Below are positions 1 through 64,000 of a stretch of 64,000 bases of DNA, piece by piece. The DNA is from Candidatus Saccharimonadota bacterium (lineage in GTDB: Bacteria > Patescibacteriota > Saccharimonadia > Saccharimonadales > Saccharimonadaceae). The position numbers were made by a program, and so were the translations under genes. Where the stretch lies: positions 67,783 through 131,782 of the forward strand of contig CAWVBZ010000001.1 in the NCBI GenBank assembly GCA_963927785.1. Direction: 5' to 3'. The notes under the pieces were generated by a model, which did not search any database, was not told the origin of the DNA, and was given only the letters and a program-made list of their open reading frames with translations. Position 1 is the first letter of the stretch; each line of letters begins with the position of its first letter.

Positions 1-2
1 AC

Positions 3-482
3 GACAATAAATTGTTTCGCGCTAAAAATTACATTCGCGCGATTGCAACAACGGATTTAAAACAAATAATCAAGCAGCAAAGAATAGAAAACCCGATTAT
101 CGTCTGCGTGCCAAGGTCTAAAGCTGTTTTCTCTGATAAGCAATTATTGTTCCGCAAAGCAATATCGGAAGCTGCCGATAACAATAACACAGTAGCTACA
201 AACGGTGCGGAATACATAAGACGCGTCAGAAACACAAAAACGACACATCTAGCAAATACTAAAAAAGGTGACATGAGCGGGGATGGAGATATGCCATATC
301 CAGGCATCACTAATGATACGTGTCGTCTAATTGGTTCGGTTAGCGGCCGCAATGTAATTTTAGTAGATGATATTTATACGAAAACCGTCAATATTGACGA
401 GGATTGTTGCCAGTTCCTATTAGATAATGGCGCTAAATCTGTTACCCTATATACTATTTGTAAAACAATGATTGGATCGTGA
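3..482 (+). CDS. Phosphoribosyltransferase (PRTase)-domain protein, 5'-truncated by window edge (ShosT/ComF-like C-terminal domain)
   Basis: PRPP-binding-loop-like VILVDDIYT and typical C-terminal LLDNGAKSVTLYTICKT; frame is open to the window start; stop overlaps the start of the next gene. Confidence 0.75.
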   Translation, partial: DNKLFRAKNYIRAIATTDLKQIIKQQRIENPIIVCVPRSKAVFSDKQLLFRKAISEAADNNNTVATNGAEYIRRVRNTKTTHLANTKKGDMSGDGDMPYPGITNDTCRLIGSVSGRNVILVDDIYTKTVNIDEDCCQFLLDNGAKSVTLYTICKTMIGS

Positions 483-1402
483 TGAAATATACAACAGAAT
501 CACTGAATAAATTCGCTAAACTGACTGGCAAGGATGTAGAGCTCTGGGAGAATACCTTTGCTAATTTAGACGACGAATATGGGCTCGTTTCTTACAACGA
601 CGTAGATTACCCTTTCATAATCGACAAGATGGGCGCTCCTATAGAGCCTGGATATACGACCAAGCGTGACGAACATAAAACAAAAGTACCAAACAAAAAA
701 GGCGCACCCCATTATCTACTCTATCGTGGAGATATCTCCTTATTGAATAGAGAAAATTTCAAGAAAAACGTTGCAGTGATCGGATTATTGAACCCAACTG
801 CGGATATAGCTGAACGAGAAAAAACGTTTGTGGTAGAAATTGTTAAAAGAGGCGGAAATATTGTTAGCGGCCTAGCGTTAGGCTGTGATTCGATAGCTCA
901 TAAAACATGCTTGGAGAATAATGGTAAAACAATCGCCGTCCTGCCTTCTAGATTAGCCAATATACTACCAAAAGAAAATATCGATCTGGCAAATGAAATA
1001 GTCGCAAAAGGCGGACTATTAGTAACGGAATACTACAACGAACCGGTTGAAAGATTTGAATCGTCTGCACGTTACATAGAACGAGATAGGCTTCAAGCAT
1101 ATTTTAGCAATTCTATAGTATTAACAGCTAGTTATAGGCATCCAGACAAATACTCCAAGCAATATCCGCAAGACGGTATAAAGAGAGATAGTGGTTCAAG
1201 ACATGCTATGAAAGTTGCAGGAGATATTGGCCGGAAGCGTTATGTACTATTCAATAAGTCTACTGATTCCCTGAATGAAATGTTCGATCTAAACAAAGAT
1301 CTATTGTCAGATAAAAAGAATCCTGCAAAAATACTGACAAGCTCTGAACTTGATAACTTAATGGATGGCGAATTGCCTGGCGCCCTTCCGATTTTTGGGT
1401 AA
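479..1402 (+). CDS. DprA/Smf-like (SLOG) protein
   Basis: Motifs LLYRGDISLL, VAVIG, IVSGLALGCDSIAH, TIAVLP, GGLLVTEY, YIERDRLQA, SGSRHA. Confidence 0.85.
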   Translation: MMKYTTESLNKFAKLTGKDVELWENTFANLDDEYGLVSYNDVDYPFIIDKMGAPIEPGYTTKRDEHKTKVPNKKGAPHYLLYRGDISLLNRENFKKNVAVIGLLNPTADIAEREKTFVVEIVKRGGNIVSGLALGCDSIAHKTCLENNGKTIAVLPSRLANILPKENIDLANEIVAKGGLLVTEYYNEPVERFESSARYIERDRLQAYFSNSIVLTASYRHPDKYSKQYPQDGIKRDSGSRHAMKVAGDIGRKRYVLFNKSTDSLNEMFDLNKDLLSDKKNPAKILTSSELDNLMDGELPGALPIFG

Positions 1403-1404
1403 AA

Positions 1405-1977
1405 ATGGCCAAGAGGCTAGTTATTTGCGACTTAGATAATACTCTCTTTTTTACAGATTATTTAAACTCTAAATCATATATTGAAGCCGCTAGGCAACTA
1501 CAAATAGATTTACCTCAAGCTATCTATAAGGAAACCAGAATAACTAGCGGTACAATCAAACAATATTGTCCGAACATAGACAGGAAAGCCCTTGAGCGCC
1601 TAAAGCAAATAAAATTAGAGTACTTCCAAGAAAACCTGAAAGATATAATAATCAATAGAAGTCTTCTTAAGGCAATAAGCGAATACGATTATTTATGCCT
1701 ATGGACATCTTCCGTAAAAGAAAGAGCCGTTATAGAATGTCGTTATTTCAATATTAATTATAGTGAGCTGTTGTCGTTTGATAAGAATTTAGCCACTATT
1801 AAAGAAATAGAAAAAATAATTTCTGAATGGTCAAAAAAATACAATGTCCAGGATAAGAAAGACGTTTTAATCGTAGATGATGAGGCTGATTACCTTGATA
1901 AAATAAAAGTTTTAGGATATCAGACATTGCCGTATCAGTTCATCAACCTATGCAACATTCAAGATAGCATTCTCTAG
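1405..1977 (+). CDS. HAD-superfamily hydrolase
   Basis: Motif I LVICDLDNT, motif II LWTS, motif IV LIVDDE; 2 nt after the DprA-like stop. Confidence 0.75.
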   Translation: MAKRLVICDLDNTLFFTDYLNSKSYIEAARQLQIDLPQAIYKETRITSGTIKQYCPNIDRKALERLKQIKLEYFQENLKDIIINRSLLKAISEYDYLCLWTSSVKERAVIECRYFNINYSELLSFDKNLATIKEIEKIISEWSKKYNVQDKKDVLIVDDEADYLDKIKVLGYQTLPYQFINLCNIQDSIL

Positions 1978-2161
1978 GTGTCTTATACTCTATGGATGAG
2001 TGTAGCCTATGGCTATTGTAAAGGTCAATATACCTAGCTATCTTCCTGTTAAGTGTCTCTACAGTATCCTTTAGGTTTCAGTATCTACCTAGGCATTCAT
2101 CCTGGATTGTCCTATTAAACCTTTCAATATGGGCATTGTCGTTAGGTCGATGTGATCTAGT

Positions 2162-2188
2162 GTGGCGGGCGATGCGTCCGCCACTTTT
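2162..2188 (+). terminator. Intrinsic terminator after the PRTase-DprA-HAD operon
   Basis: GTGGCGG...CCGCCAC stem followed by TTTT. Confidence 0.6.
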
Positions 2189-2253
2189 AACTCTATCTTC
2201 AAACCATTTATCAAACTCTGGTCCATTGTCTGTCTGCACTACACTAAGCTTAA

Positions 2254-2480
2254 AACCAAAGGACTGCTCAGCCTCAATCTGACGAGTCTGGCTTTGATAT
2301 GGCCTCGTATCGCCGAGGCACCACCCTTAATTCATTCAAGAGCGAGGAGTTGACTCAATCGGAACGCAAACAGTTGAAGCGTTTGCGGACTTTGCGTCGC
2401 CGTATGGCGGGGCTGTATTGGCGGTAATCATTATTCTGGTGGTATCGGGTCTGTCGCTATTGAGCCAGTTCACCGGCAAG
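2254..2480 (+). pseudogene. Diverged, frameshifted 5' fragment of an ftsQ-like gene (homologous to about 3435-3658)
   Basis: Translates as NQRTAQPQSDESGFDMASYRRGTTLNSFKSEELTQSERKQLKRLRTLRRRMA, then after a 2-nt insertion AVLAVIIILVVSGLSLLSQFTGK, matching the N-terminus of 3410..4306. Confidence 0.85.
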
Positions 2481-2570
2481 CGAAAAATATCGTTCTAATT
2501 AATTAACTAAATAAACACCTCCAGTCAGAAGTGTAGGCATGCGCTGTCACCAATGACTGGAGTTTTAATA

Positions 2571-2599
2571 TTGACAAATATGGGGCGTTATGTTACGAT
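2571..2599 (+). promoter_or_regulatory. Sigma70 promoter for 2664..3272
   Basis: TTGACA-N17-TACGAT with extended TGn; preceded by a CTCCAGTCA/TGACTGGAG-TTTT hairpin (2519-2566). Confidence 0.7.
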
Positions 2600-2663
2600 G
2601 TTAATGCCCATTTTATTGTGTCTGGCTATGGGCCCAGATAGTTCCTGAAAGGAAGTAGGTAAC

Positions 2664-3272
2664 ATGAAGGTTAATTTCTCGCTGGAAATGAAGCCGAAGG
2701 AGTTCACCGAGCTTATCGAAATCATGGGTATGCCCCCGGTTGTCGGCCAGCTCGACACGCCGAGTATGCTCGATGCATTCATGGATCAGGTCGCCGGGGC
2801 GAACGCCGAAGAGTCGAACCCCTGTGCTATTGCTGATGATGCTCAGAGTGCCACGGACAAAGCGTCCATGGAGCAGGCCGCCGGGGAGAACGACGAAGAG
2901 TCGAGCCCCTGTGCTATTGCTGATGATGCTCAGGGTGCCATGGACAAAGCGTCGGGCGACGCTGAGTCCGCCGAGGAGACGGCCATAAACAACAGGGGCA
3001 AGAAGATTCTTGCTGAGGATTCCGAGGCTGCGACAGCCAGCGGTTGCGATTGCGATCGTGACGCTGCTGATCAGGATGAAGATCCGACTGATGATGGGCC
3101 GGCCCACGATGGACTGTGCATGTCCACTGTCAAGATCTACTATCCCGACACCGGCAAGGATGTCACCATTCACAAGACGTTCGATCCTGTTACGGGTGAA
3201 CTTATCAGCCGTCGGACCGATACGCGGTTCCCGGATGGTAAGACGATCATGAAAGAGAAAGTCTACGCTTAG
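2664..3272 (+). CDS. Acidic low-complexity hypothetical protein with internal duplication
   Basis: 202-aa ORF, SD GAAGGAAG, own promoter, GC-rich. Confidence 0.7.
   Translation: MKVNFSLEMKPKEFTELIEIMGMPPVVGQLDTPSMLDAFMDQVAGANAEESNPCAIADDAQSATDKASMEQAAGENDEESSPCAIADDAQGAMDKASGDAESAEETAINNRGKKILAEDSEAATASGCDCDRDAADQDEDPTDDGPAHDGLCMSTVKIYYPDTGKDVTIHKTFDPVTGELISRRTDTRFPDGKTIMKEKVYA
2781..2954 (+). repeat. Two 87-bp (29-aa) tandem units
   Basis: MDQVAGANAEESNPCAIADDAQSATDKAS / MEQAAGENDEESSPCAIADDAQGAMDKAS. Confidence 0.9.
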
Positions 3273-3409
3273 TCGCTCCGGCGACCGCATGGCCTTCATG
3301 GGCCACTTCTCTAAGCCGCGCATGCTCTGCGACCTCGCGTCGTTTGGGCTTGCGCGGCCTTTTTCTTTGGCAAAATGTTATAATATCCTAAAACCGTTAA
3401 CGCTTATTT

Positions 3410-4306
3410 ATGTTTGGTCGGAATAAAGAGCAGAATCAGCGACATCACACGCAGCCGGAGCATGCTGGTGATTTTGATATGGCCTCGTATCGCCGAGGTA
3501 CGACGCTCAATTCATTCAAGAGCAATGACCTGACGCAGACAGAGCGACGCAAATTAAAGCGTCTACGGTCGCTTAGACGACGGATTGCGGCAATACTGGC
3601 CGTTATTATTGTGCTACTGATTTTGGGGCTGTCCCTACTGAGTCAATTTACCGGTCAGCTGACTGGTGCAGTGGCTAGTAATGATGGCGTGGAGCTGAGC
3701 GAGAGTGATGAGCGACGTTATGTTGATATTGTTAACAACTATTTCAAGGATAATTCGGTTGAACGCTTTTCGTTTGCTAGGCGCAACAGTGCGCTATTGC
3801 AATATGTGACGGCCCAGGCGCCCGAGGTGTCGGATGTCAGTTTAAGGTCTTCGGGGATATCTAGTAGTGAAGTGGAGGTGACTGTGCGTCAGCCCGTGGC
3901 GATGTGGATTAACGGTGATAAAACTAGCTACGTGGATAATCAAGGGATAGTTTTTGAGCGAAATTATTATGCTGTACCGGAAATTGCTATTGAGGATGAT
4001 AGCGGCGTTAGTTTGGATGGTAACATGGCCACCTCATCTAGCTTTTTAAGTTTTGTTGGGCGAGTGTCAACTGCCTTGCAGGACAAGGAGGGGCTAAAGG
4101 TGGTGCGAGTTGTTATCCCGCGGGGCAGTGCTAGATATGTAGAGATTTACTTAGATGGGCGCAATTATCCATTTAAGGCTCAGATAACTCGTGATTCGGG
4201 CTCGCAGGCACACGATATTGCTGTTATGGCACGATATGTTGATAGCCACGGCATCCAGCCACAGTACATTGACTGTCGGGTCGAGGGCAAGGCGTATTGG
4301 AAATAG
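3410..4306 (+). CDS. ftsQ: FtsQ/DivIB-like cell division protein
   Basis: Basic cytoplasmic N-terminus, single TM helix, POTRA-like segment ending VTVRQPVAMW, C-terminal YIDCR similar to FtsQ YIDLR. Confidence 0.6.
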   Translation: MFGRNKEQNQRHHTQPEHAGDFDMASYRRGTTLNSFKSNDLTQTERRKLKRLRSLRRRIAAILAVIIVLLILGLSLLSQFTGQLTGAVASNDGVELSESDERRYVDIVNNYFKDNSVERFSFARRNSALLQYVTAQAPEVSDVSLRSSGISSSEVEVTVRQPVAMWINGDKTSYVDNQGIVFERNYYAVPEIAIEDDSGVSLDGNMATSSSFLSFVGRVSTALQDKEGLKVVRVVIPRGSARYVEIYLDGRNYPFKAQITRDSGSQAHDIAVMARYVDSHGIQPQYIDCRVEGKAYWK

Positions 4307-4310
4307 TTGA

Positions 4311-4339
4311 TTGACTTGTACTAGTTATTATTATATAAC
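4311..4339 (+). promoter_or_regulatory. Sigma70 promoter of a short transcript (about 4346-4659)
   Basis: TTGACT-N17-TATAAC. Confidence 0.6.
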
Positions 4340-4480
4340 AATAAACGTATGCTTATTGGGTTGATTCAAAAGCCTAAATAAGCATACATCTACCGATTAA
4401 ATTTACAAATTATAATTTAAAATAATTAACCATTCATTCACGCCATTTGGTGTGCGCACTTGAAAAGAAGGTGAGCTTAA

Positions 4481-4597
4481 TTGCTCGATAAAATAAAGTT
4501 AATCGCTACTACCGCTACTGCGAACGGCGATTCTGATTTTGTAGGCAAGCATCGTGATAAGCCCATCAAACGAGGTGCAGTCATTGATTTAGATTGA
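4481..4597 (+). CDS. Candidate 38-aa small protein MLDKIKLIATTATANGDSDFVGKHRDKPIKRGAVIDLD (not in ORF track)
   Basis: SD AAGAAGGTGA 6 nt before TTG; lies between a canonical promoter and a terminator. Confidence 0.4.
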   Translation: MLDKIKLIATTATANGDSDFVGKHRDKPIKRGAVIDLD

Positions 4598-4617
4598 TGA
4601 CTGTGCCGACACCTATA

Positions 4618-4659
4618 GCCTCACTGGCTCGGCGTTGCTGCTGAGCTGGTGGGGCTTTT
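4618..4659 (+). terminator. Intrinsic terminator
   Basis: GCCTCACTGGCTCGGC...GCTGAGCTGGTGGGGC long stem with GU pairs, followed by TTTT. Confidence 0.65.
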
Positions 4660-4662
4660 AAA

Positions 4663-4691
4663 TTGACTATCAGCTAAAATAGTGTTATTGT
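4663..4691 (+). promoter_or_regulatory. Sigma70 promoter for 4765..6285
   Basis: TTGACT-N17-TATTGT with extended TGn. Confidence 0.65.
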
Positions 4692-4764
4692 AAGCAAGAT
4701 GTTACCTGGCGATGGTGGGGCGCCAGTCTATATAGTACATTAAAAAATCCTAGAGAAGGGAAAC

Positions 4765-6285
4765 ATGGTGAGCAATTACCGTAAGCTATTGGTGAAAATG
4801 CTCCAGGGCGATGACGCCGAGTGGGCATTGGGCCAGATGAGCAACATGGCGATCTGGGACAATCTAGACACTATTCAGTCAAGCCATGCCAGCCTGTCGT
4901 CGGATAGGCTGCAGGCAATCATGGACAGCTTGCCACTGGGCAAGGTGAAGGCGAGCGACATTGCCGCAAAGCTTGACTTGCTGAAGGCAGCTGGTGTTGA
5001 CGATGACGCTATTGTGGCTATCTGCGCAAAGCGTAACCTTGACCTTGCGACAGCTGACCAGCTGCTGCGTAGGGAGGTGGCCGACAAGCCGACGCTATTG
5101 AAGCTGCTGTGTAGTGGCAGCTTCAACCCGAGTATTGACGGCCAAGCCATGCTTGACGAGTGGGGCGTAGGTATCAACGATCTTCTGCTGGCACAGGAGA
5201 GCCTTGTTGACACTCAGGCTATGTTCGACTGGTATGAGTCTCGCGATGCCGATATGGCATTGCTGCTTGACAAGTCGACGCCAGAGTTGCGGCGGGTTGC
5301 TAAGGCCAGGGAGGATAACGATGACACCACGGAGTCGTCTGATGATGAAAGCCAGTCCGTGCGCTGCCAGCTGGGTCCGCGTGAGCGTAAGCTCAAGGCT
5401 CTGAAGGCAACCAAGCAGGCTATCGACCATGGCAGTCTCGAGCTTGCTCGGATCTGTTGTGGCGATCTGGTTGATAGGTATGGCTTTAGCGGCACACACA
5501 TTACCCAGATCGTGCAGACGATCGACAGTGATATCAGTCTCGATACGGCTCAATACTTGATTGAGCACTGTGGGGCTGACCCAAGCGTAGTGGCAGAGCA
5601 CATGTCGCCTCGCGACGTGATGCGCTCCTATGCTTGGCTGAGGCGTAATGGTGTCAACATTGATGCTGCCGCCGCCTACGACCGCCTCGACCTTGTCGGC
5701 AAGGTTGAGTGTGCTGGTTGGGCGTATGCCAACGGCGTCAAGATTGACATTAACGGCGACCTACAAGAGCTGTGCGATCATCGTCCGACCTTCGAAATGA
5801 AGGGGGATGATGGTAAGGAAGTGCTTGTTCCTTACTGCGTCCGTCGCCCGGATATCTTGCTGCGCCTACCCTGCATCGACCGTCGCATCATGCTCGGTGT
5901 GCTGAGTGAGGACGATATCCTCACTTACAGCCACGAGCTGATGTGCTGCTGTCGTAAGCGCCGCGGCCAGGGCAGTGGTGCCTATGCCAGCTACGCTGAC
6001 ATCGTCAACGCTCTGTCGAGCTCGTTTATCGCCGAGCATCTCGTCGATATCATCGAACTTGCTTGCAATAAGGGCGACATGGCGCTGGTCATGGCCAAAC
6101 TGACTGATGCTCAGCTAAACAAGTCGATATCATATCTGCTCCGAGCCAATGCGCCCGTTGAGCGAGTGGCAAGCCGTATCTGGCCAAAGACGGCTATCCG
6201 CAAGTATGTCAATCTCAAACGTGCTGGCTTCAGCGACAAAGGCCTCTGGCAGATGATGAACGGACAACCGGTCAAGTCTGCTTAA
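4765..6285 (+). CDS. Hypothetical alpha-helical repeat protein (506 aa)
   Basis: Long ORF with SD and promoter; recurring LxxxG(A/V)xx(D) helical units; no catalytic motif recognised. Confidence 0.75.
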   Translation: MVSNYRKLLVKMLQGDDAEWALGQMSNMAIWDNLDTIQSSHASLSSDRLQAIMDSLPLGKVKASDIAAKLDLLKAAGVDDDAIVAICAKRNLDLATADQLLRREVADKPTLLKLLCSGSFNPSIDGQAMLDEWGVGINDLLLAQESLVDTQAMFDWYESRDADMALLLDKSTPELRRVAKAREDNDDTTESSDDESQSVRCQLGPRERKLKALKATKQAIDHGSLELARICCGDLVDRYGFSGTHITQIVQTIDSDISLDTAQYLIEHCGADPSVVAEHMSPRDVMRSYAWLRRNGVNIDAAAAYDRLDLVGKVECAGWAYANGVKIDINGDLQELCDHRPTFEMKGDDGKEVLVPYCVRRPDILLRLPCIDRRIMLGVLSEDDILTYSHELMCCCRKRRGQGSGAYASYADIVNALSSSFIAEHLVDIIELACNKGDMALVMAKLTDAQLNKSISYLLRANAPVERVASRIWPKTAIRKYVNLKRAGFSDKGLWQMMNGQPVKSA

Positions 6286-6378
6286 ACATAGCTTTACTTT
6301 AACCCACCACTCAACTAACGAGGTCGCAGGGTGCCACTACGGGCCCTGCGACCATGCTGGTTCCTTCTCTGGGTAAAT

Positions 6379-6436
6379 CTCTACTTCTATAACTGTGCGG
6401 TTATACTGATGAGCTCCAAAAGGACGAAAAGTAGAG
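6379..6436 (+). ncRNA. Type III hammerhead ribozyme
   Basis: Stem III CTCTACT/AGTAGAG; UUC cleavage triplet (cut after C6387); stem I TATAAC-(TGTGCG)-GTTATA; core CTGATGA; stem II G(C)TCC-AAAA-GGAC; core GAAA. Confidence 0.85.
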
Positions 6437-6441
6437 CAATA

Positions 6442-6464
6442 CCCGCAGGTGCGGGCTACTTTTT
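6442..6464 (+). terminator. Terminator immediately after the ribozyme
   Basis: CCCGC-AGGT-GCGGG followed by CTACTTTTT. Confidence 0.55.
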
Positions 6465-7872
6465 ATATGCGCAACAAAGAGGGGGAGAGGGATAGGAGGG
6501 CGTATTATAAAATAATAATATTACAATATTGTCAAATAGATTTGTCAAACATGAATGAGGCGGGTGAGTATATTTCACAATAAAATAATATTTTGTCAAA
6601 TATGTCAAATAAAATTGTGGAAAACTGCTTGACAAGATTTTTGCTGACGTCATGGCGTCACTGTCGATTTGATGATCGTTGAGAGTGATGACTATGATGT
6701 CTAGCAGCAGCTCATTGGACCTGCTAAAAGCTGAATTTTTGTAAAATTTCGGCTTTGCCGGTGGAGTCTCAAAAATAATTAAATATTAATTTAGGTGGCC
6801 GATTGTTAAACGGAGCTTGCCCCGTCCGACGGCAATTATTTTTCAAATTATTTTGGCACTCAAATAGGCTGAATGACAGAACGTCCAGAATCGGCAGTTT
6901 TTGGTGGGCTTCATCTGTAAAATAGTCTGTAGCGTCGTAAAAGGTATATTGTGCGACGTCAAGAATTTGACGGAGCCACACCATTCTTTATTACTCTCTA
7001 ACTGCTTAAAATCCAACTGATTTTTGTTGAGCGGTTTTTATTTAAATGTTGAAAAATTCTGGCTTACTCATACCCCCGCCATCGGCGATGTTTGGCGGTC
7101 ATGATTGATATTTGAATGGCGTTCGGTCGTTAATACGCTGGATGTCCCTTGATGGCCCCTCCACCGCTCTGACATCAGATATATAAAATTGTGCGACATT
7201 AAATAATTATTAAAAAGATGAGTATTTATACGTCTAGAAATAGTGCACTTCTGGCTAATATGTTGCTATATTGGCCGTCAGGCTAATTTTTAAAGATGCT
7301 AGCATTTGTCTGGCTGGTTCGTGGCCAGCTCGAACATGCTGAGTCAGCTAGAACTAGTTTGTGTACGACGCTTAAGCGTTTCCAGGCGTGACGATTGTCG
7401 ATCAAATAGCTGGTGACTATCAATATTTAGCGTCTAAATAAAACTGCCAGAATAAATGTAATTGGATATACAAAGTAATTAAATGATCGCTGACGCGGTG
7501 ACTGAAGCGTAGCAGAGTTGTGGCTGCGGTAACGCAATTTTTGACGTAGACCGGATGCGACGATAGGTCCACTCTTTTGACGTCGCAAAATATTAAGCTG
7601 CATTATAGTTGTGAGCTAGCTGGCTTGCTTTTGACGATATTGTTCGACGGCTGTCGGCGACTCTTCCTGCTCTATTCAAATTAAAACACCCACCAACATG
7701 CTTGATGTCGGCGGGTGTAACTATGTGCGGGCTGCTGTCTTCCTTCTCTACTTTCTGGCCTTGCCAATGATTGACAATGCGCGAATAAACACATTCAGTA
7801 GGTCAAGGAATATGCCACGGGCGTTGCTAATGGCGCTTAGCGCCGTCGGTTTGACTACTATTTTGCTTATGC

Positions 7873-7901
7873 TTGACGGCATGACGTTAATACTCTATTA
7901 T
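7873..7901 (+). promoter_or_regulatory. Sigma70 promoter for 7953..8387
   Basis: TTGACG-N17-TATTAT followed by a 5' hairpin ATCACAATGGCA/TGCTATTGTGAT. Confidence 0.6.
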
Positions 7902-7952
7902 GAGGGCGATCACAATGGCATGGTGCTATTGTGATAGGACATTTTACAGGAG

Positions 7953-8387
7953 GTGAAAGGAATGTCAAGTGTCCGCAAATTAACGGCTGACGAGCTTGGC
8001 TCATATGCTGAAAGGCTAGCCGAAACGTTTGGCGGTGCCCGCTACAAGGTGGCGGTTGCAATATGGCCGGTCTCTGGTCCCGTGGAATTGGCCGTGGCTT
8101 ATGTTATCGACTTGCATGATTCCAGTTCCCTACGCATCGCACAGGATGGCAGGAAGTATCTTGCACCTATCTACAGGTTCGAGCTATTTGAGCGATCCGA
8201 AGATGGCTCGCCAGTGCCTAGCGAGGCTCAAGCGAAAGCGCATATCTTTCTGGACGGTCACGATCCGGATTGGTCGACCTGTCAGGGCGGCAATAAGAGG
8301 TATGTTTGCGTGGATAGTTGTGTACCATTGCCGGCGAATTTGTCCAAAGAGGAGATTAGGGGTTTTCTCTACCCAATTCTTCTCTAG
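7953..8387 (+). CDS. Hypothetical protein (144 aa)
   Basis: Strong SD AGGAGGTG and own promoter; terminator-like hairpin AGCCCGTCG/CGACGGGCT at 8595-8616. Confidence 0.7.
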   Translation: MKGMSSVRKLTADELGSYAERLAETFGGARYKVAVAIWPVSGPVELAVAYVIDLHDSSSLRIAQDGRKYLAPIYRFELFERSEDGSPVPSEAQAKAHIFLDGHDPDWSTCQGGNKRYVCVDSCVPLPANLSKEEIRGFLYPILL

Positions 8388-8647
8388 GAGCTCTTGCTCC
8401 ACAGCTAACGTGCGGAGGAGTCGCGACTTCCTTTCAGGTAGGTGCGATCTGTTTCTGGTAAACGGCTCCTCCGTCCACCTCCATACTGGGCGGGGCGTCT
8501 AACCACCTTGACGCCTCGCCACCATACCGGAGTGGACGTCCATAACCCATCGGTTGCTATGCAACTGGGGCGCCCACTCCGACCAACATTCCCCAGCCCG
8601 TCGCAAACGACGGGCTCTTTCAAATATTGGGATACTTGTCGTTCTAA

Positions 8648-9733
8648 TTATGATTCGTTATGAGTATTGATGGTGTAGGTTTTAGCTGGGTTCCTGTGTA
8701 ACAGCTTAGTGTTGATAATGTCGAGGCACTTCTGATAGTCCTTGACCAGTAACCGACAGCGTAGGCTGTAGTTACCATATTTATTTTGAACCTTGCGGCC
8801 ATTGGTAATAATGCCGACCTTAATTAAGTCGTTGATAGCCTCCTGGTCAATAGGAATGCAATGATTATTGCAGTAATAGCCGGTGTAAAACTGATAAGGG
8901 ACTTTTCGATCGAGATAGCCGCGGGTTAGAGCCAATCGCACTGCGCTGTCTAGAATTGTCATGTTGTCGCTCTGGTCGCAGTTCCGGATCTCGTAATCTG
9001 TTTGATGTCGTAAATTGTAATCTAATTTACCTAAATCATTGCGCCAAAAGACTGGCTCGACTAGCTTGATATAGGAATCGATTTGTTCGGACTTCTGTCG
9101 GCTGTGGGCGGCACGCACATCGTCGATGAGCTCATGCCAAGCGTATAGTGGCCAAAAATAATCGGGCGTCGCTCCGCCGCGCTTGTTGTCGCTGATATCA
9201 ACGGTCTGTCCCCGATAGTCCAGTGACATCCAATCCTCGTCCTCGTAGATCATATAAATGCCCTGATTACCATCGGTGGTCAACTCGGGGCTTTTTGAGA
9301 AGAAAACATCAACATTGTATGCGTCGCGACTGTTGTAGGAGTGGTATCCATGGTTAAAGACGCTGTGGTAGAACTCGCTACAGTGTTGCTGAAATAGCTG
9401 GGATAATAGGTTGATAGTGGTTGCTTGATCCAACCCGTCGACGCTGTTAGCGTGGTACACTTCCAGGCCCTGCTGGCTCTGGACAACCAGCAGTGCAGCG
9501 TAAGCGTCGCTATAATAATCCAAACCGTTAGCGGCTGGCGTAAGGCGGCTGATGTAGCCATAGATAATCTGGACCGCAGACAGATCTTTAACAAAATCCG
9601 CACTAAGACAGCCATCGGATTGACCAACTGCTGGAAAGTTGCTGGGGTCCTTGCTGTAGTGAATGTGCTTCAGCGACTCAATGTACTCCTGAGCCGTTAT
9701 ATAGTTGGCTGGTTGAGATGTACTACTGTTCAT
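8648..9733 (-). CDS. Hypothetical protein, paralog 3 of tandem family
   Basis: 361-aa ORF; segments QIIYGYI, WPLYAWHEL, LALTRGYL, AINDLIKVGII align by eye with the two upstream ORFs. Confidence 0.75.
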   Translation of the reverse strand: MNSSTSQPANYITAQEYIESLKHIHYSKDPSNFPAVGQSDGCLSADFVKDLSAVQIIYGYISRLTPAANGLDYYSDAYAALLVVQSQQGLEVYHANSVDGLDQATTINLLSQLFQQHCSEFYHSVFNHGYHSYNSRDAYNVDVFFSKSPELTTDGNQGIYMIYEDEDWMSLDYRGQTVDISDNKRGGATPDYFWPLYAWHELIDDVRAAHSRQKSEQIDSYIKLVEPVFWRNDLGKLDYNLRHQTDYEIRNCDQSDNMTILDSAVRLALTRGYLDRKVPYQFYTGYYCNNHCIPIDQEAINDLIKVGIITNGRKVQNKYGNYSLRCRLLVKDYQKCLDIINTKLLHRNPAKTYTINTHNES

Positions 9734-9750
9734 ATTTACTGTCTTACTCC

Positions 9751-11406
9751 CTATTGATGAGCCATATAGACGACGTCATAGTTGTCGTCAGTCTCGGTGG
9801 GATCATTAATGACGCTGTCAACATATTGATTGAGATTAGTACGATATTGCTGAGCGCCGAATAGCAATACCTTGGCAATGAAATTGCGTCGCAGATTATA
9901 CTCGTATGGCACAGTCCACTTGTCGCCGCCCAGATTCAGGGCGCCATAGCCGGTGGCGATAGGTGTAATGGCGTCGTCAAAATTGTAAATACTGACAATC
10001 CAGTCGAAATTGGTCATTAAGTATTTAACGGTTTCACAACGTAACATGGCGATATTAACACGTTCGTCACTACTGTATTGCAGCTGTGCTGGTGTGCTGA
10101 TGGCGAATAGAAAGTCCATATAGCTAGTCAGATAGCCTGCGTCAATAATGTATTTAGTCACGCAGTTGTGAAATAGCGCCATATCACCGTCGGATGGAAA
10201 GAAACCGGCTGGGCCGCTGATGGTTTTGAGTAGGCCACGCAACGAAATGTCGTTAGTGCACTCAGTCAGATATTGCTTGACCGGCTCGCTGGTGGTGCGT
10301 AACAAATAGTCGTGCAATCCATCCACCAGCACATCAATAGTGCGATAGTCCAGCACGGGCATAACCACTTCCCAGTTGGACCGATCGATCAAGTCAAACC
10401 TGATTAGCTTGTCGTCAATGTAGAATTTGTCTATTGTGTCAGCCAAGGCGTCAATGCTGGCCTGCTGGCTATCAATCAGATCGGTGATTTCCTCAGGCGA
10501 ATCCAATAGGCATTCATAGCCAGTGTTCAATGCAGTATTGGTTGATGATTTAGTAATGTCGGTAGCCTCCTTGCTAAGGATACCAAGGCCAATCAAATAG
10601 TTGACGATTGTAGCTGGTGACGTCACAGTGTCTAGCTCGGAATTATCAAAAATATTGCTGTAGTTCGCAATAATGTCGGGGTTGATATAGCCAATAGCCC
10701 AGGCCAACAGGGCGACACGTTGGCGAGCGCTTTGGATGGCTTGATCGCGAGTAGGTCCGACTGAGTACTGCCAATAGGCCTGTTGCATTGTTTGCAGTTG
10801 ATCGTCACTAGTATCCCCCGCAAGATCCTTCAGGGTAATCCAATTACGTAGTGGCTTAATTAGGGCGGTGCTAATGTAGTCCCGGCTATGATTGTAGTAA
10901 AGCAGAGCATCGCATTCGATAATATAGCCATCGTAGTCAATACAGGCGTGCTCGTCGTCCAACTCTTTGACCGTAAATTCAGTGTCATTGGCCGCTACCA
11001 GAATGTCGCCATCATTGACATGGCAATAGCATAACCGATCATCATTTTGGTCACGTACGTCCATAACTAAATCCCGAAAATACTGGACCGCTGAGGCGTC
11101 GTCTGGGCCATTAGCAGTATTTAAAATGTACTTAGTGAGCTTATTGCTGTCCTTAGCCCGGGCATACACCTCAACAATGGAGCCGGTTAAGCGGTATCCG
11201 GTCTGGTTATTAATAGTTGCGTTGGCATTGTCGACAATATGTAGATAAATAATGTTGTCGGGCTGAATTGTCCTGGCCTGCTGGATGGTTAGGCCATAGC
11301 AGTAGTTTGGCATTTGCAGCCCCAAATCGTTGGCTGCGTCGGCTAAGGTGCTATATCTTGTGGGCACCCCTGTCTTAGACTTGCTAGCTGTTGTTTTGTT
11401 TGCCAT
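9751..11406 (-). CDS. Hypothetical protein, paralog 2 of tandem family
   Basis: 551-aa ORF, SD AGGAGG; N-terminal YSTLADAANDLGL (NUMOD1-like). Confidence 0.8.
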   Translation of the reverse strand: MANKTTASKSKTGVPTRYSTLADAANDLGLQMPNYCYGLTIQQARTIQPDNIIYLHIVDNANATINNQTGYRLTGSIVEVYARAKDSNKLTKYILNTANGPDDASAVQYFRDLVMDVRDQNDDRLCYCHVNDGDILVAANDTEFTVKELDDEHACIDYDGYIIECDALLYYNHSRDYISTALIKPLRNWITLKDLAGDTSDDQLQTMQQAYWQYSVGPTRDQAIQSARQRVALLAWAIGYINPDIIANYSNIFDNSELDTVTSPATIVNYLIGLGILSKEATDITKSSTNTALNTGYECLLDSPEEITDLIDSQQASIDALADTIDKFYIDDKLIRFDLIDRSNWEVVMPVLDYRTIDVLVDGLHDYLLRTTSEPVKQYLTECTNDISLRGLLKTISGPAGFFPSDGDMALFHNCVTKYIIDAGYLTSYMDFLFAISTPAQLQYSSDERVNIAMLRCETVKYLMTNFDWIVSIYNFDDAITPIATGYGALNLGGDKWTVPYEYNLRRNFIAKVLLFGAQQYRTNLNQYVDSVINDPTETDDNYDVVYMAHQ

Positions 11407-11470
11407 GTAGCCTCCTCTTTCATCTCTAATTATATACTGATTTCCTAATTGGCAAATATAGTTGGCTTAG

Positions 11471-12421
11471 CTAATCTTGCGGTGGCAACCATCTGCCTCT
11501 ACTTCGGCAAAATGCAGTAATTTGTTCGCCCGTTATACCAATAAATGGGTATCTATTGTTGTCTGGATTGCTATCGTTGCTATTGAGTGGATTCCTGCCA
11601 ATGATGCCAAGACTAATCAGATTTCTTATAACGGAGTCTGGGCCATAAACTGTTAGATCGAGATTATCGTTATTATCGTAAATGTTGCTCAACTTGCTCA
11701 GCGCTGCCTTGCTGAGGTATCCAAGCGCTTGAGCCAGACTGGCTGCCCGATAATGCACATCGGTTAGATCGGCCTTGCGGCCAGTGTTTAGCCCGCCAGA
11801 GTATTTCCAGAAAGCATCTGCAGCGGCCTTGATCTGACTCGGCTTGATCAGTTTCTTTAGCTCGGTCCAACGTTGCCATGGGTCAATGGCTACTGTGGCG
11901 TATAAGCCGTCCTTTGCCCCGTCGCATTCAATGAGATATTTACCGGCGTAGGTAAAACAGGTATGACCGGCTATCATTCTCACTGCAAACTGACCGTCGC
12001 TTTCCTTTTTGAAGAATAAGTCTAAATGGCCCGCGCGACAGTACCATAGAGTGTTGCCACTGAACCAATTGGCTATTTCTACTGTTTTGAAATAAATGAC
12101 GCGCTGTTGTTGGTCGTTGCGATATGTATCAACATCCATTTTCTTGAGCTGGTTGTCTTGGAGGTAATACAGACGAGCACGTCCATAAAAACCGGCATAG
12201 CCAGACATTGTGTTGTAATTGATGAAGCCCTGGCTGTTTATTTGTATATAAATAATTTGTGATTTATCTATTTGCTCAAAGGCACTCACTGTTATGGGGC
12301 TAACGTCTTCTGGCGCCATTAGCCCTAAATCTTTAGCAGCCTCCTCTACTGATTCGTATGAATGGCAATTATCTGCTTCAGCATTCTTATTTGCAAACCG
12401 CCCGTTAGATCTTTGACTCAT
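11471..12421 (-). CDS. Hypothetical protein, paralog 1 of tandem family
   Basis: 316-aa ORF; N-terminal YESVEEAAKDLGL (NUMOD1-like); colinear similarity to 9751..11406. Confidence 0.8.
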   Translation of the reverse strand: MSQRSNGRFANKNAEADNCHSYESVEEAAKDLGLMAPEDVSPITVSAFEQIDKSQIIYIQINSQGFINYNTMSGYAGFYGRARLYYLQDNQLKKMDVDTYRNDQQQRVIYFKTVEIANWFSGNTLWYCRAGHLDLFFKKESDGQFAVRMIAGHTCFTYAGKYLIECDGAKDGLYATVAIDPWQRWTELKKLIKPSQIKAAADAFWKYSGGLNTGRKADLTDVHYRAASLAQALGYLSKAALSKLSNIYDNNDNLDLTVYGPDSVIRNLISLGIIGRNPLNSNDSNPDNNRYPFIGITGEQITAFCRSRGRWLPPQD

Positions 12422-12456
12422 CTCGTTATTTATTATAGCTGCTATGCTTCGTGAAG

Positions 12457-15339
12457 TTATAAGAATAGTCTTCCCTGCCCGGTTGAGGTGGTTTCAACAT
12501 GCTTTAATTCAAAATAGTTGAGAATATCGTGCATGGTGGCATTGCGATTCTTCCAATCGTAGAACGTTTCATCCCCGACAATAACATAATGCCAGGTATA
12601 GTTCTGGCGCTTGTCGGCTGGTAGTGCATTGATGCGGTTTACCCAATGGATAGCAGCTTTCTTCTTCCTTAAGACGTCAACTTGTTGGAGTTGATTTTGT
12701 GCTTTGGTTTCTACCATGTAAATATCATTGACTATGCGGACAAAGAAGTCAGGGATATAGCTTGATGGTAGGCCGTCATTACGAACATAGCGAAGTCTGA
12801 CAAAGGTATGCTTACTCTCGATAACTTTTGCTACGGCATCTACTTCGCCGTCATGATCGGCGAACAGCAAAAAGTCGCGTTCGAAGCCGCCTTTGTTTTT
12901 TGGATAAGGTGTCAGTTCATAGATGTTTTTAGCCAAGTTAACGGAATAGTTTTCGCGAACAAGTAGACTGTCAATACTGGATAATGGCGTAAAATGGACG
13001 CTGACATTTCCGGTGGTTTCCATATGTTCTTGTGCGCCGACGATTAGTCCACTAATCTGTTTTACTATATGGTTAATGACGCCTGATATAAGCAGTACAT
13101 TATACGCCAGTTTGTCGTTTTGCGGATTAATCGTTTGGCCAAATAAGTAGTTGCGAATGTAGTTGTCAACTATACCAGTAACTTGAGATAAGTTGATAGC
13201 TAGTGCGGGGTATCGTTGTTGCTTGTTGTCTGGCTGATACAAACTATTGACGATACGATTGACGAGTCTGGCTAGATAGTCATTGTAGCTAGTTGATTGG
13301 AATATGTTGTTGCTCACTACAAAATCGCCAATCGTGGTATGTGATGTTGCTTCGCGAGTAATCCATCGGTCGTTGGTTGGGGCTATCTTTTCTAATTCAT
13401 CTAATGCCATTGGATATTGACGTAGTGAGCTAATGTTCGCTCGAATATCTGGCATGGTTTGTTCCCCTTCGCTAATAATTGTTGGAAAGTAGAAATCGTA
13501 TTGTTGATAATTATCCTTTAAACTAACCCTCTTAAAGTCGTTGATGATATCCTCATTCTCTTTGCTGGTGTCAGCAAAATCGGCAACTGTGCCATCGGCA
13601 ATAAGCTCGTCGTAGAATTGACGAAAGGCTGGATGCTCCACGATGCTCAGAATGTCGAAGAAACTTTGCGGTTGTTTGTGCTCCATAAAGATTCTCCGAC
13701 GGTCGTCAGCTTTCATTTGGTCGATCTCTGGGTCGCCTCGCCACATTAACCTTAGACCACGACCAATAGTCTGTTCCAATAGAATTCCTGACTGGGTTGA
13801 GCGCAACGGTACAATAACGCAAATATTATTAACATCAAAGCCCTCGCGAAGCATTAAGACGGATATGACAACTTTGGGGCTGTCGTGTTGGTCTAGCGAC
13901 GATAGCTTTAATTTAATATTATTCCACTCCTCTTCGCCGACTTCGCCCTTTTTATTGCTGTGAATTTCCAGAATGTCATCATCAGATAAGCCTTCTTGGA
14001 TTAAAAAGTCGTGCACATGGCCAACAACTTCAGTCTCCTCGCACATAATCATCATCTTGGGTGATTTATTGGGCTGTCCCAACTGGGCAAAACTATCTTC
14101 CAGGAGTTTGAGCTTAGCCAATCCGGCTCTTAGCATGGTGCGTTGCCCATCAGATATGTCAATAATATGTCCGTTTTCGCGAATTGCACGAAAATCCAGT
14201 TCCTCAGTGTTGAGCTCCTTGCGCTCGTCGAGAGCTATAGTTTTTACTAGACCTGACTGGATGGCGGTTCTTAAGTTAAAATCGATGACGATATGTGGAA
14301 AGTAAATTTTGCCTTTACCCTGCTCCATGTATGGCGTGGCTGAGAAGTCCACTTGCATGTATTTGCTTGGCACTTTTCCGTCGGCTATATAACGCAAACT
14401 CTTTTGCCACTCTACCTCGCCAACTCGCTCGCCTCGCTTCTGGGTGCCGTGAATGTGGTGTGCCTCGTCATTAATAACCATAAGATTATCTAGATCGTGC
14501 AAATATTCTAGAGCTTGCTTATTGCTAGATCCGCCGTCCAAAACGTCTAGACTATTACCAGCGGTTGTTCCTGGTCTAACTGGTAGACTATAGCTAGAGA
14601 TCTCACCTGGTCTGTCGCTCTCCTCGTCTTTGTCAACCATTAACAAATGGTAGTTAGTAATAGCCAACAAGCCATCGCCAGTTACTTTATTGCCGATCTC
14701 CTCCTTTCGAACAACGCATGAGTTAAGAAATCCAAAAACTTCTTGGCGATACTCTTCTGGGATAAACAGCTCCTGATTTTTGTACAAATCACCAGTATTA
14801 ATATCTCTAGTAGTACCATCGTCGCTGAGCTTGCCTTTGAAGGCATCCAGCAGTCGTTCGTAGACGATGAGCCCGGGTGCTACTAACAGAAAATTGCGAG
14901 TGTAGTTACCCGGCTCGTTGTGCCTAGCATTAAGATATTGCCATAGTAGTAGGGCTTCTAATACCCATGTTTTGCCTGTCCCAGTGGCCATTTTGACGGC
15001 ATATTTGGGGTGGTTGTATATTTCGTCGCTAAAACGTTCTAGATTAATCTGTCCCTTTGCAACCAATAAATCCGGGCTGATATGTTCATAAATATCGCGA
15101 ACGTTCTGGCAATGCATGACATCGTGCAGATAAATGATATTTTTGATTGCTTGGCACTGCCCGGCGTGAAAGTTGACTTGGCGTTGCTCGCAAAAGCTGT
15201 TGCCAAACCAGTATGTCAACAAATTGCGAGTTGTTGGCGTAACGCTGGCCAGAAAGCTGCCCTCTTCCCAGGCGTCGTTAACACGATTTGTAATCAGTTT
15301 AGCTAGTTCTAATGGCGGATATTGATTGAATGAACTCAT
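12457..15339 (-). CDS. res: Type III restriction enzyme Res subunit (SF2 helicase plus PD-(D/E)xK nuclease)
   Basis: KMATGTGKT (Walker A), [22 protein letters not shown]-terminal YIPDF...VETK; overlaps the mod stop. Confidence 0.9.
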
Positions 15340-17308
15340 AGATTTACCTCTCGGATTACTTCGCTCTCTTGGCCGAAGACGTCAACAGCTCGAACAGCGA
15401 TGCGTCGCTTTTGTTTATGCGTAACTGGCAAGGTGGTTTTAGCGGCTACTCTTAGCGGGTCATTGTCACCATTACCGGTATTGCCACGATAATCTTGCCA
15501 GACACTACGGAAGGTGGCGCCATCATAATCTGGGTCTATACTCCAATATTCAATTAGGGCTAGTGGATCGTGGCCGATAACTTCATTAACTTTAGCTCGG
15601 TTTTTGTCGTCTAGTGGTAGGCTGTCGCCGCTAATAATAACGTAGTTGTCCAGCTCAACTGTAAGTCTGTCCGGCTGACCGGGCTCGCCCAGTGTTATTT
15701 CGGGTTGCTTAATAGTCAGGTATTGTAGGCTACTAAAACGAATCGGCGTTGTGATGGTACCGTCGGATTGAACGGCCACTTGACTGCTGAGCTTTTTAAA
15801 GCTGTTTTTACTCTTAATCTGATCTAACAAATCTGGCGGAATAACCAACAGATCTAGCTGACCATTGATTATTTGATTTTTGTAAATTTCCATAATCTCA
15901 CTGATGCGACTATCGAAGTTCCAGCCCAAAACAACTACCTTACGATAACCGCCCAGGGTATTCTCGCGAGCGTCGATAGCTTGGTCTATGATGTACTTGT
16001 TGACTACTTGTGACGGACTAGCTACCATCACTAAAGTTTTATTACCTGGCAATGTCCCTAAATTACGTCGCGGACATTCCTCAACTGATAGCGGTAACGC
16101 TCCATATAATTTTAGAACGATCTCATTTAGATCACCGATTCGATAGCGACTGCCCATGGTACTGGTTAGCTGTTCGCGCTGGTAATCGCCAATGGACTGA
16201 TACAGAAATGGTTGAGCATTATTGTCGATTAGACGTTTGCGCATAATCATGGTGGCAGGTTTGCCAATATCACTAGTAATCCATCGACGTCCTAGCTTCT
16301 CGGCAACAGCTGCAGTTGTGCCAGACCCGCCAAAGAAGTCAGCGACAATTGACCCTTCATTTGATGACGCTTCGATGATGCGCTCGAGCAGTTTTTCTGG
16401 TTTTTGGGTGGCATATCCTACTACCTCTGGGTTCCAGCCAGTAACCGTTGGGATATCTGTCCACCAATCAGTTATTGGCGTCCCTCTACTGAGGTCTAGA
16501 TCTTTTGCTTGCCCGCTAGCGTTATTTGTGCTACTTTTGCCAACGCTTTGTGTATTTTCCTTGTATGGACGATATGAAATGTGAAATACGTATTCTGATG
16601 ATTTTGCATATCTGAGTAGAATATCGTGCTTTCTCGGATAATCGGTCCTGGGAGTAGCGCCCCCATTGTATGTCCACACGATTTCGTTTCTTAATTTATC
16701 TTTCCCGAAAATGTCGTCCAGAATGACTCGCACATATGAGTCAACGTGCCAATCGACGTGAACATATAGCGTCCCCTGTTCGCTCAATAATTCTCGCATT
16801 AATACTAGTCGTGGATACATGTAGCGTAAATAGGCTAGTGTGCCACGAACCTCGACTTTGTTGTCGCCATGGCCTAGCTCCCCGCTCCAGGTGTCGGCAT
16901 AGGCAAACTGTTCCAAAATGGTAGGCTTCTGCTCGATATCCGCGCCTGGCAGGACAATTTTGGTTCGATAATCAGCCTTACTATCATATGGTGGATCAAT
17001 GTAAATTAAGTCAATCCTGCCACGCATACTGGGTAGGCTGCTAGCTTCATCGCCGGCCAGTAATGCTTGCATGGCCAATAAATTATCGCCGTAAATTAGG
17101 CGATTATGCCAATCTAAGCTGTGGGGGGGGTATTTTCAGTATTGGCCCTAATTGCTAACTGAGCCTGCTCTGAATTTGGATAAACCAACTCGTTTGTCTG
17201 TAGTGATATCCGCGAGCTGTTACTCAGCCCGTCCAGAATGCGTTTAGCCTCCCTGCGACCTTCTTTAACTACTTCTGGTAGCATATCAATAATACTTGTG
17301 CCTGCCAT
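15336..17308 (-). pseudogene. mod: Type III adenine methyltransferase Mod, split by a 1-nt frameshift in a C8 tract (OFF phase as sequenced)
   Basis: DPPY and DFFGGSGTT motifs; N-terminal ORF 17114..17308 has SD AAGGAG and joins the [16 protein letters not shown] frame if the tract is C9 or C6; C9 gives 657 aa. Confidence 0.85.
17123..17130 (-). repeat. Homopolymer C8 (G8 on +) simple sequence repeat at the mod frameshift
   Basis: GGGGGGGG at 17123-17130, exactly at the frame junction. Confidence 0.9.
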
Positions 17309-17385
17309 CTTCTTCTCCTTATTGTCTACTGTTTATATTATCACAAAGATCGAAGCCATTATTTTGGCGGTATAATCAGATTATT

Positions 17386-18279
17386 ATGGATGCGCAGCCG
17401 GACGATTATTATTATGATCAGTCATTTCGCGAATTGATGGATATTGAAGAGCGACTATCGCTAGACGACATTATTGATAGCGATAATCTGAATATTGATT
17501 TGATCCGAAAGTTTGCCAAAATTGTGGATGCTCGCTTTGAGGAGCAAAATGACACCATCGATCATCTACTATCGCGCATCGACAAACTCGAATATGTTAA
17601 CAAGAAGTTGGCTAGTCAACTAAATGATATTAAACGTAAAGATTCCGTTAAAAGTATCAAGATCGAGACTGATGATGTATCGACAGACAGCTTCGTCGTG
17701 CCAGTTCGAGTTAATGATGATGTGGCGATTAACCAACAGAAATTGACGGAGTTTTTGCAGACTCATAAATATATTCGGATTCTAATGCTGTCAGTCTACT
17801 ACCGGGGTAAACCGTGGTGGATTAACCTGATCGTCGATGGCTACAATGATCATCTCATAGCTGGCCGAGTGTCGAGCAATACTGAAACGCATAGTTTTAT
17901 GAGAGATCAGATTATTGGTTTTAGTGAATGTTCCGAGGAGTATATTAGCTCCATTGAGGCCAATGGGTATCAATCTAAGCAGTCGGTTGACGTTGGCGAT
18001 ACGGTTCAATGTGAGGTAACAATGTCGACTGGCGAGATAATTAATCGCACTATAACCATTGTGCCTGCTACTTATAAATATATTTATAATGGAGTTTCCC
18101 GGGATGTCGCTAGTGGTCCAATTAAAAAAGCTACATATGAAATCGATGTGGATAATGGCGAAATAAGCAATGAGTCGTTGGTTGGCAAATCATTACTTAA
18201 CCGCCACGTTGGAGACGTCGTTGTTGTGTATGGTAAAAATAGCCACGAGTTTAGATATAAGATAAAGCGAATTGGCTAA
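17386..18279 (+). CDS. Protein with N-terminal coiled coil and C-terminal GreA/GreB-like domain
   Basis: C-terminus ISNESLVGKSLLNRHVGDVVVV resembles GreA ISxxSPLGxALLGxxVGD; start chosen at ATG 17386, just downstream of TATAAT at 17371. Confidence 0.6.
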   Translation: MDAQPDDYYYDQSFRELMDIEERLSLDDIIDSDNLNIDLIRKFAKIVDARFEEQNDTIDHLLSRIDKLEYVNKKLASQLNDIKRKDSVKSIKIETDDVSTDSFVVPVRVNDDVAINQQKLTEFLQTHKYIRILMLSVYYRGKPWWINLIVDGYNDHLIAGRVSSNTETHSFMRDQIIGFSECSEEYISSIEANGYQSKQSVDVGDTVQCEVTMSTGEIINRTITIVPATYKYIYNGVSRDVASGPIKKATYEIDVDNGEISNESLVGKSLLNRHVGDVVVVYGKNSHEFRYKIKRIG

Positions 18280-18350
18280 CTGTAGTCAGTCACTAGCAGC
18301 AAAGTGCTACAATTAAGTCATTGCACTATCTGTAATGTTCTTTCTATTCT

Positions 18351-18584
18351 TTGGGGGGTATGGCTATGGCTGAACACTATGCAATCCGTACTGGCGTGGG
18401 TCGTGATTGGGAAGGTCGAGAACGTGCCTTTGTGGCACTGGATGTCCGTTATGGTGACAACTACTTCTACCAGGAGCGAGAGCGATGGTGGTTTGACCTT
18501 TTAGAACCGAATGCGAGCGGGCAAGTTGATCCGAATATGCGCGCTAAGATCCGCGAACTAATGGAGCAGTATTTTGTCAAATGA
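18351..18584 (+). CDS. Small hypothetical protein
   Basis: Protein-like 77-aa ORF followed by hairpin GAGGCTTCGTC/GGCGAAGCCTC. Confidence 0.5.
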   Translation: MGGMAMAEHYAIRTGVGRDWEGRERAFVALDVRYGDNYFYQERERWWFDLLEPNASGQVDPNMRAKIRELMEQYFVK

Positions 18585-18717
18585 TTGGCTCGTCGGTCTG
18601 TTGTCGCCCTCAGTTTCGAGGCTTCGTCATTGCGGCGAAGCCTCTGTCTGTAGATGGATTATGGTAATTTTGCCTATTGGCTATCGTGTAAAATAAATAT
18701 ATAAACAAGGAGGATTT

Positions 18718-19154
18718 ATGGCGTATTCGGACATTCTAAAGACTCGTCGGTCGATTTACATTCTGAACGACGATCTGCCAGTCAGCTTCAATGAAGTTGC
18801 CGACCGAATCAGGGAGACTATCTCCCTATCCCCAACGGCCTTTATGATGCAGGACATTCACGCCATTGTTTTGACCGGGGATAACCACAAGAAGTTGTGG
18901 AACCGGATTGTTCATGATACCTTGCAAAAGATTGTGCCACCCGAGCCATTTAAACGAACTGAGGTCAAGCTGCAGACCTTTAGCAAAGCCTATGGTACAA
19001 TCCTGCTGTTGCGCGATTTAGACGCTGTTGAACAGATGAAAAAAGACTACGCTACCTACGCCGACGAGATGTATAGCTGGTCTTTGGTGGCATTGTGAGT
19101 CGCCCTGGCGACAAAGAGCGCAAATCTGGCGATGAACTGGTCGAGATCAAATAA
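18718..19154 (+). pseudogene. Nitroreductase-family (Frm2/Hbn1-like) gene with internal out-of-frame deletion
   Basis: N-terminus KTRRSIY...SPTAF...AYGTIL; the expected C-terminus FGGIVSRPGDKERKSGDELVEIK* follows YSWS in another frame. Confidence 0.75.
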
Positions 19155-19249
19155 GTTGTTGATATTAACCAAGTATTGGATAAACGAAAAGTCCGCCAGG
19201 AAACTGGCGGACTTGCTTTGTTGGAGGGGTTGCGCCGACGATGGATGGA

Positions 19250-19648
19250 CTATCCAGCTTTGCGAGTCTGGCAGATGGCGATGACCGTGTAGCCGTCCTT
19301 GGGATCGACAACAATGCCGATTTTGGCGCCCCACATACCGGCAATGCCTCCATCTCGACGTTTGGCTGCCAGGTAGAACAGTTCGATGTCTTTTAGTCCT
19401 AATTTGACCGAGTAATCGAACGTCGTACCTTGACTCTTGAAGCTGTAGCCAGCTTCGCGCGGGTTGGTCTTGGATAGGCCGATAACGACAAAGGACTGTC
19501 CTTGTGAGTACTCAAAGCCTTGATCGACGTGGCTTACCCAGACGTCGTGATAGCAACCTGGGTCGGTCGCCACGGCATTAATGGCCTTAGCCATGACATC
19601 GACGCCTCCAATGAGGACAGGCGTTAAATTAACGCTCATTTTCCTCAC
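19250..19648 (-). CDS. Hypothetical protein
   Basis: 132-aa ORF with SD GAGGAG. Confidence 0.65.
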   Translation of the reverse strand: MRKMSVNLTPVLIGGVDVMAKAINAVATDPGCYHDVWVSHVDQGFEYSQGQSFVVIGLSKTNPREAGYSFKSQGTTFDYSVKLGLKDIELFYLAAKRRDGGIAGMWGAKIGIVVDPKDGYTVIAICQTRKAG

Positions 19649-19787
19649 TCTCCTCTAAAACGGCCGGTGCTATTCCGGCAATTTGACATAGCATCTATTA
19701 TGCTACATCAAATTGCTAGCACCGGTCAATTTTAGCTAGATAATTACTTATTGTTTGTCGACATTAATAGCCTGATCAAACTCATCT

Positions 19788-20108
19788 TTAGTCATTGTAA
19801 ACCTCCTTAGCAATGCGAAATGCTGCCCAAGCGTTGGGTCAGCCAGCATAAAAAGCGACATGGGTGATTAATTCAGCCATCTCTTCCTTAGTGACGCCAT
19901 TAGTCTTGGCTGTGTTCATGTGAGCAACCAGGCTGGAATCGGTAATACCCTTACTGATTAGTGACGTAACGGTGATAATCGAGCGGGTTTTGAGATCGAG
20001 CTTGTCCTCTCTGCTCCAGACTTCGCCAAATAGTACGTCGTCGTTTAGCTCAGCAAATTTAGGCGCAAAATCGCCTAGCTGATCACGACCGGCAGTTTGC
20101 TTGACCAT
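19788..20108 (-). pseudogene. Carboxymuconolactone decarboxylase (CMD/AhpD-like) family gene with nonsense mutation
   Basis: MVKQTAGRDQLGDFAPKFAELNDDVLFGEVW...AFYAG*PNAWAAFRIAKEVYND; TGA stands at the usual YAGWP tryptophan. Confidence 0.85.
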
Positions 20109-20156
20109 CTTTACCTCCCTTCTTTAAATATAGTGATATTATATCCAGCTGGAGTT

Positions 20157-20426
20157 GCTCTAAGTCAAAATCGACGGGTATTCACTGATGAATCATTGGC
20201 TCAGTTGGAGCTGGTCAAGTGCTTTCGTGGTTGCGGTATGTCGATTGAGTCGATTAAGAAGTATTTGCGACTAGCCAAGGACGGCGATGCAACGTTGTTG
20301 CAGCGATTCGAGATTATTAAACAGCAACAGCGAGCGATTGAGGAACAATTTAATGAAGCCAAGCGGCGCCTGGAGTTCATTAACCGCAAGGTGCAATGGT
20401 ATCAAGGTAAGTTGGATAATCGATAA
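20157..20426 (+). pseudogene. MerR-family regulator remnant (N-terminal HTH missing)
   Basis: NRRVFTDESLAQLELVKCFRGCGMSIESIKKY...RKVQWY; no proper start or first helices. Confidence 0.7.
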
Positions 20427-20512
20427 CTCCACGCTTACCCATCATTTTTAGTAAAAGAAAAGCCGCCCGCATGGTTAGCGAGCGGCATTTTGGGTGGATC
20501 GGACGCATATGT

Positions 20513-21262
20513 CTAGTCGGCTATTCCCCATTCGGGATGGCGGCGCTGGAGTTTTTCGACTTCCAAGCGGGCCTGCCTGGACAACTCGTTAGCTTCGCTT
20601 CTGATCTGGAAATACGGCTTGCTATAGAACAAGACGTAGAACCCAGCAATAAGCAGAATTGCCACTATTGGTATGTTGGACCAAATGACTGCTGTTCCGC
20701 CAACGATGGATGCAACGATAAAACCGATAAAGCGTCGCCGTTCGTAACGGACGGTAGTGAGCCAAGCACACCTCATCTCGCTGATGCACTTACCGGACTC
20801 GATCTCAAGGTGTATTGAGTGGTCGTAAGCACAGCTTGGGTTGACTATGACTGTCTCGGTAATGTTGAGGTCGCGCATGACGATTCTAGCCATTTTAACG
20901 TTCACAACATTGACAATCTTGTCAATTGTCTGCGCAACTATCAAGTAGTTGTAGACACCGTTGCGACAATCTGGCTGGCTACGTCTGACGATAAAGCCGC
21001 TGTCGATGGCATCAAGCGTGGTATCTGCGTTGTCCAGGTACTTGACGATCTGCTCGACTGCCTGGTTGACGGCGTGTTGCATAACCCTGGTCTCGAATTG
21101 CGGCCCCAGAGCCTTAAGCGATTGATTAGCTAATTTGTCCAACTGATCATTGACGCTAGCCTCCTCCATGGTGACGATGATATCGGTTTGATCGTTGCCA
21201 CCTTGACGAATCCGATAATACAGATAGATGGTTGGCTCCAACTCGTCGGTAGAGATAGGCAA
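20513..21262 (-). CDS. Hypothetical membrane protein (two C-terminal TM helices)
   Basis: 249-aa ORF, SD GAGGAGAGG, hydrophobic hairpin near the C-terminus. Confidence 0.7.
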   Translation of the reverse strand: MPISTDELEPTIYLYYRIRQGGNDQTDIIVTMEEASVNDQLDKLANQSLKALGPQFETRVMQHAVNQAVEQIVKYLDNADTTLDAIDSGFIVRRSQPDCRNGVYNYLIVAQTIDKIVNVVNVKMARIVMRDLNITETVIVNPSCAYDHSIHLEIESGKCISEMRCAWLTTVRYERRRFIGFIVASIVGGTAVIWSNIPIVAILLIAGFYVLFYSKPYFQIRSEANELSRQARLEVEKLQRRHPEWGIAD

Positions 21263-21369
21263 AGCTATCCTCTCCTCTCATTGTAGGTGCGATTCCTATA
21301 GAACGTGCTGATATATTATAAAATAAAAACGTCCATTTGGCTAGTGTCAAGTCATTTAGCCTGTTAGAT

Positions 21370-22140
21370 TTAAGACAATTTAGACCGACGACGGATTATC
21401 TGGGCGAAGTTGTGGCAAATTTGGCGCGAAGCTGCTTCGTTGTCGTGCATAAAATGGCTAGCCCGTTTAATGACTAATGACCAGTCTATTCCGGCGTCGA
21501 TCAACTCATTGACGCGCTTCTTGGTCCAGTTGTTGACGGTTTCAGTGTTGACTTCAGGATGAAATTGTAGGCCATAAGTATAACGCCCGTAACGGAAAGC
21601 TTCGATCGGGCATCGATCAGAGCTAGCTAGTAATTCGGCCCGGTCGGGCAATTGCTTGATGTAGGCTTGATGATTTTCGTGCATGGAGATGGTTGAGCCT
21701 AATCCTTTAAATAATAAATCGCTCTGCCCCGATTTACTTAAATGAATATCCGCAACGCCAAATTCATATGGCTTGGTGCAGTATTTTAATTGGTTGTTGC
21801 AACTATCAATCTGTCCACCCAGGGCGTGGGCTACAAGCTGGGCGCCTAGACATAAGCCAAGCACGGGAATGCGCTGGGCGGTCGCTTCGATGATAAGCTG
21901 CTCAACTTGTGGAAACCACCAGACGCTATGTGGTTCATCACCAACATTGGCGTCGCCACCAGCAATGATGACAGCAGCGAAATGATCGCTGGCTGGACTG
22001 TTAGTACTGTAATAGATGTGATTAGGTAGTTGGCCAGCTGGTCCTAGACGATTATCTATTTGAAAACCAGCTTCCTCGAGCCATGGCTGGAATCGCTCGG
22101 CATTGCAATCTGCCTGGTGATTAATAACGAGTATTTTCAT
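21370..22140 (-). CDS. Class I glutamine amidotransferase (GMP-synthase-like GATase), stand-alone
   Basis: PVLGLCLGAQL (catalytic Cys) and GLQFHPE (His-Glu). Confidence 0.9.
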   Translation of the reverse strand: MKILVINHQADCNAERFQPWLEEAGFQIDNRLGPAGQLPNHIYYSTNSPASDHFAAVIIAGGDANVGDEPHSVWWFPQVEQLIIEATAQRIPVLGLCLGAQLVAHALGGQIDSCNNQLKYCTKPYEFGVADIHLSKSGQSDLLFKGLGSTISMHENHQAYIKQLPDRAELLASSDRCPIEAFRYGRYTYGLQFHPEVNTETVNNWTKKRVNELIDAGIDWSLVIKRASHFMHDNEAASRQICHNFAQIIRRRSKLS

Positions 22141-22560
22141 TCAGCCCTCCCTTCGGCTAAGCGACGCCTGGATGCTACGGGGCGTTTCTTTCCATTGCGA
22201 TATAATCCAACGATCGATGATGACATCTCGACAGTGTTATTGATGATGTTGGCGAATGCAAGGACGTGGATGGTATATATATGCGTACAACTATTTATTT
22301 TATCCATTTATGTTTATTATATACCACTACCGAAGTGCGCCCCGGCGGAACCGGGGCGCTGACGGTGAAAGTACTGGGACGAGAAGCTGTTGTTGGGGGC
22401 AATACACCTCCATGGTTGAGTTGATGATATCAAGAAAACATAATAACTCTATTATGACAACACGTATGCATCTTTACTCTACTGCTTTGCTTGACGTTAA
22501 TTATCATGACTTAGACCTATGAAAAAGCCCCGGTTTAACCGGGGCTGGATTATGGATATG

Positions 22561-23142
22561 CTAACGGAGAGCTTGGATGCTTGTTCTGATGCGCTCCATC
22601 AAATTGACCATGCAGTCAACTGCCTGATCGCCATCAAACGCCTTGCCAACCTCAGTTGTGCCCATGTCAATGGTGAGTAGTCCATCGCTAAGCTTAATCT
22701 CTAGATTAGCTTTATTTAATTTGTGGGCCGTTATAATGGCATCACAAATGATGTAGCTACTTACCTTAACGGCGACCTGCTCGTTCGGGTAACGGATAGC
22801 AAGCCTAAGCCACTCAAATAGTGACATTAGCCCTTTATGCTGGTCTGGCTGGGCGACATCGGATATAAACGACCATAACACGCGCTCGACTTTATCTTCG
22901 CCAATGTACAACTCCAGATCGTTGGTGATGCGCACTGGATCAATTAGCCGATGTTCGCGATCGTCGTCGCGCACTGTGGTGACGGCAACGCCACCATTGG
23001 TAAATGGGTCGTTGTTACTGTCGGCACGGATGATGAGCGTCTGGTTGCATTTTTGGTAGCCACTGATGACTAGCTGCATCCATGCTTTATTCTCTTCCAT
23101 GCCAACAGCGGACCCTGCATTAGCCTGCTTAATATCAAGCAT
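22561..23142 (-). CDS. Hypothetical protein
   Basis: 193-aa ORF, SD AAGGAG, terminator AGCCCCGG/CCGGGGCT at 22526-22546. Confidence 0.7.
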   Translation of the reverse strand: MLDIKQANAGSAVGMEENKAWMQLVISGYQKCNQTLIIRADSNNDPFTNGGVAVTTVRDDDREHRLIDPVRITNDLELYIGEDKVERVLWSFISDVAQPDQHKGLMSLFEWLRLAIRYPNEQVAVKVSSYIICDAIITAHKLNKANLEIKLSDGLLTIDMGTTEVGKAFDGDQAVDCMVNLMERIRTSIQALR

Positions 23143-23318
23143 GCTGTCTCCTTAGGGGTAAAGAACGTCATGCGACTTTCGCATGATTTAACGCCATATA
23201 TTATACCACTGATCATTGTTGCAAACAATAGCTAGAACACAAATTTACAACTATTGCAATAGCTGAAACTGTATCAGCGAACAATGCCGAATAACCGTGC
23301 TGCACTTTGCTGAATTGC

Positions 23319-26279
23319 TTAGCGGCGACCATTTTTACGATTCTGACGTTGTTGCTTCTTTTTCTTTTGTGCAACACGGCGTTCGTGATTCTTTTCGGAC
23401 TGAGTCTTTTCGCGCTTGACGGACTTAAAGTCACTTTCGTCAGTCCCCTCTGGTGCTGGCAGACCTGCCTCGTTAACGCCCTTTTCGACGGCGCTAGCGG
23501 CAGCCTTGGTTAGATCGCTGTCATAGGTATCGTCCTCAACCTTATCTGCGTTCACCAATCGCTTTTGTAGGCGGAAGATAACGCGCAAGACCTCTTCTTG
23601 CAGAGTGCGTTGTAATGAGTCAAACAGCTTCTGGGACTCCACGCGGTACTCTACTAGTGGATCGCGCTGACCAATACTGCGCCAATGGATGCCCTCGCGT
23701 AGATGCTGCATGTTTTCTAGGTGTTGCATCCACAACACGTCCAGAACTTGCATATAGATTTCGCGCTCGGCACCACGCAACAAATCGGCTCCTAGCTCAT
23801 CCTCTTTCTTGTCATACAGCTTCAGAATAGCCTTACGAGCAGTGATTAGGCGCTTCTTGTCATTCTTAATAGTGGCGATGTCACGAATTTGGTCGATAGT
23901 TAGAGGGAAGATCTCCTGAAACTTCTCGAACTTCTTGGTGTCATTCTTCTTAGCGCGATGAGCTAGCAATGCGCTCAGGCGAGCATCGGCTAGGCGTAGA
24001 ATTTCTGGGGAGATGTCATCGCCCTGCAGAATCTTGCGACGAATTGAATAGACGACCTTGCGGTGACGATTAATCACATTGTCGTACTGAACAACATTCT
24101 TGCGGGTGTCAAAGTTATAGCCCTCGACGCGCTTCTGGGCGGCCTCGAGTGTCTTGCTGACTGGCTTAGCACTGATGGGCTGGTCATCTGGCACACCTAG
24201 GCGCTCCATTAGGGCAGCGATGCGATCACCCTGGTAAATGCGCATCAAATCGTCCTGAGTTGAGACATAGAAATACGTATCGCCGGGATCACCCTGACGA
24301 CCACCGCGTCCACGCAACTGATTGTCAATGCGACGTGATTCGTGTCGTTCAGAACCAATGACGACTAAGCCGCCTTTATCTGCCACGCCCTTGCCCAGCA
24401 TAATGTCGGTACCGCGACCAGCAATGTTGGTAGCTAGTGTAATAGCGCCCTCTTGCCCAGCCTTAGCGATAATCTCGGCCTCGCGTTCGTTGTTTTTGGC
24501 GTTCAAGGTTTCGTGAGGCAATCCAGCCTTATCCAGTGCGGAGCTAATCAACTCATTTTTGGCAATACTGGCAGACCCAATTAGAACAGGTCGGCCTTCA
24601 TCGTGAAACTCTTTAGTAGCAGCCACGATAGCTTTAATTTTGCCAGCTTCGGTTTTGTAGATTTGATCCTCGTGGTCAACACGCTTAATTGGTTTGTTGG
24701 TTGGAATCTGAATAACATCTAGTCCATAGATCTGTTGGAATTCCTCAGCCTCGGTAAAGGCGGTACCAGTCATGCCAGATAGCTTGTCATATAGACGGAA
24801 GTAGTTCTGGAATGAAATAGTAGCTAGGGTTTGAGACTCTTGGCGCACCGGGACATGCTCCTTAGCCTCAATAGCCTGGTGTAGCCCCTCGCTATAACGA
24901 CGGCCTTTCATCAGGCGACCAGTAAACTCGTCAACGATAATCACTTCGCCGTCCTTGGCGACAACATAATCCTTGTCGCGTTTGAACAGGGCGCGAGCTT
25001 TAAGCGCCTGGCTTAGGTGGTAAACGGCGCGAATGTGTTCGGGCGAGTATAGGTTTTTGATGCCTAATAGCTTCTCTACCTTGTCGACGCCGCGATCAGT
25101 CAGAGCGACGGTCTTGCGCTTTTCGTCGACCTCGTAATCGCCATCTGGCTCGTCTTCTTCCTCGTCTGGGTCAAGTGGCTTACCGGTTAGAGGATTCTTT
25201 AGCCCCTTGCCAACGCTGGCGACAGTTTTGCTAGGTGCTTCCAGTTGATCAACTAAGGCAGCATATTTGACATATAGATCTGGATTATCGGCAGCTGGTG
25301 CCGAAATAATTAGCGGTGTGCGAGCCTCATCGATTAAGATGGAGTCCACCTCGTCAACGATGGCAAAGTTTAGTTCGCGTTGACGCAGTAAATCTGGATT
25401 GCTGACCATATTGTCGCGCAGATAATCAAAGCCAAATTCGTTATTGGTGCCGTAGGTAATATCGGCGGCGTAAGCTTCTTTGCGGCTGCACGGCTTTAGA
25501 TGTGACATACGCTTATCGTAGTGGTCAGTGTTCTCATACTCAGGATCGTAAATAAAGCTGGCATCATTAATAATGACACCAGTGCTCATGCCTAGAGCGT
25601 GATAAAGCTTGCCCATCCAGCCACCGTGCAACTGAGCTAGGTAATCGTTAACTGTCACCATGTGGACGCCACGACCAGTCAGTGCGTTTAAGTATACAGG
25701 AGCTGTTGCCACCAAAGTTTTGCCTTCACCGGTCTTCATCTCGGCAACGTTACCCTCGTGCAGGACGATGCCACCCATTAACTGAACATCAAAATGTCGC
25801 TGGCCTAGAACGCGGCTGGCCATTTCCCTTACTACAGCAAAGGCGTCGGGCAGAATGATATCCAAGGCGTCCTTGCGGCGTTGTTTGGCCTTGCGTTCGC
25901 GAATGGCATCGATAGCATTGAAATCATCAATGGTAGCAGTGCCAACCTTAGCATATTTCTCGCGGTCGGCTTCGCTCATCTTGTTAACGAGCTTGCGGTC
26001 GGCGGTTAAGCCTTTTTCTAGCTGCTTGTCACTAACTTTTGCAGACTTATTCTTGCCTTTGGCTGATTCTTTCTTAGCCTCTTCTTGCTGAGCTTTCTTG
26101 GTCAGCTTAGCCAAGCGCTTTTTAAGAACGTCGGTCTGCTTAGCCAGCTCCTCATCGCTCATTTTGGCATATTTATCGCTAAGGTCATTAATTTCGTCAA
26201 CGCGTTTTTGCAGGCGATGGATAATCTTCTTCTGGGGGTCGCCAAAGATTTTTCCCAGAACCTTATCTTTCGATGGCAT
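23319..26279 (-). CDS. secA: Preprotein translocase ATPase SecA
   Basis: AEMKTGEGKT, YGTNNEFGFDYLRDN, IVDEVDSILIDEARTP, ATNIAGRGTDI, RRIDNQLRGR. Confidence 0.98.
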   Translation of the reverse strand: MPSKDKVLGKIFGDPQKKIIHRLQKRVDEINDLSDKYAKMSDEELAKQTDVLKKRLAKLTKKAQQEEAKKESAKGKNKSAKVSDKQLEKGLTADRKLVNKMSEADREKYAKVGTATIDDFNAIDAIRERKAKQRRKDALDIILPDAFAVVREMASRVLGQRHFDVQLMGGIVLHEGNVAEMKTGEGKTLVATAPVYLNALTGRGVHMVTVNDYLAQLHGGWMGKLYHALGMSTGVIINDASFIYDPEYENTDHYDKRMSHLKPCSRKEAYAADITYGTNNEFGFDYLRDNMVSNPDLLRQRELNFAIVDEVDSILIDEARTPLIISAPAADNPDLYVKYAALVDQLEAPSKTVASVGKGLKNPLTGKPLDPDEEEDEPDGDYEVDEKRKTVALTDRGVDKVEKLLGIKNLYSPEHIRAVYHLSQALKARALFKRDKDYVVAKDGEVIIVDEFTGRLMKGRRYSEGLHQAIEAKEHVPVRQESQTLATISFQNYFRLYDKLSGMTGTAFTEAEEFQQIYGLDVIQIPTNKPIKRVDHEDQIYKTEAGKIKAIVAATKEFHDEGRPVLIGSASIAKNELISSALDKAGLPHETLNAKNNEREAEIIAKAGQEGAITLATNIAGRGTDIMLGKGVADKGGLVVIGSERHESRRIDNQLRGRGGRQGDPGDTYFYVSTQDDLMRIYQGDRIAALMERLGVPDDQPISAKPVSKTLEAAQKRVEGYNFDTRKNVVQYDNVINRHRKVVYSIRRKILQGDDISPEILRLADARLSALLAHRAKKNDTKKFEKFQEIFPLTIDQIRDIATIKNDKKRLITARKAILKLYDKKEDELGADLLRGAEREIYMQVLDVLWMQHLENMQHLREGIHWRSIGQRDPLVEYRVESQKLFDSLQRTLQEEVLRVIFRLQKRLVNADKVEDDTYDSDLTKAAASAVEKGVNEAGLPAPEGTDESDFKSVKREKTQSEKNHERRVAQKKKKQQRQNRKNGRR

Positions 26280-26441
26280 AGTTAGAACTTATCTCCCTCA
26301 CTTATATCAGTAAATAAACTGTTTAGCATTATACCAGAGGTAATAGCATATTTCCACTGTTACGCCAGTTGTCGGGCTTTTAGGCAAGCGAAATGGCCCG
26401 CCCAGTGTAACCTGGGCGGGCCTCGATGGTTGCGCGTGGTT

Positions 26442-27026
26442 CTAGATGTAGATTCTGGACGTTTCCATCCAGCGGTGACCGTCAGTCGAGGCTATGGGGT
26501 CGTAGGTCGCCTGTCCTTCACCTTGTTTATGATGGGGACACAGCGCTAGGACCTCGCCATTGCGGCTCTGGACAACTCCGACAATGCGGCCAATAAGCGG
26601 CACCATGCTGTATAGAGGCTGATTGGTTAACCCCACCAGACCGAATAGATCTAATTTTTCGGATCTAGTGCCGCACGGCACCCTGGTGAACACCCCTGCG
26701 TCGTTGCTGCGAGGTGTATAGCCACCAGTCTCCTTCTGCGGAAGTAGCTTGCCCCACTGATAGCGGAAGTCGTCTGTGTGCAGGCTTTGCAGGCCGATCA
26801 CTAGGAAGCTCCGGCTATGTGCATCCAACCTGGAGTCGATGCTTACGATTTTTGCTGGCACAGCACTTGACTGCTCGCAATTGAGCAGCTTGGGGATGCG
26901 AAGTCGCTCGAACCTCCTTGGCGGTCGCTTTGCCTGGGTAGTCTCATCGTTTGTAGAACCATCATGTGCTGTGATAACGTTGCTCACATTACCACCTCTC
27001 CTGGTACGGTCGGATACGTCCGACAT
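26442..27026 (-). CDS. Hypothetical protein
   Basis: 194-aa ORF; promoter TTGACA-N17-TATTAT (27073-27045); hairpin GGCCCGCCCAG/CTGGGCGGGCC downstream. Confidence 0.6.
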   Translation of the reverse strand: MSDVSDRTRRGGNVSNVITAHDGSTNDETTQAKRPPRRFERLRIPKLLNCEQSSAVPAKIVSIDSRLDAHSRSFLVIGLQSLHTDDFRYQWGKLLPQKETGGYTPRSNDAGVFTRVPCGTRSEKLDLFGLVGLTNQPLYSMVPLIGRIVGVVQSRNGEVLALCPHHKQGEGQATYDPIASTDGHRWMETSRIYI

Positions 27027-27148
27027 CCGGCATTAAGCCTATATATAATAACAGCAAAGCGTTATTTTGTCAAAGTTTTTAACGATAAATAAATAGCCCC
27101 GCACGATATGTATGCGGGGCTGTCCTCCTTTCACTCAGATTGGAAGTG

Positions 27149-27751
27149 CTAGGCGGCAGTGACGCCAACTGGATGCCTATCCTCTCGGATAAAACCATTG
27201 ATTGCTGCCAAATGATTGCGCGTCAAGCCAACCGTATCTGTTGGAGTGATCATCAGTATTGGTGTTCCCGTTTGCTTAGCGCAGTTGTCTAAGGTGGTTA
27301 GCTCTGGACTGCACGCTGCATATTCATCATCAATCCAGATAATCGGCCTAACGCGACCATCGTTCCGGCTACGCATCATCTGCCAATGGATGATGTCGGG
27401 CTTGCTGCGCAGGGTAACTACGTCGTCTGCGTGACAGTAGGCGAGTTCTTCGATGATAACCTTGCGACGATCAAATCCTAGCTGATCGCTGATGGAGCTA
27501 ATTTCAACTGGGTCGGACACTAGCCAATGCCAGGCAATGTACCAGTCGTTGATTAATGAGCGTAGCTCGTCAATCAATTCGCTTGACCAGCGAACGTCGT
27601 TGGGTGCGTGGTGGTCGATTGGGAACACATCGGCCTCATCAACGTTGCTAATTGCCCCGACTGGTTGCATACGCGGTGAAATCACGCCATAAAAGTCGCA
27701 ATAGACGATTGGCGTGGCGCATCCAGTATAGACATCAGTGTTATTGAACAC
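27149..27751 (-). CDS. HAD-like protein resembling the Swiss-Army-Knife RNA-repair HAD domain, motif I degenerate
   Basis: IVYCDFYGVI, IIWIDDE, ILMITPTDTVGLT. Confidence 0.6.
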   Translation of the reverse strand: MFNNTDVYTGCATPIVYCDFYGVISPRMQPVGAISNVDEADVFPIDHHAPNDVRWSSELIDELRSLINDWYIAWHWLVSDPVEISSISDQLGFDRRKVIIEELAYCHADDVVTLRSKPDIIHWQMMRSRNDGRVRPIIWIDDEYAACSPELTTLDNCAKQTGTPILMITPTDTVGLTRNHLAAINGFIREDRHPVGVTAA

Positions 27752-27903
27752 GATCTTCCTTTCTGGGAAATGGTGTAGTTAAGGTGCGATAGTAACTATC
27801 GATCATATATTATCTAATAAAATATAAGTTTTGGCAATAGAAGAGCCCCGCGAACAAGATGCTGCTCGCGGGGCTGTGGGAGGATGGCCTAGCCGATCAA
27901 GTG

Positions 27904-28260
27904 CTAACAGTTATAATAATCCTTAACAGACTGACTTACGTCGGACAGCCATAACTCATCCTCGGGATTGACCTGTGGTTCAGCCGCCTTAACCCACAAT
28001 TCAAGCGTGTCGTCACAATCCCTAATGGTTGACACGTATATCCGGTGGTTTAACCGTCGGTCCATGTGTTGCAATACGTAGTGAATCATGTTGGCGGCAT
28101 CGTCGTCGCCAACTCTTTGGGTGATGGTGGTTAATGGATCGTGCTTGCTAAACTGAGTGTAGATGCCTCTAAGGGATTCTAGTCCGCTAATCCGCACAAC
28201 ATCGCGTGCTGAGTTGTGGCTAGTGTCCTGGAGGGCCTCGATTGTTACTGACACTTGCAA
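27904..28260 (-). CDS. Hypothetical protein
   Basis: 118-aa ORF followed by an AGCCCCGCG/CGCGGGGCT hairpin; start uncertain. Confidence 0.55.
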   Translation of the reverse strand: MQVSVTIEALQDTSHNSARDVVRISGLESLRGIYTQFSKHDPLTTITQRVGDDDAANMIHYVLQHMDRRLNHRIYVSTIRDCDDTLELWVKAAEPQVNPEDELWLSDVSQSVKDYYNC

Positions 28261-28442
28261 TCAATCTCCTATCCTGATCACGGCATAGGCAGTGACCGCT
28301 ATCGCCGCCAGAATCACGGCTACGCCACCAGCCAGTGGGCCATATGCGGCATAGATGACTATGGTGGCAATGGCTCCTGCTACGGTCAGGCCAATCATGG
28401 TGTTGATATTGCGCTCTCGATCGGTCATAAGACTTCCCTACT

Positions 28443-29105
28443 CTAGGCGAAGGTGACGCCTATATGCCGCACAGATTCGTTTTGAACGAAATCGCACATG
28501 GTTTGGAACTGTTGACGAGTTAAGCCAACGCTGGCCTCGGTAGTGATCTTTAGGATAGCAACATCCAAATGCTTAGCCATGCTATCAAACTGACGCCATA
28601 TCTCGGACTTGGACCCAAAGTCGCTATCACACCAGATAATGTCCTGCGGTGGTTTCGCACGACTGCTGTGCTTGATGGCGCGACGAACTACGCGCGGCTT
28701 ATCGCGACGCTCATAAACTGACCGAGTTTTGGTCAGCATTCGGTCAAATCCTAGGGTCTGATCAAAAATCGGTGTCCATAGGTTGTCACTCGTTAGCCAA
28801 TACCACCGCATCTGACGGTCGGCAATCATGTTGGCCAGTTGTCCAGCTAGCTCTGACGAAAAGCCGTAGCTAATCAACCGATCGCAGTTGATTACCGTGT
28901 CGATGTCGAAGCCGTCTTTGCTTTCGGCTAGCTCGGGTTGTTCGAGTGTGCTCTCGACCAGCTTACCAGTTCGGCTATAGTAGCTGTAGGGGCTCAGGAC
29001 ACCCCTGAAATCGGAATAGATTCGGACAGCGTCGTTGCGTTTAGCAGAATGTCGCGGCTTCTTGCCGCGATGTCGACTAGTCTGTTTTTTGGTCTGATCA
29101 ACCAT
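28443..29105 (-). CDS. HAD-like protein, paralog of 27149..27751, motifs degenerate
   Basis: RIYSDFRGVL, IIWCDSD, ILKITTEASVGLT, C-terminus RHIGVTFA versus RHPVGVTAA. Confidence 0.6.
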   Translation of the reverse strand: MVDQTKKQTSRHRGKKPRHSAKRNDAVRIYSDFRGVLSPYSYYSRTGKLVESTLEQPELAESKDGFDIDTVINCDRLISYGFSSELAGQLANMIADRQMRWYWLTSDNLWTPIFDQTLGFDRMLTKTRSVYERRDKPRVVRRAIKHSSRAKPPQDIIWCDSDFGSKSEIWRQFDSMAKHLDVAILKITTEASVGLTRQQFQTMCDFVQNESVRHIGVTFA

Positions 29106-29246
29106 AAAATTCCTCCAATGATAAGGTGCGACCGTTAGTGCAATATATATTATGCAATAAAATGCTTAATTTTACCAGAATAAGCTAACCAAAAATAATC
29201 TCAGTGAATGAAAAAGCCCCGCACGTGGCGGGGCGTAAGCGGATGA

Positions 29247-29696
29247 TTAGGCAGCGACGCTCGATGGTCGATGATGATCGACTATTCCATCTGTTCGATA
29301 GGGGCGTGGCTGGTGGCCAAGTCCGCTGATGATATTCCAAGTCTGGTTGGTGGGTTGTGCGTAGATCTTGGCCATAGTTTTGTAGAAACTGTTTTCGACG
29401 CCAGGGTAGTCGGCGCCGTCAGTCAGCTCAATGGTGACCAAGCAGCGGTTGCTGTCCAGAGGGCTCAGCGTAATTGTGCGAATGTCGCGCCAGCGATCGT
29501 GCATCAGCTTGTCAAAAGCGTCTGTAAGCTGATCGTCGCCAATCTCTCGGCGGATTCCGTCGCTGGTGACAATTCGGTGATGACCGCCTGGTGCTCCGGC
29601 AACTTTAGCTCTGACATGAACAAGACGACGATTGACGCTGATGCGTAGATGTCGCAACTCTCTGTCGAGGTTGTAGCCAATGTCCAGAGTGTTCAT
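29247..29696 (-). CDS. Hypothetical protein
   Basis: 149-aa ORF, SD GAAAGGA, downstream GCCCCGC/GCGGGGC hairpin. Confidence 0.65.
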   Translation of the reverse strand: MNTLDIGYNLDRELRHLRISVNRRLVHVRAKVAGAPGGHHRIVTSDGIRREIGDDQLTDAFDKLMHDRWRDIRTITLSPLDSNRCLVTIELTDGADYPGVENSFYKTMAKIYAQPTNQTWNIISGLGHQPRPYRTDGIVDHHRPSSVAA

Positions 29697-29732
29697 AGTT
29701 GATCCTTTCGGTGTATTGAGATTCTTTCTGGC

Positions 29733-30155
29733 TCAGCAAAGCTCGATGGTTTTGCTGAATCCATCAATGTGGTTGTCGTTTTTGGCGGCCCACTGATACA
29801 GGTCGTCATAAGCTCGCTCCAACGAACGCAGCATGCAGCGCCTGTTTAACTCTAAGTCATGGCGGAGCCGCTTTCTCTTGCGGAACGCCCATGGTGGCAG
29901 GGCGTTTAGTTTGTCAAGATAAGCGTCGCACCGGCCAGTGTACATGGCGGCGTGATCGTAGCCGATTATCGCACAGATGAGATTTGAATCAATCAGGTCG
30001 TAATCGACACTGCCCAGTAGCAGGCGGATTGTCTGGAAGAGGTACTTGCTATAGCAATCGGTGACCACGTCACCAACTTGCTCATTCGAGCCGAGGACTC
30101 CTGCAGCTCGGTGCTCTAGACTTGCTAACAGTCTGGCGAGCTCCCCATTCATCAT
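29733..30155 (-). CDS. Hypothetical protein
   Basis: 140-aa ORF, SD GAAAGGA, promoter TTGACA-N16-TATAAT (30246-30219). Confidence 0.65.
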   Translation of the reverse strand: MMNGELARLLASLEHRAAGVLGSNEQVGDVVTDCYSKYLFQTIRLLLGSVDYDLIDSNLICAIIGYDHAAMYTGRCDAYLDKLNALPPWAFRKRKRLRHDLELNRRCMLRSLERAYDDLYQWAAKNDNHIDGFSKTIELC

Positions 30156-30300
30156 TTGTCGCTATCCTTTCTTGTAGGTGCTAAGGGTTGTCTAAACCCT
30201 AATGTAAAAGACAGCCAGATTATAGCACAATAATAATATTTGTCAATGCTGTATTTATGGTAATCTGACTGCCTAGTATCGAGTTCGCCGGTCGATTCGG

Positions 30301-31197
30301 TTAATTAATGGATGCTTCGTAAATCTGTTGAATGGCTGCCTCTAATGCTTGATTAAACTCTTCGTCGCTTTGCTGGGCACGCAAGTTCTGTAGTAGCGCG
30401 CGCGAGAAGCTGGCCGGCATATTACGGTTTTGGGCTAATCGCTCGCAAGCAGCGTCGACGCTATGTCCACCAGATAGAGCCACAATGCGCACGACGGCTG
30501 GATTGTCATACAGGCTTTCGTACAAGTTTGGTTCATCTGGAATAGTAAACTTAAACATGATTTTGTCGTCAGCATTCCAGTTATCTAGATGGCGCTCAAT
30601 AACAGCCTTCATGGTACGTTCACACTCAGCCTTGCTGGGCGCATCAATGCTTACCTCTGGCTCGATAATGGGCACTAGCCCGGCGTCACAGATGATTTTA
30701 GCTATCTCAAACTGCTGGTCAATAACCCGACGAATGCCGTCTGAATCCATTCCATGGATTACAGAGCGCATTTTGGTGCCAAAAACACCATGTTCGTTGG
30801 CTTCGGCCAATTTATGGTCTAACTCGGGGATGGGCTTCATTAGCTGGACGTGGTCAGTTTCAGGTGCTAGTCCATCATCTACCTTTAAAAATGGCACGAT
30901 ATGTTTATCCTGCCACAGATATTCGGCAGTAAACTTATCGCCAATCTTAGACAGCATGGTACGCTCAAATAGAATTGCCCCAATGATATGCTCATTGGTG
31001 AATGCTGGGCTGGTAATGATGCGTGTACGCATCTGATGCACCAGGTTAAACATTTCCTCGTCATTATGATAGGCTGATTCGTCGATGCCGTAGTTCTTTA
31101 GCGCCTTGGGTGTGGAACCACCACTCTGGTCTAGGGCGGCAATAAAGCCTTGCCCATGACGCATCTGCTCAAGCATTGCTTGTTTATCCGTTTCCAT
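30301..31197 (-). CDS. fba: Fructose-bisphosphate aldolase class I (bacterial type)
   Basis: GFIAALDQSGGSTPKAL, FGTKMRSVI, GLVPIIEPEV, RIVALSGG, ASFSRAL. Confidence 0.95.
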   Translation of the reverse strand: METDKQAMLEQMRHGQGFIAALDQSGGSTPKALKNYGIDESAYHNDEEMFNLVHQMRTRIITSPAFTNEHIIGAILFERTMLSKIGDKFTAEYLWQDKHIVPFLKVDDGLAPETDHVQLMKPIPELDHKLAEANEHGVFGTKMRSVIHGMDSDGIRRVIDQQFEIAKIICDAGLVPIIEPEVSIDAPSKAECERTMKAVIERHLDNWNADDKIMFKFTIPDEPNLYESLYDNPAVVRIVALSGGHSVDAACERLAQNRNMPASFSRALLQNLRAQQSDEEFNQALEAAIQQIYEASIN

Positions 31198-31220
31198 TTT
31201 TATCCCCCTAATTCTTTTAG

Positions 31221-31601
31221 TTATTTACGACGAAGAGAGCGCTTAATCTTAGCCACGATGCCACCTTTATTGGCGCCGTCGTTGCGTCGCTCGGTCTTGT
31301 AGCGACGGATCTGCCCCTGTAGCTTACGCTCAACCTCGTCAACAGCAGCGGCTACGCTGGGTGATGTCTCGCTGGCAACCAAAGTCTTGTCTGGCAAAGT
31401 CAGAACAACGTCGCACTGGTATTTGTTTTCGGCTTTTTGATCAATTTCAGTGATCTTAGCACTGGCGAATGCTGAACGACGACTATGCATAGGCATATGA
31501 TTAACTAATTTGCGACACTTCTTTTCGACATAGCTACGTTCCTGGTCGGTCAATTTGTAATTGGTACCAGAAATTTCGATATTAAGGACTTTGTCACTCA
31601 T
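31221..31601 (-). CDS. hpf: Ribosome hibernation factor HPF/RaiA (short form)
   Basis: IEISGTNYKLT...YVEKK...AAVDEVERKLQGQIRRYK. Confidence 0.85.
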   Translation of the reverse strand: MSDKVLNIEISGTNYKLTDQERSYVEKKCRKLVNHMPMHSRRSAFASAKITEIDQKAENKYQCDVVLTLPDKTLVASETSPSVAAAVDEVERKLQGQIRRYKTERRNDGANKGGIVAKIKRSLRRK

Positions 31602-31652
31602 GGCTTCCCTCCTATCTTTACACCTTTATTCTAACATAGTAACCGCTGAAAA

Positions 31653-32897
31653 CTATAGCTCAGTGCGGCCATTTAGGTATGGTTGCAATGCCTCGGGCAC
31701 AGTTAACTTACCACCCTCGGTAGCGTAGTTTTCAATGACGGCCACCATGGTGCGAGCCAAGCTAATGGCGGTTCCATTCAAAGTGTGGACGTTTTTGATG
31801 GTGCCGTCAGCCAAACGAACACGAGTGTTGACGGTATTGGCCTGGAAGTCAGTGCAGTTGCTACAGCTGGTCAGCTCACGATAAGTCTGATCATGTGGGC
31901 TCCAGTATTCGATGTCATACTTTTTGGCGGCTGGAGCACCTAGATCACCAGCGGCAATGTTGACTACACGGTATGGGATACCTAGCTCCTGCCAAATCTC
32001 TTCCTCGACACCACGAATCTTCTCGTGAATTTCCTTGCTCTGCTCGGGCAGGCAAAAGGCATACATTTCTAGCTTGTTGAACTGATGAACTCGAAACAGG
32101 CCGCGAGTGTGCTTACCGGCGGCGCCAGCTTCTTTGCGGTAGCACGGTGAATAGCCAGCGTATAACAGCGGTAGGTCCTTCTCGTCCAGAATTTCATCCA
32201 TGTGGTAGCCGGTTATAGACATCTCAGCAGTGGCAATCAGTCCTAAGTCTTCCTTCTCGATGAAATACTCATCGCTTTGGTCGCTAGTCCGTGGGGCAAA
32301 CCCAGTGCCGGCAAAGACTCGCCCCTTAACCATGTGTGGCACAGTCATGAAGTTAAAGCCCTTGTTGATAACCTTGTTAATACCAAACTGAGTTAGAGCA
32401 TTCTCCAATAGGGCTAGCTCGTTCTTGAGAAAGTAGAACTTAGCTCCGGCCACCTTGGCACCACGTTCGAAATCTACCCAGTTACGACTGACGGCGTAAT
32501 CCAGATGATCAACGCCGGATTGCTTGCGTTCGCCCCATTCGGCTACTGGAACGCTATCTTCCTCTCCGCCCATTGGCACATCGTCAAAAATAATGTTGGG
32601 TAGCGAATTAATGCCCTCGGTTAGCTTGGCATCGACTTCCTTTAGCTGGGCCTCTAACTCGGCTAGTTTAGCTTTAACTTCCTTGCCCTGGGCAATTAGC
32701 TTATTGTCTGGTTTGCCACCCTTCATTTGAGCAGCAATATCATTGCGTTGGGCGCGTAGCTCGTCAACTTGCTGTTGTAGCTCACGCTTCTTGCTGTCTA
32801 CCTTCAGTACATCTGCCACATTAACCTTGTAGCGTTTGGCGTCAGCCGACTTCTGGACCAGATCGGCATTCTCGCGGATGAAACGAATATCTAACAT
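31653..32897 (-). CDS. serS: Seryl-tRNA synthetase
   Basis: MLDIRFIRE, LIATAE, CYRKEAG, RGLFRVHQFNK, YRELTSCSNCTDFQA, HTLNGT. Confidence 0.98.
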   Translation of the reverse strand: MLDIRFIRENADLVQKSADAKRYKVNVADVLKVDSKKRELQQQVDELRAQRNDIAAQMKGGKPDNKLIAQGKEVKAKLAELEAQLKEVDAKLTEGINSLPNIIFDDVPMGGEEDSVPVAEWGERKQSGVDHLDYAVSRNWVDFERGAKVAGAKFYFLKNELALLENALTQFGINKVINKGFNFMTVPHMVKGRVFAGTGFAPRTSDQSDEYFIEKEDLGLIATAEMSITGYHMDEILDEKDLPLLYAGYSPCYRKEAGAAGKHTRGLFRVHQFNKLEMYAFCLPEQSKEIHEKIRGVEEEIWQELGIPYRVVNIAAGDLGAPAAKKYDIEYWSPHDQTYRELTSCSNCTDFQANTVNTRVRLADGTIKNVHTLNGTAISLARTMVAVIENYATEGGKLTVPEALQPYLNGRTEL

Positions 32898-33003
32898 AGC
32901 TATATTTTAGCATGGTAAGAGAAAAGCTTCGCTGTGGAGCCACTCTTGTCATCTGGCTCCATCGTTTTCATCATAGCCCTAGCCTAGCTACCATAGCTGG
33001 CGA

Positions 33004-33951
33004 TTATTTACGCGGCGACTCGTCAATTGAATAGATCTGAATTTTGTCCCATACGTCAGATAAATTGTCGACTGTTAAGAGCTTTTGTAATAATGGCCAT
33101 GACTCCAGCACGCCAATTGATTGATAGCCATAGATTAGTCCGGCTGGTGTATATCTCTGTTTGATGTATGACTGCAGGTCGTCTGGACACTTAATAGCTG
33201 GGTTGCTGTCGAGCACGTCGCTGACTAACTCGTGAATATCGTCCAAGTTGCATGAGGCTGGCACGGCATAGTCAATGCTGCCTATAACGACTTGGTGTCC
33301 ATCAATATTATCTGTTTCAACAACATCGCACAAATAATAAGCTCCTACTTTTGCTAGCGATCTGGATGTGGCAAAAGTTAATAGCGAAAACATGTTAGCA
33401 AAAATCACCCAATCGTTTACCGAGTTGCTATCGAGAATGTAATTAACGGTTGAGACTTTGGTTGGTAATTTACCGGATGCGGTTAGACAATCTGTAAATT
33501 TTACCGTGTCGCCGCTATCATACGCTTGCTTTGTCGTGCGACGGGCGAAAGTGCCTAGTCCGTCCACAGATTGAAAGCCGACCTGAGACATTTGTTGAAT
33601 CTGGTTGTTTAGTTCATTGTGATTAGTAATTATGTATTTGGTCTCATCCTCAACAGATATTTGCAGTAAAGCCCGGTTCAATTCTTCGTCAGTTATGCGT
33701 ATATTATCTGACTTGATGAAATCGTCTAATAATTTATTGCCTAATTGATTGTCTGAAGCGTTATAAATGAAGATAATATCGTCAAATGTTTCGCCCCGGA
33801 TGTCGGTTGTGGCGTCGGGGTTATGCCCTGTATCAATGGTGTAATCATGGAATTTATGTATAAAAGCGTGCTCAAACAGGTGAGCTGTAACTTGGCTAAT
33901 ATTATGGCTGAATCGCAAGGAATAGAGTTTACTGTGGGATAGACTGCTCAT
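33004..33951 (-). CDS. Hypothetical protein with M16/insulinase-like HxxEH motif
   Basis: TAHLFEH near the N-terminus; remainder not recognised. Confidence 0.5.
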   Translation of the reverse strand: MSSLSHSKLYSLRFSHNISQVTAHLFEHAFIHKFHDYTIDTGHNPDATTDIRGETFDDIIFIYNASDNQLGNKLLDDFIKSDNIRITDEELNRALLQISVEDETKYIITNHNELNNQIQQMSQVGFQSVDGLGTFARRTTKQAYDSGDTVKFTDCLTASGKLPTKVSTVNYILDSNSVNDWVIFANMFSLLTFATSRSLAKVGAYYLCDVVETDNIDGHQVVIGSIDYAVPASCNLDDIHELVSDVLDSNPAIKCPDDLQSYIKQRYTPAGLIYGYQSIGVLESWPLLQKLLTVDNLSDVWDKIQIYSIDESPRK

Positions 33952-34044
33952 GGTTTGTTATAAAGTAATATCGTAAGACGAAAGCGATTGCAAACAAGGC
34001 GATAAAAATGGGGCGCCCGTGGTGGGCGCCCCGCTTGGGAGTGG

Positions 34045-35079
34045 TTACTGGGTTTGTTTCTGTTGCAGTGCGCTGCCTAGGTCAAGCATTAACCCTTCGC
34101 TCTGTGGCACGACGATAAACTTGGACTCGCCCAGTTTATCGATGTAGTGCTGCATCAGTACGTCGTCGGTTAGCGACTGCTGCAGGATAGCATTGGCGTC
34201 AGCTTCGCCTTGTGCTTCGATGCGCTGAGTTTCGGCTTGAACTTTGGCAGTTTCCTGCTCATTCTGAGCCTGCTGCTTAGCAACCTCGGCTTCTTGGGCT
34301 TGGTTGTATCGCTCCTCGATGGCCTGATTGTAGCGTACGTCCTGGACGCTGACCTGCTCGATGATCAGACCCATGCTAGACCATTTTTCGGACAGAGCAT
34401 CCTCGATGGCCTTTGCAAACTCGCCGCGATTATTCAGCATGGTGATGGTGTCAAACTGACCAGACTCAGTACGCGGGATACTGCGGACATCGACGGCTAC
34501 AACTGATCGGACAAAAGTCTCCTGCGAGCCGTAGTCTCGATACAAATCCATAGCATAGTCAGGGTCCAACGAGTAGTTGACCTGAATATCCACGTCGGCC
34601 GATGCGCCGCCCGAGTCGTTGACTGTTACCTGCGGACCATTGGCTGATCCACCAGTGTAGTCCTCTTCGCCATCGGCAACAAAGCTGATGACGTTATTGC
34701 GCTGGTCGTAGGTGATGGTGTCTTGCCACGGGGCCTTGAAGTGCAGGCCAGCATCCTTATTCATGCCATCGACAGTGCCCGTCACGCTACGTAAAACGAC
34801 AACGTCGCCAGCGTCCTGTGTGTAGATGCAGTTAAGTCCGCCAAAGACAATGGCGACGCCTAGGCCAACGATGGATGCGATGCGCGCTATCTGGAACTCG
34901 TACTTGGCGTCAGATAGTTTTTCTTCGTCTCCGCCATAGCCACTGCGCCATGAGTTACCACTCTTGGCTTTCTCTGCCTCCATCTTCTTGATGGTTGCAT
35001 TGAGTCGTATCTGAATAACGAGTCCGACCGGTGCGACGATAATGCCAATTATCGCCACTGCCAACAGAAAAATTGTCAT
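34045..35079 (-). CDS. SPFH/prohibitin (band 7) membrane protein
   Basis: Two N-terminal TM segments, GLHFKAPWQ, VDVQVNY-like segment, EQVSVQDV, Ala/Glu/Gln coiled coil. Confidence 0.88.
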   Translation of the reverse strand: MTIFLLAVAIIGIIVAPVGLVIQIRLNATIKKMEAEKAKSGNSWRSGYGGDEEKLSDAKYEFQIARIASIVGLGVAIVFGGLNCIYTQDAGDVVVLRSVTGTVDGMNKDAGLHFKAPWQDTITYDQRNNVISFVADGEEDYTGGSANGPQVTVNDSGGASADVDIQVNYSLDPDYAMDLYRDYGSQETFVRSVVAVDVRSIPRTESGQFDTITMLNNRGEFAKAIEDALSEKWSSMGLIIEQVSVQDVRYNQAIEERYNQAQEAEVAKQQAQNEQETAKVQAETQRIEAQGEADANAILQQSLTDDVLMQHYIDKLGESKFIVVPQSEGLMLDLGSALQQKQTQ

Positions 35080-35144
35080 GCTACTCCCTTCGTAAGGTGC
35101 ACCCCATCCAATACGGGGAACGTTGTAGTATTATATCACAACAT

Positions 35145-36428
35145 TTATTGGCTGTGTGTCAAGGAATGTTTATTGAAAAGTTTGATGCGTTTGTGGTAAT
35201 CGACGGCGCTAGCCTGGAACAATCTGGCTGCTACGATGAATATGGCGATTGTTGTTATTGTCATGATAATTAGACCAATAGCAGCGTTAGTTATGGTTAG
35301 CGTGCCTAGTGCACTCAACATCATTAGCATGATAGGTGCCGTCAATGGGCAATAGGTCATAATGATGACCACTGGCGCATCTGGCGTTGTCATGACAGTT
35401 GAAAAGATTAGGAATGGTGCCATTAGTAGTAAAATCGGCACGGACATGAATGAATTAGCCTCCTTGGCTGTTGGAGCGGCGGCCCCGACAGCAACTAGAA
35501 TGCCGCTATACATCAAGGTTGAAACGATAAATATCGCTATACTAATAGCTAATTTTGCTGGGTCAATGGTGACAAAGGACAAGTCTAGGGTCGGCAAATC
35601 CAGATAATGGGCTATCAATAAATACCCGCCGATTAGCAAACCGATAATTATTAGCACCTGAATAAAAATCAAGGTGATAAAGGCAAAGATTTTGCCGGTG
35701 ATAAGCGTGCGCGACTGGATGGTGGTTAACAGCATTTCGGTAATGCGGTTTTCCTTCTCCTCGACCGTTGATGTTAGCATCTGATTGCTAAAGACGCAGA
35801 TAATTAGATAGAACAGTATTAGGAATAGTACCGGCACTACTACATCATTTAGCGGATTATACTCTTGGCCATCCTTGTAATAGTGTGAGCTGCTGGTGAC
35901 GCTATCGGACAACACAGCTGCAACATTCGCATCACTAGTGGTCTGGACACTACTCTTTAATAATGATTCGGCGAATGAACTATACTTACCGTAGTCAAAG
36001 ACGCTGGCGTTCTGCCCATAGACGTCAACGCTGTCGTTAGCCAGATCGGCAGGGTAGTAAAAATAGGCGTCAATCTGGCTGTTGCGCACCATATCTACGC
36101 CCTGCTCCTTGTTATCAATAGTTCGAATGTCGAGTTGATCGATTAGCTGTTGATTGATCAAATGGCTATCGTCGGTGATGGCAATGCTAAAGTCGGTAGT
36201 AGTTGACTCGGTGACAGTCTCCTCACTGTCGCCGGCAGACATGCCGGACAAGAACGAGATGCCAAAGATAACCGCCAGCAATAGTGGCAATGCTAGGATG
36301 CTAATCCAAAAGCTTGGCTTTTTAAGCGTGCGGGTAACTTCAAATTTATAAACGATGCCAAAGTTGCGACCAAAGAAATGGCGTCGAGGTGAATTCGTGG
36401 ACGGTTGCGTGGCGGTGTGCTTACTCAT
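35145..36428 (-). CDS. ABC-2 type exporter permease
   Basis: VEEKENRITEMLL, TGKI, six TM helices; coupled to the ATPase gene. Confidence 0.9.
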   Translation of the reverse strand: MSKHTATQPSTNSPRRHFFGRNFGIVYKFEVTRTLKKPSFWISILALPLLLAVIFGISFLSGMSAGDSEETVTESTTTDFSIAITDDSHLINQQLIDQLDIRTIDNKEQGVDMVRNSQIDAYFYYPADLANDSVDVYGQNASVFDYGKYSSFAESLLKSSVQTTSDANVAAVLSDSVTSSSHYYKDGQEYNPLNDVVVPVLFLILFYLIICVFSNQMLTSTVEEKENRITEMLLTTIQSRTLITGKIFAFITLIFIQVLIIIGLLIGGYLLIAHYLDLPTLDLSFVTIDPAKLAISIAIFIVSTLMYSGILVAVGAAAPTAKEANSFMSVPILLLMAPFLIFSTVMTTPDAPVVIIMTYCPLTAPIMLMMLSALGTLTITNAAIGLIIMTITTIAIFIVAARLFQASAVDYHKRIKLFNKHSLTHSQ

Positions 36429-37251
36429 TGTCGGCCTCCTCTACTGCACCCTTGCTGTAGTTACTATCAATAAATTGGCTAATGCTGGTTTGATCTGGTC
36501 GACCGTAAATGTCGACAAAGATATCGTCGATGCTGGCGCCGTGATGCTTCTTCTTGATTTCAGCGACAGTGCCATACTCTCTGGCGACGCCGTCCTTTAG
36601 CAACAGAATGCGGTCGCAAATTTTCTCTACCTCGTCCATCTGGTGACTAACCATAATGACGGTGGTTCCCTGGTGATGTAGGGCAAAAATCATATCCATT
36701 AGTAGTCGGCGGTTGACTGGATCAAAACCTTTGGTTGGTTCATCCAAAATGAGCAGCTCTGGCTGGTTCATGATGGCAATGCCCAACTGAATTTTTTGTT
36801 GCTGACCGCCGCTTAACTTATCAATGCGCGTGTGGGCGTGGTCGGTTAAGCCGACTTGGGATAAATAATCTATCGAGAATTGCCGAGCGGCTTGTTTGGC
36901 CATGCCCTTTAGCTGACCAAAGTAAGTCATGACGTCGATAACAGGCTCCTTTTTATATAACCCCCGTTCCTCGGGCAAATAACCGATACGTAAGTGACGA
37001 TCAACGCTAAATGGCGCACCGTTTATCAATAACTTACCCGCCTCTGGCTGGTAAATGCCCAATAAAGCACGCAATGTTGTCGTTTTGCCGCTACCATTGG
37101 AGCCTAATAGGCCAAATATTTCACCACGCTGAACGGTAAAAGATAAGTCTTTGACGACGATTTTGTCATCAAAGGACATGCGGAAGTGTTGAATATCGAC
37201 GATTGAATCAGCTGAAGATTGCCTGGCTGACACTTCTACCCCCTGTTTCAT
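36421..37251 (-). CDS. ABC transporter ATP-binding protein
   Basis: GSNGSGKT, LSGGQQQ, LILDEP, SHQ. Confidence 0.95.
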   Translation of the reverse strand: MKQGVEVSARQSSADSIVDIQHFRMSFDDKIVVKDLSFTVQRGEIFGLLGSNGSGKTTTLRALLGIYQPEAGKLLINGAPFSVDRHLRIGYLPEERGLYKKEPVIDVMTYFGQLKGMAKQAARQFSIDYLSQVGLTDHAHTRIDKLSGGQQQKIQLGIAIMNQPELLILDEPTKGFDPVNRRLLMDMIFALHHQGTTVIMVSHQMDEVEKICDRILLLKDGVAREYGTVAEIKKKHHGASIDDIFVDIYGRPDQTSISQFIDSNYSKGAVEEADNE

Positions 37252-37352
37252 GACTTAACTTTTTCATATATACCCTGAGTATACAGTAAAATAGCCACTT
37301 CTCATAATTGAAAAGCGGCTATTCTATTTCGTTGAATTACCAAGGATGAATT

Positions 37353-38777
37353 CTATTGATCGATGATAGTAATGGTTGCTCCATTCTCTGGCTCAACCGT
37401 CCATTCGCCGGATGATACATTGTCGCTATCGGTGCTCATATTAGTAAGATTAAGATCCAGTGATTGGTTGTTGGAAGTTGACGAGCTACTGTTGAGTGTG
37501 CTCTGCAATTCAGAAATTTCGCTCATAACATCGGTCAGGCTCTTGGCGTCGCTAGGCGTGTCGATGGATGGGGCGGTGTTGCTAAAGTCCATGGATAGCT
37601 TAGTCGTCACGCCATTATCCCTGCTGTTTAAGGTTAATGCGGTTGCCTCGTGATTGAACATGCCCTTGATGTATAGTTGGAGCGATGTATCTGATTCGTC
37701 GATCGATTCGCCCATTTGCTTTAGGGTGTTATCGTCAAGGTCAGTGTTGACATCCATGCCATTATCTTTGAAGCAATTGACCATACTTTGGGCTAAATCA
37801 GTATTGACAATCTTTTTGTAAAAATCGCCAAAGTGCTCTCCGTCAAAGCTAATATCGTAATAACCGCCTCGGTCATCTTTGCCATTGTCGCCGATGACTA
37901 AGAATTCTGTGTCAATCAAAGCGTCAACAATCTGTTGCTGAGTGGCACGGTCGTCTAGCTGGTCGAACATGTTCGAATAGCACTGTAAGGCTTTTTCTGG
38001 GTCGACGTTTGGACTGGCTTTGTCAGATATAGACACGTTTGTCGATATGGATGACGTCAGCGAGGATGAGCTATTGTTCATGGCGTTTTTTAAATCGTCC
38101 TTGCTGATGCTAATCCATTGCCCGTCAATATCCACGCCCATCATACTAAATAGCGTGTTGTACCTGCCACTAAGGTCTAATTTGACATAAGCTTTGTCGC
38201 CATCACTCATAGCTGAAACGGTGCCGATATTCATATCCTGACCGTCGACTTTGCCGTCAATGTTAGCGGTAATGGCGGCTTTGCCCGAAGCTAGGTAATC
38301 TACATTGCCATCCAGCTTAATGTTATTGCCTGCTCCGCTCATGCTAAGCTCGTACTCAATGGAATTATCGCGCGTAGCCATCATTGAGTACAGGGCGTCA
38401 CGCACGATATTAACCCTGTTGTTAACGAAGGCGAAATACCAGACCAACAAGCCTACGATAATGATAAATGGGATACCAATACCCAAAATCCACTTTAGTG
38501 GTGAAGACTTCTTCTTGACTTTGGCTCCAGTCATTGGCGCGTCGGGTGTAATATTATTGGCTCCACTAAAAATATTGGTCGTGTTTACATTGTTGTCCAA
38601 ATTTGGACTTGTTGCGTCAGCTGGTGATGTGGAGCTAGCGGCTGAGGCGGCCTGGCTGTTGGTGATGCTAGGGGCCGTTGACGGTGCTTTAGCAAAGGGG
38701 TTTGTCCCACCCTGCGCTGGCGCAGAGTCATCTGGCGTAAGTTGTTTTTTGACGCCAGGACGTATGTCGTTATTCAT
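37353..38777 (-). CDS. Single-TM exported hypothetical protein
   Basis: Low-complexity N-terminus, KKKSS followed by a TM helix, large extracellular domain. Confidence 0.75.
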   Translation of the reverse strand: MNNDIRPGVKKQLTPDDSAPAQGGTNPFAKAPSTAPSITNSQAASAASSTSPADATSPNLDNNVNTTNIFSGANNITPDAPMTGAKVKKKSSPLKWILGIGIPFIIIVGLLVWYFAFVNNRVNIVRDALYSMMATRDNSIEYELSMSGAGNNIKLDGNVDYLASGKAAITANIDGKVDGQDMNIGTVSAMSDGDKAYVKLDLSGRYNTLFSMMGVDIDGQWISISKDDLKNAMNNSSSSLTSSISTNVSISDKASPNVDPEKALQCYSNMFDQLDDRATQQQIVDALIDTEFLVIGDNGKDDRGGYYDISFDGEHFGDFYKKIVNTDLAQSMVNCFKDNGMDVNTDLDDNTLKQMGESIDESDTSLQLYIKGMFNHEATALTLNSRDNGVTTKLSMDFSNTAPSIDTPSDAKSLTDVMSEISELQSTLNSSSSTSNNQSLDLNLTNMSTDSDNVSSGEWTVEPENGATITIIDQ

Positions 38778-38867
38778 AATGTCAGTATAACATAAGCAAG
38801 ATGTGGTAATTAATGAGCCCCTGTTACGTCAGGGGCTCAGTTGAATATTTGAATATAGATGGACAAA

Positions 38868-39524
38868 CTAGTCGACAGACTCGTCGTCGGCGTCGGCATC
38901 AGTCGCGGGATCATCACCTATCTCGACAGTGTGAAACTGGCTGAGATCATAATAGGTGTCGTGAGGCTGGGCTAAATCTAAGCCAATCGACTCGACTAAA
39001 TAGCTAGCCAGTCCCTTGACATCGATTTGTTCGTCAGCATTGGGCATCGTCAGTGCTCTGATGGCAGCCATGCTAGTATGCCATAGAATCATCTCATCGG
39101 CACGCCTACGGGCTCGTTCAATGTAATAACGAATCACATTGGAGATGTCGACTGACATGCCATCATCAACTGTCGTGTTGAATGCTAGGGCGGTAGCCTC
39201 AAGCAACGAGTTGATGGACTCGTTGAGGTCGTAGGCCCCGCCGACCCTCATCTTGATCGACGAGTCTCGGAAAGTGATGCCTGCACTCAGATTGATAAAG
39301 CCCAGATATTCGGTGGCGATCATAAAATCGTCAATCAGCTGCTGATTCTCTTCGTCCAGGTGGTCAAGCTGCTTGATGTAGTCTTGGGCGTGATATAGGC
39401 GCAAGACCTCGCCATGAGTGAAGTTGTGGCTCAGTGCCAGGACGACTCTAAAGTCGCCAGTTGGCAACTCGCTAACCTTGACGACGACGCAAAGCCGTGC
39501 TGCAGTATTCCTTGTAGTGTCCAT
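38868..39524 (-). CDS. Hypothetical protein with acidic tail
   Basis: Start reassigned to ATG 39524 (SD GAAAGG; promoter TTGACA-N17-TATTGT at 39607-39579). Confidence 0.65.
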   Translation of the reverse strand: MDTTRNTAARLCVVVKVSELPTGDFRVVLALSHNFTHGEVLRLYHAQDYIKQLDHLDEENQQLIDDFMIATEYLGFINLSAGITFRDSSIKMRVGGAYDLNESINSLLEATALAFNTTVDDGMSVDISNVIRYYIERARRRADEMILWHTSMAAIRALTMPNADEQIDVKGLASYLVESIGLDLAQPHDTYYDLSQFHTVEIGDDPATDADADDESVD

Positions 39525-39677
39525 GATAGGTGCAACCTTTCTGGTAGATGCTCTGGTATCTCCAGAACATTCGAGCATACAATAATAAATAATTTCATTG
39601 TTGTCAAGGTATGACATGAGCCCCTCGCGGATGCAAGGGGCTCGGGTGGGCAGATGTAGAAGCTGGGCGACGACTGC

Positions 39678-40256
39678 TTATGCAGGCTGGCCGTCAACCG
39701 GCCGGGGCGTCATCTCCGGATTGGGGTCATTCGCCTTGTCGGAAGCATTGGTCTCCGGCTTGTCGTCGGGGTCGTTGTTCGACCCGTCGGAGCCGTCGAT
39801 GTCGGAGAGAATGACATCCGTCAAAGCGGCGGCTGCAAGCTGGCGAAAAGCCTAGAACTCGTAGTGGCTCGTGTCGACGACGATGTTCGTCTCCTCGGGG
39901 TCGACATGGAAAACGTCAGTGGCGATCTTCTTGCAGAAACCCTCGACGACATTCGGGATGTCGTAGGCCTTGCTGAAGGCCAGGCACATGTAGGAGTCAG
40001 TGGCGCACAGGCGGTGGTTGAGAGCAACCGCTTCGGTTTGCTGGGCGATATTCGCGATGGCGCGCAGCACCTCGGCCTGCCCTTCGCTCACCTTGGCCAA
40101 CGCCTCCTCATTGTCAAACTCGCTGTCGTGACCGAAAACGAGGATGACCTGCTCCCCTCGAGTCAACGACCTGTTGAGCGAGATTTGAAAACAATAACCG
40201 TCGCCGTAGTCGTAGTCGAGCTTAGCAATGATGTTCAGCTTCTTGTTCTGTGTCAT
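39678..40256 (-). pseudogene. Hypothetical gene with internal TAG (39852-39854) and an in-frame acidic continuation of 57 sense codons
   Basis: After YEF* the same frame reads AFRQLAAAALTDVILSDIDGSDGSNNDPDDKPETNASDKANDPNPEMTPRPVDGQPA* with similar codon style. Confidence 0.55.
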
Positions 40257-40363
40257 AAGGTGCGACCTTTCTTTGGTATGGTTCTGGCCTTTCCAGAACT
40301 CTAATATATAATAACACTGTGGCTGCGAGTTGTCAATAGCGCCAAACCACGTAATGATATAAT

Positions 40364-40771
40364 GTGCTTATGGATAAAGAAATCTATCGTCATCGTGATT
40401 ATGTTCGTGGCGAATTGAACCGAATTAAGCGCATTGGTAATCACTCTGCCCGACTAGAGGCTTATCGGGCATTGGCTAGGTATCATAAGCAGGAAACATG
40501 GAACTTTCAGCACGAGCGTCAAATTCATCTATACGTGACGATAATCTTTGGTATTTTAATGTTCGCCGGTTGGGGCATTCTGTTTGCTTGGATACTTGCT
40601 ACCAATGCCTGCTTTGACATAGTGACAGGACTATTGCTGGTACTGGTGGCAATCCTAACTATTCTAGAAGCTTGCTATATTGGGTACTACTATCGGATGG
40701 AAAACCGCACACAGACGCTCTATCCTCTGGACAAGGAAATTTATCTAGCTATTCAGGCTATGCTAAAATGA
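40364..40771 (+). CDS. Hypothetical membrane protein (2 TM)
   Basis: 135-aa ORF with hydrophobic hairpin. Confidence 0.65.
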   Translation: MLMDKEIYRHRDYVRGELNRIKRIGNHSARLEAYRALARYHKQETWNFQHERQIHLYVTIIFGILMFAGWGILFAWILATNACFDIVTGLLLVLVAILTILEACYIGYYYRMENRTQTLYPLDKEIYLAIQAMLK

Positions 40772-40778
40772 GTTCAAT

Positions 40779-41525
40779 ATGAATGTTCAGCTCGCTAGTG
40801 GTGAGGTCAAGACGCTTTCGGGTAAAGTTCGTCAACGTTTGATTCGTCCAATCGAGACTGTATATGAAAGTGATTGGCATACCTGGAAGTTCTGGCGCAA
40901 CGCCTTTTTAATCTATTGGATATTTTCCTTTATAGGTCACATCTTAGAGCTGATTTGGGTGAATTTGCCGCTGCTAGTCGGCAAGCCGCCTACGAATGTA
41001 TTGCCGCTATTGGTGGTGGCGGCGCCGTACGGCTTTGGTGCGCTAATGCTGATCTGGGTGGTTCACCCGCTAATAAAAAGCAACAAGGCTAGCGCCCTGA
41101 CGGTCTTTATCCTTAGCTGCTTCCTAGGCGGTATCGTGGAATTTATCTGTGCGGCGGCGATTGTGGCGGTATCGCCGACTCATACTAATGTCTTTTGGGA
41201 TTATAGCGATCAACCATTTAATCTGTTCGGTTTTGTTTGTTTGCGTAACTGTTTAGCCTTTGGTGCGGCGTCACTACCGGGTATCTATTGGCTAATTCCT
41301 ATGGTTAATAATGGAATCCGCTGGGCTGATGAGCATTTGCACAAGCTGCTGAATGCTGGCACGGTTGCTTTGTTTACTGTTTATATGATCATTCAGATTA
41401 TGTTTGTAACTGGTAATCCACCAGCCAAAGTCTTTAACCTGCCTCGCCCCTATTTTGACATTGGCGGGGTCTGCGAGGAAGGCGGTCCTTGCCCTCCACC
41501 AAAGGACAAACTGACTACGCTTTAG
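40779..41525 (+). CDS. Putative ABC transporter permease (CmpB/TMEM229-like family)
   Basis: FSFIGHILE, YGFGAL, FWDYSDQPFNLFGFVCLR. Confidence 0.8.
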   Translation: MNVQLASGEVKTLSGKVRQRLIRPIETVYESDWHTWKFWRNAFLIYWIFSFIGHILELIWVNLPLLVGKPPTNVLPLLVVAAPYGFGALMLIWVVHPLIKSNKASALTVFILSCFLGGIVEFICAAAIVAVSPTHTNVFWDYSDQPFNLFGFVCLRNCLAFGAASLPGIYWLIPMVNNGIRWADEHLHKLLNAGTVALFTVYMIIQIMFVTGNPPAKVFNLPRPYFDIGGVCEEGGPCPPPKDKLTTL

Positions 41526-41630
41526 TTATAGCCATTCGGGTGGTAAAATATCCGTCAGGGTAGATACGTGCTATTGGTATATTAATAGTATGGTTCGCTG
41601 GTCAGTAGTGACCAGCCTTTTTTAAAGGAG

Positions 41631-42203
41631 ATGATGAGTGTGTCTCGTTTAGTGGATCGTGACATTAGAGCACGATGTGGCTCGAACCCCGAGACCTCGT
41701 TGATCTATCCGTTCGACAAGGACTCGTTGCAGCCGTGTTCGTATGACCTGCATCTGGCTAGCGACTATATGACCGAGCTGCCCGTCGACAAGCCTGTCGG
41801 CCTGGGTGAGAAGCCCTGGGAGAGGCATACAGCCGAGGATGTGATCAAGCTGAAGCCTGGACAGTTTATCCTGGGTAGCACTATCGAGCGAGTCTCGATT
41901 GGGCTGTATCTGGGCGCCAATGTGAGCGGTCGTAGCTCGTGGGGCCGCATGGGCATTATTGTTCATGCTACTGCGGGCTTTGTCGACCCTGGCTTCAGTG
42001 GTCAGATTACGCTGGAGATTAAAAACATCAGCGATATTACCACCGTTGTTCTGCCGGTCGGCACCGCCATCGCCCAGATTTCCTTTGACCAGCTGACTCG
42101 CTCGCCTGAAAGCCGCTACGGCGATGCTGCACTGGGCAGCTTGTATCAGGGTCAGAAGGGCGCGACGCCGGCAGCTCCGCCAATTGTTTCTGTGCGCACT
42201 TAG
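41631..42203 (+). CDS. dcd: dCTP deaminase
   Basis: LQPCSYDLHL, GRSSWGRMGI, AGFVDPGFSGQITLEI, IAQISF; true start may be GTG 41640. Confidence 0.92.
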   Translation: MMSVSRLVDRDIRARCGSNPETSLIYPFDKDSLQPCSYDLHLASDYMTELPVDKPVGLGEKPWERHTAEDVIKLKPGQFILGSTIERVSIGLYLGANVSGRSSWGRMGIIVHATAGFVDPGFSGQITLEIKNISDITTVVLPVGTAIAQISFDQLTRSPESRYGDAALGSLYQGQKGATPAAPPIVSVRT

Positions 42204-42293
42204 CACTATTCTACCCAGGGGTCGCCCTTCGCGGACGGCCCCTATCTTCTTCCCCTTATTACGCTTATCGTTATTGAACCTGAACATTACCGC

Positions 42294-42515
42294 GTGACAC
42301 AATCATGGCAAGCAAAGACTTACAGTGTAACAGTTGAGGAGCTTCCTGAGCTCACTCCTCCAACTACAACAACTGAGGAGAATAACGAAGAAACTGAAAT
42401 TGCGGCACCTAACACTGGTGCTAAGGTAGTAGGCTTATTTGCTGTCGTCATGGGCGCTGTTGTGGCTATTGCTACTGCCCTACGCGCAGCTGCTAATGCA
42501 ACTGGCCGTCGCTAA
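42294..42515 (+). pseudogene. C-terminal relic of an APNTG-anchored surface protein
   Basis: KTYSVTV strand, Thr/Glu linker, EIAAPNTG plus TM plus RR; no signal peptide or SD. Confidence 0.6.
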
Positions 42516-42695
42516 TTATTAAACTTTCTGTTGTAATTAACGCAAAAACCTCTACTAGATAATGGCTTGTCTACTTTATAGATAAGCCATTATTTTTTAT
42601 AACCGCGAACTATTAACAAATCAGTCTGCTCGTTGTACGATTAAACCAGTAGCGGATTGTGCGCTTACGGTAAACAAAGAAAGGAAGGGTTTGTA

Positions 42696-43607
42696 ATGAA
42701 AAAACTTGCTACTGCTGTCGCAGGTTTTGCCGCTTTGGCATTCATCGCTGCTCCCGCTATGCCAGCCATGGCATACGAGCCGGCAGAAGTTAAGGATGGC
42801 GCTATCACCGTCAGTACAGCTGAAAATCTAAAACAGGCTCTTGACGATGCAACTGTCAAGACCATTACTCTGGGTGCTGATATCCAATTGGATAGTTCAG
42901 CCGTCATCGATATGGATGGCGTTACCCTAGATGGTGCCGGCCACACTATCTCTGTACCGGAAGGAAAAGATCCGGTTTCTGTAGATGGTGATAATTACGC
43001 TATCAAGATTTACGCTAGCGGTGTAACTGTTAAGAATGTTAAGACTGGCGGTACTGCTGTAGCTGGCATTCAGGTTGATGAAACAGGTAAAGGTGCAGTT
43101 CTAGAGGGCAATATTGATCTTGATGGCGCTCACAAATGGGGTGGTATTGAGCTACAGGCCCCAGCTGACATGACCAAGGCAAACATTACCTTTAAGGGTG
43201 AGAATGCAACTACTCCAGCTATCTGGTCAGACGATGCTGATATGACGACTAAGTCTAACTCAGTTAAGGCTGCCGTTAAGGCTCAAAAAGATGACAAGAA
43301 GGCTGATCAACTATTCCTATATGTAGACGCTAAGAATGCACCTACTGCCGACACCGAAGGATTTGTGTCTGTTAAGGCTCTAAACGTTGATAACTATCGT
43401 GTTACTCCTATTGCTGACGAACAGCAGCCAACTCCAGAAACTCCGGACGTAACTGAGCCTGTCGACGAAGGCAAGGATACTGAGGCTGATGTAGCTGCTC
43501 CAAATACAGGTGCAACCATTGCTAACGCTAGTTTAGTGGTATTGGGCATTGCTGTGGCTGTTCTGACTGCTGTCTACGCTGCTCGTTTTGCTAACGCCCG
43601 TAAGTAG
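42696..43607 (+). CDS. Secreted surface protein, beta-helix-like, with APNTG sorting signal
   Basis: Signal peptide MKKLATAVAGFAALAFIAAPAMPAMA; TITLGADI/VTLDGAGHTI units; DVAAPNTG plus TM plus RFANARK. Confidence 0.8.
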   Translation: MKKLATAVAGFAALAFIAAPAMPAMAYEPAEVKDGAITVSTAENLKQALDDATVKTITLGADIQLDSSAVIDMDGVTLDGAGHTISVPEGKDPVSVDGDNYAIKIYASGVTVKNVKTGGTAVAGIQVDETGKGAVLEGNIDLDGAHKWGGIELQAPADMTKANITFKGENATTPAIWSDDADMTTKSNSVKAAVKAQKDDKKADQLFLYVDAKNAPTADTEGFVSVKALNVDNYRVTPIADEQQPTPETPDVTEPVDEGKDTEADVAAPNTGATIANASLVVLGIAVAVLTAVYAARFANARK

Positions 43608-43701
43608 CAAAGTACTAAATAATTTAAACAATCCGCAATACTAAAACGCACCCACTGAGGGTGCGTTTTTGGTTGCTTTCTCTACTTCACTCGTATGGCA
43701 A

Positions 43702-44625
43702 CTAGTCCAACTTTTTATGATGGATAAAATCTTCAATATTTCTGGATAGAATAGCCTGCTTATCTTCGTTGCTGATGTCTAGCTGGTTAATAGCGTCTAA
43801 GATGACGTCGGTTGCTCCAGCTGGTGCAGTGCCCAATGGTGCATCAGTACCGAATATAACATGCTTGAGTCCAAAGAAATCGATAGCTAGATGTAGCGCC
43901 TCTGGATTGCCTAAAATGGCGGTATCGGCATAGAACTTCTTGAACTGCTTTAGTTTCTCCTCACCCAGGATATATTTAATGCGTCCAGCAAAGAACGGCG
44001 CCATTGCCCCGGCGTGATGGACTAAAATCTTCAAATTGGGAAACTTGTCATATACCCCACCCAGCACTATATCCTGCATGGCTTGAGATAATTCATACTC
44101 CCAACTAAAGACTAAGTTGTTGTCTGGCTTGCGGTTGTCAAAAACGGGGTGCAGCCAAATAATCAGACGGTGGTTGTTGATGGCATTTAGAACTGGACGA
44201 TATTGCTCGTCAGCAATACTGCGTCCCAACATGCGTGTGAACAACTGAATGCCCAACAAGTGTTCGTTTTTGGCGACTTGCTCGTTAATTATTTTGACTG
44301 CCTCACTAATATTATTCATCGGCACGGCTGCGACTGCACCGTAGAACAAATCCGGATTATCCTCAACTGTTTTGGTCAACTCATCGTTGACATCACGGCA
44401 CATGCGTGCGGCATAATATGGGTCAACATAGTCCTCGGGGTTGGCGTTGGCTAGTGAGATAATCTGCTTGACTCCCTTGGTCATATGCTTGCGACGCTCA
44501 TTGACGTCCAGCATGACCTGGTTCTTAATGAAGGGCATCTTGTCTGGTAAATCTGGATCAATGTCCAGCATCTCGCCATAAAATTTTGGCGGTAGAATAT
44601 GGGCAAACGCGTCAATTTTATCCAT
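43702..44625 (-). CDS. Amidohydrolase-2 family protein
   Basis: IDAFAHI, IWLHP, LVHHAGAM, VIFGTDAP. Confidence 0.9.
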   Translation of the reverse strand: MDKIDAFAHILPPKFYGEMLDIDPDLPDKMPFIKNQVMLDVNERRKHMTKGVKQIISLANANPEDYVDPYYAARMCRDVNDELTKTVEDNPDLFYGAVAAVPMNNISEAVKIINEQVAKNEHLLGIQLFTRMLGRSIADEQYRPVLNAINNHRLIIWLHPVFDNRKPDNNLVFSWEYELSQAMQDIVLGGVYDKFPNLKILVHHAGAMAPFFAGRIKYILGEEKLKQFKKFYADTAILGNPEALHLAIDFFGLKHVIFGTDAPLGTAPAGATDVILDAINQLDISNEDKQAILSRNIEDFIHHKKLD

Positions 44626-44627
44626 TT

Positions 44628-44927
44628 TTACTCCTTTGGTCGTTCCACAAACTGCTCGACGTGCATATGCAGGTTATACTTATCCCTTAGCTTGGCAATC
44701 TCCTCCATCATGGGTGATTTGTGATGTGCATCTAGAGCCGCCTGATTGTCCCAGCGGTCAATTAGTAATACTGTTTCTGGGTCATCCATGGGAAAGAAGT
44801 ATTCATACTTTAAGTTCCCCTCCTCGGCTCGTACGCGATCGACTATGCCACTGCTGACCATTTCATTGGCAAAATCCTTAGCATTGCCATTCTGGCCAGT
44901 GTGGTAAATATTAACTGTAAAGCTCAT
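44628..44927 (-). CDS. Putative quinol/antibiotic biosynthesis monooxygenase (ABM)
   Basis: VRAEEGNLKYEY...LLIDRWDNQAALDAHHKSPMM. Confidence 0.88.
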   Translation of the reverse strand: MSFTVNIYHTGQNGNAKDFANEMVSSGIVDRVRAEEGNLKYEYFFPMDDPETVLLIDRWDNQAALDAHHKSPMMEEIAKLRDKYNLHMHVEQFVERPKE

Positions 44928-45034
44928 TAATTACCTCCATTTATCTGACATCATTATATAACCTCGAGCTACTATAAGTGCAAACCAGTGGCTATAACCT
45001 TGTTTGCTATAATTTGGGATAGATATAGGAGGTA

Positions 45035-45661
45035 GTGATGCTAACAGTCAATTGTCAAAGCAGTATTAAAATCACGGGTAGCCAGACGGTCTATTGTGAC
45101 CCGTTAAAGATTGATGAAGCGCATGATGCCGATGTGATTTTTATTACCCATTCTCACTGGGATCACTTCTCGCCAGAGGATATTACTAAGGTTAAGAAGC
45201 CAGATACGATTATTGTTGTTCCGGCAGATTTAACGGCTAAGGTTATGGAGCTTGGCTTTACTGACGACCAAGTCATTACCGTAGTGCCTAATCAAGAGTT
45301 GATTGTGCGTGGTTTGAATGTAAAGACTGTGCCGGCCTATAACATCGATAAGGATTTTCACCCCAAAGCCAATAACTGGGTTGGCTATGTCGTTAATATT
45401 GACGGTACAATCTATTACGCTATGGGTGATACCGATGCCTTGTCCGAGAACGAGTCAATTGTTTGCGATGTTCTGCTAATCCCTATTGGTGGCACTTATA
45501 CCATGAACGCCGACGAAGCAGCCGTATTTACCAATAAACTAAAGCCAAAGGTTGTAGTGCCGATTCACTATGGCATGGTAGTGGGCAACCAAGCTGATTG
45601 TGATAAATTTGTCAGTTTAGTGGATGGCTCAATTGCAGTTGAACAGAAGATTAAGCTTTAG
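45035..45661 (+). CDS. MBL-fold metallohydrolase
   Basis: ITHSHWDH, FHPK, YAMGDT, PIGGTYTM, VPIHY. Confidence 0.9.
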   Translation: MMLTVNCQSSIKITGSQTVYCDPLKIDEAHDADVIFITHSHWDHFSPEDITKVKKPDTIIVVPADLTAKVMELGFTDDQVITVVPNQELIVRGLNVKTVPAYNIDKDFHPKANNWVGYVVNIDGTIYYAMGDTDALSENESIVCDVLLIPIGGTYTMNADEAAVFTNKLKPKVVVPIHYGMVVGNQADCDKFVSLVDGSIAVEQKIKL

Positions 45662-45664
45662 CTA

Positions 45665-46232
45665 TTGACAATCTGTGATTAATGGTGTATTGTTCAAATA
45701 CTGCTTTGAGAGAGCGAGAGATCTTTACCAACCAACCAAAAATTTGAACTAAGGAGTTGCACGATGTAGCGGTTAACTACACAACCACAGTTTCTAAATT
45801 AAGTATGACCCATGAAGCGCATTCAGTCAGTAAGGAGGCTGTGCAATGTAGCGACTAACCATTAGCACATCGATTAATTAACTTGTTTTTCATCTCCACG
45901 CGTCGCGTGGTTTTCATAATTCAGTCGACAACAACAGACCCTGTACCCTACGTCTTAGGAGGCTGCCTATGAGCAAGAACAAGTCACCCTAGTGTTGCGA
46001 GTCCATCGCCAACTTCTTTTTCAACGCCGGCTGACGCTTCGCGGCCGTGGTCGCCCGTGTGGTGGCCGTTAAGCGAGGCAACCTGCCAAACTTCGATTGA
46101 GTGATACCATAAAGGACATTCTCTCTAAGGAGGTGTTAAGATGATTCGGGCTTCCCCGTAGCATCGCTCTCTCTTCTCTCTCAGCAGTTATATATACATG
46201 GGGTGGCACCCCTCGGGATGCCACCCTTTTTC
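45665..46232 (+). other. Transcription unit containing four SD-led, TAG-terminated micro-ORFs (function unknown)
   Basis: TTGACA-N17-TATTGT promoter; ATGTAG at 45764 and 45846; MSKNKSP* at 45969; MIRASP* at 46141; terminator GGGTGGCA/TGCCACCC-T6. Confidence 0.6.
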
Positions 46233-46281
46233 ATGTCCTGATAAACTCAATTGTTCTTATTGATGCTATAATTTTGGATAA

Positions 46282-46626
46282 ATGGACGAGAAACCAAAAC
46301 CTATTCTAACGGATACGCAGGTTAAGCAGTATCTATCTGATTTGCCAAAATCGGCAATACTAACTTTCGTCTCGTTTATTGTGATGATCGTATTTCCACC
46401 ACTTGGCATTGTGTTAATGGCGCGTTGGAGTAAGTTCGCCAGATTAAAAGTTGTCTCGTATGTGCTGGTGGGATTCCTGGCGGTGTGGTTGTTATTTATT
46501 TGCCAGATGCTGCGGGAGGCGTATATAGGTTCTTCGCCAGCGCCTAGTGCCATGCCGGAGTTAATTACAGAAAATAAACCTATTGAGGTCGACAAATCGT
46601 TGACATCGTCCGAGGGTAATGCGTAA
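46282..46626 (+). CDS. Small membrane protein
   Basis: TM hairpin IVFPPLGIVLMARW. Confidence 0.65.
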   Translation: MDEKPKPILTDTQVKQYLSDLPKSAILTFVSFIVMIVFPPLGIVLMARWSKFARLKVVSYVLVGFLAVWLLFICQMLREAYIGSSPAPSAMPELITENKPIEVDKSLTSSEGNA

Positions 46627-47549
46627 TGGCTGATTTAAAAAATCCATTTGGCAGCTTTAGTGATTATCAATCAGGTCGCCAAACTGTCGTGAAGCCAAAT
46701 GACTTCATTGATGACGCCGGCAACGAGCTGGTCTCGCGAATTAATACGGCATTTAATGGCAGTACGGCCGAGCTTCGCGACCCTGTAAAATATCGGCAGA
46801 CCAGCATTATGGCAATCATCATGTTGGTAATCTTCTGGCCGGCTGGCTTATGTCTTATCCTGCGTCGACGGCGCCAATGGTTGGTTAGTAATAAATTGGC
46901 ACTAGCTATTATGTCATGGGTTTTGTTTTCGACCTTTATGATTTTCTTTATTCTGCCGACGTTTGTCTATGAGACTAATAACGACGATGAGCAGCATGTG
47001 GTTGACCAGCAAGCTGATAAGTTGCGCCAAGAGCACGATTACCTGATTAATGTTGACCAACCTCTAACTGACGAGCATCTAACAGTTGACTGTAATTTAC
47101 AAGTTATCGAGAGGAATAGTGATTACGAAAATTATGACGGTGAATATGATGAGTTGCAATGCGCTCCAGCTATTATCACTGGTATATATGCCCCGACCGA
47201 CCGAACATATTTGACCAGTGATTCTATATTTGGATCGACCAAACTGACTGATGACGAGGACGGCAAATTCACGTTAAGAGTAACTCCCGATATGACAATT
47301 CATAACTATGACTGGGGCAAGTCGTCATTGAATTACGACGACATTGAGTTAGCCTATGGTTCAGATAATAGTATTGATGCCGATCTGCTACTACATGACC
47401 TCGATTTGCCAGGGGCGATAGTGGGCCGTAGATTGACCATCGAGTTTAAACTAACTGACGCCGATAAACAGCTGCTCGAGCAATATCACCAGCGGTATTT
47501 ACAGTACCAACAGTTACGTAGTGATAATGAAGCTCGGCAGTATAGCTAG
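46626..47549 (+). CDS. Membrane-anchored hypothetical protein
   Basis: TM hairpin VIFWPAGLCLILRRRRQW followed by an acidic extracellular domain. Confidence 0.7.
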   Translation: MADLKNPFGSFSDYQSGRQTVVKPNDFIDDAGNELVSRINTAFNGSTAELRDPVKYRQTSIMAIIMLVIFWPAGLCLILRRRRQWLVSNKLALAIMSWVLFSTFMIFFILPTFVYETNNDDEQHVVDQQADKLRQEHDYLINVDQPLTDEHLTVDCNLQVIERNSDYENYDGEYDELQCAPAIITGIYAPTDRTYLTSDSIFGSTKLTDDEDGKFTLRVTPDMTIHNYDWGKSSLNYDDIELAYGSDNSIDADLLLHDLDLPGAIVGRRLTIEFKLTDADKQLLEQYHQRYLQYQQLRSDNEARQYS

Positions 47550-47630
47550 ACCTCGTCTACTGAGCGAATCGCTAGTTGTTAATGAATCACCAGCTAATGC
47601 TAAGTTAGCTGATGGTATAATGACAATACT

Positions 47631-47948
47631 ATGAAATGCCCAGTATGTAAGGATGTGACATTATTAATGTCGGAACGACAAGGGGTCGAAATCGATTATT
47701 GCCCCGAATGCCGTGGTATCTGGCTGGACCGTGGCGAACTAGACAAACTAATTGCTGGCGAAGAAAAAGCCTATGCTGATCGCGAGCCGGCTAGATCTGA
47801 TAATCAACGCAACGAACGTGAGTATAATGACGAGAAGCGTCGCGACGACCATTACGACAAGCACGATAAATACGACAAGCATGCTCAGCCCAAAAAGCAC
47901 AAACGTGAGTCATTTCTTGGCGAAATCTTTGAAATGTTCGGCGATTAG
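47631..47948 (+). CDS. zf-TFIIB-type zinc-ribbon protein
   Basis: MKCPVC...GVEIDYCPECRGIWLDRGELDKLI...ESFLGEIF. Confidence 0.88.
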   Translation: MKCPVCKDVTLLMSERQGVEIDYCPECRGIWLDRGELDKLIAGEEKAYADREPARSDNQRNEREYNDEKRRDDHYDKHDKYDKHAQPKKHKRESFLGEIFEMFGD

Positions 47949-48034
47949 CTAACCAAATTCTAACACTAACTAGTTTATGCTTAGCCTTCCCTTTTTGGGG
48001 AGGGCTTTAGTGCTATAATTTGACTAGATAAATT

Positions 48035-48985
48035 ATGGTAAAACGTAAACAAAAAGCTAAGGCATTGACTAATTATTTGAAAGCAGATGGCTCTGTCTGG
48101 CTGATTGTATTGACACTTGCCCTGCTCCCTCCGCTGGGAATTTATTGGGTATATAGGTATCGTCGTCAGTGGCTAAAGCGTTGGATAGTTGTAGCGGCGA
48201 TTGCTGTTTGGTCACTAATTTGGCTGGCGGCGGTGTGCCAGTCAGCTGAGCAATCATCAACTCAGACGCAAACGACTGACAACCAATCCACCGTTGAGCA
48301 ACAGGCTGAGTTGAAGGACGAACAGTCGGCTGAACAAACTGACCAGGCTGAGCAATCTGACGACGCAGATGCTCAGCAACAACCTGCTCAGTCGCAAACC
48401 CAGCCCGAGCAAACCCCGCCATCGGCTGGTCCGATGGATGGCATCACCATTGCTCCAGCCGAGAACGTTCCCTATGATCGTGATGATTATGAACCAGATT
48501 GGGATGTCGGCGCCGGTTGCGACATTCGTTCGCGGGTGTTGTCCAGTTCGTCACAAGTTGCTGTTCAATATGGTGGCAATGGATGCACGGTTAAATATGG
48601 TTCCTGGGTTGACCCATACACTGGGCAAACTTTGACTGGCAATCCTTATCAGGGTGATGGCGCGGGCAATGATTTGGATATTGACCACATTATTCCATTG
48701 AAATATGTTAACGAGCACGGCGGAGCTCATTGGACTGAAGCGCAAAAACGTAGTTACGGCGCTAGTCTGGAGGCCATGAACAATGGTGTCTATATCGCAG
48801 TGTCGGCATCGGAGAATCGCGAGAAAAGCGATAGCGGCCCATCGGAATACTACCCGCCCAACCCAGGCTATCGTTGTGAGTATGCCAAAAAATGGCGCGA
48901 CATTGCCCGGCTATATCATATTTCGCTAACGCAGGCCGACTATAACGTGGTGGCTAGTACCTTGGCTAGTTGCGGAATTAATTAG
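48035..48985 (+). CDS. Membrane-anchored HNH (DUF1524-like) nuclease
   Basis: TM hairpin, Gln/Thr/Pro linker, LDIDHIIPL, ENREKSD, CEYAKKW. Confidence 0.8.
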   Translation: MVKRKQKAKALTNYLKADGSVWLIVLTLALLPPLGIYWVYRYRRQWLKRWIVVAAIAVWSLIWLAAVCQSAEQSSTQTQTTDNQSTVEQQAELKDEQSAEQTDQAEQSDDADAQQQPAQSQTQPEQTPPSAGPMDGITIAPAENVPYDRDDYEPDWDVGAGCDIRSRVLSSSSQVAVQYGGNGCTVKYGSWVDPYTGQTLTGNPYQGDGAGNDLDIDHIIPLKYVNEHGGAHWTEAQKRSYGASLEAMNNGVYIAVSASENREKSDSGPSEYYPPNPGYRCEYAKKWRDIARLYHISLTQADYNVVASTLASCGIN

Positions 48986-49323
48986 GCTAAGTCGTTTTCG
49001 TCAATCAATGGGATGACGTCGATGATCGGCTCTTCGTAGGGATGGGCGTTCCTGATAGCCGTTGTTACTGATTTGGCTTGGGCAATATCGCACGTCACGG
49101 CTAATATAATTTCTGCGGTTTGTTCTGTTTGTCCAGGTTGACCAATGTATGGATTGGTATTAACATTCGGTCTGAATGTGCCGGTGCCTGAAATAGCCGT
49201 CGAGCACTGATCGTAGTTGCCGATGGCTCCAGCACCAGCTGACCATGCCACTTCCCTAACCTTATCAAGATGATTGCTAGGCACGGCGGTAATGATTTTT
49301 ACTTTCTTAATATCAAATGTCAT
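48982..49323 (-). CDS. YqfO/NIF3 insert-like PII-fold protein
   Basis: AGAGAIGNYDQC...GTGTFRP...NPYIG...HPYEEPIIDVIPL. Confidence 0.8.
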   Translation of the reverse strand: MTFDIKKVKIITAVPSNHLDKVREVAWSAGAGAIGNYDQCSTAISGTGTFRPNVNTNPYIGQPGQTEQTAEIILAVTCDIAQAKSVTTAIRNAHPYEEPIIDVIPLIDENDLA

Positions 49324-49528
49324 AAGCTGAATATATTGCGATTAGGTTGACTAGGCGGGTGAACCGTGTTCATTAATGAAGTTGACTGCAAGGCGACTCC
49401 TATGAAAACGTTCAATACGACAATCAAATGTTCCCTGACACTTTAGTTAGTGCCTGCGCTTATATTGTACAATGCTAAAATCCCAATGTGGCAGTGTATA
49501 AATTAATCACATGGCTCATGTGTGAGGA

Positions 49529-50883
49529 GTTCAGCTATACGATTATTTGATACGACTATCAAACTTCCGTTTGTTTAAGAACCTTCGTGTCTTCGTTCAG
49601 CTATACGATTATTTGATACGACTATCAAACTGTGCATTGTTTACCCCGAATCAGCTCACCGTTCAGCTATACGATTATTTGATACGACTATCAAACGCCT
49701 GAGGAAGCCAAAAAACAGCATCATCGGTTCAGATATACGATTATTTGATACGACTATCAAACCGGGCCAATAAAGGTGAGTTTGATGTAGAGTTCAGCTA
49801 TACGATTATTTGATACGACTATCAAACGTTTCTTCCATTATTATCTCCTTTCTGTCTGTTCAGCTATACGATTATTTGATACGACTATCAAACGCATGGC
49901 TGCCGACATCAAGGCGTCTGCAAGTTCAGCTATACGATTATTTGATACGACTATCAAACGGTGGCATATTGGTGGCCGGTGGTATTGCGGTTCAGCTATA
50001 CGATTATTTGATACGACTATCAAACGCTCATCGATGTGTTCGTCGTTAGGTTGGTGTTCAGCTATACGATTATTTGATACGACTATCAAACGTATCCCAT
50101 GGGTTGCCACTGGTTGGCGTAGTTCAGCTATACGATTATTTGATACGACTATCAAACAATCAGCATGTTGCGTTTTTCTGGGCTGTAGTTCAGCTATACG
50201 ATTATTTGATACGACTATCAAACTGCTTGCTGGCTTATCTCTCCAGCTACCAGGTTCAGCTATACGATTATTTGATACGACTATCAAACGCACCCGTCGT
50301 TGATTGGGCGAACATATCCGTTCAGCTATACGATTATTTGATACGACTATCAAACCCGTAGCAATAACGTAAAGTAAAAAATACATGTTCAGCTATACGA
50401 TTATTTGATACGACTATCAAACCGGTGGTATGCTCTCTATCCTATCTATCAGTTCAGCTATACGATTATTTGATACGACTATCAAACGGCGCCAGCCCTT
50501 AGCATAGCGTCCTGTAGGTTCAGCTATACGATTATTTGATACGACTATCAAACACGATTAAGGAAGCAAGGGAGATCGTCGATGTTCAGCTATACGATTA
50601 TTTGATACGACTATCAAACGTCATGACTAGAGTATATGACGGATGGGTCTGTTCAGCTATACGATTATTTGATACGACTATCAAACGATTGCGGATAGTA
50701 TACCGCAAACGATTGAGTTCAGCTATACGATTATTTGATACGACTATCAAACGGTATGCCGGGCACATTCCTGTTTCGCGCAGTTCAGCTATACGATTAT
50801 TTGATACGACTATCAAACCGAATAACCGCCACCGTCCAATTTAATCGGTTCAGCTATACGATTATTTGATACGACTATCAAAC
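49529..50883 (-). CRISPR. Type II-A CRISPR array: 21 repeats (GTTTGATAGTCGTATCAAATAATCGTATAGCTGAAC), 20 spacers of 29-31 nt
   Basis: 36-nt repeats with about 66-nt period; one variant repeat at 49727 (C>A at 49733); orientation from GTTT start, leader and cas genes. Confidence 0.98.
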
Positions 50884-50974
50884 CTCAAATTGGCTTGAGC
50901 GTATTTTGTGCAGTCTACGACAATGACCGCAAAACACGTATAACCTACTGCTGCTATCTTATCATAAAATGTCC
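50884..50974 (-). promoter_or_regulatory. CRISPR leader ending in ATTTGAG
   Basis: CTCAAAT at 50884-50890 reads ATTTGAG on the minus strand next to the first repeat, a known type II-A leader-end class. Confidence 0.85.
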
Positions 50975-51643
50975 TTATATCTCGCACAGATCAGCGTCGA
51001 CAATAATCCGGTCACACCCCTCTATTTTTCCATATTGATGACTCTCAATTAGCATAATATCCAGCTGATGATTATCAATATTGCCGATTAGTCTAGCCAT
51101 TTCTCCGTCCAATAAAACAGTACGTAAATTAATAAAGATGAATAATTTAATGCCAGCTAGCTCGGTCATCATGGACATATAATCGGTCAGTAAATCGACA
51201 AAGTTATCTTCGTCGTCGACAATGTGCAGGTTAACGGCCTTGGCAATACTATCAATGGCAAACTCGTCGTTGGCAGACACTTCGAATGTGAATTCCTCGG
51301 CATCCACTACTCTATCTAGATATTGAATAATGCGAGATTTAAATTCGTTTGTCTCCATGTATAACTCGTCAGACAAGGACTGTTTGACGAGTAGCTTTAG
51401 TAAAGTTGTCATAGCGCGTCGGTTATTAAAGTCTAATTTTAGAGGGTTGTAGATAACATCGACATCTTTAGCGAAATTGACTGGCTTACCAGCGTCGGTG
51501 AAATGAAATGGCGCTGCATCAATATCAGATAACCCTCGCAAAATGTTGCGCAAGAATAGCGGCGATTCAATAACTAGTTCATTTAAGTGATTGTTCTCAG
51601 CCCAATCAAGGTGACGTTTTAATTCGGTGTGGGTGAATTTCAT
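50975..51643 (-). CDS. csn2: CRISPR-associated Csn2 (short form)
   Basis: 222 aa; follows cas2; LFIFINLR and IIVDADLCEI termini typical of Csn2. Confidence 0.9.
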   Translation of the reverse strand: MKFTHTELKRHLDWAENNHLNELVIESPLFLRNILRGLSDIDAAPFHFTDAGKPVNFAKDVDVIYNPLKLDFNNRRAMTTLLKLLVKQSLSDELYMETNEFKSRIIQYLDRVVDAEEFTFEVSANDEFAIDSIAKAVNLHIVDDEDNFVDLLTDYMSMMTELAGIKLFIFINLRTVLLDGEMARLIGNIDNHQLDIMLIESHQYGKIEGCDRIIVDADLCEI

Positions 51644-51960
51644 AGTATGATCATCCTATTGTCATTTTGTATATAGGTGTCATCCAATTCGCCTACGACG
51701 ATTTTGATGCTGGCAAATTGCCGTTCAGTAACACTCATAACTTGCACTATTCCCTCCGGCGGCTTGTGCTTCTCGATTCGGTCGCAGGCCTGATCGACCG
51801 CGTGCATGTTGATACAAATTTTAGCGTAAATCGACTCCTGCATCATGGTAAATCCGTCATCGATTAGATATTTGCGAAAATTCCGATAGTGCTTCCGCTG
51901 AGCCGATGTTTCGGTGGGCAAATCAAACATAACCATCACACGCATAAATCTATAGCTCAT
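51640..51960 (-). CDS. cas2: CRISPR-associated Cas2
   Basis: MSYRFMRVMVMFDLP...FRKYLIDDGFTMMQESIYAK. Confidence 0.97.
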   Translation of the reverse strand: MSYRFMRVMVMFDLPTETSAQRKHYRNFRKYLIDDGFTMMQESIYAKICINMHAVDQACDRIEKHKPPEGIVQVMSVTERQFASIKIVVGELDDTYIQNDNRMIIL

Positions 51961-52825
51961 ACCAATCCATTATTTTAGTAGTATCTTTATCCTCGATAGC
52001 ATTAAATACACTGCGAACGTATATACCAATGGCATTGTTTAAATATTGCTCGGAGTTGTTTATCTTAACTCTTGAATTCAATAAATCTAACACTGCAGCT
52101 TTTTCGTCTTTGGCAAATTCTATGTAATGGCAGTTGTATGTAAATAGATCTACAATCGGACGAAACGTTTCCATCAGATCAGAACCTAAATTGAATGGGT
52201 TGCTGGCGTTGTCGTGCCATAGCCCCAGCTGCGTTAAATAGCCATTGGCGGCGATTTCACGATTAAAACATGACAACAAGACTGTGTAGCCATAATTTAA
52301 TACGGCATTGCGAATGTCGGCACTATTGCGATAAAAATCCATGCCAAATAAAGTGTTGAAATAGACTTTGGCGGAGTGTCCCTCGCGGTTAGTTGTGTCA
52401 CCCGGTTGAACTTCGTTGGTAAATTGATCCAATTGGGCGGCACGGTCTGGCTGGCCGATTTTGCGTAGTACGCTAGCCTGGTTCTGAATTTTCCGTCTAG
52501 TGATCGACTGCCAGACTAGTGCTTTAATCTCGTCACTCCATTTGATTTGCGATCGTATCTTACCAGAACTAATATAGTGACCATATAATGGTGTCAATTC
52601 AGCTGTTGGGTTGTGCTTGTTGTCGCAGAAAATAATTTTGATTTTGCGAGCGGCAATCTCGGCAAGCAAGTAAGCCGTCAAAGATATGGCTGTGGTGGCG
52701 CACATGATGACGGATATATCATCAAGAAATATTCGCTTTTCGTCTTCGCCATCACGAATAACGATCGAGCCAAGTTTGTAATCTAGCTTACATCGTTTCT
52801 GGATATACACCACCCGCCAGGACAT
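51950..52825 (-). CDS. cas1: CRISPR-associated Cas1 (type II)
   Basis: MSWRVVYI, TNREGHSAKVYF, NAVLNYGY, GLWHDN, NLGSDLMETFRP. Confidence 0.97.
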   Translation of the reverse strand: MSWRVVYIQKRCKLDYKLGSIVIRDGEDEKRIFLDDISVIMCATTAISLTAYLLAEIAARKIKIIFCDNKHNPTAELTPLYGHYISSGKIRSQIKWSDEIKALVWQSITRRKIQNQASVLRKIGQPDRAAQLDQFTNEVQPGDTTNREGHSAKVYFNTLFGMDFYRNSADIRNAVLNYGYTVLLSCFNREIAANGYLTQLGLWHDNASNPFNLGSDLMETFRPIVDLFTYNCHYIEFAKDEKAAVLDLLNSRVKINNSEQYLNNAIGIYVRSVFNAIEDKDTTKIMDWYEL

Positions 52826-52835
52826 CTGCTGCTCG

Positions 52836-55800
52836 CTATATTTTTACTTCACCTGGCTGAACAGTTTTTAGATCGATTACTTTTTCGTATAAGCCGGCGG
52901 TTGACTGGAGAACGAGCTTAATGCTGCTGTAATTTGATATATTGCTTGCAGCCGTGCACCCACCTAATTGTTGTGCTCTTGGGACGAATTTAGATAAATC
53001 GCCGTGACTGGCATTGCAACCGACTATATCAAGAATAGTCTGTATTGATTTGCATTGATCTTCTAATGACAACTGACTGAATTCATTTGTATAGCTAGAG
53101 AGCTCGTAAATTCTGCTGCCAAACTTTGGCGCATCTTTGAATATTTTTAATCGGCTGGTCAATGTTTGGAATAAGTCAATATTTCCATCCTTAGCTATTT
53201 CATCTTTTTTGGTAATATCGTATTTCTTGTCGTTAAGTTTAGTTGCCGTTGAGCATACTCTCTTTAGATATGGAATGCTGTCGATCGGTAGATAAAGTTG
53301 TTTTGCTGGATAGAATGAAAGTTGATCGCCTGTTCTACCAGTCAAATGAACTGGGAAGCCGTTGACGACCAGTTTGGACATGTAATCAATGCGTGGAATT
53401 ATTACCTTGGCTCCGGCATAGGTTCTGGCTATATATTGGTTGACATGGCTTTCCTCTAGGATTGGAATGGAGACGAGCTTGCGTGTTCCATTAGGCAGCT
53501 CGATAAGCGTGAAGTAGGCACCCATAGCGCTGTTGTAGCCACCATACTTAGAGGTGTCTTGCAGTCGGCTATCTTTTTTGCGTGGGATATAGTTATCGGC
53601 TTTTCGAACTAATTGAGCATCCATCAGCCCCCCGCCCTTGCTACTTAGCCGGTGATGCATGCGTGTCCACACGACATCATTGCGTTTCATAGTGTTGCAA
53701 ACTGTCTTCAGACTTTCGGCGAAGTTCCATGCCTTAACGATTGGGTATTTAGTTGTATTGCCATCTTTCTTGGTGTAAATTTCGCTATCGCGGAAAATTA
53801 GCTCAGTCCTAATGGTGTAGTTTTGTCTCCCCTCGTCGTCTCTCTCCTTGATCCATCGGTACGGATTGTCAGTAAAGGTGGAATTAATGACATTGCCGGC
53901 AACAATGTTCAGATAGGCGTCCTTGGCGTGGTGGGTGTCGTTTAGTTCACGAACTTTGATGAACTCGGGGTGAATAGGGTTGCTGTTATATCCATAGTAT
54001 TTGCGAATGCCGGAGGCCAGGTTGGCTTTGACGGTAATGACCTTGGTATCTTTTAGATGTTCCTGCAGTAATTCACCAATTGCCTTGGTCGACTGCCCCG
54101 TTTCCACTAACTGTCTGGAAATAAATCCTGCTAATTCGTCAGGCGTTAACGGTTGTGTCCTCGTCAGGCGCTCGTACTTTTCCTTGGTGATTAAACCGCT
54201 GCGGTACCAATAACTCCACACCTTGTGCATGCGATCCTGAATGTCGGAGCTGATGGGATACGTATTGGTTTTCTCACGGTTCTTCTCTGCCTTTACTAAA
54301 ACGAGATTTCTGGTAATGCTGTCGTCCTTAGTCTTGGAACGTGGGTAAATATGATCAATATCGTATAGCTGAGTGTTGTTAATCTCCTCGATGTTGATGC
54401 GTTCGCCAGTGTAAGCGCACTTGCCCATTTGCTGGAAGTAAAGGAATAGCTTCTTTGATTGCAGGTCGCGATCGTCTTTGCTTTCGAGTGCGTCAATAAG
54501 ATCGTTGATCTCCTTATCCTCGCCTTTTTTCATTGCATGATACTTATCTAACAAGTCTTTACGGCGAGCGAGCTTAACCTTCTTCTGGCCCTTTTCTTCC
54601 CCGCGTGTCACCTCGATGAAAATTTTAGCTGGATCATGCTCCGTAACTTGGCGAATTTCATTGACGATCTTGATGGCTTGCCAGACGGTTCGCTTGACGG
54701 CTGGTGAGCAATACAGGTTTTGGACTTGATCGTAGGTTAATTCTTCGTTTTCATTGTCGGCGTGAGCTTTATTGACTTTGTCTAGCTCGTCCTTAAAGCC
54801 GAACTCGCCACCCAGCAGCTCCATTAAGTTGTGCGGAGTCTCCCATAGTGCATCCATAATTGTCATTGATTGGCCATCAACGTCGGTACGAACGCCATAT
54901 AGAAAGTCGGCGCTAAATTGTCCCCAGTCACTGTACTTTAACTTGGACAAACGATTGGCTTGCTCGTCTGTGCAATTTAACTCTTCTTTAACTTTAGTTG
55001 CTAGCATCTTGGGCTCGTTATTCAGAATCGTGATAAGTTCAGCGATCTTGTCTAGCTGTTGGACTGAGTACTGTTTATTGTAATCGGGGCCTAGGATGCG
55101 ATAGAAATCCATGTGCGTAGATAGCTTTGGCAGAGTCTTGGCTTCGGCGCTGCCACCTAGCTCGTCGGTCTTGCTAATCATGTCGACTGAGCGCATGTAG
55201 GCCTCAAGTTTATGCAGAGTAACGTTGCCGCCCAACTCGCCGCCTAAGTAGGCTTGATTGTAGATCTGTTGCTTGAGATCGTTGTCAATGCGATGACCAT
55301 TGATTTTTAAATTGTTCAGCTCGTTTAAAACCATGTATTTTTGATAGGATAGCGAACATTTCGGCAATGTTGATGCACCGACTACATAGGTGCATTCGTT
55401 TTTCATTCGTTCGATGAATCTGCTAGCTCGCTGACCAAGGTCTACTAGCTCTGTATAATTCCACGGGTAAACAACTTGGTTAATAGCCTCGCCCCAAGCG
55501 AACTTATTGTTGTTGTCGGTTGCTGATGCCATTGGGCCACAATAGTATGGAATCCTGAATGAGTGAATCGCCTCAATCTTCTTGGCTTTAGTGTTATAGG
55601 ACGGACTCTCATTGGGGTTTTCAATAGCAAAGCTTGGATAATCCTGGCACAGCTTTCGTAGGATCAATGCAAGTTCATTATGGTGTATTTGCTGAGGAAT
55701 TGTTCCCTTTGCATAGCCGCGTTGCTTGGGAAGTAGTTTGCGCCCTTTCGCTCTTTGCAATAAGTCGCCGGTAATGCCATTCTTCTCAAATAACCTTTCT

Positions 55801-57014
55801 AGCTCTTTGTTTAAGTCCTCCTGGTTGACGTTATATGCCTTGCCTTTGGCGCTAGATCCCTTGCTGATATAGGCGTTATAAAATACATCCTTGTCACTGG
55901 TAGCTTCAGTAGTATTAAAGAAATGCTTGTAATCATCGGCAAACGGCTTCAGAGCTGCCTTGATTTTAGCCAAATCTTGTTTGTGCTGGTCATAATTATG
56001 AACCATGGCGGCAGAGATGCTGTCATTGCCAGCCAGTAAGTCGTCTAGGTAGATGTAGTCATAGATTGATTTGGCTGCAAGAATCAGATCCATGCCCCTG
56101 TCAACATCTGAGATGTAGGCGTCAATTTCTGATGCTTTATCCTCAAAATTGTCGCCAGAAAAGTCCAATGATAGCTTATCGTCGGCTTCAATGCCGAACA
56201 TTCTGTCTAGGCCAACTTTGCCACCACATAATAGATTGGCCAATAATTTGTAGTCGCCACCAAACACTTCGTCGTCAACTGGGTTGTCCTCGTCAAAGAT
56301 AATTGCAGTTAGTTGCTTGCGTTTGTCTATCTTGCTAATTTTTTGCTTTAGCAAATTCTCAACCTCGACCATCTTGCCCATATCGATATTGATGCCGCAA
56401 GTCTGGGCGGAGTCGCATAAATTGTTCCATAGTTCGGTAAAATCACCGGCACCGCTCTGGATTTCGCCGCTACGTAGGAAATGGCCACGGTGCTTAATAA
56501 TGTGCTCAATAGCCAGGTAATAATGACGAATATCAAAATGAATGTCTGGATTGTTGACTGCCTCAATGATAGCTTTGCGTAAATGCCATATGGTCGGATA
56601 CTCTTTGCGATAATCAGCGTCGTTGTATCCTGGATCGTTAAACAAGATGTATTTGGTTCGGGCAGACTCGTTGCTAAAGCCTCGCTTGTCCTCCTCCAGA
56701 AACAGACTTTCCCGTAAGCGGATATAAAAGTCGGGGTCAACCTTAGCCATTTCCCGGCTGAATAAACTCTGCAATAATTTGATGCGTTTTTTAGATCGAG
56801 CTAAACGTCGTCTAGTGGAACGGTAGCCACGTCGCTCAGCGGCAGTGCTGGCTTCGTCGAACAGTCGCATACCCCATAGAGTTTTGCCACGACGTCGTAG
56901 TAAGTGATATTGTTCGTCGGTGACGGCCCATCCAACAGAGTTTGTGCCGCAGTCTAGACCGATATAGTACTTGTCAAAGTTCGCATCATTATTCATCTTG
57001 TATTTATTATACAT
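52836..57014 (-). CDS. cas9: Cas9 endonuclease, type II-A, catalytic residues intact
   Basis: RuvC-I GLDCGTNSVGWAV, Arg-rich bridge helix, RuvC-II IFIEVTR, HNH DIDHIYP...NLVLV...N, RuvC-III HHAKDAYL; start may be ATG 56996. Confidence 0.98.
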   Translation of the reverse strand: MYNKYKMNNDANFDKYYIGLDCGTNSVGWAVTDEQYHLLRRRGKTLWGMRLFDEASTAAERRGYRSTRRRLARSKKRIKLLQSLFSREMAKVDPDFYIRLRESLFLEEDKRGFSNESARTKYILFNDPGYNDADYRKEYPTIWHLRKAIIEAVNNPDIHFDIRHYYLAIEHIIKHRGHFLRSGEIQSGAGDFTELWNNLCDSAQTCGINIDMGKMVEVENLLKQKISKIDKRKQLTAIIFDEDNPVDDEVFGGDYKLLANLLCGGKVGLDRMFGIEADDKLSLDFSGDNFEDKASEIDAYISDVDRGMDLILAAKSIYDYIYLDDLLAGNDSISAAMVHNYDQHKQDLAKIKAALKPFADDYKHFFNTTEATSDKDVFYNAYISKGSSAKGKAYNVNQEDLNKELERLFEKNGITGDLLQRAKGRKLLPKQRGYAKGTIPQQIHHNELALILRKLCQDYPSFAIENPNESPSYNTKAKKIEAIHSFRIPYYCGPMASATDNNNKFAWGEAINQVVYPWNYTELVDLGQRASRFIERMKNECTYVVGASTLPKCSLSYQKYMVLNELNNLKINGHRIDNDLKQQIYNQAYLGGELGGNVTLHKLEAYMRSVDMISKTDELGGSAEAKTLPKLSTHMDFYRILGPDYNKQYSVQQLDKIAELITILNNEPKMLATKVKEELNCTDEQANRLSKLKYSDWGQFSADFLYGVRTDVDGQSMTIMDALWETPHNLMELLGGEFGFKDELDKVNKAHADNENEELTYDQVQNLYCSPAVKRTVWQAIKIVNEIRQVTEHDPAKIFIEVTRGEEKGQKKVKLARRKDLLDKYHAMKKGEDKEINDLIDALESKDDRDLQSKKLFLYFQQMGKCAYTGERINIEEINNTQLYDIDHIYPRSKTKDDSITRNLVLVKAEKNREKTNTYPISSDIQDRMHKVWSYWYRSGLITKEKYERLTRTQPLTPDELAGFISRQLVETGQSTKAIGELLQEHLKDTKVITVKANLASGIRKYYGYNSNPIHPEFIKVRELNDTHHAKDAYLNIVAGNVINSTFTDNPYRWIKERDDEGRQNYTIRTELIFRDSEIYTKKDGNTTKYPIVKAWNFAESLKTVCNTMKRNDVVWTRMHHRLSSKGGGLMDAQLVRKADNYIPRKKDSRLQDTSKYGGYNSAMGAYFTLIELPNGTRKLVSIPILEESHVNQYIARTYAGAKVIIPRIDYMSKLVVNGFPVHLTGRTGDQLSFYPAKQLYLPIDSIPYLKRVCSTATKLNDKKYDITKKDEIAKDGNIDLFQTLTSRLKIFKDAPKFGSRIYELSSYTNEFSQLSLEDQCKSIQTILDIVGCNASHGDLSKFVPRAQQLGGCTAASNISNYSSIKLVLQSTAGLYEKVIDLKTVQPGEVKI

Positions 57015-57032
57015 TATTAGTATAATCAGGAT

Positions 57033-57124
57033 AGTTCAACTATACGAACGATACGACAAGTTCAAATAAGCGTTCACTTTATGTGAATTAGCGAAATCAT
57101 AGCGGCATTGTGCCGCATTTTTTG
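57033..57124 (+). ncRNA. tracrRNA
   Basis: Promoter TTGTAT-N17-TATAAT (56998-57026); anti-repeat GTTCAACTATACGAACGATACGACAAGTTCAAAT followed by AAG; hairpins and GCGGCA/TGCCGC plus U-tract. Confidence 0.88.
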
Positions 57125-57128
57125 TTGA

Positions 57129-57716
57129 TCACTTCTCTAGCGATTTGATGTATTGATATATCTTATTCCAATCATTGGTGGCTAGGTCGACGCCCTGAAC
57201 TTGGCGGTTATAGGCGTGGCTAATCATGATGATGTGCTTGACGCCCTCCTTCTGCAGATTGGCGATGTTGATAGGCGAATCCTCAATATATACTTCGGCT
57301 TTGGCTTGCCCCTTGTCAGCGGTTAGCATTACTTCGTCATAATTAAGCCCGATTTTATTTAACCACTCGATAGTCTCGTCGTGAGCCTGGCGGTTAATCC
57401 ATTCCCGGTCAGTGCCATTGAGCTGCGAGAAGCCTCGATGGGTGGCGACAACAATTTGATTGCCCTCATCGTGTAGCTTGTTGAGTTTAGTAATTGCTTG
57501 CGGGTCAATGACGGCCTCGTTTAGATAGCCATGATCGGCTACTATCTGAATATACTTTTTGACAAAGTCATCCTTGTTAATAAAGAAGTCTTTCCATGTG
57601 GTGGCATGGAAATAAGCATAACCATCGGGCTCTGGCATGTCCTGCAGGTGATAATAATCCGCCATCATTTTGTTAAAGTCGCCTAGGCAACCATCAATAT
57701 CTACCATAATGCGCAT
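57129..57716 (-). CDS. 5'(3')-deoxyribonucleotidase (NT5C-like HAD)
   Basis: MRIMVDIDGCL, VATHR, YIEDSPINI, AYNR. Confidence 0.8.
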   Translation of the reverse strand: MRIMVDIDGCLGDFNKMMADYYHLQDMPEPDGYAYFHATTWKDFFINKDDFVKKYIQIVADHGYLNEAVIDPQAITKLNKLHDEGNQIVVATHRGFSQLNGTDREWINRQAHDETIEWLNKIGLNYDEVMLTADKGQAKAEVYIEDSPINIANLQKEGVKHIIMISHAYNRQVQGVDLATNDWNKIYQYIKSLEK

Positions 57717-57778
57717 ACTTATATCCTACCATTTTTTAAAATCTAGTGATTTGCTGAACAAAATGCAAAATGCTTGAG

Positions 57779-57805
57779 TTAGCACTCTTGACGTTAGAGT
57801 GCTAA
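57779..57805. promoter_or_regulatory. CIRCE operator (HrcA site) overlapping the hsp20 -35 box
   Basis: Perfect TTAGCACTC-N9-GAGTGCTAA; TTGACG (57788)-N17-TATACT (57811). Confidence 0.93.
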
Positions 57806-57874
57806 CTGACTATACTACTAAATAGATAGATTGAAACACCAATCAAGCTATCGGGGTAAAAGAAGGAGGAAGAA

Positions 57875-58315
57875 ATGAGTAATCTAATTAAATATGATCC
57901 ATTTGCCGAGTTGGATGCTTTGCAGCGTCGTTTCTTTGGTGACGACCTATTCATGCGTGATGCTGCCACTAACATCCCAACCACTGATGTTTACGAAAAG
58001 AATGGCAACCTAGTTGTCGAGGCTCATCTGCCAAACTTTGATCGCGAGGATGTTGACATTCAAATCGATGGCGACAATCTAGTTATCAGCGCTGAGCGCC
58101 ATGAGAAAGAAGAAGACAAGGACAAGAAGTATATCGTTCGCGAAAGTTCTAGCAACTTCTATCGCACCATTTCCTTGCCTGAGCGTGCCAACAAGGACGA
58201 CATTAGTGCTGATATGATCAATGGCAAGCTGGTTGTCACTATCCCAATGACACCGCTACCATCAGCCCGTAAGATTGCTATTGGCGATGGCAAGAAGTCT
58301 GACAAAAAGGACTAA
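57875..58315 (+). CDS. Small heat-shock protein Hsp20
   Basis: TDVYE, VEAHLP, LVISAER, FYRTISLP, ISADMINGKLVVTIP; CIRCE upstream. Confidence 0.93.
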   Translation: MSNLIKYDPFAELDALQRRFFGDDLFMRDAATNIPTTDVYEKNGNLVVEAHLPNFDREDVDIQIDGDNLVISAERHEKEEDKDKKYIVRESSSNFYRTISLPERANKDDISADMINGKLVVTIPMTPLPSARKIAIGDGKKSDKKD

Positions 58316-58403
58316 CTAAAGATTAATTATCTGCCATATTGTGAGGTTGAGCCGCCCTGCCTGGGCGGCTTTTTAGTTTTTTAAATTACTGATACCCTGC
58401 GTA

Positions 58404-59084
58404 TTATTTAATGCGTAGTTGTCGCAAATAGCACTTAGTCTGATTGTCTATTCGACATGATTCGCAGGCTTTCTGAATAGTTTTGTTGTGCACCCATTTT
58501 GGTAATCTATGCTCAGTTAAATATGGGATAGTTGCGTTGTATTGTTTGGCTAAGGCAGTGGCAAAATACCAGGCTTGCATCATTTTGACGTAATACTCGT
58601 CACTATTAATTGTAGCAACTAAGTCTAATTGCTCGGATGTAAAGTAAGTGTCTAGGTAATTGGATAGCAACAGTCCAACGGCAAAGCGAACTGTGTAGGC
58701 ATGTTCTGATTTTATCCATTGACGAATAAGAATTAGCACTTCGTCGTGGTGATTGCCAAAAGCTTTGGGCTGAAAACTATCGCAAACTGCCCAATTATTT
58801 ATGTAAGGCAAGAATTCCTGTGTTAACTCCACTACTCTATCGAAGTCTTTGATGTTTGCAATTAAAAAGGCGTGCAATAAATTCCCCTCGTAGTAATGAT
58901 GTGGCAGCTGCTTAAGAAACTCCGCGCATTTGCCCTGCTCTTCTTTGACTAATTGTTTGGCCAGTCGACGTAACTGTGGTATGCGCACGCCAATAATGGT
59001 GTCGCTGGGAATATTGGGAATTAACTTGGCTTGAAATGCCTGGTATTCGCGATTTTGCAGGGCAAATAGTTGCTTGTTGAACAT
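58404..59084 (-). CDS. DNA alkylation repair protein (AlkD-like)
   Basis: IIGVRIPQLR, INNWAVCD, YYVKMMQAWYFATA, NKTIQKACES. Confidence 0.88.
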   Translation of the reverse strand: MFNKQLFALQNREYQAFQAKLIPNIPSDTIIGVRIPQLRRLAKQLVKEEQGKCAEFLKQLPHHYYEGNLLHAFLIANIKDFDRVVELTQEFLPYINNWAVCDSFQPKAFGNHHDEVLILIRQWIKSEHAYTVRFAVGLLLSNYLDTYFTSEQLDLVATINSDEYYVKMMQAWYFATALAKQYNATIPYLTEHRLPKWVHNKTIQKACESCRIDNQTKCYLRQLRIK

Positions 59085-59134
59085 GACGCTATTATATCGA
59101 TAAACAACAACAGTAGTGTATACTGATTGTAGTT

Positions 59135-60016
59135 ATGCATACACAGAAACAACTTGAGTTATACAAAAGCTTGCATGGTGATGAGTATCAGCAGGCTGAA
59201 AAGTCCACTCCTAAGTGGTTTAAATTCAAATTTCTTGGTTTTGGCTCGGGCAGGAGTCCGATTTATGGTAGTAATAGCGCCTATATGATGTTGCCCGGTG
59301 GCGGCATGTTGTTGATGGAATGCGGTGAAACTGTCTACCAGATTCTTAACGAGAATAAGGATTTTGCATCGGCTAAATGGCTAACTATCATTATGAGCCA
59401 CACTCATGACGATCACTGTGGTTCATTGGGGATGGTAGTGACCGAAGCTTATCTGCGGACTGGCATGCCAGTGAATATTATTTATTGCGGTTTACCGCAG
59501 CGACGCTTGATACGTCAGCTGCTAAATGTTTTTGGCGTGCCACGCGACTACTATCGTTTACTCTCGGCTCGACGTGTCAATAATGACCGTTTTACTCAGA
59601 TAACTACTTTTGGTACTGCTGCAATGCATGTTAGCATGGTGCGCACGCAACATGTGCCGGAAATTCCTTGTTATTCAATTACTATCAATTACTTTACGCG
59701 CAATCTGGACGGTCATCCAATAATCTACTGGTCGGGTGATACGCATGAGCCGATGAATGCCGCCCTTACTATTGCCATGTCAAAGGATGTGCAGGTCTAT
59801 CATGAGGTTAGTTCTGCGCACGGCGAGCATCATACCTGTATTGATGATTTGGATGAGGCTTATCGACAGGTAGCCGATGATGAGGAGGATCTGGCTGATT
59901 ATCGTCGCCGCACCACCATCATGCATATTAATGGGCTGGAAGTTGCTCGCAAGGCACGTAAGATGGGCTATCAGCTGCCGGATATCCTATTGGCCGAATT
60001 GGATGATCAAAAATAG
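59135..60016 (+). CDS. MBL-fold hydrolase, RNase Z-like
   Basis: KFLGFGSG, MECGE, SHTHDDHCGSLG, YWSGDT, HEV, IMH. Confidence 0.75.
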   Translation: MHTQKQLELYKSLHGDEYQQAEKSTPKWFKFKFLGFGSGRSPIYGSNSAYMMLPGGGMLLMECGETVYQILNENKDFASAKWLTIIMSHTHDDHCGSLGMVVTEAYLRTGMPVNIIYCGLPQRRLIRQLLNVFGVPRDYYRLLSARRVNNDRFTQITTFGTAAMHVSMVRTQHVPEIPCYSITINYFTRNLDGHPIIYWSGDTHEPMNAALTIAMSKDVQVYHEVSSAHGEHHTCIDDLDEAYRQVADDEEDLADYRRRTTIMHINGLEVARKARKMGYQLPDILLAELDDQK

Positions 60017-60018
60017 AT

Positions 60019-60130
60019 TTAATACCAAACGTGTTTTTCGTCCCGGTTTAGCTGTCTTGTCTGCTCCATTTCGCTATCAGTTAGCTCGAAATCGTATAAC
60101 TGGGTATTCTCTTGATTAATTTGTGTGAGA
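60019..60130 (-). pseudogene. C-terminal relic of an aldo/keto reductase
   Basis: ENTQLYDFELTDSEMEQTRQLNRDEKHVWY resembles the AKR tail ENxxIFDFxLTxxEMxxI; the rest of the gene is absent. Confidence 0.6.
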
Positions 60131-60344
60131 TTATCGTTGCCGTTATTATGGCTAGCACAGCGATAATGCAAGTAGCTATTATGACTATAATGTGACGTTT
60201 GTGTTGTGTGGCCATTTGCTAGTCCTTTTTGCTTAATAAATAAATCCAGTTTGAATTGCAACAAGTTAAAGTTACTCTAAGTCAACAGACTGACGTGGCA
60301 ATGGTATACTAGATATAGTGCTGTTTAAGCGTTTGGAGGGACTA

Positions 60345-61637
60345 ATGGTGGATAAAGCGTTTGACAAACAAGTATTTGGACTCATTCAGGCTGAGACTGA
60401 ACGACAACGGGATGGCCTGGAGCTGATCCCCAGCGAAAACTATGTATCGCGCGAGGTGCTATCGGCTATGGGCTCAGTGTTTACTAACAAGTATTCCGAG
60501 GGATATCCTGGTCATCGCTATTATGGCGGCCAGCAGTTTACTGATCAAATTGAAACGTTGGCAATCGAACGCGCCAAGCAGCTATTTCACGCTGATCACG
60601 CCAATGTGCAGCCCCACTCTGGGGCACAGGCTAATAATGCTGTCTATAATGCCTGGCTGGAACCTGGCGATACGGTGCTGGGGCTATCGCTGGGTTATGG
60701 TGGGCATTTAACGCATGGCTCGCCCGTGACGCAAAGTGCTAAAATCTATAATTTTATTAATTATACAGTTGACCCAGAGACCGGTGCTTTTGACTACGAC
60801 CAGATTGATCGGTTGGCAAGCGAACATCATCCCAAGATTTTGCTGGTTGGCTATTCGGCCTATTCGCATATTCCAGATTTTGACAAACTGGCTGAGATTG
60901 GCAATCGCTATGGCTGCCTACTAATGGCGGATATGGCGCACGTGGCTGGGCTGATTGCTGGCGGTGTTCACCCCAACCCGTTAGAACATGGCTTCCATGT
61001 CATGACGACCACTACACATAAAACTTTGCGTGGCCCACGCGGTGGTTTAATCTTGTCAATGGGCAAAGTCGGCAATCCGCTCAAGAAATGTGAAAAAACG
61101 ATTGAGAATATTCCAACTCTAATTGACCGCAGTGTTTTTCCCGGTACGCAGGGTGGCCCCTTGATGCATGTGATTGCGGCAAAGGCGGTAGCCTTTTACG
61201 AGGCAATGCAGCCGAGTTTCAAGACTTATGCTAGCCAGGTTGTTAAAAATGCCGCCAAGCTAGCTGACGAGCTGAAAGTGTGTGGCTATAAGCTGGTCGG
61301 TGGCGGCACAGAAAATCACTTGATTCTGATTAATATGATGGCTAGTCGCAATATCAATGGCAAGATTGCTGAGGAAACTTTGGACAAGGTTGGTCTGACT
61401 GCCAACAAGAATGCTATCCCGGCTGACCCTGAGCCACCCTTCCGTCCTAGCGGTTTGCGGTTGGGAACGCCAGCTGTAACAACGCGTGGCCTAGTCGAGT
61501 CAGATATGATTGATCTAGCTCGCTGGATTGATGAAGCAATTAACAACCGGGATGACGAGGTGGCTCTGGCAGATATTCATGCCGAGGTGACTGCCTGCGC
61601 CCATAAGCACCCTCTGCCTAGTGATAACGATGACTAA
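60345..61637 (+). CDS. glyA: Serine hydroxymethyltransferase
   Basis: LELIPSEN, NKYSEGYP, HGGHLTHG-like GGHLTHG, DMAHVAGL, TTTHKTLRGPRGG, GLRLGTP; SD GGAGG before ATG 60345. Confidence 0.98.
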   Translation: MVDKAFDKQVFGLIQAETERQRDGLELIPSENYVSREVLSAMGSVFTNKYSEGYPGHRYYGGQQFTDQIETLAIERAKQLFHADHANVQPHSGAQANNAVYNAWLEPGDTVLGLSLGYGGHLTHGSPVTQSAKIYNFINYTVDPETGAFDYDQIDRLASEHHPKILLVGYSAYSHIPDFDKLAEIGNRYGCLLMADMAHVAGLIAGGVHPNPLEHGFHVMTTTTHKTLRGPRGGLILSMGKVGNPLKKCEKTIENIPTLIDRSVFPGTQGGPLMHVIAAKAVAFYEAMQPSFKTYASQVVKNAAKLADELKVCGYKLVGGGTENHLILINMMASRNINGKIAEETLDKVGLTANKNAIPADPEPPFRPSGLRLGTPAVTTRGLVESDMIDLARWIDEAINNRDDEVALADIHAEVTACAHKHPLPSDNDD

Positions 61638-62385
61638 GCTAACCAATACTTTAACTCTGTCAGATAATCTACTTAAGGCTGAACATAGCTTTCTGTCGGT
61701 GCTAAAGAAATACCTAGTGCACCATCGTGGCGCCTATTTGGTTATTGAAGGTGTTGACCTTACTGGCAAGGATAGTCAATGCCAACGTATTTGCCAGTTA
61801 ATTGAACGAGCTAATATTCAGCCACGTTTTGTAGCTGAGCCTGGCACAACCAAATTGGGTCAGGCGATTCGCCGTCAGGTTAAGGATAAAAATAGCCATC
61901 TGTCGCCATGGCAGAATGTCAAACTGTTCACTATCGCCCGTTGCGATTTGTATAACAGAGTTATTCTGCCGGCTATGGGTCAAGGATGCGTGATAGTAGC
62001 TTCACGTAACTGGTGGTCCACCATTGCCTATCAGGGTTATGGGCAAGGCGTTGAATTAAACCGTATTTTAGAGCTATCTCACAAAGCCTTGCCTATGCGT
62101 TACCTAAAACCGACTGCTGGAGTTATCCTGTTGGCCTCGGCTGAAGCCCGACGGCAACGGCGTGCTGCACGTGACAAGATGCTACTTGGTGGCAAGAAGC
62201 CTGTCCTACATGAGGATGCGTTTGAGGATAGTGACGACCATGCTCTTATGGATAAAGCGCTGGTGGGCTATCGTCGGTTGGCGGAAAAATATCACATACC
62301 TATCATCAATGCTTCGGTTGGCCAGGATGCTGTCTATGTCGCCACGTTGATTAGGCTGGCTGAGACGCTAAAGCAGAAGCTTTAA
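61621..62385 (+). CDS. tmk: Thymidylate kinase
   Basis: VIEGVDLTGKDSQ, EPGTT, LFTIAR, SRNWWSTIAYQG. Confidence 0.88.
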   Translation: MITMTKLTNTLTLSDNLLKAEHSFLSVLKKYLVHHRGAYLVIEGVDLTGKDSQCQRICQLIERANIQPRFVAEPGTTKLGQAIRRQVKDKNSHLSPWQNVKLFTIARCDLYNRVILPAMGQGCVIVASRNWWSTIAYQGYGQGVELNRILELSHKALPMRYLKPTAGVILLASAEARRQRRAARDKMLLGGKKPVLHEDAFEDSDDHALMDKALVGYRRLAEKYHIPIINASVGQDAVYVATLIRLAETLKQKL

Positions 62386-62482
62386 TCTTAGTGCTAGCTA
62401 AGCTAAGTGCCCCTAAGTTTGACGAGTGGCTAGGTTGGACGTATATTAAAATGGCGAATTCTAAAACATAATTTAATAATAA

Positions 62483-63439
62483 TTGAGGTTAAAAATGACT
62501 AAAGAAAAGCAGTCGTCTGCTGGGGTTGGTCGCGGTAACTCACCGGCCAAGGTCTCAAAGACTGACAAAAATATTCTGGTGGCCTTTATTCTGAACTTTG
62601 CCTTCTCCGTTTTTGAATTTATCGGCGGCACTATTACTGGCAGTGTGGCGATTGTGTCGGATGCTGTGCATGATATTGGTGATGCGGTCAGTATTGGCAT
62701 TTCCTATTTTCTAGAGCGCAAGAGTAAGCGTGCTCCAGATGAAAAATATACCTATGGCTATGCTCGTTACTCGGTGATGGGCAGCTTTATTACGACAGTA
62801 GTATTAATTATCGGCTCGGTGGCAGTGATATGTGGCTCGGTTAGCCGGTTGTTTAATCCAGTTGAGATTAACTACGACGGCATGATTATCCTGGCGATAA
62901 TCGGCGCAGTAATCAACTTTGCCGCAGCCTGGTTTACCCATCGGGGCGATTCGCTAAATCAAAAAGCGGTCAATCTGCACATGTTGGAGGACGTGCTAGG
63001 TTGGATCGTGGTGCTGATTGGCGCCATTGCTATGCACTTTACCGACATATCTATGATTGACCCGCTAATGTCGATTGGCGTAGCTATCTTTATCCTAGCT
63101 CATGCTTTAAAGAACTTTGGTGCTGTAATTAATCTATTTCTAGTTAAGGTGCCAGGTGATATTAGCGTGTGTGAAATTGAGGATAAAGTGCGTGCCATTA
63201 AGGGCGTGGAAGACGTCCACCATGTTCATATTTGGAGTATTGATGGGCGAAATAATTATGCCACTATGCATGTTGTAGTTAAGAAAAATAATTCAGTTAT
63301 TAAGGAAGCCGTCCGTCAGGAACTGCTGAGTGACGGCATTGTTCATGCCACTTTAGAGCTGGAAACGCAAGTTGACAACTGCAAGGAAAAAGCTTGCCGT
63401 CCAGCTAAGAAAACCAGCTCTAGCGAACATATCCACTAG
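62483..63439 (+). CDS. Cation diffusion facilitator (CzcD-like)
   Basis: AIVSDAVHD, YTYGYAR, LHMLEDVLGW, VHHVHIWS, HATLELE. Confidence 0.92.
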   Translation: MRLKMTKEKQSSAGVGRGNSPAKVSKTDKNILVAFILNFAFSVFEFIGGTITGSVAIVSDAVHDIGDAVSIGISYFLERKSKRAPDEKYTYGYARYSVMGSFITTVVLIIGSVAVICGSVSRLFNPVEINYDGMIILAIIGAVINFAAAWFTHRGDSLNQKAVNLHMLEDVLGWIVVLIGAIAMHFTDISMIDPLMSIGVAIFILAHALKNFGAVINLFLVKVPGDISVCEIEDKVRAIKGVEDVHHVHIWSIDGRNNYATMHVVVKKNNSVIKEAVRQELLSDGIVHATLELETQVDNCKEKACRPAKKTSSSEHIH

Positions 63440-63497
63440 GGCTGTAGTCAGCTACGGTATTCTATCCGCCTAGCGATTTGTCTGCTGGGCGGATAAT

Positions 63498-63992
63498 TTA
63501 GTGTAGTCTAATCTCGCCACTTGATACAACAGCATTATCATTAACTATTTCTTTGGCTTTATTGCGGTTGCGCCGACGTCGTTTGCTGTTGTCCTGCTCA
63601 CTGCTGTTGACTGATTGATGATTAATTTTTAGACCATCACCATAGTTGTCAGCCTGATTATTGGGCATGACATTTTGCAACGGTTGAACAACTGGTGGAA
63701 CAGTGGCTGGACGTAGCTCGTGAACAACCGTTTTAGTGGTGGTTGGTCGCTGTTCGGCTATTGGCTGGAATGCTGGCAGGACATTGCTAGCGGCGGCTCC
63801 GCCAATGAATTTCTTAGCCGTGGCATTGTGTTGGTCGTGAGTGTTCATTTTAGTGGTTTGTGCGACTGAAGTGGTAGCTGGGGTGGGTTTAGCAGTCAGC
63901 TGATTGGCTGATTGCTGGGCTGCAGCCGCATCGTCGGTCGCTGCTACTGGATTTTGTTTATTGATCTTACTCCTAGTTCCCTCAATTTTCAT
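63498..63992 (-). CDS. Low-complexity hypothetical protein
   Basis: 164-aa Thr/Ala/Asn-rich ORF. Confidence 0.55.
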   Translation of the reverse strand: MKIEGTRSKINKQNPVAATDDAAAAQQSANQLTAKPTPATTSVAQTTKMNTHDQHNATAKKFIGGAAASNVLPAFQPIAEQRPTTTKTVVHELRPATVPPVVQPLQNVMPNNQADNYGDGLKINHQSVNSSEQDNSKRRRRNRNKAKEIVNDNAVVSSGEIRLH

Positions 63993-64000
63993 ACTGTTGG

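What the first reader, a model, noticed from the sequence alone, without database searches (positions are those of the whole stretch)
6379..6464. Type III hammerhead ribozyme hidden downstream of an orphan gene
All core nucleotides are present and ordered: stem III CTCTACT/AGTAGAG, UUC triplet, stem I TATAAC/GTTATA closed by loop UGUGCG (resembling the UGUGC loop I of satellite-RNA hammerheads that docks on loop II), CUGAUGA, stem II with one bulged C and an AAAA loop, then GAAA. It lies about 95 nt after the stop of 4765..6285, behind a 10-bp hairpin lacking a U-tract (GGTCGCAGGG/CCCTGCGACC) and just before a terminator. Read-through transcripts would self-cleave after C6387, giving the mRNA a cyclic-phosphate end and releasing an RNA of about 75 nt. 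No retroelement is visible nearby.
Basis: partly seen in the sequence, partly recalled or inferred. Interest (0 to 1): 0.8.

Follow-up and report, generated by a model that had tools for sequence, protein, structure and literature searches.

The report
Hammerhead ribozyme behind a Saccharibacteria gene

Summary
Confirmed. Window 6379-6436 (+) has every element of a type III hammerhead. Stem III has 8 bp, C17 is C6387, stem I has 6 bp with loop UGUGCG, then CUGAUGA, a stem II with one bulged C and an AAAA loop, then GAAA.

Rfam Hammerhead_3 scores it 32.7 bits. That is below the curated cut-off of 48.5, but E is 0.004 for the whole window.

It belongs to a large subclass that I recovered from phage contigs. 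That subclass has a 6-bp stem I with a UGWGYG loop and a 4-bp stem II with an RAAA loop. Its stems covary heavily: they are 98-99.7% paired in 97 sequences.

The same ribozyme recurs in Candidatus Saccharibacteria at three kinds of site. Each time it lies behind a gene for an LLAAGA-type repeat protein and a strong hairpin without a U-tract. Stem III shows compensatory changes between copies.

The most likely action is cleavage in cis at 6387|6388. This would leave the mRNA with a hairpin-protected end carrying a cyclic phosphate.

There is no RNA evidence for this locus. A sister copy is mutated (A14G) or deleted in close strains, so a vestigial state cannot be excluded.

It is a new member of a known kind, of modest interest.

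The parts
4663..4691 (+). Promoter-like site (TTGACT, 17 nt, TATTGT, with TG) in front of the 506-aa gene. Presumed start of the transcript that runs through the ribozyme.
   Evidence: consensus scan only; not evidence of function
4765..6285 (+). Gene for a 506-aa protein with degenerate 'L..L.AAG.D...LV..L.P..I' repeats. The ribozyme lies in its 3' UTR.
   Evidence: No Pfam, PHROG, NCBIfam or PADLOC hit.
6291..6300 (+). GCTTTACTTT, which could pair with 6428-6437 and compete with stem III. This is the predicted MFE conformer of the whole 3' UTR.
   Evidence: -64.1 against -59.1 kcal/mol with the hammerhead fold enforced. Not seen for the other copies.
6322..6353 (+). Stable hairpin (10-11 bp, GGTCGCAGGG/CCCTGCGACC) with no U-tract, 25 nt upstream of the ribozyme.
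   Evidence: (I7). Analogous hairpins precede the other Saccharibacteria copies and the phage copies.
6379..6386 (+). Stem III, 5' strand (CTCTACTT; U6386 = U16.1).
   Evidence: Compensatory changes between copies.
6387..6387 (+). C17. The predicted scissile bond is between C6387 and U6388.
   Evidence: Position relative to the core. Cleavage itself was not tested.
6388..6405 (+). Stem I (TATAAC/GTTATA) closed by hexaloop UGUGCG.
   Evidence: Family-wide, the 6 stem I pairs are 99.7% paired and all covary. Loop consensus UGWGYG.
6406..6412 (+). Core C3-A9 (CUGAUGA).
6413..6425 (+). Stem II: G10.1-C11.1, bulged C6414, three more pairs, loop AAAA.
   Evidence: The same 13-nt form (GNUCCAAAAGGAC) occurs in L073, L087, L137, L138, L219-L232.
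6426..6436 (+). Core G12 A13 A14, then stem III 3' strand (A15.1 = A6429; AAGTAGAG).
6442..6466 (+). Intrinsic-terminator-like hairpin CCCGC-AGGT-GCGGG followed by CTACTTTTTAT.
2255..2298 (+). Remnant of the DNA that follows the second ribozyme copy (HHR2) in sister strains. HHR2 itself is missing here.
   Evidence: window 2273-2315 matches L001 1027-1069
2078..2239 (-). Remnant of a DDE (rve-type) transposase, at the place where sister strains have the repeat-protein gene and HHR2.
   Evidence: TDNGPEF...RPNDNAHIERFNRTIQDE. The motif was recognised from my own knowledge and not scored against a library.

Best explanation
Window 6379-6436 (+) is a genuine, probably active, type III hammerhead ribozyme. 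It belongs to a subclass that is abundant in phage contigs and also present in Candidatus Saccharibacteria chromosomes.

Proposed mechanism. It lies in the 3' UTR of the 506-aa repeat-protein gene. Transcripts that start at or upstream of the gene (promoter-like site 4663-4691) and pass the hairpin 6322-6353 fold into the three-way junction. Loop I (UGUGCG) and loop II (AAAA) dock. The RNA then cuts itself between C6387 and U6388 by attack of the 2'-OH of C6387.

The mRNA keeps a 2',3'-cyclic phosphate end 34 nt behind a stable hairpin. A fragment of about 78 nt with a 5'-OH end, made of the ribozyme body plus the terminator hairpin, is released.

The likely purpose is to define the 3' end of the upstream message and uncouple it from whatever follows. 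At the other Saccharibacteria sites what follows is a Mur ligase or FtsQ-like gene, and in phages it is the next cistron. Here no cistron follows, only a terminator, so at this particular site the ribozyme merely trims the 3' UTR and may be partly vestigial.

Shown: the motif, its family membership, covariation, and the recurring layout of gene, hairpin and ribozyme.

Inferred: transcription, cleavage in vivo, and the effect on mRNA stability.
For: Motif.
- The complete core and the three helices are present.
- Hammerhead_3 E=1.9e-5 locally and 0.0041 for the window.
- The core alone is expected 0.01 times per window.
- No simulated hit of similar quality appeared in 1800 windows.

Family.
- A scan of viral contigs that fixed only loop I and the core returned at least 120 loci, and nearly all fold as type III hammerheads.
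- On 97 distinct sequences, stem I is 99.7% paired, stem II 98.2% and inner stem III 99.2%.
- The covariation score is 0.796 against 0.197 for shuffles and 0.09-0.12 for slid partners.
- Loops are conserved even when not preselected.

Copies in Saccharibacteria.
- HHR1 is intact in all 12 related loci.
- The only changes are C6398U, at the Y position of the loop consensus, and A6435G, which turns a U-A pair into U-G.
- A second copy (HHR2) and copies in other species share only the ribozyme itself, with unrelated flanks.
- Five stem III pairs are changed on both sides.

Association.
- The upstream gene is a repeat protein at every site.
- Four homologues chosen by protein similarity alone gave 5 loci, and all 5 have hairpin plus hammerhead before a Mur ligase gene.

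Hairpin.
- The 60 nt upstream of the phage copies fold far better than background: -17.3 against -9.6 kcal/mol, p=2e-24. The downstream side is unstructured at -4.8.

Literature.
- Bacterial hammerheads flanking genes, with processing of long transcripts proposed (PMC3088659; PMC6765202).
Against: - No RNA data cover this locus, so transcription of the + strand and cleavage are untested.
- The Rfam score is below the gathering cut-off.
- In this window the ribozyme is followed by a terminator rather than a gene, so uncoupling two cistrons cannot be its role here.
- The sister copy HHR2 carries GAAA to GAGA (A14G) in six close strains. By my own knowledge of core mutagenesis this should abolish activity. 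HHR2 is deleted in the window, L009 and L012. This lineage therefore tolerates loss of such ribozymes.
- The MFE of the whole 3' UTR prefers an alternative helix (6291-6300 with 6428-6437) that sequesters A14 and A15.1.
- Divergence within the species is too low to show purifying selection on HHR1: 1-2 changes in 58 nt, against about 6% in the gene.
Confidence: 0.75

Rival explanations
1. Vestigial passenger. This is a real hammerhead sequence, inherited with the repeat-protein gene or acquired from a phage. It may still cleave, but it has no selected role at this site, where the downstream gene it once separated has been lost.
For: - HHR2 is mutated at A14 in six strains and deleted in three.
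- HHR1 is followed directly by a terminator and about 1.5 kb without a convincing + strand gene.
- The locus lies in a variable island between Shosta and R-M systems, with an IS remnant.
- More distant Saccharibacteria lack the ribozyme at the syntenic spacer.
Against: - The core, all stems and both loops of HHR1 are intact in all 12 loci.
- Both observed substitutions keep the structure.
- Similarity between HHR1, HHR2 and the copies in other species is confined to the ribozyme while the flanks have diverged completely. That pattern is expected under constraint.
Confidence: 0.17
2. Boundary of an exchangeable cassette or of a circular RNA. Two ribozymes in the same direction (HHR2 and HHR1, about 5.6 kb apart in L001 and 4.1 kb in L010) cut out an RNA that is ligated into a circle. 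Alternatively, the shared 58 nt serve as a recombination site for swapping DNA segments.
For: - Two direct copies flank a block of 3-5 genes in L001 and L010-L016.
- Three rearrangements have an edge at or in a ribozyme: the 185-nt insertion right after HHR1 in L002, the roughly 600-nt insertion with a partial second copy in L138 and L230, and a contig that starts inside the ribozyme in L137.
- Perreault et al. considered circular or spliced products.
Against: - No reverse transcriptase or ligase gene is nearby.
- In most strains that have both copies, HHR2 is core-mutated.
- The window has a single copy.
- The 'goes back' joint in DNA contigs is explained by HHR2 followed by the FtsQ-like repeat, not by a circle.
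- Perreault et al. found no such products.
Confidence: 0.04
3. Generator of a small RNA. The point of cleavage is to release the roughly 78-nt 3' fragment (6388 to about 6465, with a 5'-OH end and structured by the ribozyme body and terminator hairpin) as a stable RNA with a role of its own.
For: The layout of ribozyme plus terminator gives a compact, fully structured product.
Against: What follows the ribozyme is not conserved between sites. It is a terminator here, a 185-nt insertion in L002, and coding genes elsewhere.
Confidence: 0.02
4. Chance match with no ribozyme activity.
For: The score is below Rfam's gathering cut-off. The folding z-score of the isolated element is only -1.48.
Against:: the E-values, the fit to the family, the conserved loops, the compensatory changes, and recurrence at unrelated sites.
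Confidence: 0.02

Closest known systems
Hammerhead ribozyme, type III (Rfam RF00008, clan CL00010)
   Same: It has all invariant core nucleotides, three helices with stem III open, loop-closed stems I and II, and a pyrimidine at the cleavage site. It aligns end to end with the model, positions 1-54.
   Different: It scores 32.7 bits, below the cut-off of 48.5. Loop I is 5 nt longer than the model's, stem II is shorter and has a bulge, and the stems are A/U-rich. The phage relatives score 27-51 bits, and only 1 of 11 passes.
Intergenic hammerheads of phages and prophages that flank genes (Perreault et al. 2011, PMC3088659; de la Pena reviews, PMC6155905)
   Same: It is intergenic, co-directional with the flanking genes, and multi-copy near small or unannotated genes. 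Neighbouring phage genes such as an anti-restriction protein and an HNH endonuclease match earlier reports. Its proposed role is transcript processing.
   Different: The host is a Candidatus Saccharibacteria chromosome, with no phage genes recognised around it. The copies are tied to one repeat-protein gene family next to cell-wall genes (Mur ligase, FtsQ-like). The spacers are longer: 93 nt from the stop codon, against a median of 29 nt in phage contigs.
Satellite-RNA type III hammerheads with loop-loop docking (for example sTRSV; loop sequences recalled from memory)
   Same: It has a UGUGC-type loop I and a purine-A-rich tetraloop II, which in sTRSV form the tertiary contact needed for fast cleavage at low Mg2+ (general statement in PMC6155905).
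   Different: It is encoded in DNA, is not part of a circular replicon, and no rolling-circle context is present. Loop II is AAAA rather than GUGA. The docking itself was not tested here.
Retrozymes (plant and animal non-autonomous retroelements bounded by type III hammerheads; PMC4918200)
   Same: In sister strains, two direct type III hammerheads bound a segment.
   Different: The segment is 4-5.6 kb of protein-coding genes, not 0.6-1 kb of non-coding RNA. There are no LTR-like repeats beyond the ribozyme, no target-site duplications and no reverse transcriptase, and the host is bacterial.
Self-cleaving ribozymes in bacterial 3' UTRs (twister reporters; summary in PMC6765202)
   Same: The ribozyme lies downstream of a stop codon, where cleavage changes the 3' end of the message.
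   Different: It is a different ribozyme class. Here a protective hairpin lies upstream of the cut, so the expected effect could be stabilising or neutral rather than silencing.

Membership tests
Hammerhead ribozyme (any type) | Core C3 U4 G5 A6 N7 G8 A9 between stems I and II | tested here: met
   CUGAUGA at 6406-6412
Hammerhead ribozyme (any type) | Core G12 A13 A14 followed by an A15.1-U16.1 pair | tested here: met
   GAA 6426-6428; A6429 pairs with U6386
Hammerhead ribozyme (any type) | Cleavage-site nucleotide 17 is not G | tested here: met
   C6387
Hammerhead ribozyme (any type) | Standard pairs next to the core in all three stems (1.1-2.1, 10.1-11.1, 15.1-16.1) | tested here: met
   U6388-A6405, G6413-C6425, A6429-U6386. 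This criterion is the one used by Perreault et al..
Hammerhead ribozyme (any type) | Helices supported by covariation | tested here: met
   Family of 97 sequences: 16 of 18 pairs are changed on both sides, and the score is 0.796 against 0.197 for shuffles. The Saccharibacteria set has 5 stem III pairs changed on both sides, while stems I and II are invariant and so uninformative.
Hammerhead ribozyme (any type) | Mg2+-dependent self-cleavage giving 2',3'-cyclic phosphate and 5'-OH ends | not testable with these tools
   No RNA reads for this locus. Metatranscriptome contigs on the related locus L138 stop 26 nt before the predicted site, which is only suggestive.
Type III topology | Stems I and II closed by loops; the 5' and 3' ends leave through stem III | tested here: met
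   (the MFE of the isolated element is exactly this fold)
Rfam RF00008 Hammerhead_3 | Bit score at or above the curated gathering score (48.5) | tested here: not met
   32.7 bits. Most bona fide-looking phage relatives also fall below it, so the threshold is conservative for this subclass.
Phage-type HHR3 subclass (defined here) | 6-bp stem I closed by a U-G[U/A]G[U/C]-G hexaloop | tested here: met
   UAUAAC-UGUGCG-GUUAUA. 108 of 133 type III examples selected without reference to loop I have this loop.
Phage-type HHR3 subclass (defined here) | 4-bp stem II closed by an RAAA tetraloop | tested here: met
   The AAAA loop is present. Stem II has 4 pairs plus one bulged nucleotide at 10.2, as in L073, L087, L137, L138, L219-L232.
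Phage-type HHR3 subclass (defined here) | Stable hairpin directly upstream and an unstructured leader of the next gene downstream | tested here: inconclusive
   The hairpin is present but lies 25 nt away rather than abutting the ribozyme. Downstream is a terminator, not a gene leader.
Retrozyme | Pair of hammerheads inside direct repeats that bound a short non-coding unit spread by reverse transcription | tested here: not met
   There is a single copy in the window. In sister strains the bounded unit is 4-5.6 kb of genes, the flanks are unrelated and no reverse transcriptase is present.

The most novel reading that the evidence does not exclude
In Saccharibacteria, 'hairpin + CU-rich spacer + hammerhead' is a conserved device that makes the 3' end of the mRNA of one family of LLAAGA-type repeat-protein genes. 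These genes sit next to cell-wall and division genes (Mur ligase, FtsQ-like). The device replaces an intrinsic terminator while letting RNA polymerase run on into the next gene, so the two messages are made from one promoter but decay independently. The same hairpin-ribozyme pairing in phages would then be a general way of building stable 3' ends inside operons by ribozyme action. That would give bacterial hammerheads a defined function for the first time.
Probability: 0.3. Interest if true: 0.55.

Novelty: new member of a known kind. Interest (0 to 1): 0.3.

Why it matters
Thousands of hammerheads are known in bacteria and phages, yet reviews still call their role an open question (PMC6155905, PMC6765202).

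This example adds a host group, the ultrasmall episymbiotic Saccharibacteria, for which my one literature search listed no paper that mentions a hammerhead.

It also adds two regularities that suggest a testable function:
- a strong hairpin without a U-tract sits just upstream of the cut, in phages and Saccharibacteria alike;
- in Saccharibacteria there is a fixed association with one repeat-protein gene family beside cell-wall genes.

By itself the window's copy is an ordinary instance and has no known phenotype.

Tried and rejected
- The Rfam gathering scan of the window found nothing. The hit appears only with E-value thresholds.
- Megablast of 4700-7700 against phage records and E. coli genomes found no match.
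- Pfam, PHROGs, NCBIfam and PADLOC on the genes around the ribozyme gave no family for the 506-, 298-, 202-, 361-, 551-, 316- and 144-aa products.
- The exact stem II plus core pattern was absent from viral contigs.
- More distant relatives (L003, L004, L006) were searched by Rfam, by my descriptor and by eye in the syntenic spacer. None has a ribozyme there; they have a promoter-like TGTATAAT instead.
- Circular or tandem DNA as an explanation of the 6434->3473 joint was rejected. The joint comes from HHR2 followed, 48 nt later, by the FtsQ-like 5' repeat.
- Homology of the 506-aa protein with the 417-aa protein at the syntenic place in L003 is not supported (E=0.076).
- RNA evidence could not be obtained. 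The only 'rna' run for the window is of unknown type and stored as contigs. The gut metatranscriptomes that hold the L138 species do not hold the window's locus. X23-X25, labelled RNA-Seq, behave like DNA, with contigs of 50-160 kb.
- A fuzzy-regex search timed out and was replaced by blastn-short.
- Within-species divergence is too small to test selection.

Full report
**1. The observation**

The sequence is as described.
- CTCTACTT (6379-6386) pairs with AAGTAGAG (6429-6436) as an 8-bp stem III whose innermost pair is U6386-A6429.
- C6387 is position 17.
- TATAAC/GTTATA (6388-6393 and 6400-6405) forms stem I, closed by TGTGCG.
- CTGATGA follows at 6406-6412.
- GCTCC-AAAA-GGAC (6413-6425) forms stem II with G6413-C6425, a bulged C6414 and three more pairs.
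- GAA is at 6426-6428.
- The hairpin GGTCGCAGGG/CCCTGCGACC is at 6322-6353.
- A terminator-like hairpin with a T-run is at 6442-6466.

The isolated 66 nt fold into exactly this three-way junction. The folding energy is not unusual for the composition (z = -1.48).

**2. Is it more than chance?**

- Rfam's default scan reports nothing.
- With E-value thresholds, Hammerhead_3 aligns end to end at 32.7 bits against a gathering score of 48.5. E is 1.9e-5 on 301 nt and 0.0041 on the whole window against all 4227 families.
- The core pattern CTGATGAG-N8-14-CGAAA alone is expected 0.01 times per window.
- A deliberately loose three-stem descriptor hits about 1.6% of simulated windows, but none of those 29 hits approaches the real one in number of pairs.

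Chance is therefore very unlikely. Comparative evidence was still needed, because the score is below the curated threshold.

**3. What the window is**

It is a bacterial chromosome. It encodes SecA, seryl-tRNA synthetase, SHMT, Cas9 with a CRISPR array, and a type III R-M system. It has no close match among phage or E. coli records. The same DNA occurs in chicken-gut and air metagenomes.

Two results point to Candidatus Saccharibacteria:
- a homologue of the neighbouring 298-aa gene is named that way by its source;
- the two GTDB genomes that carry the same ribozyme are titled Candidatus Saccharibacteria.

The ribozyme locus lies between a Shosta defence pair (12-1402) and the R-M system. Sister strains have other R-M genes on the upstream side, so the region is variable.

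**4. Close relatives**

The 506-aa protein has only three clusters in 5.8 billion proteins, all at least 91% identical. In 12 related loci the ribozyme (HHR1) is intact. Only two changes occur:
- C6398U in loop I;
- A6435G, which turns a U-A pair into U-G.

Divergence is too low to test selection statistically: 1-2 changes in 58 nt, against about 6% in the gene. In L002, similarity to the window stops right after the ribozyme, where a 185-nt insertion precedes the terminator.

**5. A second copy**

Contigs laid on the window showed the ribozyme in other contexts. A descriptor search found HHR2 in L001 (944-1003), and blastn found it in L010-L016.

HHR1 and HHR2 share stems I and II, both loops and the core. 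Two stem III pairs are changed on both sides (U-A to C-G). The flanks are unrelated, so only the ribozyme is shared.

- In L010-L016, HHR2 reads GAGA instead of GAAA. This A14G change should inactivate it; that statement rests on my knowledge of core mutagenesis and was not tested here.
- In the window, L009 and L012, HHR2 is gone, replaced by a transposase remnant.
- HHR2 is followed 48 nt later by the start of an FtsQ-like reading frame. This explains the apparent 'goes back' joint 6434->3473. There is no circle.

**6. The family**

I scanned viral contigs with a pattern that fixed only loop I, the 6-nt length of stem I, CUGAUGAG and CGAAA. Nearly all fold as type III hammerheads.

On 97 distinct sequences, including those from Saccharibacteria:

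| Measure | Value |
|---|---|
| Stem I paired | 99.7% |
| Stem II paired | 98.2% |
| Inner four pairs of stem III paired | 99.2% |
| Pairs changed on both sides | 16 of 18 |
| Covariation score, observed | 0.796 |
| Covariation score, shuffles | 0.197 |
| Covariation score, slid partners | 0.09-0.12 |

The stems were not part of the search pattern, so this is not circular.

A second scan fixed loop II but not loop I. Of 133 type III hits, 108 have the hexaloop U-G[U/A]G[U/C]-G on a 6-bp stem I.

The window's element fits this subclass. Its only peculiarities are a one-nucleotide bulge in stem II, shared with L073, L087 and all the Saccharibacteria and soil examples, and a longer stem III. Rfam scores the phage members at 27-51 bits, mostly below threshold as well.

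**7. Context in phages**

- The ribozymes lie in tight gaps between co-directional ORFs, a median of 29 nt after a stop codon and 23 nt before the next start.
- The 60 nt upstream fold much better than random 60-mers from the same contigs: -17.3 against -9.6 kcal/mol, p = 2e-24. GC hairpins abut the ribozyme there.
- The downstream 60 nt are unstructured, at -4.8 kcal/mol.
- Neighbouring genes include an HNH endonuclease and an anti-restriction protein.

This agrees with Perreault et al. 2011, who described hammerheads flanking genes in prophages and proposed processing of long transcripts.

**8. Context in Saccharibacteria**

The gene upstream of HHR2 (258 aa in L001, 303 aa in L010) and the gene upstream of the ribozyme in L138 (241 aa) belong to one family. 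Its members are built of repeats of about 30 aa, of the form LDKLLAAGAxIDxxxLVxxLEPWxIA. The 506-aa protein is a weak relative (E = 0.003).

I then took four homologues of the repeat protein chosen by protein similarity alone and fetched their contigs. All five loci obtained (L228-L232) have a strong 16-bp hairpin, a CU-rich spacer and the ribozyme between the repeat gene and a Mur ligase gene. The ribozyme ends about 20 nt before that gene's ATG.

Across 11 distinct Saccharibacteria copies, stems I and II never vary and five stem III pairs change on both sides.

More distant relatives (L003, L004, L006) have the repeat gene followed by the FtsQ-like gene with a promoter-like spacer and no ribozyme. 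The ribozyme is therefore specific to certain lineages.

**9. Mechanism proposed**

*Shown:*
- a complete hammerhead of a covarying family;
- the recurring order gene, hairpin, ribozyme;
- a variable downstream partner: a terminator here, a small FtsQ-like ORF at HHR2, a Mur ligase elsewhere.

*Inferred:*
- transcripts from the promoter-like site 4663-4691 run through the hairpin, which has no U-tract;
- the ribozyme folds and cuts at 6387|6388;
- the upstream message ends in a 2',3'-cyclic phosphate 34 nt after a protective hairpin;
- at sites with a downstream gene, the downstream message starts with a 5'-OH and the folded ribozyme body.

In this window the downstream product would be only about 78 nt, made of the ribozyme body plus the terminator. 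Here the ribozyme merely trims the 3' UTR.

A predicted competing helix (6291-6300 with 6428-6437) is 5 kcal/mol more stable than the hammerhead-compatible fold. It is not seen at the other sites, so its significance is unknown.

**10. RNA evidence**

None exists for the window's locus.

For the related L138 locus, contigs from two metatranscriptome studies cover the repeat gene, pass the hairpin, and both end at +3143. That is 26 nt before the predicted cut. No RNA contig covers the ribozyme body.

This is compatible with a 3' end near the ribozyme. However, contigs cannot show ends or absence reliably.

**11. Verdict**

The element is a new member of a known kind.

It is not surprising to a specialist. 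Its modest added value lies in three points:
- the host group;
- the hairpin-ribozyme regularity;
- the fixed gene association.

Together these suggest a testable 3'-end-forming role.

The decay of the sister copy in close strains, and the lack of a downstream cistron here, leave a real chance of about one in six that this particular copy is vestigial.

Noticed in passing
window 12-1402 (+): Two overlapping genes match ShosT (PRTase-like) and ShosA (DprA-like) of the Shosta anti-phage system. With the type III R-M genes at 12457-17078 (-), they frame the ribozyme locus as a defence island.
   Followed up: partly
window 49527-50883 and 52836-57014 (-): CRISPR-like array of about 20 units with a 66-nt period, next to a full-length Cas9 (REC, HNH, RuvC and PI domains).
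   Followed up: no
window 2078-2239 (-) and 2299-2427 (+): A DDE (rve-type) transposase remnant sits next to a truncated duplicate of the 5' end of the FtsQ-like gene (2293-2410 is 74% identical to 3473-3590). Sister strains have a repeat-protein gene and a second hammerhead at this place.
   Followed up: yes
window 6507-6618 (+): Two 39-nt direct repeats carry three TTGTCAAA motifs in an AT-rich stretch just after the terminator. The motif occurs 13 times in the window against 2.8 expected. It may be an operator or a promoter region for the small minus-strand ORFs.
   Followed up: partly
window 6291-6300 with 6428-6437: A predicted 10-bp helix between the start of the 3' UTR and the 3' strand of stem III, including A14 and A15.1. 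It is favoured by 5 kcal/mol over the hammerhead-compatible fold. It is absent at the HHR2 and L138 sites.
   Followed up: partly
L002 4724-4906: A 185-nt insertion with nested hairpins lies exactly between the hammerhead and the terminator. It is absent from the window and L001.
   Followed up: partly
L138 (minus strand, about 2420-3120) and L230 1000-1720: An insertion of about 600 nt carries a minus-strand ORF (CdiA_C hit in L230). On one side is a complete hammerhead, and on the other, right before the Mur ligase gene, is a second copy that lacks the 5' strand of stem III and half of stem-loop I.
   Followed up: partly
L010, L011, L013-L016, about 5781-5840: The second hammerhead copy has GAGA in place of GAAA (A14G) in six strains. 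It is otherwise intact, so it is a recently disabled ribozyme.
   Followed up: yes
L138 +3143: Contigs from two independent gut metatranscriptome studies (X30, X33) end at the same base. It lies 26 nt upstream of the predicted cleavage site and 26 nt past the hairpin. No explanation was established.
   Followed up: partly
window 6354-6378; L001 905-943; L228-L232; L220-L222: The spacer between the upstream hairpin and the ribozyme is pyrimidine-rich (TTCC and CTTTC motifs) in most members of the bulged-stem-II subclass.
   Followed up: no
window 2775-2948 (+): A tandem 87-nt duplication (91% identical) lies inside the gene for a 202-aa acidic protein (2664-3272).
   Followed up: no
L086 615-668 and 1725-1779; L017, L031, L034, L043, L085: Several phage contigs carry two hammerheads 0.4-1.6 kb apart in the same direction, as described for prophages in 2011.
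   Followed up: no

What the first reader, a model, noticed from the sequence alone, without database searches (positions are those of the whole stretch)
8648..12421. Three tandem paralogs of an unrecognised family directly downstream of the type III R-M genes
The 316-, 551- and 361-aa ORFs share colinear blocks: YESVEEAAKDLGL / YSTLADAANDLGL (NUMOD1-like DNA-binding motif; absent or diverged in the third), QIIYIQI / NIIYLHI / QIIYGYI, YLIECD / YIIECD, PWQRWTEL / PLRNWITL / PLYAWHEL, LAQALGYL / LAWAIGYI / LALTRGYL and NLISLGII / YLIGLGIL / DLIKVGII. They have diverged strongly and have different C-termini. They are co-oriented with res, 36 nt from its stop. A diversified paralog set next to a candidate phase-variable R-M system suggests an undescribed defence or specificity module.
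Basis: partly seen in the sequence, partly recalled or inferred. Interest (0 to 1): 0.65.

Follow-up and report, generated by a model that had tools for sequence, protein, structure and literature searches.

The report
Orphan three-gene paralog cassette in Saccharibacteria
Three neighbouring genes in a chicken-gut Saccharibacterium are real, very diverged copies of a protein family with no known relatives, but related strains carry them without the adjacent restriction-modification genes, so they are a separate swappable cassette of unknown function, not a restriction accessory.

Summary
P1 (11471-12421), P2 (9751-11406) and P3 (8648-9733), all on the minus strand, share a ~300-aa N-terminal module. 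P1 vs P2 gives BLASTP E=4e-26. P3 is detected only by a profile (hhalign 91.5%, E=8.5e-7), but it beats all 4000 shuffles.

All three genes are under purifying selection (pN/pS 0.12-0.22).

The family is an orphan. It has no match in Pfam, NCBIfam, PADLOC, PHROGs, PDB or BFVD, and it occurs only in a few chicken-gut Saccharibacteria lineages.

The link to the type III R-M is not conserved:
- Contig L020 has P1-P2-P3 at 94.5% nt identity with no GreA-like, mod or res genes.
- Same-species contigs (flanks 95% identical) have a single 48%-identical P2 allele and no R-M.
- Other species have P1'-P2' or P2' alone.

The R-M block (about 12482-18300) is therefore an indel beside an autonomous cassette of one to three copies, at a recombination hot spot.

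Function is unknown. My best guess, at low confidence, is a cytoplasmic conflict-type module: P2 supplies a conserved C-terminal domain and P1/P3 are N-module-only partners. This is a new family of moderate interest.

The parts
11471..12421 (-). P1, 316 aa: N-module only, plus a short tail. Orthologs are P0016 in L015/L017 (46% identity) and the L020 copy (96%).
   Evidence: pN/pS 0.22 vs L001
9751..11406 (-). P2, 551 aa, acidic (pI 4.4). It is the one family member present in every intact locus recovered. It combines the N-module with a conserved C-terminal helical domain.
   Evidence: AF2 pLDDT 76, pTM 0.76; dN/dS 0.17 vs L020
10507..11406 (-). P2 N-module (aa 1-300), shared with P1 and P3. 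It evolves fast: only 35-39% identical to orthologs, which are 51-94% identical to each other.
9751..10416 (-). P2 C-terminal domain (aa 331-551): 66-71% identical to orthologs, with many invariant His/Asp/Cys/Arg/Glu residues (DGLHDY, FFPSxGDMALFH, MLRCET, VPYEY). Absent from P1 and P3.
   Evidence: no relatives elsewhere
8648..9733 (-). P3, 361 aa: a very divergent N-module paralog, found only with this cassette type (window cluster, L018-L020).
   Evidence: dN/dS 0.12 vs L020
12422..12481 (-). P1 upstream region, including a TATAAT box 13 nt before the ATG. It is conserved in L020, where no res gene exists. It overlaps the last 7 codons and the stop of res.
   Evidence: alignment of the junctions
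12482..18300 (.). Indel block that is not part of the cassette: res (12457-15339, -), mod (15336-17308, -, C8 tract, out of frame) and a GreA-C-like gene (17386-18279, +). Absent from L020, L011-L017.
8619..8647 (.). Right-hand boundary of the variable segment. Homology at 95% to the same-species one-gene allele (L011) resumes at 8619, 29 nt past the P3 stop. The left-hand boundary is at about 18301-18305.

Best explanation
P1, P2 and P3 are an autonomous gene cassette specific to one lineage. They are not part of the type III R-M system.

Shown: the family occupies one fixed chromosomal slot (nitroreductase / 72-aa gene | cassette | convergent 141-160-aa gene) in a small clade of chicken-gut Saccharibacteria. 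It occurs there as one, two or three copies. P2 (N-module plus conserved C-domain) is present in every intact locus recovered (L018 has only a truncated copy), P1 sometimes, and P3 only in this cassette type.

Shown: the slot is a recombination hot spot.
- Within one species, two alleles coexist that are as different as those of different genera (a 9.7-kb segment versus a 1.75-kb single gene, 48% aa identity, between flanks 95% identical).
- The three-gene cassette has moved between lineages (94.5% nt identity inside flanks only 76% identical).
- The GreA-like/mod/res block is an independent 5.8-kb indel immediately upstream. I cannot tell insertion from loss.

Inferred: P1-P3 have their own promoter.

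Inferred, with low confidence: the proteins are soluble and cytoplasmic and work together. P2 would contribute a conserved, probably catalytic, C-terminal helical domain. The fast-evolving N-module, also present as the stand-alone paralogs P1 and P3, would provide recognition, regulation or hetero-oligomerisation. The role would lie in some genetic-conflict process (phage or mobile-element defence, or interaction with the host bacterium).
For: - Paralogy.
- Real genes under purifying selection: pN/pS 0.14-0.22 vs L001-L006; dN/dS 0.12-0.17 vs L020.
- Independence from the R-M: L020 has P1-P2-P3 abutting the 72-aa gene, with no mod/res. L011-L013 have one P2 allele between flanks 95% identical to the window. 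L015/L017 have P1'-P2', and L014/L016 have P2' alone.
- Transfer between lineages: the cassette is 94.5% nt identical, the flank is 76%, and the neighbouring 141-aa protein is 37% aa identical.
- Mosaic history inside the cassette: dS is 0.078 for P2 but 0.41 for P3.
- Hot spot: a different insert (an 880-aa orphan) lies at the same upstream site in L015 but not in L017.
- Own promoter: 59 nt upstream of P1, including TATAAT, are conserved in L020.
- Domain logic: the N-module is 35-39% identical to orthologs and the C-domain 66-71%. The C-domain has many invariant polar residues.
- Soluble and acidic, with no hydrophobic segment.
- Defence-rich neighbourhood: ShosTA at 3-1402 and the type III R-M.
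Against: - No homology or fold match gives any biochemical handle, so the functional part is inference from evolutionary pattern only.
- P2 is present at a fixed position in every related genome recovered. That looks more like a lineage-specific core gene than a patchy defence system.
- There is no sign of positive selection between close alleles.
- Co-transcription with res in the window strain cannot be excluded. The gap is 35 nt and no convincing terminator was found.
- There is no evidence that the three proteins interact.
- The survey of relatives is small (about 6 lineages), because the genome search was shut.
Confidence: 0.6

Rival explanations
1. Accessory or specificity module of the phase-variable type III R-M. 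P1-P3 would be co-transcribed with mod/res and would modulate or extend restriction.
For: The genes are co-oriented. P1 lies 35 nt after the res stop, and no convincing terminator lies between them. In all contigs of the window's strain cluster, res precedes P1.
Against: The same cassette occurs without an R-M in L020. P2 and P1-P2 orthologs occur without an R-M in five other configurations. An exhaustive profile search of 1.84 billion proteins found no family member outside this clade, so relatives of this R-M elsewhere lack such genes. There are no shared nucleotide repeats or recombinase for cassette shuffling. The P1 promoter-like region is conserved where res is absent.
Confidence: 0.08
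2. A lineage-specific, non-conflict (housekeeping or physiological) protein family that evolves fast. It would have duplicated locally and simply lie next to an insertion hot spot.
For: P2 is present at the same syntenic position in every related genome recovered, near the end of the dcw/ftsQ region. Selection is purifying throughout. CPR genomes are rich in such orphan families (general knowledge).
Against: Within one species the P2 alleles differ by 52% in protein sequence while the flanks are 95% identical. The cassette has also been exchanged between lineages. That pattern is unusual for housekeeping genes. Copy number varies from 1 to 3.
Confidence: 0.22
3. Remnant cargo of a mobile element or phage: DNA-binding proteins with a NUMOD1-like N-terminal motif, perhaps degenerate homing-endonuclease-like or nuclease proteins. 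A conserved Asp (DLFF/DVFF) and Glu/Asp (IECD/VDIS) would be catalytic residues.
For: A sub-threshold NUMOD1 / I-HmuI NUMOD-like hit covers the YxSLxEAAxDLGL motif of the L015 P1 ortholog. D134 and E164 (Asp in P3) are conserved on predicted beta-strands in all three paralog groups. The cassette moves between lineages.
Against: There are no relatives in IMG/VR viral contigs, the INPHARED phage records or BFVD. No integrase, transposase or repeats flank the cassette. The motif match covers 16 residues and is far below the cut-offs. The AF2 model shows one short helix followed by strands, not a helix-turn-helix. Foldseek finds no nuclease fold. P2 is strongly acidic.
Confidence: 0.07

Closest known systems
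Genomic defence/variable 'hot spots' between conserved core genes (as described for E. coli, Pseudomonas and Vibrio; from general knowledge, not tested against a database here)
   Same: The flanks are conserved and the cargo between them varies. Within one species the alleles differ completely. An R-M system is inserted here, and a different orphan gene at the same site in L015. ShosTA lies 7 kb away.
   Different: One family (P2) is always retained in the slot and itself diverges, rather than being replaced by unrelated systems. No integrase or tRNA lies at the borders.
Phase-variable type III R-M systems (phasevarions, e.g. mod genes with homopolymer tracts)
   Same: The neighbouring mod has a C-tract of 8, 9 or 10 in different contigs, and only C9 gives the full 662-aa protein.
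   Different: The paralog cassette is not a component of this system. It occurs without mod/res in most loci.
NUMOD1 DNA-binding motif of homing endonucleases (Pfam PF07453; I-HmuI NUMOD-like PF22083)
   Same: The N-terminal motif Y-x-S/T-x-x-E/D-A-A-x-D-L-G-L resembles the first helix and turn of NUMOD1.
   Different: The match covers only 16 residues and scores 12.6-13.7 bits against cut-offs of 22.8 and 27. There is no hit in the window's own P1, P2 or P3. No second helix is predicted, and there is no endonuclease domain.
Multi-copy hsdS specificity cassettes of type I R-M (shufflon-type phase variation; general knowledge)
   Same: Tandem diverged paralogs lie next to R-M genes.
   Different: There are no inverted or direct nucleotide repeats between the copies, no recombinase, no similarity to HsdS, and the R-M is type III.

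Membership tests
NUMOD1 (PF07453) / I-HmuI NUMOD-like (PF22083) | Match to the Pfam model at or above the gathering score | tested here: not met
   P1, P2 and P3 of the window give no hit even at E<=10. The best hit is in the L015 P1 ortholog: 12.6 and 13.7 bits against cut-offs of 22.8 and 27, over 16 residues.
NUMOD1 (PF07453) / I-HmuI NUMOD-like (PF22083) | Helix-turn-helix-like two-helix unit | tested here: inconclusive
   The AF2 model of P2 (pLDDT ~87 in this stretch) shows one helix at 21-27, followed by strands 34-37 and a short helix 41-45. This is a prediction only.
Type III R-M system (as an extra subunit or accessory gene) | Conserved co-occurrence with mod/res across relatives | tested here: not met
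   Only 1 of 6 locus configurations has mod/res. L020 has the same cassette without it.
Known anti-phage defence systems (PADLOC-DB 2.0) | HMM match of any component | tested here: not met
   No hits at E<=0.1 for P1, P2 and P3, and none at E<=0.01 for the orthologs P0016 and P0017.
hsdS-like recombining specificity cassettes | Repeats shared between copies, plus a site-specific recombinase | tested here: not met
   No repeats longer than 22 nt and none between the paralogs. No recombinase domain in neighbouring ORFs.
PD-(D/E)xK nucleases | D...(D/E)xK motif on an alpha-beta-beta-beta-alpha-beta core | tested here: not met
   D134 and E164 are conserved, but the third position is Asp or Ser, not Lys (E-C-D/S). 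The two residues are 30 apart with two strands between them. Foldseek finds no nuclease (best PDB E=0.14).
HD-domain phosphohydrolases (considered for the P2 C-domain because of the invariant 'LHDY') | H...HD...D metal-ligand pattern and an HD fold or Pfam match | tested here: not met
   There is no invariant upstream His, no Pfam HD hit, and no PDB sequence or fold match.

The most novel reading that the evidence does not exclude
The cassette would be a previously undescribed, self-contained conflict system of Saccharibacteria (phage/mobile-element defence or a determinant of host interaction). A conserved enzymatic C-domain on P2 would be steered by interchangeable, fast-evolving N-modules: its own plus the stand-alone paralogs P1 and P3. 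The system would be kept as a balanced polymorphism and exchanged between species at a dedicated chromosomal slot.
Probability: 0.2. Interest if true: 0.6.

Novelty: categorically new. Interest (0 to 1): 0.35.

Why it matters
Candidate-phyla-radiation bacteria such as Saccharibacteria are full of genes with no assigned function. Families that vary within a species and move between species are the most likely to mediate interactions with phages or with the host bacterium.

This cassette is a clean, testable example. It has 1 to 3 copies in one slot, a predicted fold that matches nothing known, and a strongly conserved putative catalytic domain.

The analysis also removes a tempting false lead: the cassette is not part of the neighbouring phase-variable R-M.

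"Categorically new" here means only that the family cannot be placed in any known family or fold. It does not mean that new biology has been demonstrated. Orphan families are common in this phylum, so the interest score is moderate.

Tried and rejected
- **Family libraries.** Pfam, NCBIfam, PADLOC and PHROGs scans of P1-P3 gave nothing meaningful. A member-by-member Pfam scan at E<=10 gave only the 16-residue NUMOD-like hit and a spurious Ste5_C hit.
- **PDB sequence profiles.** The N-module gave none. The C-domain gave only a GH12 glucanase at E=0.033, which I judge spurious because the domain is predicted all-helical and the hit is a beta-sandwich.
- **Fold search.** Foldseek of the P2 model against PDB and BFVD gave a best E of 0.13-0.14 and TM below 0.2.
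- **Exhaustive profile search of 1.84 billion representatives.** It returned only a P2 ortholog, two fragments of P1, and a spurious eukaryotic C-type-lectin repeat protein, P0008.
- **Other collections.** IMG/VR and JGI metagenome scans with both the N-module and the C-domain found no relatives. A P2 protein search of phage records and a nucleotide search of plasmid records found no match.
- **Shufflon or gene-conversion idea.** There are no nucleotide repeats between the paralogs.
- **Diversifying selection between close alleles.** Not seen: dN/dS is 0.12-0.22.
- **AF2 of P3.** With the family alignment, pLDDT was 50. Only the order of secondary-structure elements in the first half agrees with P2, and the alignment biases that result. 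I did not run a fold search on this model because it would be meaningless.
- **Transcription data.** No metatranscriptome run was found; the only RNA runs listed were single-cell runs under a coded organism label and do not hold the stretch.
- **Whole-genome tools.** The genome search and the fetch from genomes were shut, so I could not survey the window's genome or its relatives.
- **Promoter/terminator scan.** Uninformative.
Full report
**What is there**

On the minus strand of the window lie, in order of transcription:
- a type III mod gene (15336-17308, with a C8 tract that puts it out of frame);
- res (12457-15339);
- three ORFs with no database match: P1 (11471-12421, 316 aa), P2 (9751-11406, 551 aa) and P3 (8648-9733, 361 aa).

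A GreA-C-terminal-like gene lies divergent from mod (17386-18279). A 141-aa orphan lies convergent to P3 (7953-8387).

The organism is an uncultured chicken-gut Saccharibacterium.

**Is the paralogy real?**

P1 and the first 320 residues of P2 align over their whole length: BLASTP E=4e-26, 29% identity.

P3 is another matter.
- Pairwise BLASTP is not significant (E=0.36 and 1.4).
- A two-sequence profile gives hhalign E=0.085.

I then collected orthologs of P1 and P2 from other contigs and built an 11-sequence profile of the N-module that contained no P3 sequence.
- hhalign against P3 plus its 89% variant gave probability 91.5%, E=8.5e-7, over 222 columns.
- hmmsearch scores of 14.7 and 24.3 bits exceeded all 4000 shuffled controls, whose maximum was 11.7 bits.
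- Among 565 ORFs of the window and all fetched loci, the profile found only the P1, P2 and P3 genes. P3 variants scored E 4e-7 to 1e-3 and the next ORF 0.49.

A joint alignment shows residues invariant across all three groups. Among them are the Asp of DLFF/DVFF, the Trp of W..L, LA..GY and L...G. An AF2 model of P3 was poor (pLDDT 50). Its first half has the same order of helices and strands as P2, although the family alignment biases that result.

In the tree it sits on a branch of about 2.8 changes per site.

**Are they genes?**

Yes.
- Against near-identical contigs L001-L006, pN/pS is 0.14-0.22 for P1, P2 and P3, the same range as res (0.14).
- Against L020, dN/dS is 0.17 for P2 and 0.12 for P3.

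**What family?**

None known.
- Pfam, NCBIfam, PADLOC and PHROGs gave nothing.
- PDB sequence profiles gave nothing credible.
- An AF2 model of P2, built on ten sequences, was decent (pLDDT 76, pTM 0.76). It shows an N-module (an alpha/beta part at about 17-170, then a helical part to about 275) and an all-helical C-domain (about 300-520).
- Foldseek found nothing in PDB (best E 0.14, TM<0.2) or in BFVD (best E 0.13).
- An exhaustive HMM search of 1.84 billion representative proteins returned one P2 ortholog, two P1 fragments and a spurious lectin repeat.
- The k-mer search found seven P2 relatives (45-48% and 97% identity), and one relative each for P1 and P3.
- A scan of GTDB species representatives found three Saccharibacteria MAGs.
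- IMG/VR, JGI metagenomes and, for P2, phage records hold no relative of either domain; a nucleotide search of plasmid records with the region also found nothing.

The 'NUMOD1-like' motif is a 16-residue, sub-threshold resemblance. It is detected only in one ortholog, at 12.6-13.7 bits against cut-offs of 22.8 and 27.

**Is it tied to the R-M system?**

This is the key result, and the answer is no. Six locus configurations were recovered, all in the same chromosomal slot between the nitroreductase/72-aa genes and a convergent 141-160-aa gene:

| # | Loci | Content of the slot |
|---|---|---|
| 1 | window, L001-L010 | GreA-like, mod, res, P1, P2, P3 |
| 2 | L020 | P1, P2, P3 (96/97/89% aa; 94.5% nt over window 8547-12481), abutting the 72-aa gene, no R-M |
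| 3 | L011-L013 | one 549-aa P2 allele only (48% aa identity) |
| 4 | L017 | P1'-P2' |
| 5 | L015 | an unrelated 880-aa orphan, then P1'-P2' |
| 6 | L014, L016 | P2' only |

Details for these rows:
- **Row 2.** The L020 flanks belong to another lineage. The flank is 76% nt identical, the 141-aa neighbour is 37% aa identical, and a Bax1-I gene is present.
- **Row 3.** The L011-L013 flanks are 95% identical to the window on both sides (4520-8619 and 18305-27625). They come from the same chicken cohorts as the row-1 contigs.
- **Rows 4-6.**

The GreA-like/mod/res block (about 12482-18300) is therefore an indel next to the cassette. The last seven codons and the stop of res lie in DNA that L020 also has upstream of P1. 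That shared stretch includes a TATAAT box 13 nt before the P1 ATG.

I cannot tell insertion from deletion. Either way the cassette exists, is maintained and is exchanged without the R-M. No nucleotide repeats or recombinase suggest hsdS-like shuffling.

**Evolutionary pattern**

P2 is the one constant member, apart from a truncated copy in L018. The tree indicates that the P1/P2 duplication predates the split of the species sampled.

The window/L020 P2 has an outlier N-module. It is 35-39% identical to the other orthologs, which are 51-94% identical among themselves. Its C-domain is 66-71% identical. So the duplicated module is the fast-evolving part. The C-domain is strongly conserved, with many invariant His/Asp/Cys/Arg/Glu residues.

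Within the cassette, dS between the window and L020 is 0.078 for P2 but 0.41 for P3. The adjacent 141-aa gene is mosaic among strains. Recombination breakpoints are therefore frequent here.

The proteins have no signal peptide or hydrophobic segment. P2 is acidic, with pI 4.4.

**Most likely explanation**

- **Shown:** an autonomous cassette of 1-3 copies of an orphan family sits at a recombination and insertion hot spot. It is polymorphic within a species and transferable between lineages. The type III R-M is an independent neighbouring indel.
- **Inferred:** the cassette has its own promoter.
- **Inferred, low confidence:** the proteins are cytoplasmic and act together. P2 would provide a conserved, probably enzymatic, C-domain. 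The variable N-modules (its own, P1 and P3) would give recognition or regulation in a conflict-type role.

The pattern of balanced, horizontally exchanged alleles beside defence genes (R-M here, ShosTA at 3-1402) favours a conflict role. The constant presence of P2 in one slot and the absence of positive selection argue for caution.

**Rivals**

- R-M accessory (about 0.08).
- Fast-evolving lineage-specific physiological gene (about 0.22).
- Mobile-element or nuclease-like remnant (about 0.07).

**Verdict**

The family is unclassifiable with every library available. I file it as categorically new only in the sense that it cannot be placed in any known family or fold. Because orphan families are common in this phylum and no function is shown, interest is moderate, at 0.35.

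Noticed in passing
window 17120-17140 (mod, minus strand): The poly-C tract near the 5' end of mod has 8 C in the window, L003 and L004, 9 C in L002 (which gives the full 662-aa Mod) and 10 C in L001. This is a phase-variable type III mod, and the window copy is out of frame.
   Followed up: partly
window 16415-16681 (inside mod): This ~270-bp stretch of mod does not align with L001, although the rest of mod/res is 96-98% identical. It lies after the DPPY motif, so it is probably the target-recognition domain. That suggests allelic specificity variants among strains.
   Followed up: no
window 3-1402: A PRTase-like ORF and a DprA-like ORF hit the PADLOC models ShosT (E=3.8e-7) and ShosA (E=7e-43). 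A ShosTA-type defence pair therefore lies 7 kb from the cassette.
   Followed up: partly
window 7953-8387: The convergent 141-aa orphan is mosaic. It is 96% aa identical to L011, which has a different cassette allele, but only 82% nt identical (with gaps) to L001, which has the same cassette. Homologs (31-40% aa) flank the cassette in every species.
   Followed up: partly
window 7175-7240: A ~55-nt element (ATATATAAAATTGTGCGACATTAAATAATTATTAAAAAGATGAGTATTTATACGTC) in the ORF-poor region is almost invariant in L011, L014 and L020, whose surrounding DNA is only about 70-76% identical. It may be a promoter plus a tiny leader ORF (MSIYTS...), or a small RNA.
   Followed up: partly
window 6380-6435: Rfam Hammerhead_3 (RF00008) matches at 32.7 bits, E=1.6e-4. 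This is below the gathering score of 48.5, so the match is absent from the default scan.
   Followed up: partly
L015 5953-8595: An 880-aa orphan ORF with no Pfam or PADLOC hit is inserted upstream of P1' in L015 but is absent from the otherwise near-identical L017 locus. It is a second, unrelated insert at the same hot spot.
   Followed up: partly
L018 1-1455: In this 2.7-kb contig, P2 is cut at residue 441 and abuts an ABC2-membrane gene on the other strand. This is either a rearranged locus with a truncated P2 or a chimeric assembly.
   Followed up: no
L020 722-1714: The L020 copy of P1 has a one-codon deletion. It has also lost the stop codon, which extends the protein by 15 residues (330 aa).
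   Followed up: yes

Follow-up and report, generated by a model that had tools for sequence, protein, structure and literature searches.

The 64,000-nucleotide stretch of DNA analysed here (the window) contains a mod-res gene pair of a type III R-M system, in which mod is broken at a run of eight cytosines and res is not. This raises the question whether the break reflects an assembly error, a system in the course of being lost, or one position of a switch. The data presented below make it highly probable that the mod-res operon is a contingency locus switched by slipped-strand mispairing at the poly-C tract of mod.

The positions of the features are collected in the table. In the window, the C8 form of the tract leaves mod as a 64-aa ORF (17308-17114), followed in another frame by a long stretch that extends to 15336. 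It was found by translation that C9 at codons 60-63 is the ON form and that C8 and C10 are both OFF forms, translation ending after 64 codons with C8 and after 68 codons with C10. The addition of one C gives an uninterrupted Mod containing NRLIYGDNL (residues 69-77), DPPY (105-108) and FFGGSGTT (325-332). The preliminary description of this DNA had placed the only lesion of mod in the C8 tract, with C9 restoring a 657-aa frame that includes NRLIYGDNL and with an intact res. Translation bore out each of these points, the exact restored protein being present in public data (P0001) and res forming a single uninterrupted ORF. Promoter and terminator scans gave no signal above background, and an Rfam search of the window revealed no rRNA, tRNA or other RNA.

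Features of the mod-res locus, with positions in the window
Feature	Position	Strand	Description
Poly-C tract of mod, codons 60-63	17123..17130	-	C8 here (G8 on the + strand); ACC CCC CCC CAC = T-P-P-H when C9
mod gene, type III beta-class N6-adenine DNA methyltransferase	15336..17308	-	657 aa with C9
Premature TAG	17114..17116	-	Reached in the C8 frame; 64-aa product ending ...NTENTPPTA
Shine-Dalgarno AAGGAG	17315..17320	-	6 nt ahead of the ATG of mod (17308-17306); read from the sequence
Variable TRD of Mod, residues ~185-300	16410..16757	-	Conservation profile
res gene, type III restriction subunit, 960 aa	12457..15339	-	SF2 helicase motifs including QxIGRGLR; C-terminal PD...ETK nuclease motif

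Two other ways of starting the protein were considered. A separate small gene followed by a shorter Mod, starting from TTG 17078 or from an ATG (MQALL), was ruled out: the 60 N-terminal codons are conserved, are contiguous with Mod in 80/80 distant homologues and, read in the ON frame, evolve under purifying selection; the shorter Mod would, moreover, be without the conserved NRLIYGDNL segment. An in-frame TTG start has been called for the C10 allele P0002; it arises from a strain-specific SNP, lacks an obvious Shine-Dalgarno sequence and would cost 52 conserved residues, and this allele was treated as OFF.

Mod matches Pfam N6_N4_Mtase (4.9e-42), its best PADLOC model is MTase_III (9.6e-71, 237 bits), and the structures of EcoP15I Mod (4zcf, 1.3e-15) and of the Mod 6k0w (6.2e-15) are matched as well. 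The order of DPPY, a central TRD and FFGGSGTT corresponds to the beta-class type III layout. Res matches Pfam ResIII (2.7e-14) and PADLOC REase_III (8.8e-23, 78 bits), and its fit to type III models is moderate, with a score of 206 bits for NCBIfam BPTD_3080 (cut-off 800) and a weak match of 27.6 bits to the canonical NCBIfam type III Res model. The SF2 helicase motifs, QxIGRGLR and PDF...ETK are kept in 13-14 of 14 Res homologues. The start of res overlaps the stop of mod by 4 nt (ATGA, 15336-15339), and the order mod then res was found in all relatives examined. The nearest relatives of both proteins are from Saccharibacteria; together with a 788-kb contig on which the same SecA is encoded, they make up the indirect basis for placing the organism in this group. 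The 8 neighbouring genes other than mod and res (~8.6-26.3 kb of the window) gave no match to Saccharibacteria representative loci.

Within the TRD, the block 16413-16707 is swapped wholesale in other alleles, as in samples X7 and X11-X13, where position 16412 is followed by 310 unrelated letters before the sequence resumes at 16708. Among the 120 best Mod homologues 44 TRD clusters were distinguished, and three TRD alleles (P0001, P0002 and P0007) occur at this same locus, each with the same tract.

The tract is the longest G/C run of the 64-kb window, in which runs of 4, 5, 6, 7 and 8 nucleotides number 155, 11, 2, 0 and 1, respectively. An iid or Markov model predicts 0.4-0.8 such 8-nt runs, and extrapolation of the observed run-length decay gives an expectation far below these values. 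Related Saccharibacteria loci, 144 kb in all, contained a single G7 and no longer G/C run.

Tract lengths and depths were taken from assembled contigs in public assemblies, the X labels denoting samples with contigs over the locus, the L labels ENA contigs and the P labels proteins. Lengths of 8, 9 or 10 were found in near-identical strains. The length was defined in 26 samples, of which 7 (~27%) were ON (9) and 19 (~73%) were OFF (8 or 10). The exact 657-aa ON protein P0001 is encoded with C9 on contig L001, which has a coverage of 2.7x. Aligned with the window across 7,384 bp, this contig shows 99.95% identity; there are 3 mismatches, and the single gap is the tract itself. The clearest case is provided by X11, X12 and X13, which come from a single chicken-gut study and share an identical set of 87 SNPs relative to the window (50+37, over 14600-17700) together with the same TRD swap. 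Their main contigs differ solely in the tract, which is G8 (depth 24.3), G9 (9.8) and G10 (8.7), respectively.

The same lengths recur on other haplotypes. The haplotype of X11-X13 was found with G8 in X7 and X32; the reference-like haplotype carries G8 in X8, X25, X15, X27 and X10, and G9 in X5, X6, X14, X28 and L001; the 17076T haplotype carries G10 in X1-X3; and an X9-like haplotype has G8 (X9) or G9 (X29). Two lengths were present within one sample, X26, where an assembly bubble consists of a 51-nt and a 52-nt contig with G9 (depth 3.6) and G10 (3.3), both of low depth, and in X4 the contigs break exactly at the tract. The sequences flanking the tract were also searched for as exact patterns in JGI metagenome contigs, without a match. 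The preliminary description had taken a mixture of lengths as support for switching, and this is what was observed: 8, 9 and 10 on identical SNP backgrounds, and 9 together with 10 in X26. Neither of the outcomes that it had named as contrary to switching, uniform G9 or decay in relatives, was found, since the lengths vary and dN/dS remains at 0.05-0.13.

The selection acting on the two genes bears directly on whether the R-M system is dispensable and being lost, the tract being a mutational hot spot without an adaptive role. The proportion of OFF alleles is compatible with such a loss, being near the 2/3 expected without selection on the frame, and the ON share of 7/26 is likewise about the level that would result from an unselected random walk over three frames. 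Against this, purifying selection on mod and on res is strong. The dN/dS of mod was 0.05-0.09, which holds also for the 60 codons before the tract when read in the ON frame, and that of res was 0.10-0.135; low values (0.05-0.13) were obtained for both genes even between OFF alleles. No further stop or frameshift was found in either gene at dS up to 0.41, and the tract has been retained in all three TRD alleles. Moreover, 80 more distant, species-representative homologues are intact in 80/80 cases and carry a tract at the codon 60-63 site in 0/80.

The sister lineage provides a further argument against decay. It has a different poly-G tract, at mod codons 26-29, with 8, 9, 10 or 11 bases, and is ON only at 9, so that an independent tract obeys the same length rule. 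This second tract is of independent origin and convergent with that at codons 60-63. All 7 of the 7 N-terminally truncated gene calls that were checked are explained by tract length; the tract is lineage-specific, and all lesions map to tracts. In view of these results, we regard loss of a dispensable system as quite unlikely. Purifying selection and convergence are the two observations which suggest that the switch itself has been selected, as opposed to a hypermutable tract having been tolerated, and it is the independent origin of the second tract in the sister lineage that argues for this.

A different possibility concerns the reading of the OFF alleles. Long homopolymers can make RNA polymerase slip, and such slippage on the C run, or a frameshift by the ribosome there, could restore the frame in some of the products, so that C8 and C10 would still yield some Mod. 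Sample X6, whose run is labelled metagenomic RNA-Seq, has G9 at a depth of 29.8 in a contig of 9.7 kb that covers the locus, which may be taken in favour of this; however, the contig may come from DNA or from an ON population, and slippage is best documented for A/T runs. We hold such a rheostat to be very unlikely as the explanation of the locus, and it would modulate the ON/OFF polymorphism present at the DNA level rather than replace it. That the true tract is uniformly C9, with C8 a homopolymer miscall in the assembly of the window, is hardly credible: homopolymers are error-prone and several of the supporting contigs are shallow (2-5x), as is L001, but differing majority lengths occur at good depth (G8 24.3x, G9 29.8x, G10 13.6x), they recur across samples, the number of further samples or assemblies with G8 being at least 13, independent assemblers gave the same lengths (ENA contigs L082 with C10 and L084/L085 with C8), and the same 3.1 kb shows no other indel except a fixed T4-to-T3 change at 17362.

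The reading that accounts best for these data is the switched contingency locus, and its operation may be pictured as follows. During replication the tract would gain or lose a C far more often than base substitutions occur, slippage being the probable mechanism of the length change. Cells with C9 would produce the full 657-aa Mod, which would methylate its target sites and, together with Res, form a restriction complex. In cells with C8 or C10 the early stop would abolish methylation and restriction together, presumably without self-killing, because type III Res requires Mod for DNA recognition. The population would then contain R-M-ON cells side by side with R-M-OFF cells, the window representing an OFF (C8) member. 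The recurrence of the same lengths on several SNP backgrounds suggests that the switching would be reversible.

As regards the advantage of such a mixture, bet-hedging is likely, in which defence against phage and foreign DNA would be balanced against openness to DNA uptake or safe replacement of the TRD. A methylation-dependent change of expression, that is a phasevarion, or regulon controlled by methylation, is a possible benefit; in a phasevarion, ON and OFF cells differ in methylation of the Mod target motif throughout the genome, and switching alters the expression of several unlinked genes or phenotypes. Multiple mod alleles differing in the central TRD, a trait characteristic of phasevarions if not strictly defining, are present here. 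With an uninterrupted res that is itself subject to purifying selection, bet-hedging by turning a functional restriction barrier ON and OFF seems at least as likely as the phasevarion benefit. A broader proposal can be put forward only tentatively, and we consider it rather doubtful as a whole: in naturally competent, ultra-small Saccharibacteria of sister gut lineages, SSR contingency loci might have evolved at least twice independently to flip type III R-M, gating phage defence against DNA uptake, and might in addition work as a genuine phasevarion that resets expression, of surface or host-attachment functions for instance, where there are few conventional regulators.

Among known systems, the locus is best placed with those of the modH/modU kind, type III R-M systems that vary in phase by slipped-strand mispairing. 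In both, length changes in a G/C homopolymer of ~8-11 nt break or restore the reading frame of a type III mod, the hypervariable central TRD, with its many alleles, lies between conserved N- and C-terminal regions, and the hosts are small-genome, host-associated bacteria. The organism here differs in being probably a chicken-gut Saccharibacterium. The sequence relationship to the H. pylori-type Mod 6k0w is only distant (E 6e-15), and a Helicobacter cetorum MAG has a 52%-identical homologue without the tract. In a published survey, SSR-bearing mods made up 17.4% of all type III mods, commensals and environmental species included, and a mononucleotide run of at least 9 was used as the criterion for a phase-variable mod (PMC5909438). 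The tract has this length in its C9 and C10 forms; the C8 of the window is one below it, and the ON form is 9.

In the modA phasevarions of Haemophilus influenzae and Neisseria, a type III mod with many TRD alleles is likewise turned ON and OFF by slipped-strand mispairing, but they rely on AGCC/AGTC tetranucleotide repeats in place of a homopolymer, and their methylomes and regulons have been demonstrated, whereas the present case is built on sequence evidence. The res gene is inactive in several modA strains; here it has an uninterrupted ORF and evolves under purifying selection. EcoP15I, the prototype type III R-M system (PDB 4zcf), has the same mod-res operon, a beta-class N6-adenine Mod (DPPY ... 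TRD ... FxGxG) and an SF2 helicase Res with a C-terminal PD-ExK nuclease; it is not phase-variable, and the similarity to it is restricted to the methyltransferase core (E 1.3e-15). Type III systems are further characterised by an asymmetric recognition site, hemimethylation and cleavage that requires ATP and falls ~25-27 bp from the site. Within the same candidate phylum, phase-variable DNA methylation has been reported as type I 'epigenetic invertons' in Candidatus Saccharibacteria (PMC7672463). In these an invertase shuffles hsdS and changes the specificity, whereas in the present locus an SSR frameshift would turn the system ON or OFF.

The type of switch is therefore well known, and it appears to be unreported in the Saccharibacteria/CPR group, no description of SSR contingency switching of R-M in Patescibacteria/CPR having been found in literature searches. 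These bacteria, with genomes of ~0.8 Mb and few regulators, are dependent on a bacterial host. The present locus would extend simple-sequence contingency switching of R-M to Patescibacteria/CPR, and the population evidence for it is unusually direct, one strain with three tract lengths having been recovered from public metagenomes alone. Such mod genes are called split or N-terminally truncated by annotation pipelines, as in the 7 calls traced to tracts, and methylation-based binning of MAGs of this kind may vary between samples. Saccharibacteria have been transformed via natural competence (PMC10633639), and an ON/OFF restriction barrier bears on their genetic tractability.

Translation showed mod to be interrupted only at the C8 tract, as the preliminary description had held: downstream of the premature stop the gene is open in another frame as far as 15336, and one added C gives a single uninterrupted ORF of 657 aa. 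The encoded Mod contains NRLIYGDNL (residues 69-77), DPPY (105-108), a variable middle, a 13-residue segment (300-312) and FFGGSGTT (325-332), which is the beta-class order seen in type III Mod proteins. It matches Pfam N6_N4_Mtase (4.9e-42), its top PADLOC model is MTase_III (9.6e-71), and its PDB matches include EcoP15I Mod (4zcf, 1.3e-15) and the Mod of 6k0w (6.2e-15). The res gene, likewise described as intact, encodes a Res matching Pfam ResIII and PADLOC REase_III (8.8e-23), with helicase/nuclease motifs kept across 14 homologues: a 15-residue motif stretch, QxIGRGLR and the C-terminal nuclease motif PDF...ETK. Since res has a plausible Shine-Dalgarno sequence of its own (candidate GAGAGG, 7-8 nt 5' of the ATG), polarity of the mod frameshift on res may be incomplete. 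By its motifs and matches the locus is assigned as a restriction-modification (R-M) operon of type III with the tract as its only lesion.

Features of the mod-res operon, its surroundings and the rest of the window
Feature	Position	Strand	Remarks
Tandem duplication	2780-2953		87-nt unit, 2.0 copies, 91% identical
551-aa ORF	9751-11406	-	directly downstream of res, with the 316-aa ORF
316-aa ORF	11471-12421	-	paralogue of the 551-aa ORF
res	15339-12457	-	960-aa Res; overlaps mod stop by ATGA
mod	15336-17308	-	start ATG 17308; 657 aa with one C added
TRD (target-recognition domain) block	16413-16707		replaced wholesale between strains
Premature stop, C8 frame	17116-17114	-	after 64 codons from ATG 17308
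Poly-C tract	17123-17130	-	C8 on coding strand, G8 on + strand
Shine-Dalgarno AAGGAG	17320-17315	-	graded good; upstream of ATG 17308
T4-to-T3 deletion	17362-17365		in the 77 bp separating the divergent mod and GreA-like genes, just upstream of TATAAT-like hexamer
GreA-like gene	17387-18279	+	divergent from mod; about 297 aa
CRISPR array	49528-50907		21 repeats, each about 36 nt long (GTTCAGCTATACGATTATTTGATACGACTATCAAAC); spacers about 30 nt
Putative cas2	50975-51643		probable; between array and Cas9
Putative cas1	51950-52825		probable; between array and Cas9
Cas9 gene	52836-57014	-	1392 aa; adjoins array; Pfam Cas9_REC, HNH, RuvC, PI

The 657-aa ON protein is found exactly in a public protein collection (P0001). 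Over 7,384 bp the ENA contig encoding it, L001, matches the window at 99.95% identity, with three mismatches and one gap, the gap being the tract, which is C9 in L001. The tract was surveyed in 28 of the public runs listed, by placing their Logan contigs on the locus; nearly all of these runs are chicken-gut or faecal metagenomes, with one air metagenome and one set with a coded organism label. The sequences are assembled contigs, and the lengths are per contig rather than within-sample allele fractions. The proposed check for mixed lengths rather than a uniform G9 gave G8, G9 and G10 across public assemblies, the ON length occurring in 7 of the 26 samples with a defined tract length.

Tract lengths in the window's lineage and its sister lineage (X, public sequencing runs; L, public contigs)
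Lineage	Tract	State	Sequences
Window	G8	OFF	window; X8, X25, X15, X27, X10; X7, X11, X32; X9; X30, X31; ENA contigs L084, L085
Window	G9	ON	L001; X5, X6, X14, X28; X12; X29
Window	G10	OFF	X1, X2, X3; X13 (= L083); ENA contig L082
Sister	G8	frameshifted	L093, L094, L095
Sister	G9	full-length (ON)	L088, L089, L090
Sister	G10	frameshifted	L091, L092
Sister	G11	frameshifted	L087

The sharpest comparison on tract variability is that of X11, X12 and X13, from one study. Their main contigs share 50 differences from the window in 14600-16412 and 37 in 16708-17700, and have in common the TRD-block replacement and the fixed loss of 1 nt at 17362; tract length alone separates them, with G8 in X11 (depth 24.3), G9 in X12 (9.8) and G10 in X13 (8.7). 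Two changes of tract length against no visible base change in ~2.8 kb indicate a mutation rate at the tract that is orders of magnitude above that of ordinary sites. Two lengths each, 8 and 9, also occur on the reference-like and the X9-like haplotypes. Within one sample, X26, a de Bruijn bubble of 51- and 52-nt contigs with G9 (3.6x) and G10 (3.3x) sits between contigs stopping at the tract, and contigs of X4 likewise end exactly there.

The main evidence on the tract is this comparison with other sequences, not run-length statistics. G/C runs of 4, 5, 6, 7 and 8 nt number 155, 11, 2, 0 and 1 in the window, the tract being the longest; under simple composition models 0.4-0.8 runs of this length are expected in 64 kb, which makes composition alone weak evidence. 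The tract is an outlier because long G/C runs are observed to be depleted, and 144 kb of related Saccharibacteria loci hold one G7 and no longer G/C run.

A decaying pseudogene, the other outcome considered in the preliminary description, is excluded by the three OFF alleles compared (window, C8; L082, C10; L084, C8): dN/dS is 0.05-0.06 in the C-terminal two-thirds of mod, 0.05-0.09 in codons 1-200, which include 60 codons upstream of the tract in the ON frame, and 0.10-0.135 in res, with dS reaching 0.41 and no further stops in either gene. Full-length Mod is therefore still under selection, and the lineage must regularly pass through the ON state. A homopolymer miscall is excluded, since contigs at 24x, 30x and 14x differ in majority length and independent assemblers arrive at the same lengths.

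No homopolymer occupies the tract site in any of 80 Mod homologues taken from species-representative genomes (at most 61% identity), and all 80 are intact, running full-length from about residue 4. It follows that the fused ORF is ancestral and that the tract is a recent acquisition specific to this lineage. In the conservation profile of the N-terminal part, the tract falls within one of the segments with lower conservation, which is why the Pro-Pro insertion is tolerated. The nearest sixteen homologues are almost all from Saccharibacteria or other Patescibacteria; beyond these they are mostly from Bacteroidales, plus Helicobacter cetorum, Sulfurimonas and others. The nearest relatives of both Mod and Res are Saccharibacteria, an affinity that at gene level is suggestive only, since the pair occurs in different genomic contexts and is evidently mobile. 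Three alleles in the close lineage (Mod proteins P0001, P0002 and P0007) share the tract and have nearly identical N- and C-terminal parts and unrelated central TRDs, and the best 120 homologues form 44 TRD clusters, a diversity that is the classic structure of mod alleles. Between strains, dS is several-fold higher in mod (0.16-0.41) than in adjacent res (0.04-0.05), and Mod is a recombination mosaic.

A sister lineage (about 70% protein identity), also from chicken-gut samples, has its mod-res cassette next to bipA/typA, not the GreA-like gene. Some of its mod alleles read DGVGGGSS at codons 24-31, poly-G on the coding strand (tract codons 26-29), and other alleles read DGIGNGSRVALQ, without a tract. 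In L089 (ENA ERZ21564551 s5919.ctg007509l) res (656 + 287 aa) and bipA (186 + 414 aa) are both split, apparently through frameshift errors in long-read assembly, which makes its G9 less trustworthy than the other lengths. One or other of the two tracts accounts for each of the seven N-terminally truncated gene calls examined in the top 58 matches (P0002, P0007, P0023, P0040, P0041, P0048, P0058). The sister tract is an independent second switch: in the two neighbouring lineages, orthologous genes bear different homopolymers at different codons, and both tracts vary about an ON length of 9. This convergence is the strongest argument here for switching being selected rather than merely tolerated.

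The interpretation as a phase-variable R-M system is well supported. Its nearest known counterparts are type III mod genes that carry a G[n] tract (modH, modJ and modL in H. pylori, modU in C. upsaliensis), from a survey with a mononucleotide-tract threshold of nine bases (PMC5909438), and the present system fits their kind in every testable respect. No paper was found on SSR-driven mod switching or phasevarions in Saccharibacteria or CPR, the only related record being type I invertons in Saccharibacteria (PMC7672463). The kind of system is already known; its occurrence in this group is apparently new.

The two ORFs downstream of res, about 30% identical to each other across some 270 aa, have no match in Pfam, NCBIfam or PADLOC and may likewise belong to a defence island; gene calls place the 316-aa gene downstream of res in L001, L082 and L084 too, and the 551-aa gene in L001. 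Only the last ~46 residues of the GreA-like protein match the GreA/GreB C-terminal domain, its long N-terminal part having no match. The T4-to-T3 deletion is fixed in the strain with the P0002 TRD allele (X7, X11, X12, X13). Elsewhere, 49528-57014 is a type II CRISPR-Cas region in a probable Saccharibacterium, and the 87-nt duplication sits where a 236-aa (-) and a 202-aa (+) ORF overlap. The GC content is 46%, a further ground for the indirect assignment to Saccharibacteria, and no rRNA, tRNA or any Rfam family at gathering score was detected anywhere in the 64 kb.

The repeat, its consequences for the frame, its hypermutability and the maintenance of the ORFs are established here. As is known of contingency loci, slipped-strand mispairing in replication would alter the tract length. 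OFF cells would lack Mod and, as Res of type III systems needs Mod to recognise DNA, restriction as well, so that switching OFF would not kill the cell; type III systems tolerate the known hazard of turning ON while the cell's DNA is unmethylated. That res is intact and under purifying selection indicates that functional restriction is important. A phasevarion, with expression changing through methylation, is possible, a pattern which the multi-allelic TRD fits. The most economical reading of the benefit is bet-hedging of defence, in which the ON state would protect against phage, and the OFF state would leave cells of a group with natural competence (PMC10633639) open to acquiring DNA and would make TRD replacement safe.

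Follow-up and report, generated by a model that had tools for sequence, protein, structure and literature searches.

Regulatory micro-ORFs, start codons placed directly before a stop (start-stops), and arrest peptides have been described within mRNAs, where they control a gene further downstream. The leaders of erm, cat, and ABC-F resistance genes, for example the 6-residue MsrDL, are ribosome-dependent attenuators with tiny leader ORFs. In the bar minigenes of phage lambda, SD-led and two or three codons long, the effect arises from translation via peptidyl-tRNA drop-off; it is seen under limiting peptidyl-tRNA hydrolase. For the Saccharibacteria, which are ultra-small and host-dependent, almost no regulatory RNA has been described to our knowledge. 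Start-stops in E. coli (yecJ, hslR) bind ribosomes, as seen by toeprints and retapamulin Ribo-seq, and modulate expression without a product (Meydan et al., bioRxiv 10.1101/520783). Among arrest peptides, isoleucine, arginine, and proline are the three residues invariant in SecM homologues (PMC10951299), and the natural Mannheimia SecM arrest peptide HAPIRGSP counts 8 residues (PMC12526060). RAPP-like cores are reported to need an adjacent N-terminal region for arrest (PMC12992588). A ribosome on a strong SD also shields B. subtilis RNA from RNase J1 (PMC5737220), as in the STAB-SD of Bacillus mRNAs (Agaisse & Lereclus 1996, as cited in PMC5737220).

At the locus described here, the same parts appear multiplied and under selection, in a putative RNA with seemingly no gene to control. 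The locus lies in a window of 64,000 nucleotides, the whole stretch of DNA that was analysed, which comes from a chicken-gut Saccharibacteria-like genome. Judged from sequence features, 45700-46237 on the + strand may form a stand-alone RNA gene of ~540 nt with its own promoter and two intrinsic-terminator-like hairpins. We tentatively read it as a clade-specific riboregulator that would depend on ribosome occupancy rather than serve as a source of peptides, and we hold this reading at somewhat below even confidence. An earlier note on this DNA had described four SD-ATG units flanked by a consensus promoter and a strong terminator. The re-derived coordinates place the units, promoter, internal hairpin, and terminator exactly where that note had put them; the list also gives pairings predicted within the modules:

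45665-45693, + strand: sigma-70-type promoter, TTGACA (45665-45670), 17 nt, TATTGT (45688-45693), 10/12 match
45750-45781, + strand: module 1, SD1 TAAGGAG (45750-45756), 7 nt, start-stop ATGTAG (45764-45769); local hairpin UGUAG/CUACA (45765-45769 with 45777-45781)
45831-45868, + strand: module 2, SD2 TAAGGAGG (45831-45838), 7 nt, start-stop ATGTAG (45846-45851); hairpin of 45841-45848 with 45860-45868, AUG inside the stem, read by eye from the sequence
45896-45914, + strand: T1, G+C-rich hairpin CCACGCGTCGCGTGG of 6 bp (45896-45910) followed by UUUU, terminator-like
45956-45992, + strand: module 3, SD3 TAGGAGG (45956-45962), 6 nt, ORF3 from ATG to TAG (45969-45992), MSKNKSP and stop
46119-46166, + strand: module 4, SD4 TAAGGAGG (46126-46133), 7 nt, ORF4 from ATG to TAG (46141-46161), MIRASP and stop; flanked by anti-SD UUCU (46119-46122) and by CAUC(G) (46162-46166), the pairing partner of the start GAUG
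46200-46237, + strand only: T2, strong terminal hairpin GGGGTGGCA..TGCCACCC followed by UUUUU (together 46200-46231), in all computed folds

Comparison was made with 8 distinct orthologous copies on related metagenome contigs. In these sequences, the -35 hexamer is invariant and the -10 reads TATTGT or TATTAT, and variation is seen in the promoter spacer and in the bases 3' of the -10. The predicted RNA start lies near 45700. T1 is present in every fold, with or without ribosome masks; 45901 C>U turns one of its pairs into U-G, and 45902 G>A affects the loop. As a possible internal terminator, T1 would give rise to an RNA of ~215 nt. T2 was not picked up by a pattern scan, and folding shows it every time. 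Its stem is invariant, but a C breaks the U-tract in 7/7 other sequences (UUUCUUC, UCUUUUC, UCUUUCU), so that termination may be leaky there. U-tracts 3' of terminator hairpins, read from the sequence, occur on the + strand only, and the folding z-score (MFE) is -4.8 on this strand versus -3.2 on the - strand. A conserved promoter, terminators on the + strand alone, and the lack of a conserved ORF in either direction give the region the appearance of a discrete transcription unit. Searches for RNA runs of the organism returned no true RNA run; runs X19, X25, and X26 show even, low coverage of genes and spacer and look like DNA.

Sequence comparison places the region under purifying selection. 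Divergence across the RNA region is 0.5-8% in the 8 orthologous sequences, lower than at synonymous sites of the flanking genes (8-37%) and in two other intergenic spacers of the same loci (10-24%). The region evolves 3-10x slower than such synonymous sites or neutral-like spacers in every lineage compared, the most distant (L089) included. Within it, the four ribosome-binding sites are the most conserved part, with 0/42 variable sites among SD and ATG bases versus 12.3% elsewhere (P about 0.004). Both start-stop sites (45750-45769 and 45831-45851) are invariant in the 8 orthologues and in 4 further runs. As for the check proposed earlier, whether SD-ATG-TAG is conserved amid drifting spacers, SD and ATG are invariant and the start-stops are kept; the stops of ORF3 (in L089) and ORF4 vary, and the whole 540 nt is conserved. 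The haplotype of L087 is recombinant at the locus, so allele exchange or a sweep, instead of long-term constraint, could account for some of the low divergence.

The RNA appears restricted to a small group of chicken-gut Saccharibacteria, as comparisons found no homologue outside this clade. No similarity was detected beside the MBL gene in the Saccharibacteria MAGs L003, L004, and L091 (63-67% protein identity). The motif TAAGGAG-N7/8-ATGTAGCGNNTAAC gave one chance match in JGI metagenomes, inside a coding region, and none in viral contigs, and blastn against phage and plasmid collections gave no match. Rfam 15 yielded no match at gathering thresholds across the whole window; in the region it returned only two chance-level matches (E 2.6 and 4.4). 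ARAGORN detected no tRNA or tmRNA.

The ribosome-binding sites themselves are exceptional in strength and arrangement. All three + strand occurrences of TAAGGAG in 64 kb fall in this region. SD/anti-SD duplexes amount to -8.6, -12.1, -10.2, and -13.3 kcal/mol for SD1-SD4, the strongest gene SD in the window being -12.0; SD2 and SD4 match or exceed the strength of every gene SD there. AGGAG with an ATG at 4-10 nt and an ORF of <=7 codons was found in 4/4 cases here versus 4% in shuffles, so the density of SD-led micro-ORFs that had drawn attention to the locus is above chance. Both peptide micro-ORFs end in proline, as do 0/57 window genes. The companion statement that core genes mostly lack SDs was half right, given that an SD precedes ~20-28/55 genes and ~15/57 look leaderless. 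Any ribosome trap would be set in a bacterium where a large share of genes look leaderless.

Such features also invite a reading in which the RNA yields no useful product and acts in trans as a free-standing ribosome trap. The four modules would park ribosomes on the start-stops and on a minimal SecM-like I-R-A-S-P-stop hexapeptide, sensing or buffering translation capacity or termination/Pro-tRNA status. We consider this unlikely; if it is true, an arrest core of the RAG/P type would not require an N-terminal region at all. The first hypothesis of the earlier note, a trap or sensor that titrates or reports 30S/70S ribosomes, RF1, or Pro-tRNA/EF-P while ribosomes sit on the start-stops and Ser-Pro-stop tails, is in our estimate decidedly unlikely. 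It would account for four ribosome-binding sites among the window's strongest, for the start-stops, Pro-stop endings, and I-R-A-S-P core (PMC10951299), for three of four micro-ORF stops reading UAG-C, and for the lack of an SD-led downstream gene to regulate. RF1 specificity fails, though, since the ORF4 stop is UAA in three relatives (L089, L090, L093), the remaining 20 nt of ORF4 being invariant. UAG is moreover an ordinary stop here (TAG ends 24/57 window genes, 42%), which leaves the amber specificity proposed earlier without footing. A sponge would also need near-ribosome abundance, and no output domain was found. The persistence of the ORF4 stop as a stop, through TAG to TAA, counts as support for the riboregulator reading.

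Could the units instead encode something? A polycistronic mRNA for very small peptides (the 21-residue form of ORF3 in L089, the hexapeptide, or the heptapeptide) would fit the optimal ribosome-binding sites, and the ORF3 start MSKNK resembles the expression-enhancing MSKIK tag (PMC10192921). ORF3 extends to a 21-codon ORF, MSKNKSPSRCESIINFFFNAG and stop, where TAG has become TCG, in L089 only. In all other lineages it stops at codon 8, with codon 9 then changing from Cys to Arg. The change TCA to TCG in ORF3 is synonymous, as expected of a coding sequence, but it is also half of a covarying RNA pair. Two of the units encode fMet alone, conservation spans the whole 540 nt and not just the ORFs, and protein searches found no homologue of any reading. 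This explanation carries little weight in our assessment. The Ser-Pro-TAG endings noted for the last two ORFs are both present in the window, but ORF4 TAG becomes TAA in three relatives and ORF3 TAG becomes TCG in L089. The suggested amber read-through peptides find no backing: three lineages carry a 1-nt deletion at 45783 that disrupts the ORF1 read-through frame, changes past the ORF3 TAG are mostly non-synonymous, and no homologue of the read-through product was found. Other frames were also rejected. The - strand ORF at 46069-46224 is broken by an indel in L089 and one in L090, the - strand ORF at 45989-46081 carries substitutions without third-position bias, and L094 and L096 lack 1 nt within a 17-codon + strand ORF that starts at 45805, which disrupts it.

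Modules 1-3 are, by sequence similarity, tandem paralogues. The z-score is 3.9 for both module 1 versus 2 and module 2 versus 3, which bears out the earlier view of the first two units as diverged repeats. Because the modules are paralogous, the four ribosome-binding sites are not independent observations. Module comparison further shows an extra T that converts ATG-AGC to ATG-TAG-C. Paralogy of this kind, the extra T, the longer ORF3 retained in L089, recombination at the locus in L087, and a very narrow distribution would all be compatible with functionless remnants of tandem-duplicated small genes, their low divergence arising via recombination, a recent sweep, or DNA-level constraints. Simple decay, as once suggested, does not agree with a divergence 3-10x below synonymous and neutral-like sites in every lineage compared, with ribosome-binding bases more constrained than the rest, or with conserved promoter hexamers. 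We accordingly regard the remnant explanation as improbable.

Folding predicts that the modules are embedded in a larger structure, whose elements outside the modules are as follows:

45708-45721, + strand: 5' (GA)n arm, whose predicted pairing with the 3' (CU)n arm would close the RNA, from MFE and alignment folds
45727-45742, + strand: CA-rich leader (ACCA)3AAAA before SD1, unpaired in all folds
45786-45795, + strand: CACAGUUUCU, predicted anti-SD partner of SD2, from folds
45880-45892, + strand: U-rich element copy 1, AACUUGUUUUUCA, first of two repeats
46011-46023, + strand: U-rich element copy 2, AACUUCUUUUUCA, predicted anti-SD partner of SD1 in the full-length RNA
46036-46079, + strand: two-tier G+C-rich hairpin, from folds
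46164-46182, + strand: 3' (CU)n arm UCGCUCUCUCUUCUCUCUC, partner of the 5' (GA)n arm and potential anti-SD-like seed

For every SD a pyrimidine-rich partner is predicted, and module 1 is complementary to module 2. The nine pairs of AACUUCUUUUUCA with AAGGAGUUG are invariant across the 8 sequences. AACUUGUUUUUCA has two predicted partners: the SD1 region when the RNA ends at T1, and codons 2-6 of ORF3 when the RNA is folded at full length. In the pairing of CACAGUUUCU with SD2, two single changes (L089, L083) cost one pair each. Within the modules, L096 carries 45779 A>G and 45781 A>G, which keep the module 1 pairs as G-U, and the changes at 45771 and 45774 lie in the loop. In module 2, 45867 A>G gives U-G and 45858 A>G is in the loop. 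If UUCU is paired by hand with GGAG in module 4, U>C at 46119 and 46122 (L090, L089) turns G-U into G-C. The 46036-46079 hairpin retains pairing under 5/5 substitutions in the 8 sequences (G-U to A-U, C-G to U-G, and so on), whereas 46075 G>A, seen in run X13 only, breaks it. The pair 45986/45993 covaries (A-U, G-U, G-C) and is the only pair of the consensus fold with three standard pair types. Several hairpins admit only changes that keep their pairing, which favours a structured RNA. Across the consensus fold, though, about 13 changes preserve pairs and 7 disrupt them, a ratio near the chance expectation from transitions, so covariation backs the structure only thinly. One-arm indels in L094 and L089 could be absorbed by register slip, leaving the closing helix without compensatory proof, and the leader has lost one ACCA unit in L089.

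These helices admit a further explanation, namely a small RNA that base-pairs in cis or in trans by way of unpaired or CU-rich stretches (the 3' (CU)n arm, for one, could serve as anti-SD seed), the SD-AUG pairs being by-products of purine-pyrimidine helices. Pyrimidine-rich partners for every SD, the complementarity of modules 1 and 2, the strong folding z-score, and a promoter and terminator around no long ORF, the usual layout of small RNAs, all favour it. Yet helices need neither an ATG 6-7 nt from each SD nor a stop codon no more than 7 codons further on, a combination rare by chance. SD and ATG bases also vary least, and the ORF4 stop is preserved as a stop, which together make a purely base-pairing role rather improbable. 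Far less credible is a protein sponge of the CsrB/RsmZ type, in which a CsrA-like protein would be bound by the four A(A)GGAG(G) motifs and an AAAGGAC at about 46111-46117. The presence of five GGA motifs within the 540 nt of a small-RNA-like transcription unit is consistent with this idea. All five, however, lie in predicted stems or beside anti-SD partners and not in hairpin loops, each SD has an ATG at ribosome-binding spacing for which a protein sponge has no need, and the GGA density of CsrB/RsmZ is far above that of this RNA.

Attenuation was also considered as an output of the fold. Mutually exclusive terminator and antiterminator folds were not seen, and an antiterminator proposed by eye (46061-46066 with the T2 3' arm) is contradicted by 46065 G>A. 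In constrained folds, at MFE level only, the T1 and T2 hairpins persist when ribosome footprints are masked singly or together. That footprint masking shows no visible switch at this level counts against a riboregulator, as does the leaderless-type promoter of the downstream gene. The next gene starts 120 nt beyond ORF4, past T2, and the relevant element lies outside the RNA:

46264-46284, + strand: extended -10 box TGCTATAAT, 9 nt before the ATG of a 114-aa membrane-protein gene

This gene has a leaderless-type start and no SD, and its -10 is invariant in the 8 sequences; the position and invariance of the box argue that it has its own promoter. The downstream gene g307 is present in this clade only. 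Searches of the neighbouring genes against Pfam, NCBIfam, and PADLOC gave no functional hint, and the downstream gene is no recognisable resistance gene. A type II-A CRISPR-Cas system lies nearby, and a role of the RNA as its tracrRNA was rejected: 45601-46300 contains no anti-repeat, the longest match to the 36-nt repeat being 7 nt.

The riboregulator reading that we favour starts from three or four tandem-duplicated modules, each with a very strong SD and, optimally spaced behind it, the AUG of a micro-ORF. In modules 1 and 2 the micro-ORF is AUG-UAG; in module 3 it counts seven codons and in module 4 six, and both of these close with Ser-Pro-stop. Predicted hairpins with pyrimidine-rich anti-SD partners enclose every module. 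Selection would preserve ribosome loading and brief holding rather than a peptide, with holding achieved by a start codon beside a stop, by slow termination after proline, and by the SecM-type I-R-A-S-P core in ORF4. Ribosome occupancy could then open the anti-SD helices and the 5'/3' closing helix, and this opening would determine how the RNA folds, how stable it is, and which of its single-stranded parts are accessible. Candidate outputs are the decay and length of the RNA itself (T1 versus T2), interference with the leaderless g114-g307 operon next to it, and a target in trans.

If ribosomes occupy the sites, start-stop function could be studied at this locus in a compact natural setting, and the locus could show how short a SecM-type arrest core may be (six residues here) and how SD-led and leaderless initiation coexist within a single cell. 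Even without transcription, the region would be a clear case of strongly constrained non-coding DNA.

Several described systems share parts of this architecture. The likeness of IRASP to the SecM tail is closer than the earlier note knew, as Ile, Arg, and Pro stand at SecM spacing (PMC10951299) and Ser occurs as in HAPIRGSP (PMC12526060). Compared with SecM (FxxxxWIxxxxGIRAGP), the ORF4 alanine follows arginine as in E. coli SecM, and serine precedes proline as in Mannheimia SecM. RAG/P and RAPP-like peptides (SecM, ApdA/ApdP) share the core R-(A/G)-(P/G)-P, with an irreplaceable arginine and a proline decoded in the A site. Arg, Ala, and Pro of ORF4 R-A-S-P fit this core, while Ser at the third position is not among the variants tested in PMC12992588. 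Unlike those peptides, ORF4 lacks the N-terminal region reported as essential, with only Met-Ile before the core and six residues in total. It also differs from SecM-type systems in that proline is the last sense codon and in the absence of a downstream Sec/YidC-type gene, a masked SD, and a stall-controlled gene downstream.

Resistance-leader attenuators resemble the locus in joining a strong ribosome-binding site, a very short ORF, and a terminator a few tens of nt further on, an arrangement found twice here (ORF2-T1 and ORF4-T2). Here, however, masking of ribosome footprints revealed no alternative antiterminator fold, and the downstream gene has its own leaderless-type promoter. As with STAB-SD and other Bacillus 5' stabilisers, a ribosome retained on a very strong SD close to the 5' end could stop decay in the 5'-to-3' direction, and the hbs mRNA (PMC5737220) shows long-range 5'/3' pairing of the kind predicted for this RNA. 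Those stabilisers protect a downstream coding mRNA, whereas here four such sites occur and nothing long is encoded downstream. With lambda bar, the common ground is that translation itself would matter and not the peptide, although the organism and setting are different and the sequences share no similarity. E. coli start-stops sit inside or upstream of a tuned host gene, in contrast to the two in tandem here, which share a putative stand-alone RNA with two more micro-ORFs and lack a host ORF. Like the E. coli cases, both sites carry an SD-like sequence and an AUG directly followed by a stop.

The locus is built from a promoter, four Shine-Dalgarno (SD)-ATG units and two terminator-like hairpins, and a re-check of the sequence agrees base for base with its earlier description.

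45035-45661: gene of an MBL-fold hydrolase, upstream of the promoter
45665-45693: promoter TTGACA-17-TATTGT, starting 4 bases past the hydrolase stop codon
ATG at 45764, plus strand: unit 1, TAAGGAG-7-ATGTAG
ATG at 45846, plus strand: unit 2, TAAGGAGG-7-ATGTAG
45896-45914, plus strand: T1, internal 6-bp G+C hairpin, then UUUU
45969-45992, plus strand: unit 3, TAGGAGG-6-ATG...TAG, MSKNKSP*
46141-46161, plus strand: unit 4, TAAGGAGG-7-ATG...TAG, MIRASP*
46200-46231, plus strand: T2, terminal long hairpin in computed folds, then UUUUU

On the minus strand, T1 and T2 both lack a U-tract. The heptamer UUUUCAU occurs before T1 (45887-45893), after T1 (45911-45917) and after T2 (46228-46234), and its relative UUUUUCA forms a fourth occurrence within the extended frame of ORF3 (46017-46023). 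These repeats may be left over from module duplication or may represent a binding motif.

The SD-ATG density of this region is not due to chance. TAAGGAG occurs three times on the plus strand of the 64-kb window, each time here, and AGGAG leads to an ATG 4-10 nt away and an ORF no longer than seven codons in 4/4 cases in the RNA versus 4% in shuffles. SD/anti-SD duplex energies range from -8.6 to -13.3 kcal/mol and thereby reach or exceed the -12.0 of the strongest SD of any window gene. The claim that core genes mostly lack SDs was too strong, as about 40-50% of window genes have one; about a quarter do look leaderless. The latter (~15/57) lack an SD and have a -10-like TANNNT box that ends 6-10 nt upstream of the start codon; examples lie at 46264-46284, 12422-12440 (minus) and 57015-57035 (minus), and the group includes cas9 and g114, the downstream gene for a 114-aa protein. 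Clear SDs precede another 20-28 genes, placing SD-led and leaderless-type initiation side by side. ORF3 opens with M-S-K-N-K in A-rich codons (45969-45983), close to MSKIK, an N-terminal tag that reportedly increases expression in E. coli (PMC10192921) and whose effect on arrest peptides has been questioned (PMC11190716). The likeness may be coincidence or may reflect a context that favours initiation in general.

Protein look-ups led to related strains and species with orthologous loci (L083-L090 and L093-L098); eight distinct sequences of the region were aligned, and four more runs supplied further haplotypes. Depending on the segment, divergence of the RNA from the window is 0.5-8%, against 2-10% overall in flanking coding sequences (8-37% at their synonymous sites) and 10-24% in two further spacers from these loci. 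The RNA therefore evolves at the pace of non-synonymous sites, a pattern that points to purifying selection across all 540 nt. Alleles recombine, however, and the low divergence could owe something to a selective sweep. In L087 (754-1374), the RNA region is 99% identical to the window and lies between L083-like flanks, its hydrolase, 114-aa and 307-aa genes being alleles of the L083 type, with 91-95% identity to the window; this mosaic indicates homologous recombination among lineages at the RNA locus. Variation affects 61 of 533 positions in the RNA and none of the 42 SD and ATG positions (P about 0.004). The promoter hexamers are invariant or nearer consensus (TATTGT to TATTAT), and the surrounding bases vary. 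Constraint over the whole region counts against decayed duplicated genes, and the suggestion of decayed small genes was not borne out. The geometry of the ribosome-binding sites and their extra conservation likewise argue against a base-pairing small RNA with incidental SD-AUGs and against a CsrA-type sponge.

A micro-peptide mRNA is another rival reading. Across the orthologous sequences, neither strand has a conserved ORF. Minus-strand ORFs were rejected as disrupted by indels or lacking third-position bias, as was a 17-codon plus-strand ORF from 45805, frameshifted in L094 and L096. Amber read-through peptides, also suggested earlier, fare poorly: a deletion at 45783 frameshifts the ORF1 read-through frame in three lineages, and no homologue of the ORF3 read-through product was found. 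Stops act as stops, ORF4 ending in TAG or TAA and the in-frame TGA past ORF3 being replaced by TAA in L083; only in L089 does the ORF3 TAG become TCG, giving a 21-codon ORF. Nothing special attaches to "amber", since TAG closes 24 of the 57 window genes. The replacement of UAG by UAA counts against an RF1-specific device; among trans-acting traps for ribosome or release factor, we regard a free-standing ribosome trap as unlikely. The nominally synonymous ORF3 change from TCA to TCG affects one side of pair 45986/45993, which is A-U, G-U or G-C across lineages, and predicted RNA structure would account for it no less well than coding does. Conservation is thus of optimal initiation sites with a stop at once or within seven codons, and not of a peptide.

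Folding of the plus strand is much stronger than that of shuffled sequences (z = -4.8). In the predicted structure, the (GA)n arm on the 5' side (45708-45721) pairs with the (CU)n arm on the 3' side (46164-46182), start codons fall in stems, and every SD has a pyrimidine-rich partner, including the following.

46011-46023: partner of SD1, AACUUCUUUUUCA; in the T1-ended form, its copy at 45880-45892
45786-45795: partner of SD2, CACAGUUUCU
46119-46122: partner of SD4, UUCU

Only pair-preserving changes occur in both start-stop hairpins, T1, the anti-SD4 stem (where UUCU was paired with GGAG by hand and U-to-C changes convert G-U pairs to G-C) and the G+C-rich hairpin at 46036-46079 (five such changes and no disruptive one in eight sequences). 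The whole consensus fold shows about 13 pair-preserving versus 7 pair-breaking changes, a ratio that transitions could yield by chance, so the fold as a whole is a prediction, with some support for these local hairpins only.

Module 2 is a paralogue of both module 1 and module 3 (z = 3.9 versus shuffles for either pair). Modules 1 and 2 have in common TAAGGAG..ATGTAGCG..TAAC, and modules 2 and 3 ATTCAGTC..AGGAGGCTG..ATG..CATCG..AACTTNTTTTTCA. The RNA thus seems to have grown through tandem duplication of a small SD-ORF unit. In the alignment, the start-stop ATG-T-AGC lies opposite ATG-AGC of ORF3, its TAG made by a single extra T; during duplication the ORFs would have shrunk while the ribosome-binding sites were retained.

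The same sequence was found in metagenomes of chicken gut, faeces and poultry air, and, judged by the flanking hydrolase (63-64% protein identity), the nearest species representatives are MAGs of Candidatus Saccharibacteria. No Rfam family matches the RNA, no homologue outside the clade appeared in the databases searched, and no paper on Saccharibacteria small RNAs was found in the literature searched. The RNA, g114 and g307 (the gene for the 307-aa protein) are limited to one and the same clade. g114 begins at 46282, encodes a two-transmembrane protein and seems to have its own promoter, because its ATG lacks an SD and follows the -10-like TGCTATAAT at 9 nt, a leaderless-type start; the RNA is therefore best seen as a separate unit. 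Its sequence could double as the 3' UTR of the hydrolase mRNA, since no terminator lies between the hydrolase stop codon and T1. Neighbouring genes gave no functional hints. An N-terminal two-transmembrane module (PPLGI...W...R; BLASTP E = 3e-5) is common to the 114-aa (46282-46626) and 316-aa (48035-48985) proteins, the latter with a weak HNH/GmrSD_C-like C-terminal part, and the 307-aa protein (46626-47549) has a similar segment by eye; all three are clade-specific membrane proteins. Elsewhere in the window, neither strand of a stretch of about 1.6 kb (6286-7952) has an ORF of at least 90 aa, and Rfam gave no match there.

A type II-A CRISPR-Cas locus sits 3-11 kb downstream of the RNA.

49528-57014, minus strand: entire type II-A CRISPR-Cas locus
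49528-50907: CRISPR array, 36-nt unit GTTCAGCTATACGATTATTTGATACGACTATCAAAC repeated at least 21 times
50975-51643, minus strand: csn2
51640-51960, minus strand: cas2
51950-52825, minus strand: cas1
52836-57014, minus strand: cas9

In L094, L096 and L097, cas2-cas1-cas9 without csn2 directly follow the 307-aa gene, and CRISPR-Cas here is therefore a variable defence locus. A tracrRNA role for the RNA was ruled out, as the anti-repeat is absent from it.

Ribosome loading and dwell are the best reading of the selected activity, as suggested by the conserved sites. A 70S ribosome anchored at a start-stop through the very strong SD would at once have a stop codon in its A site, and one translating ORF3 or ORF4 would finish on Ser-Pro-stop. 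Both these ORFs end in Pro, versus 0/57 window genes. A held ribosome would open the anti-SD helix of its module and, on ORF4, also the start of the 5'/3' closing helix. In Gram-positive-type decay, a ribosome on a strong SD blocks the 5' exonuclease (PMC5737220). The RNA could thus act as a riboregulator dependent on ribosome occupancy, its fold and lifetime reporting ribosome availability or stalling. In-silico ribosome masks had no effect on T1 or T2. The T2 U-tract is broken by C in 7/7 other sequences; read-through into the leaderless g114-g307 promoter is therefore conceivable, and interference with that operon promoter is possible.

ORF4 reads M-I-R-A-S-P and has in common with SecM the Ile, Arg and Pro that are invariant across all SecM homologues (PMC10951299); SecM arrest is relieved most by mutating Arg and Pro. 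Ser precedes Pro in ORF4, as in the 8-residue Mannheimia peptide HAPIRGSP, which is enough for arrest (PMC12526060). RAPP-like cores, in contrast, reportedly need an adjacent N-terminal region (PMC12992588), which the hexapeptide lacks. The resemblance to a SecM-type arrest peptide may serve as a lead, not as membership. Start-stops are a known kind of element (bioRxiv 10.1101/520783), as are arrest-type micro-ORFs and SD stabilisers; the joining of these parts in a stand-alone, selected, four-module RNA has no known precedent.
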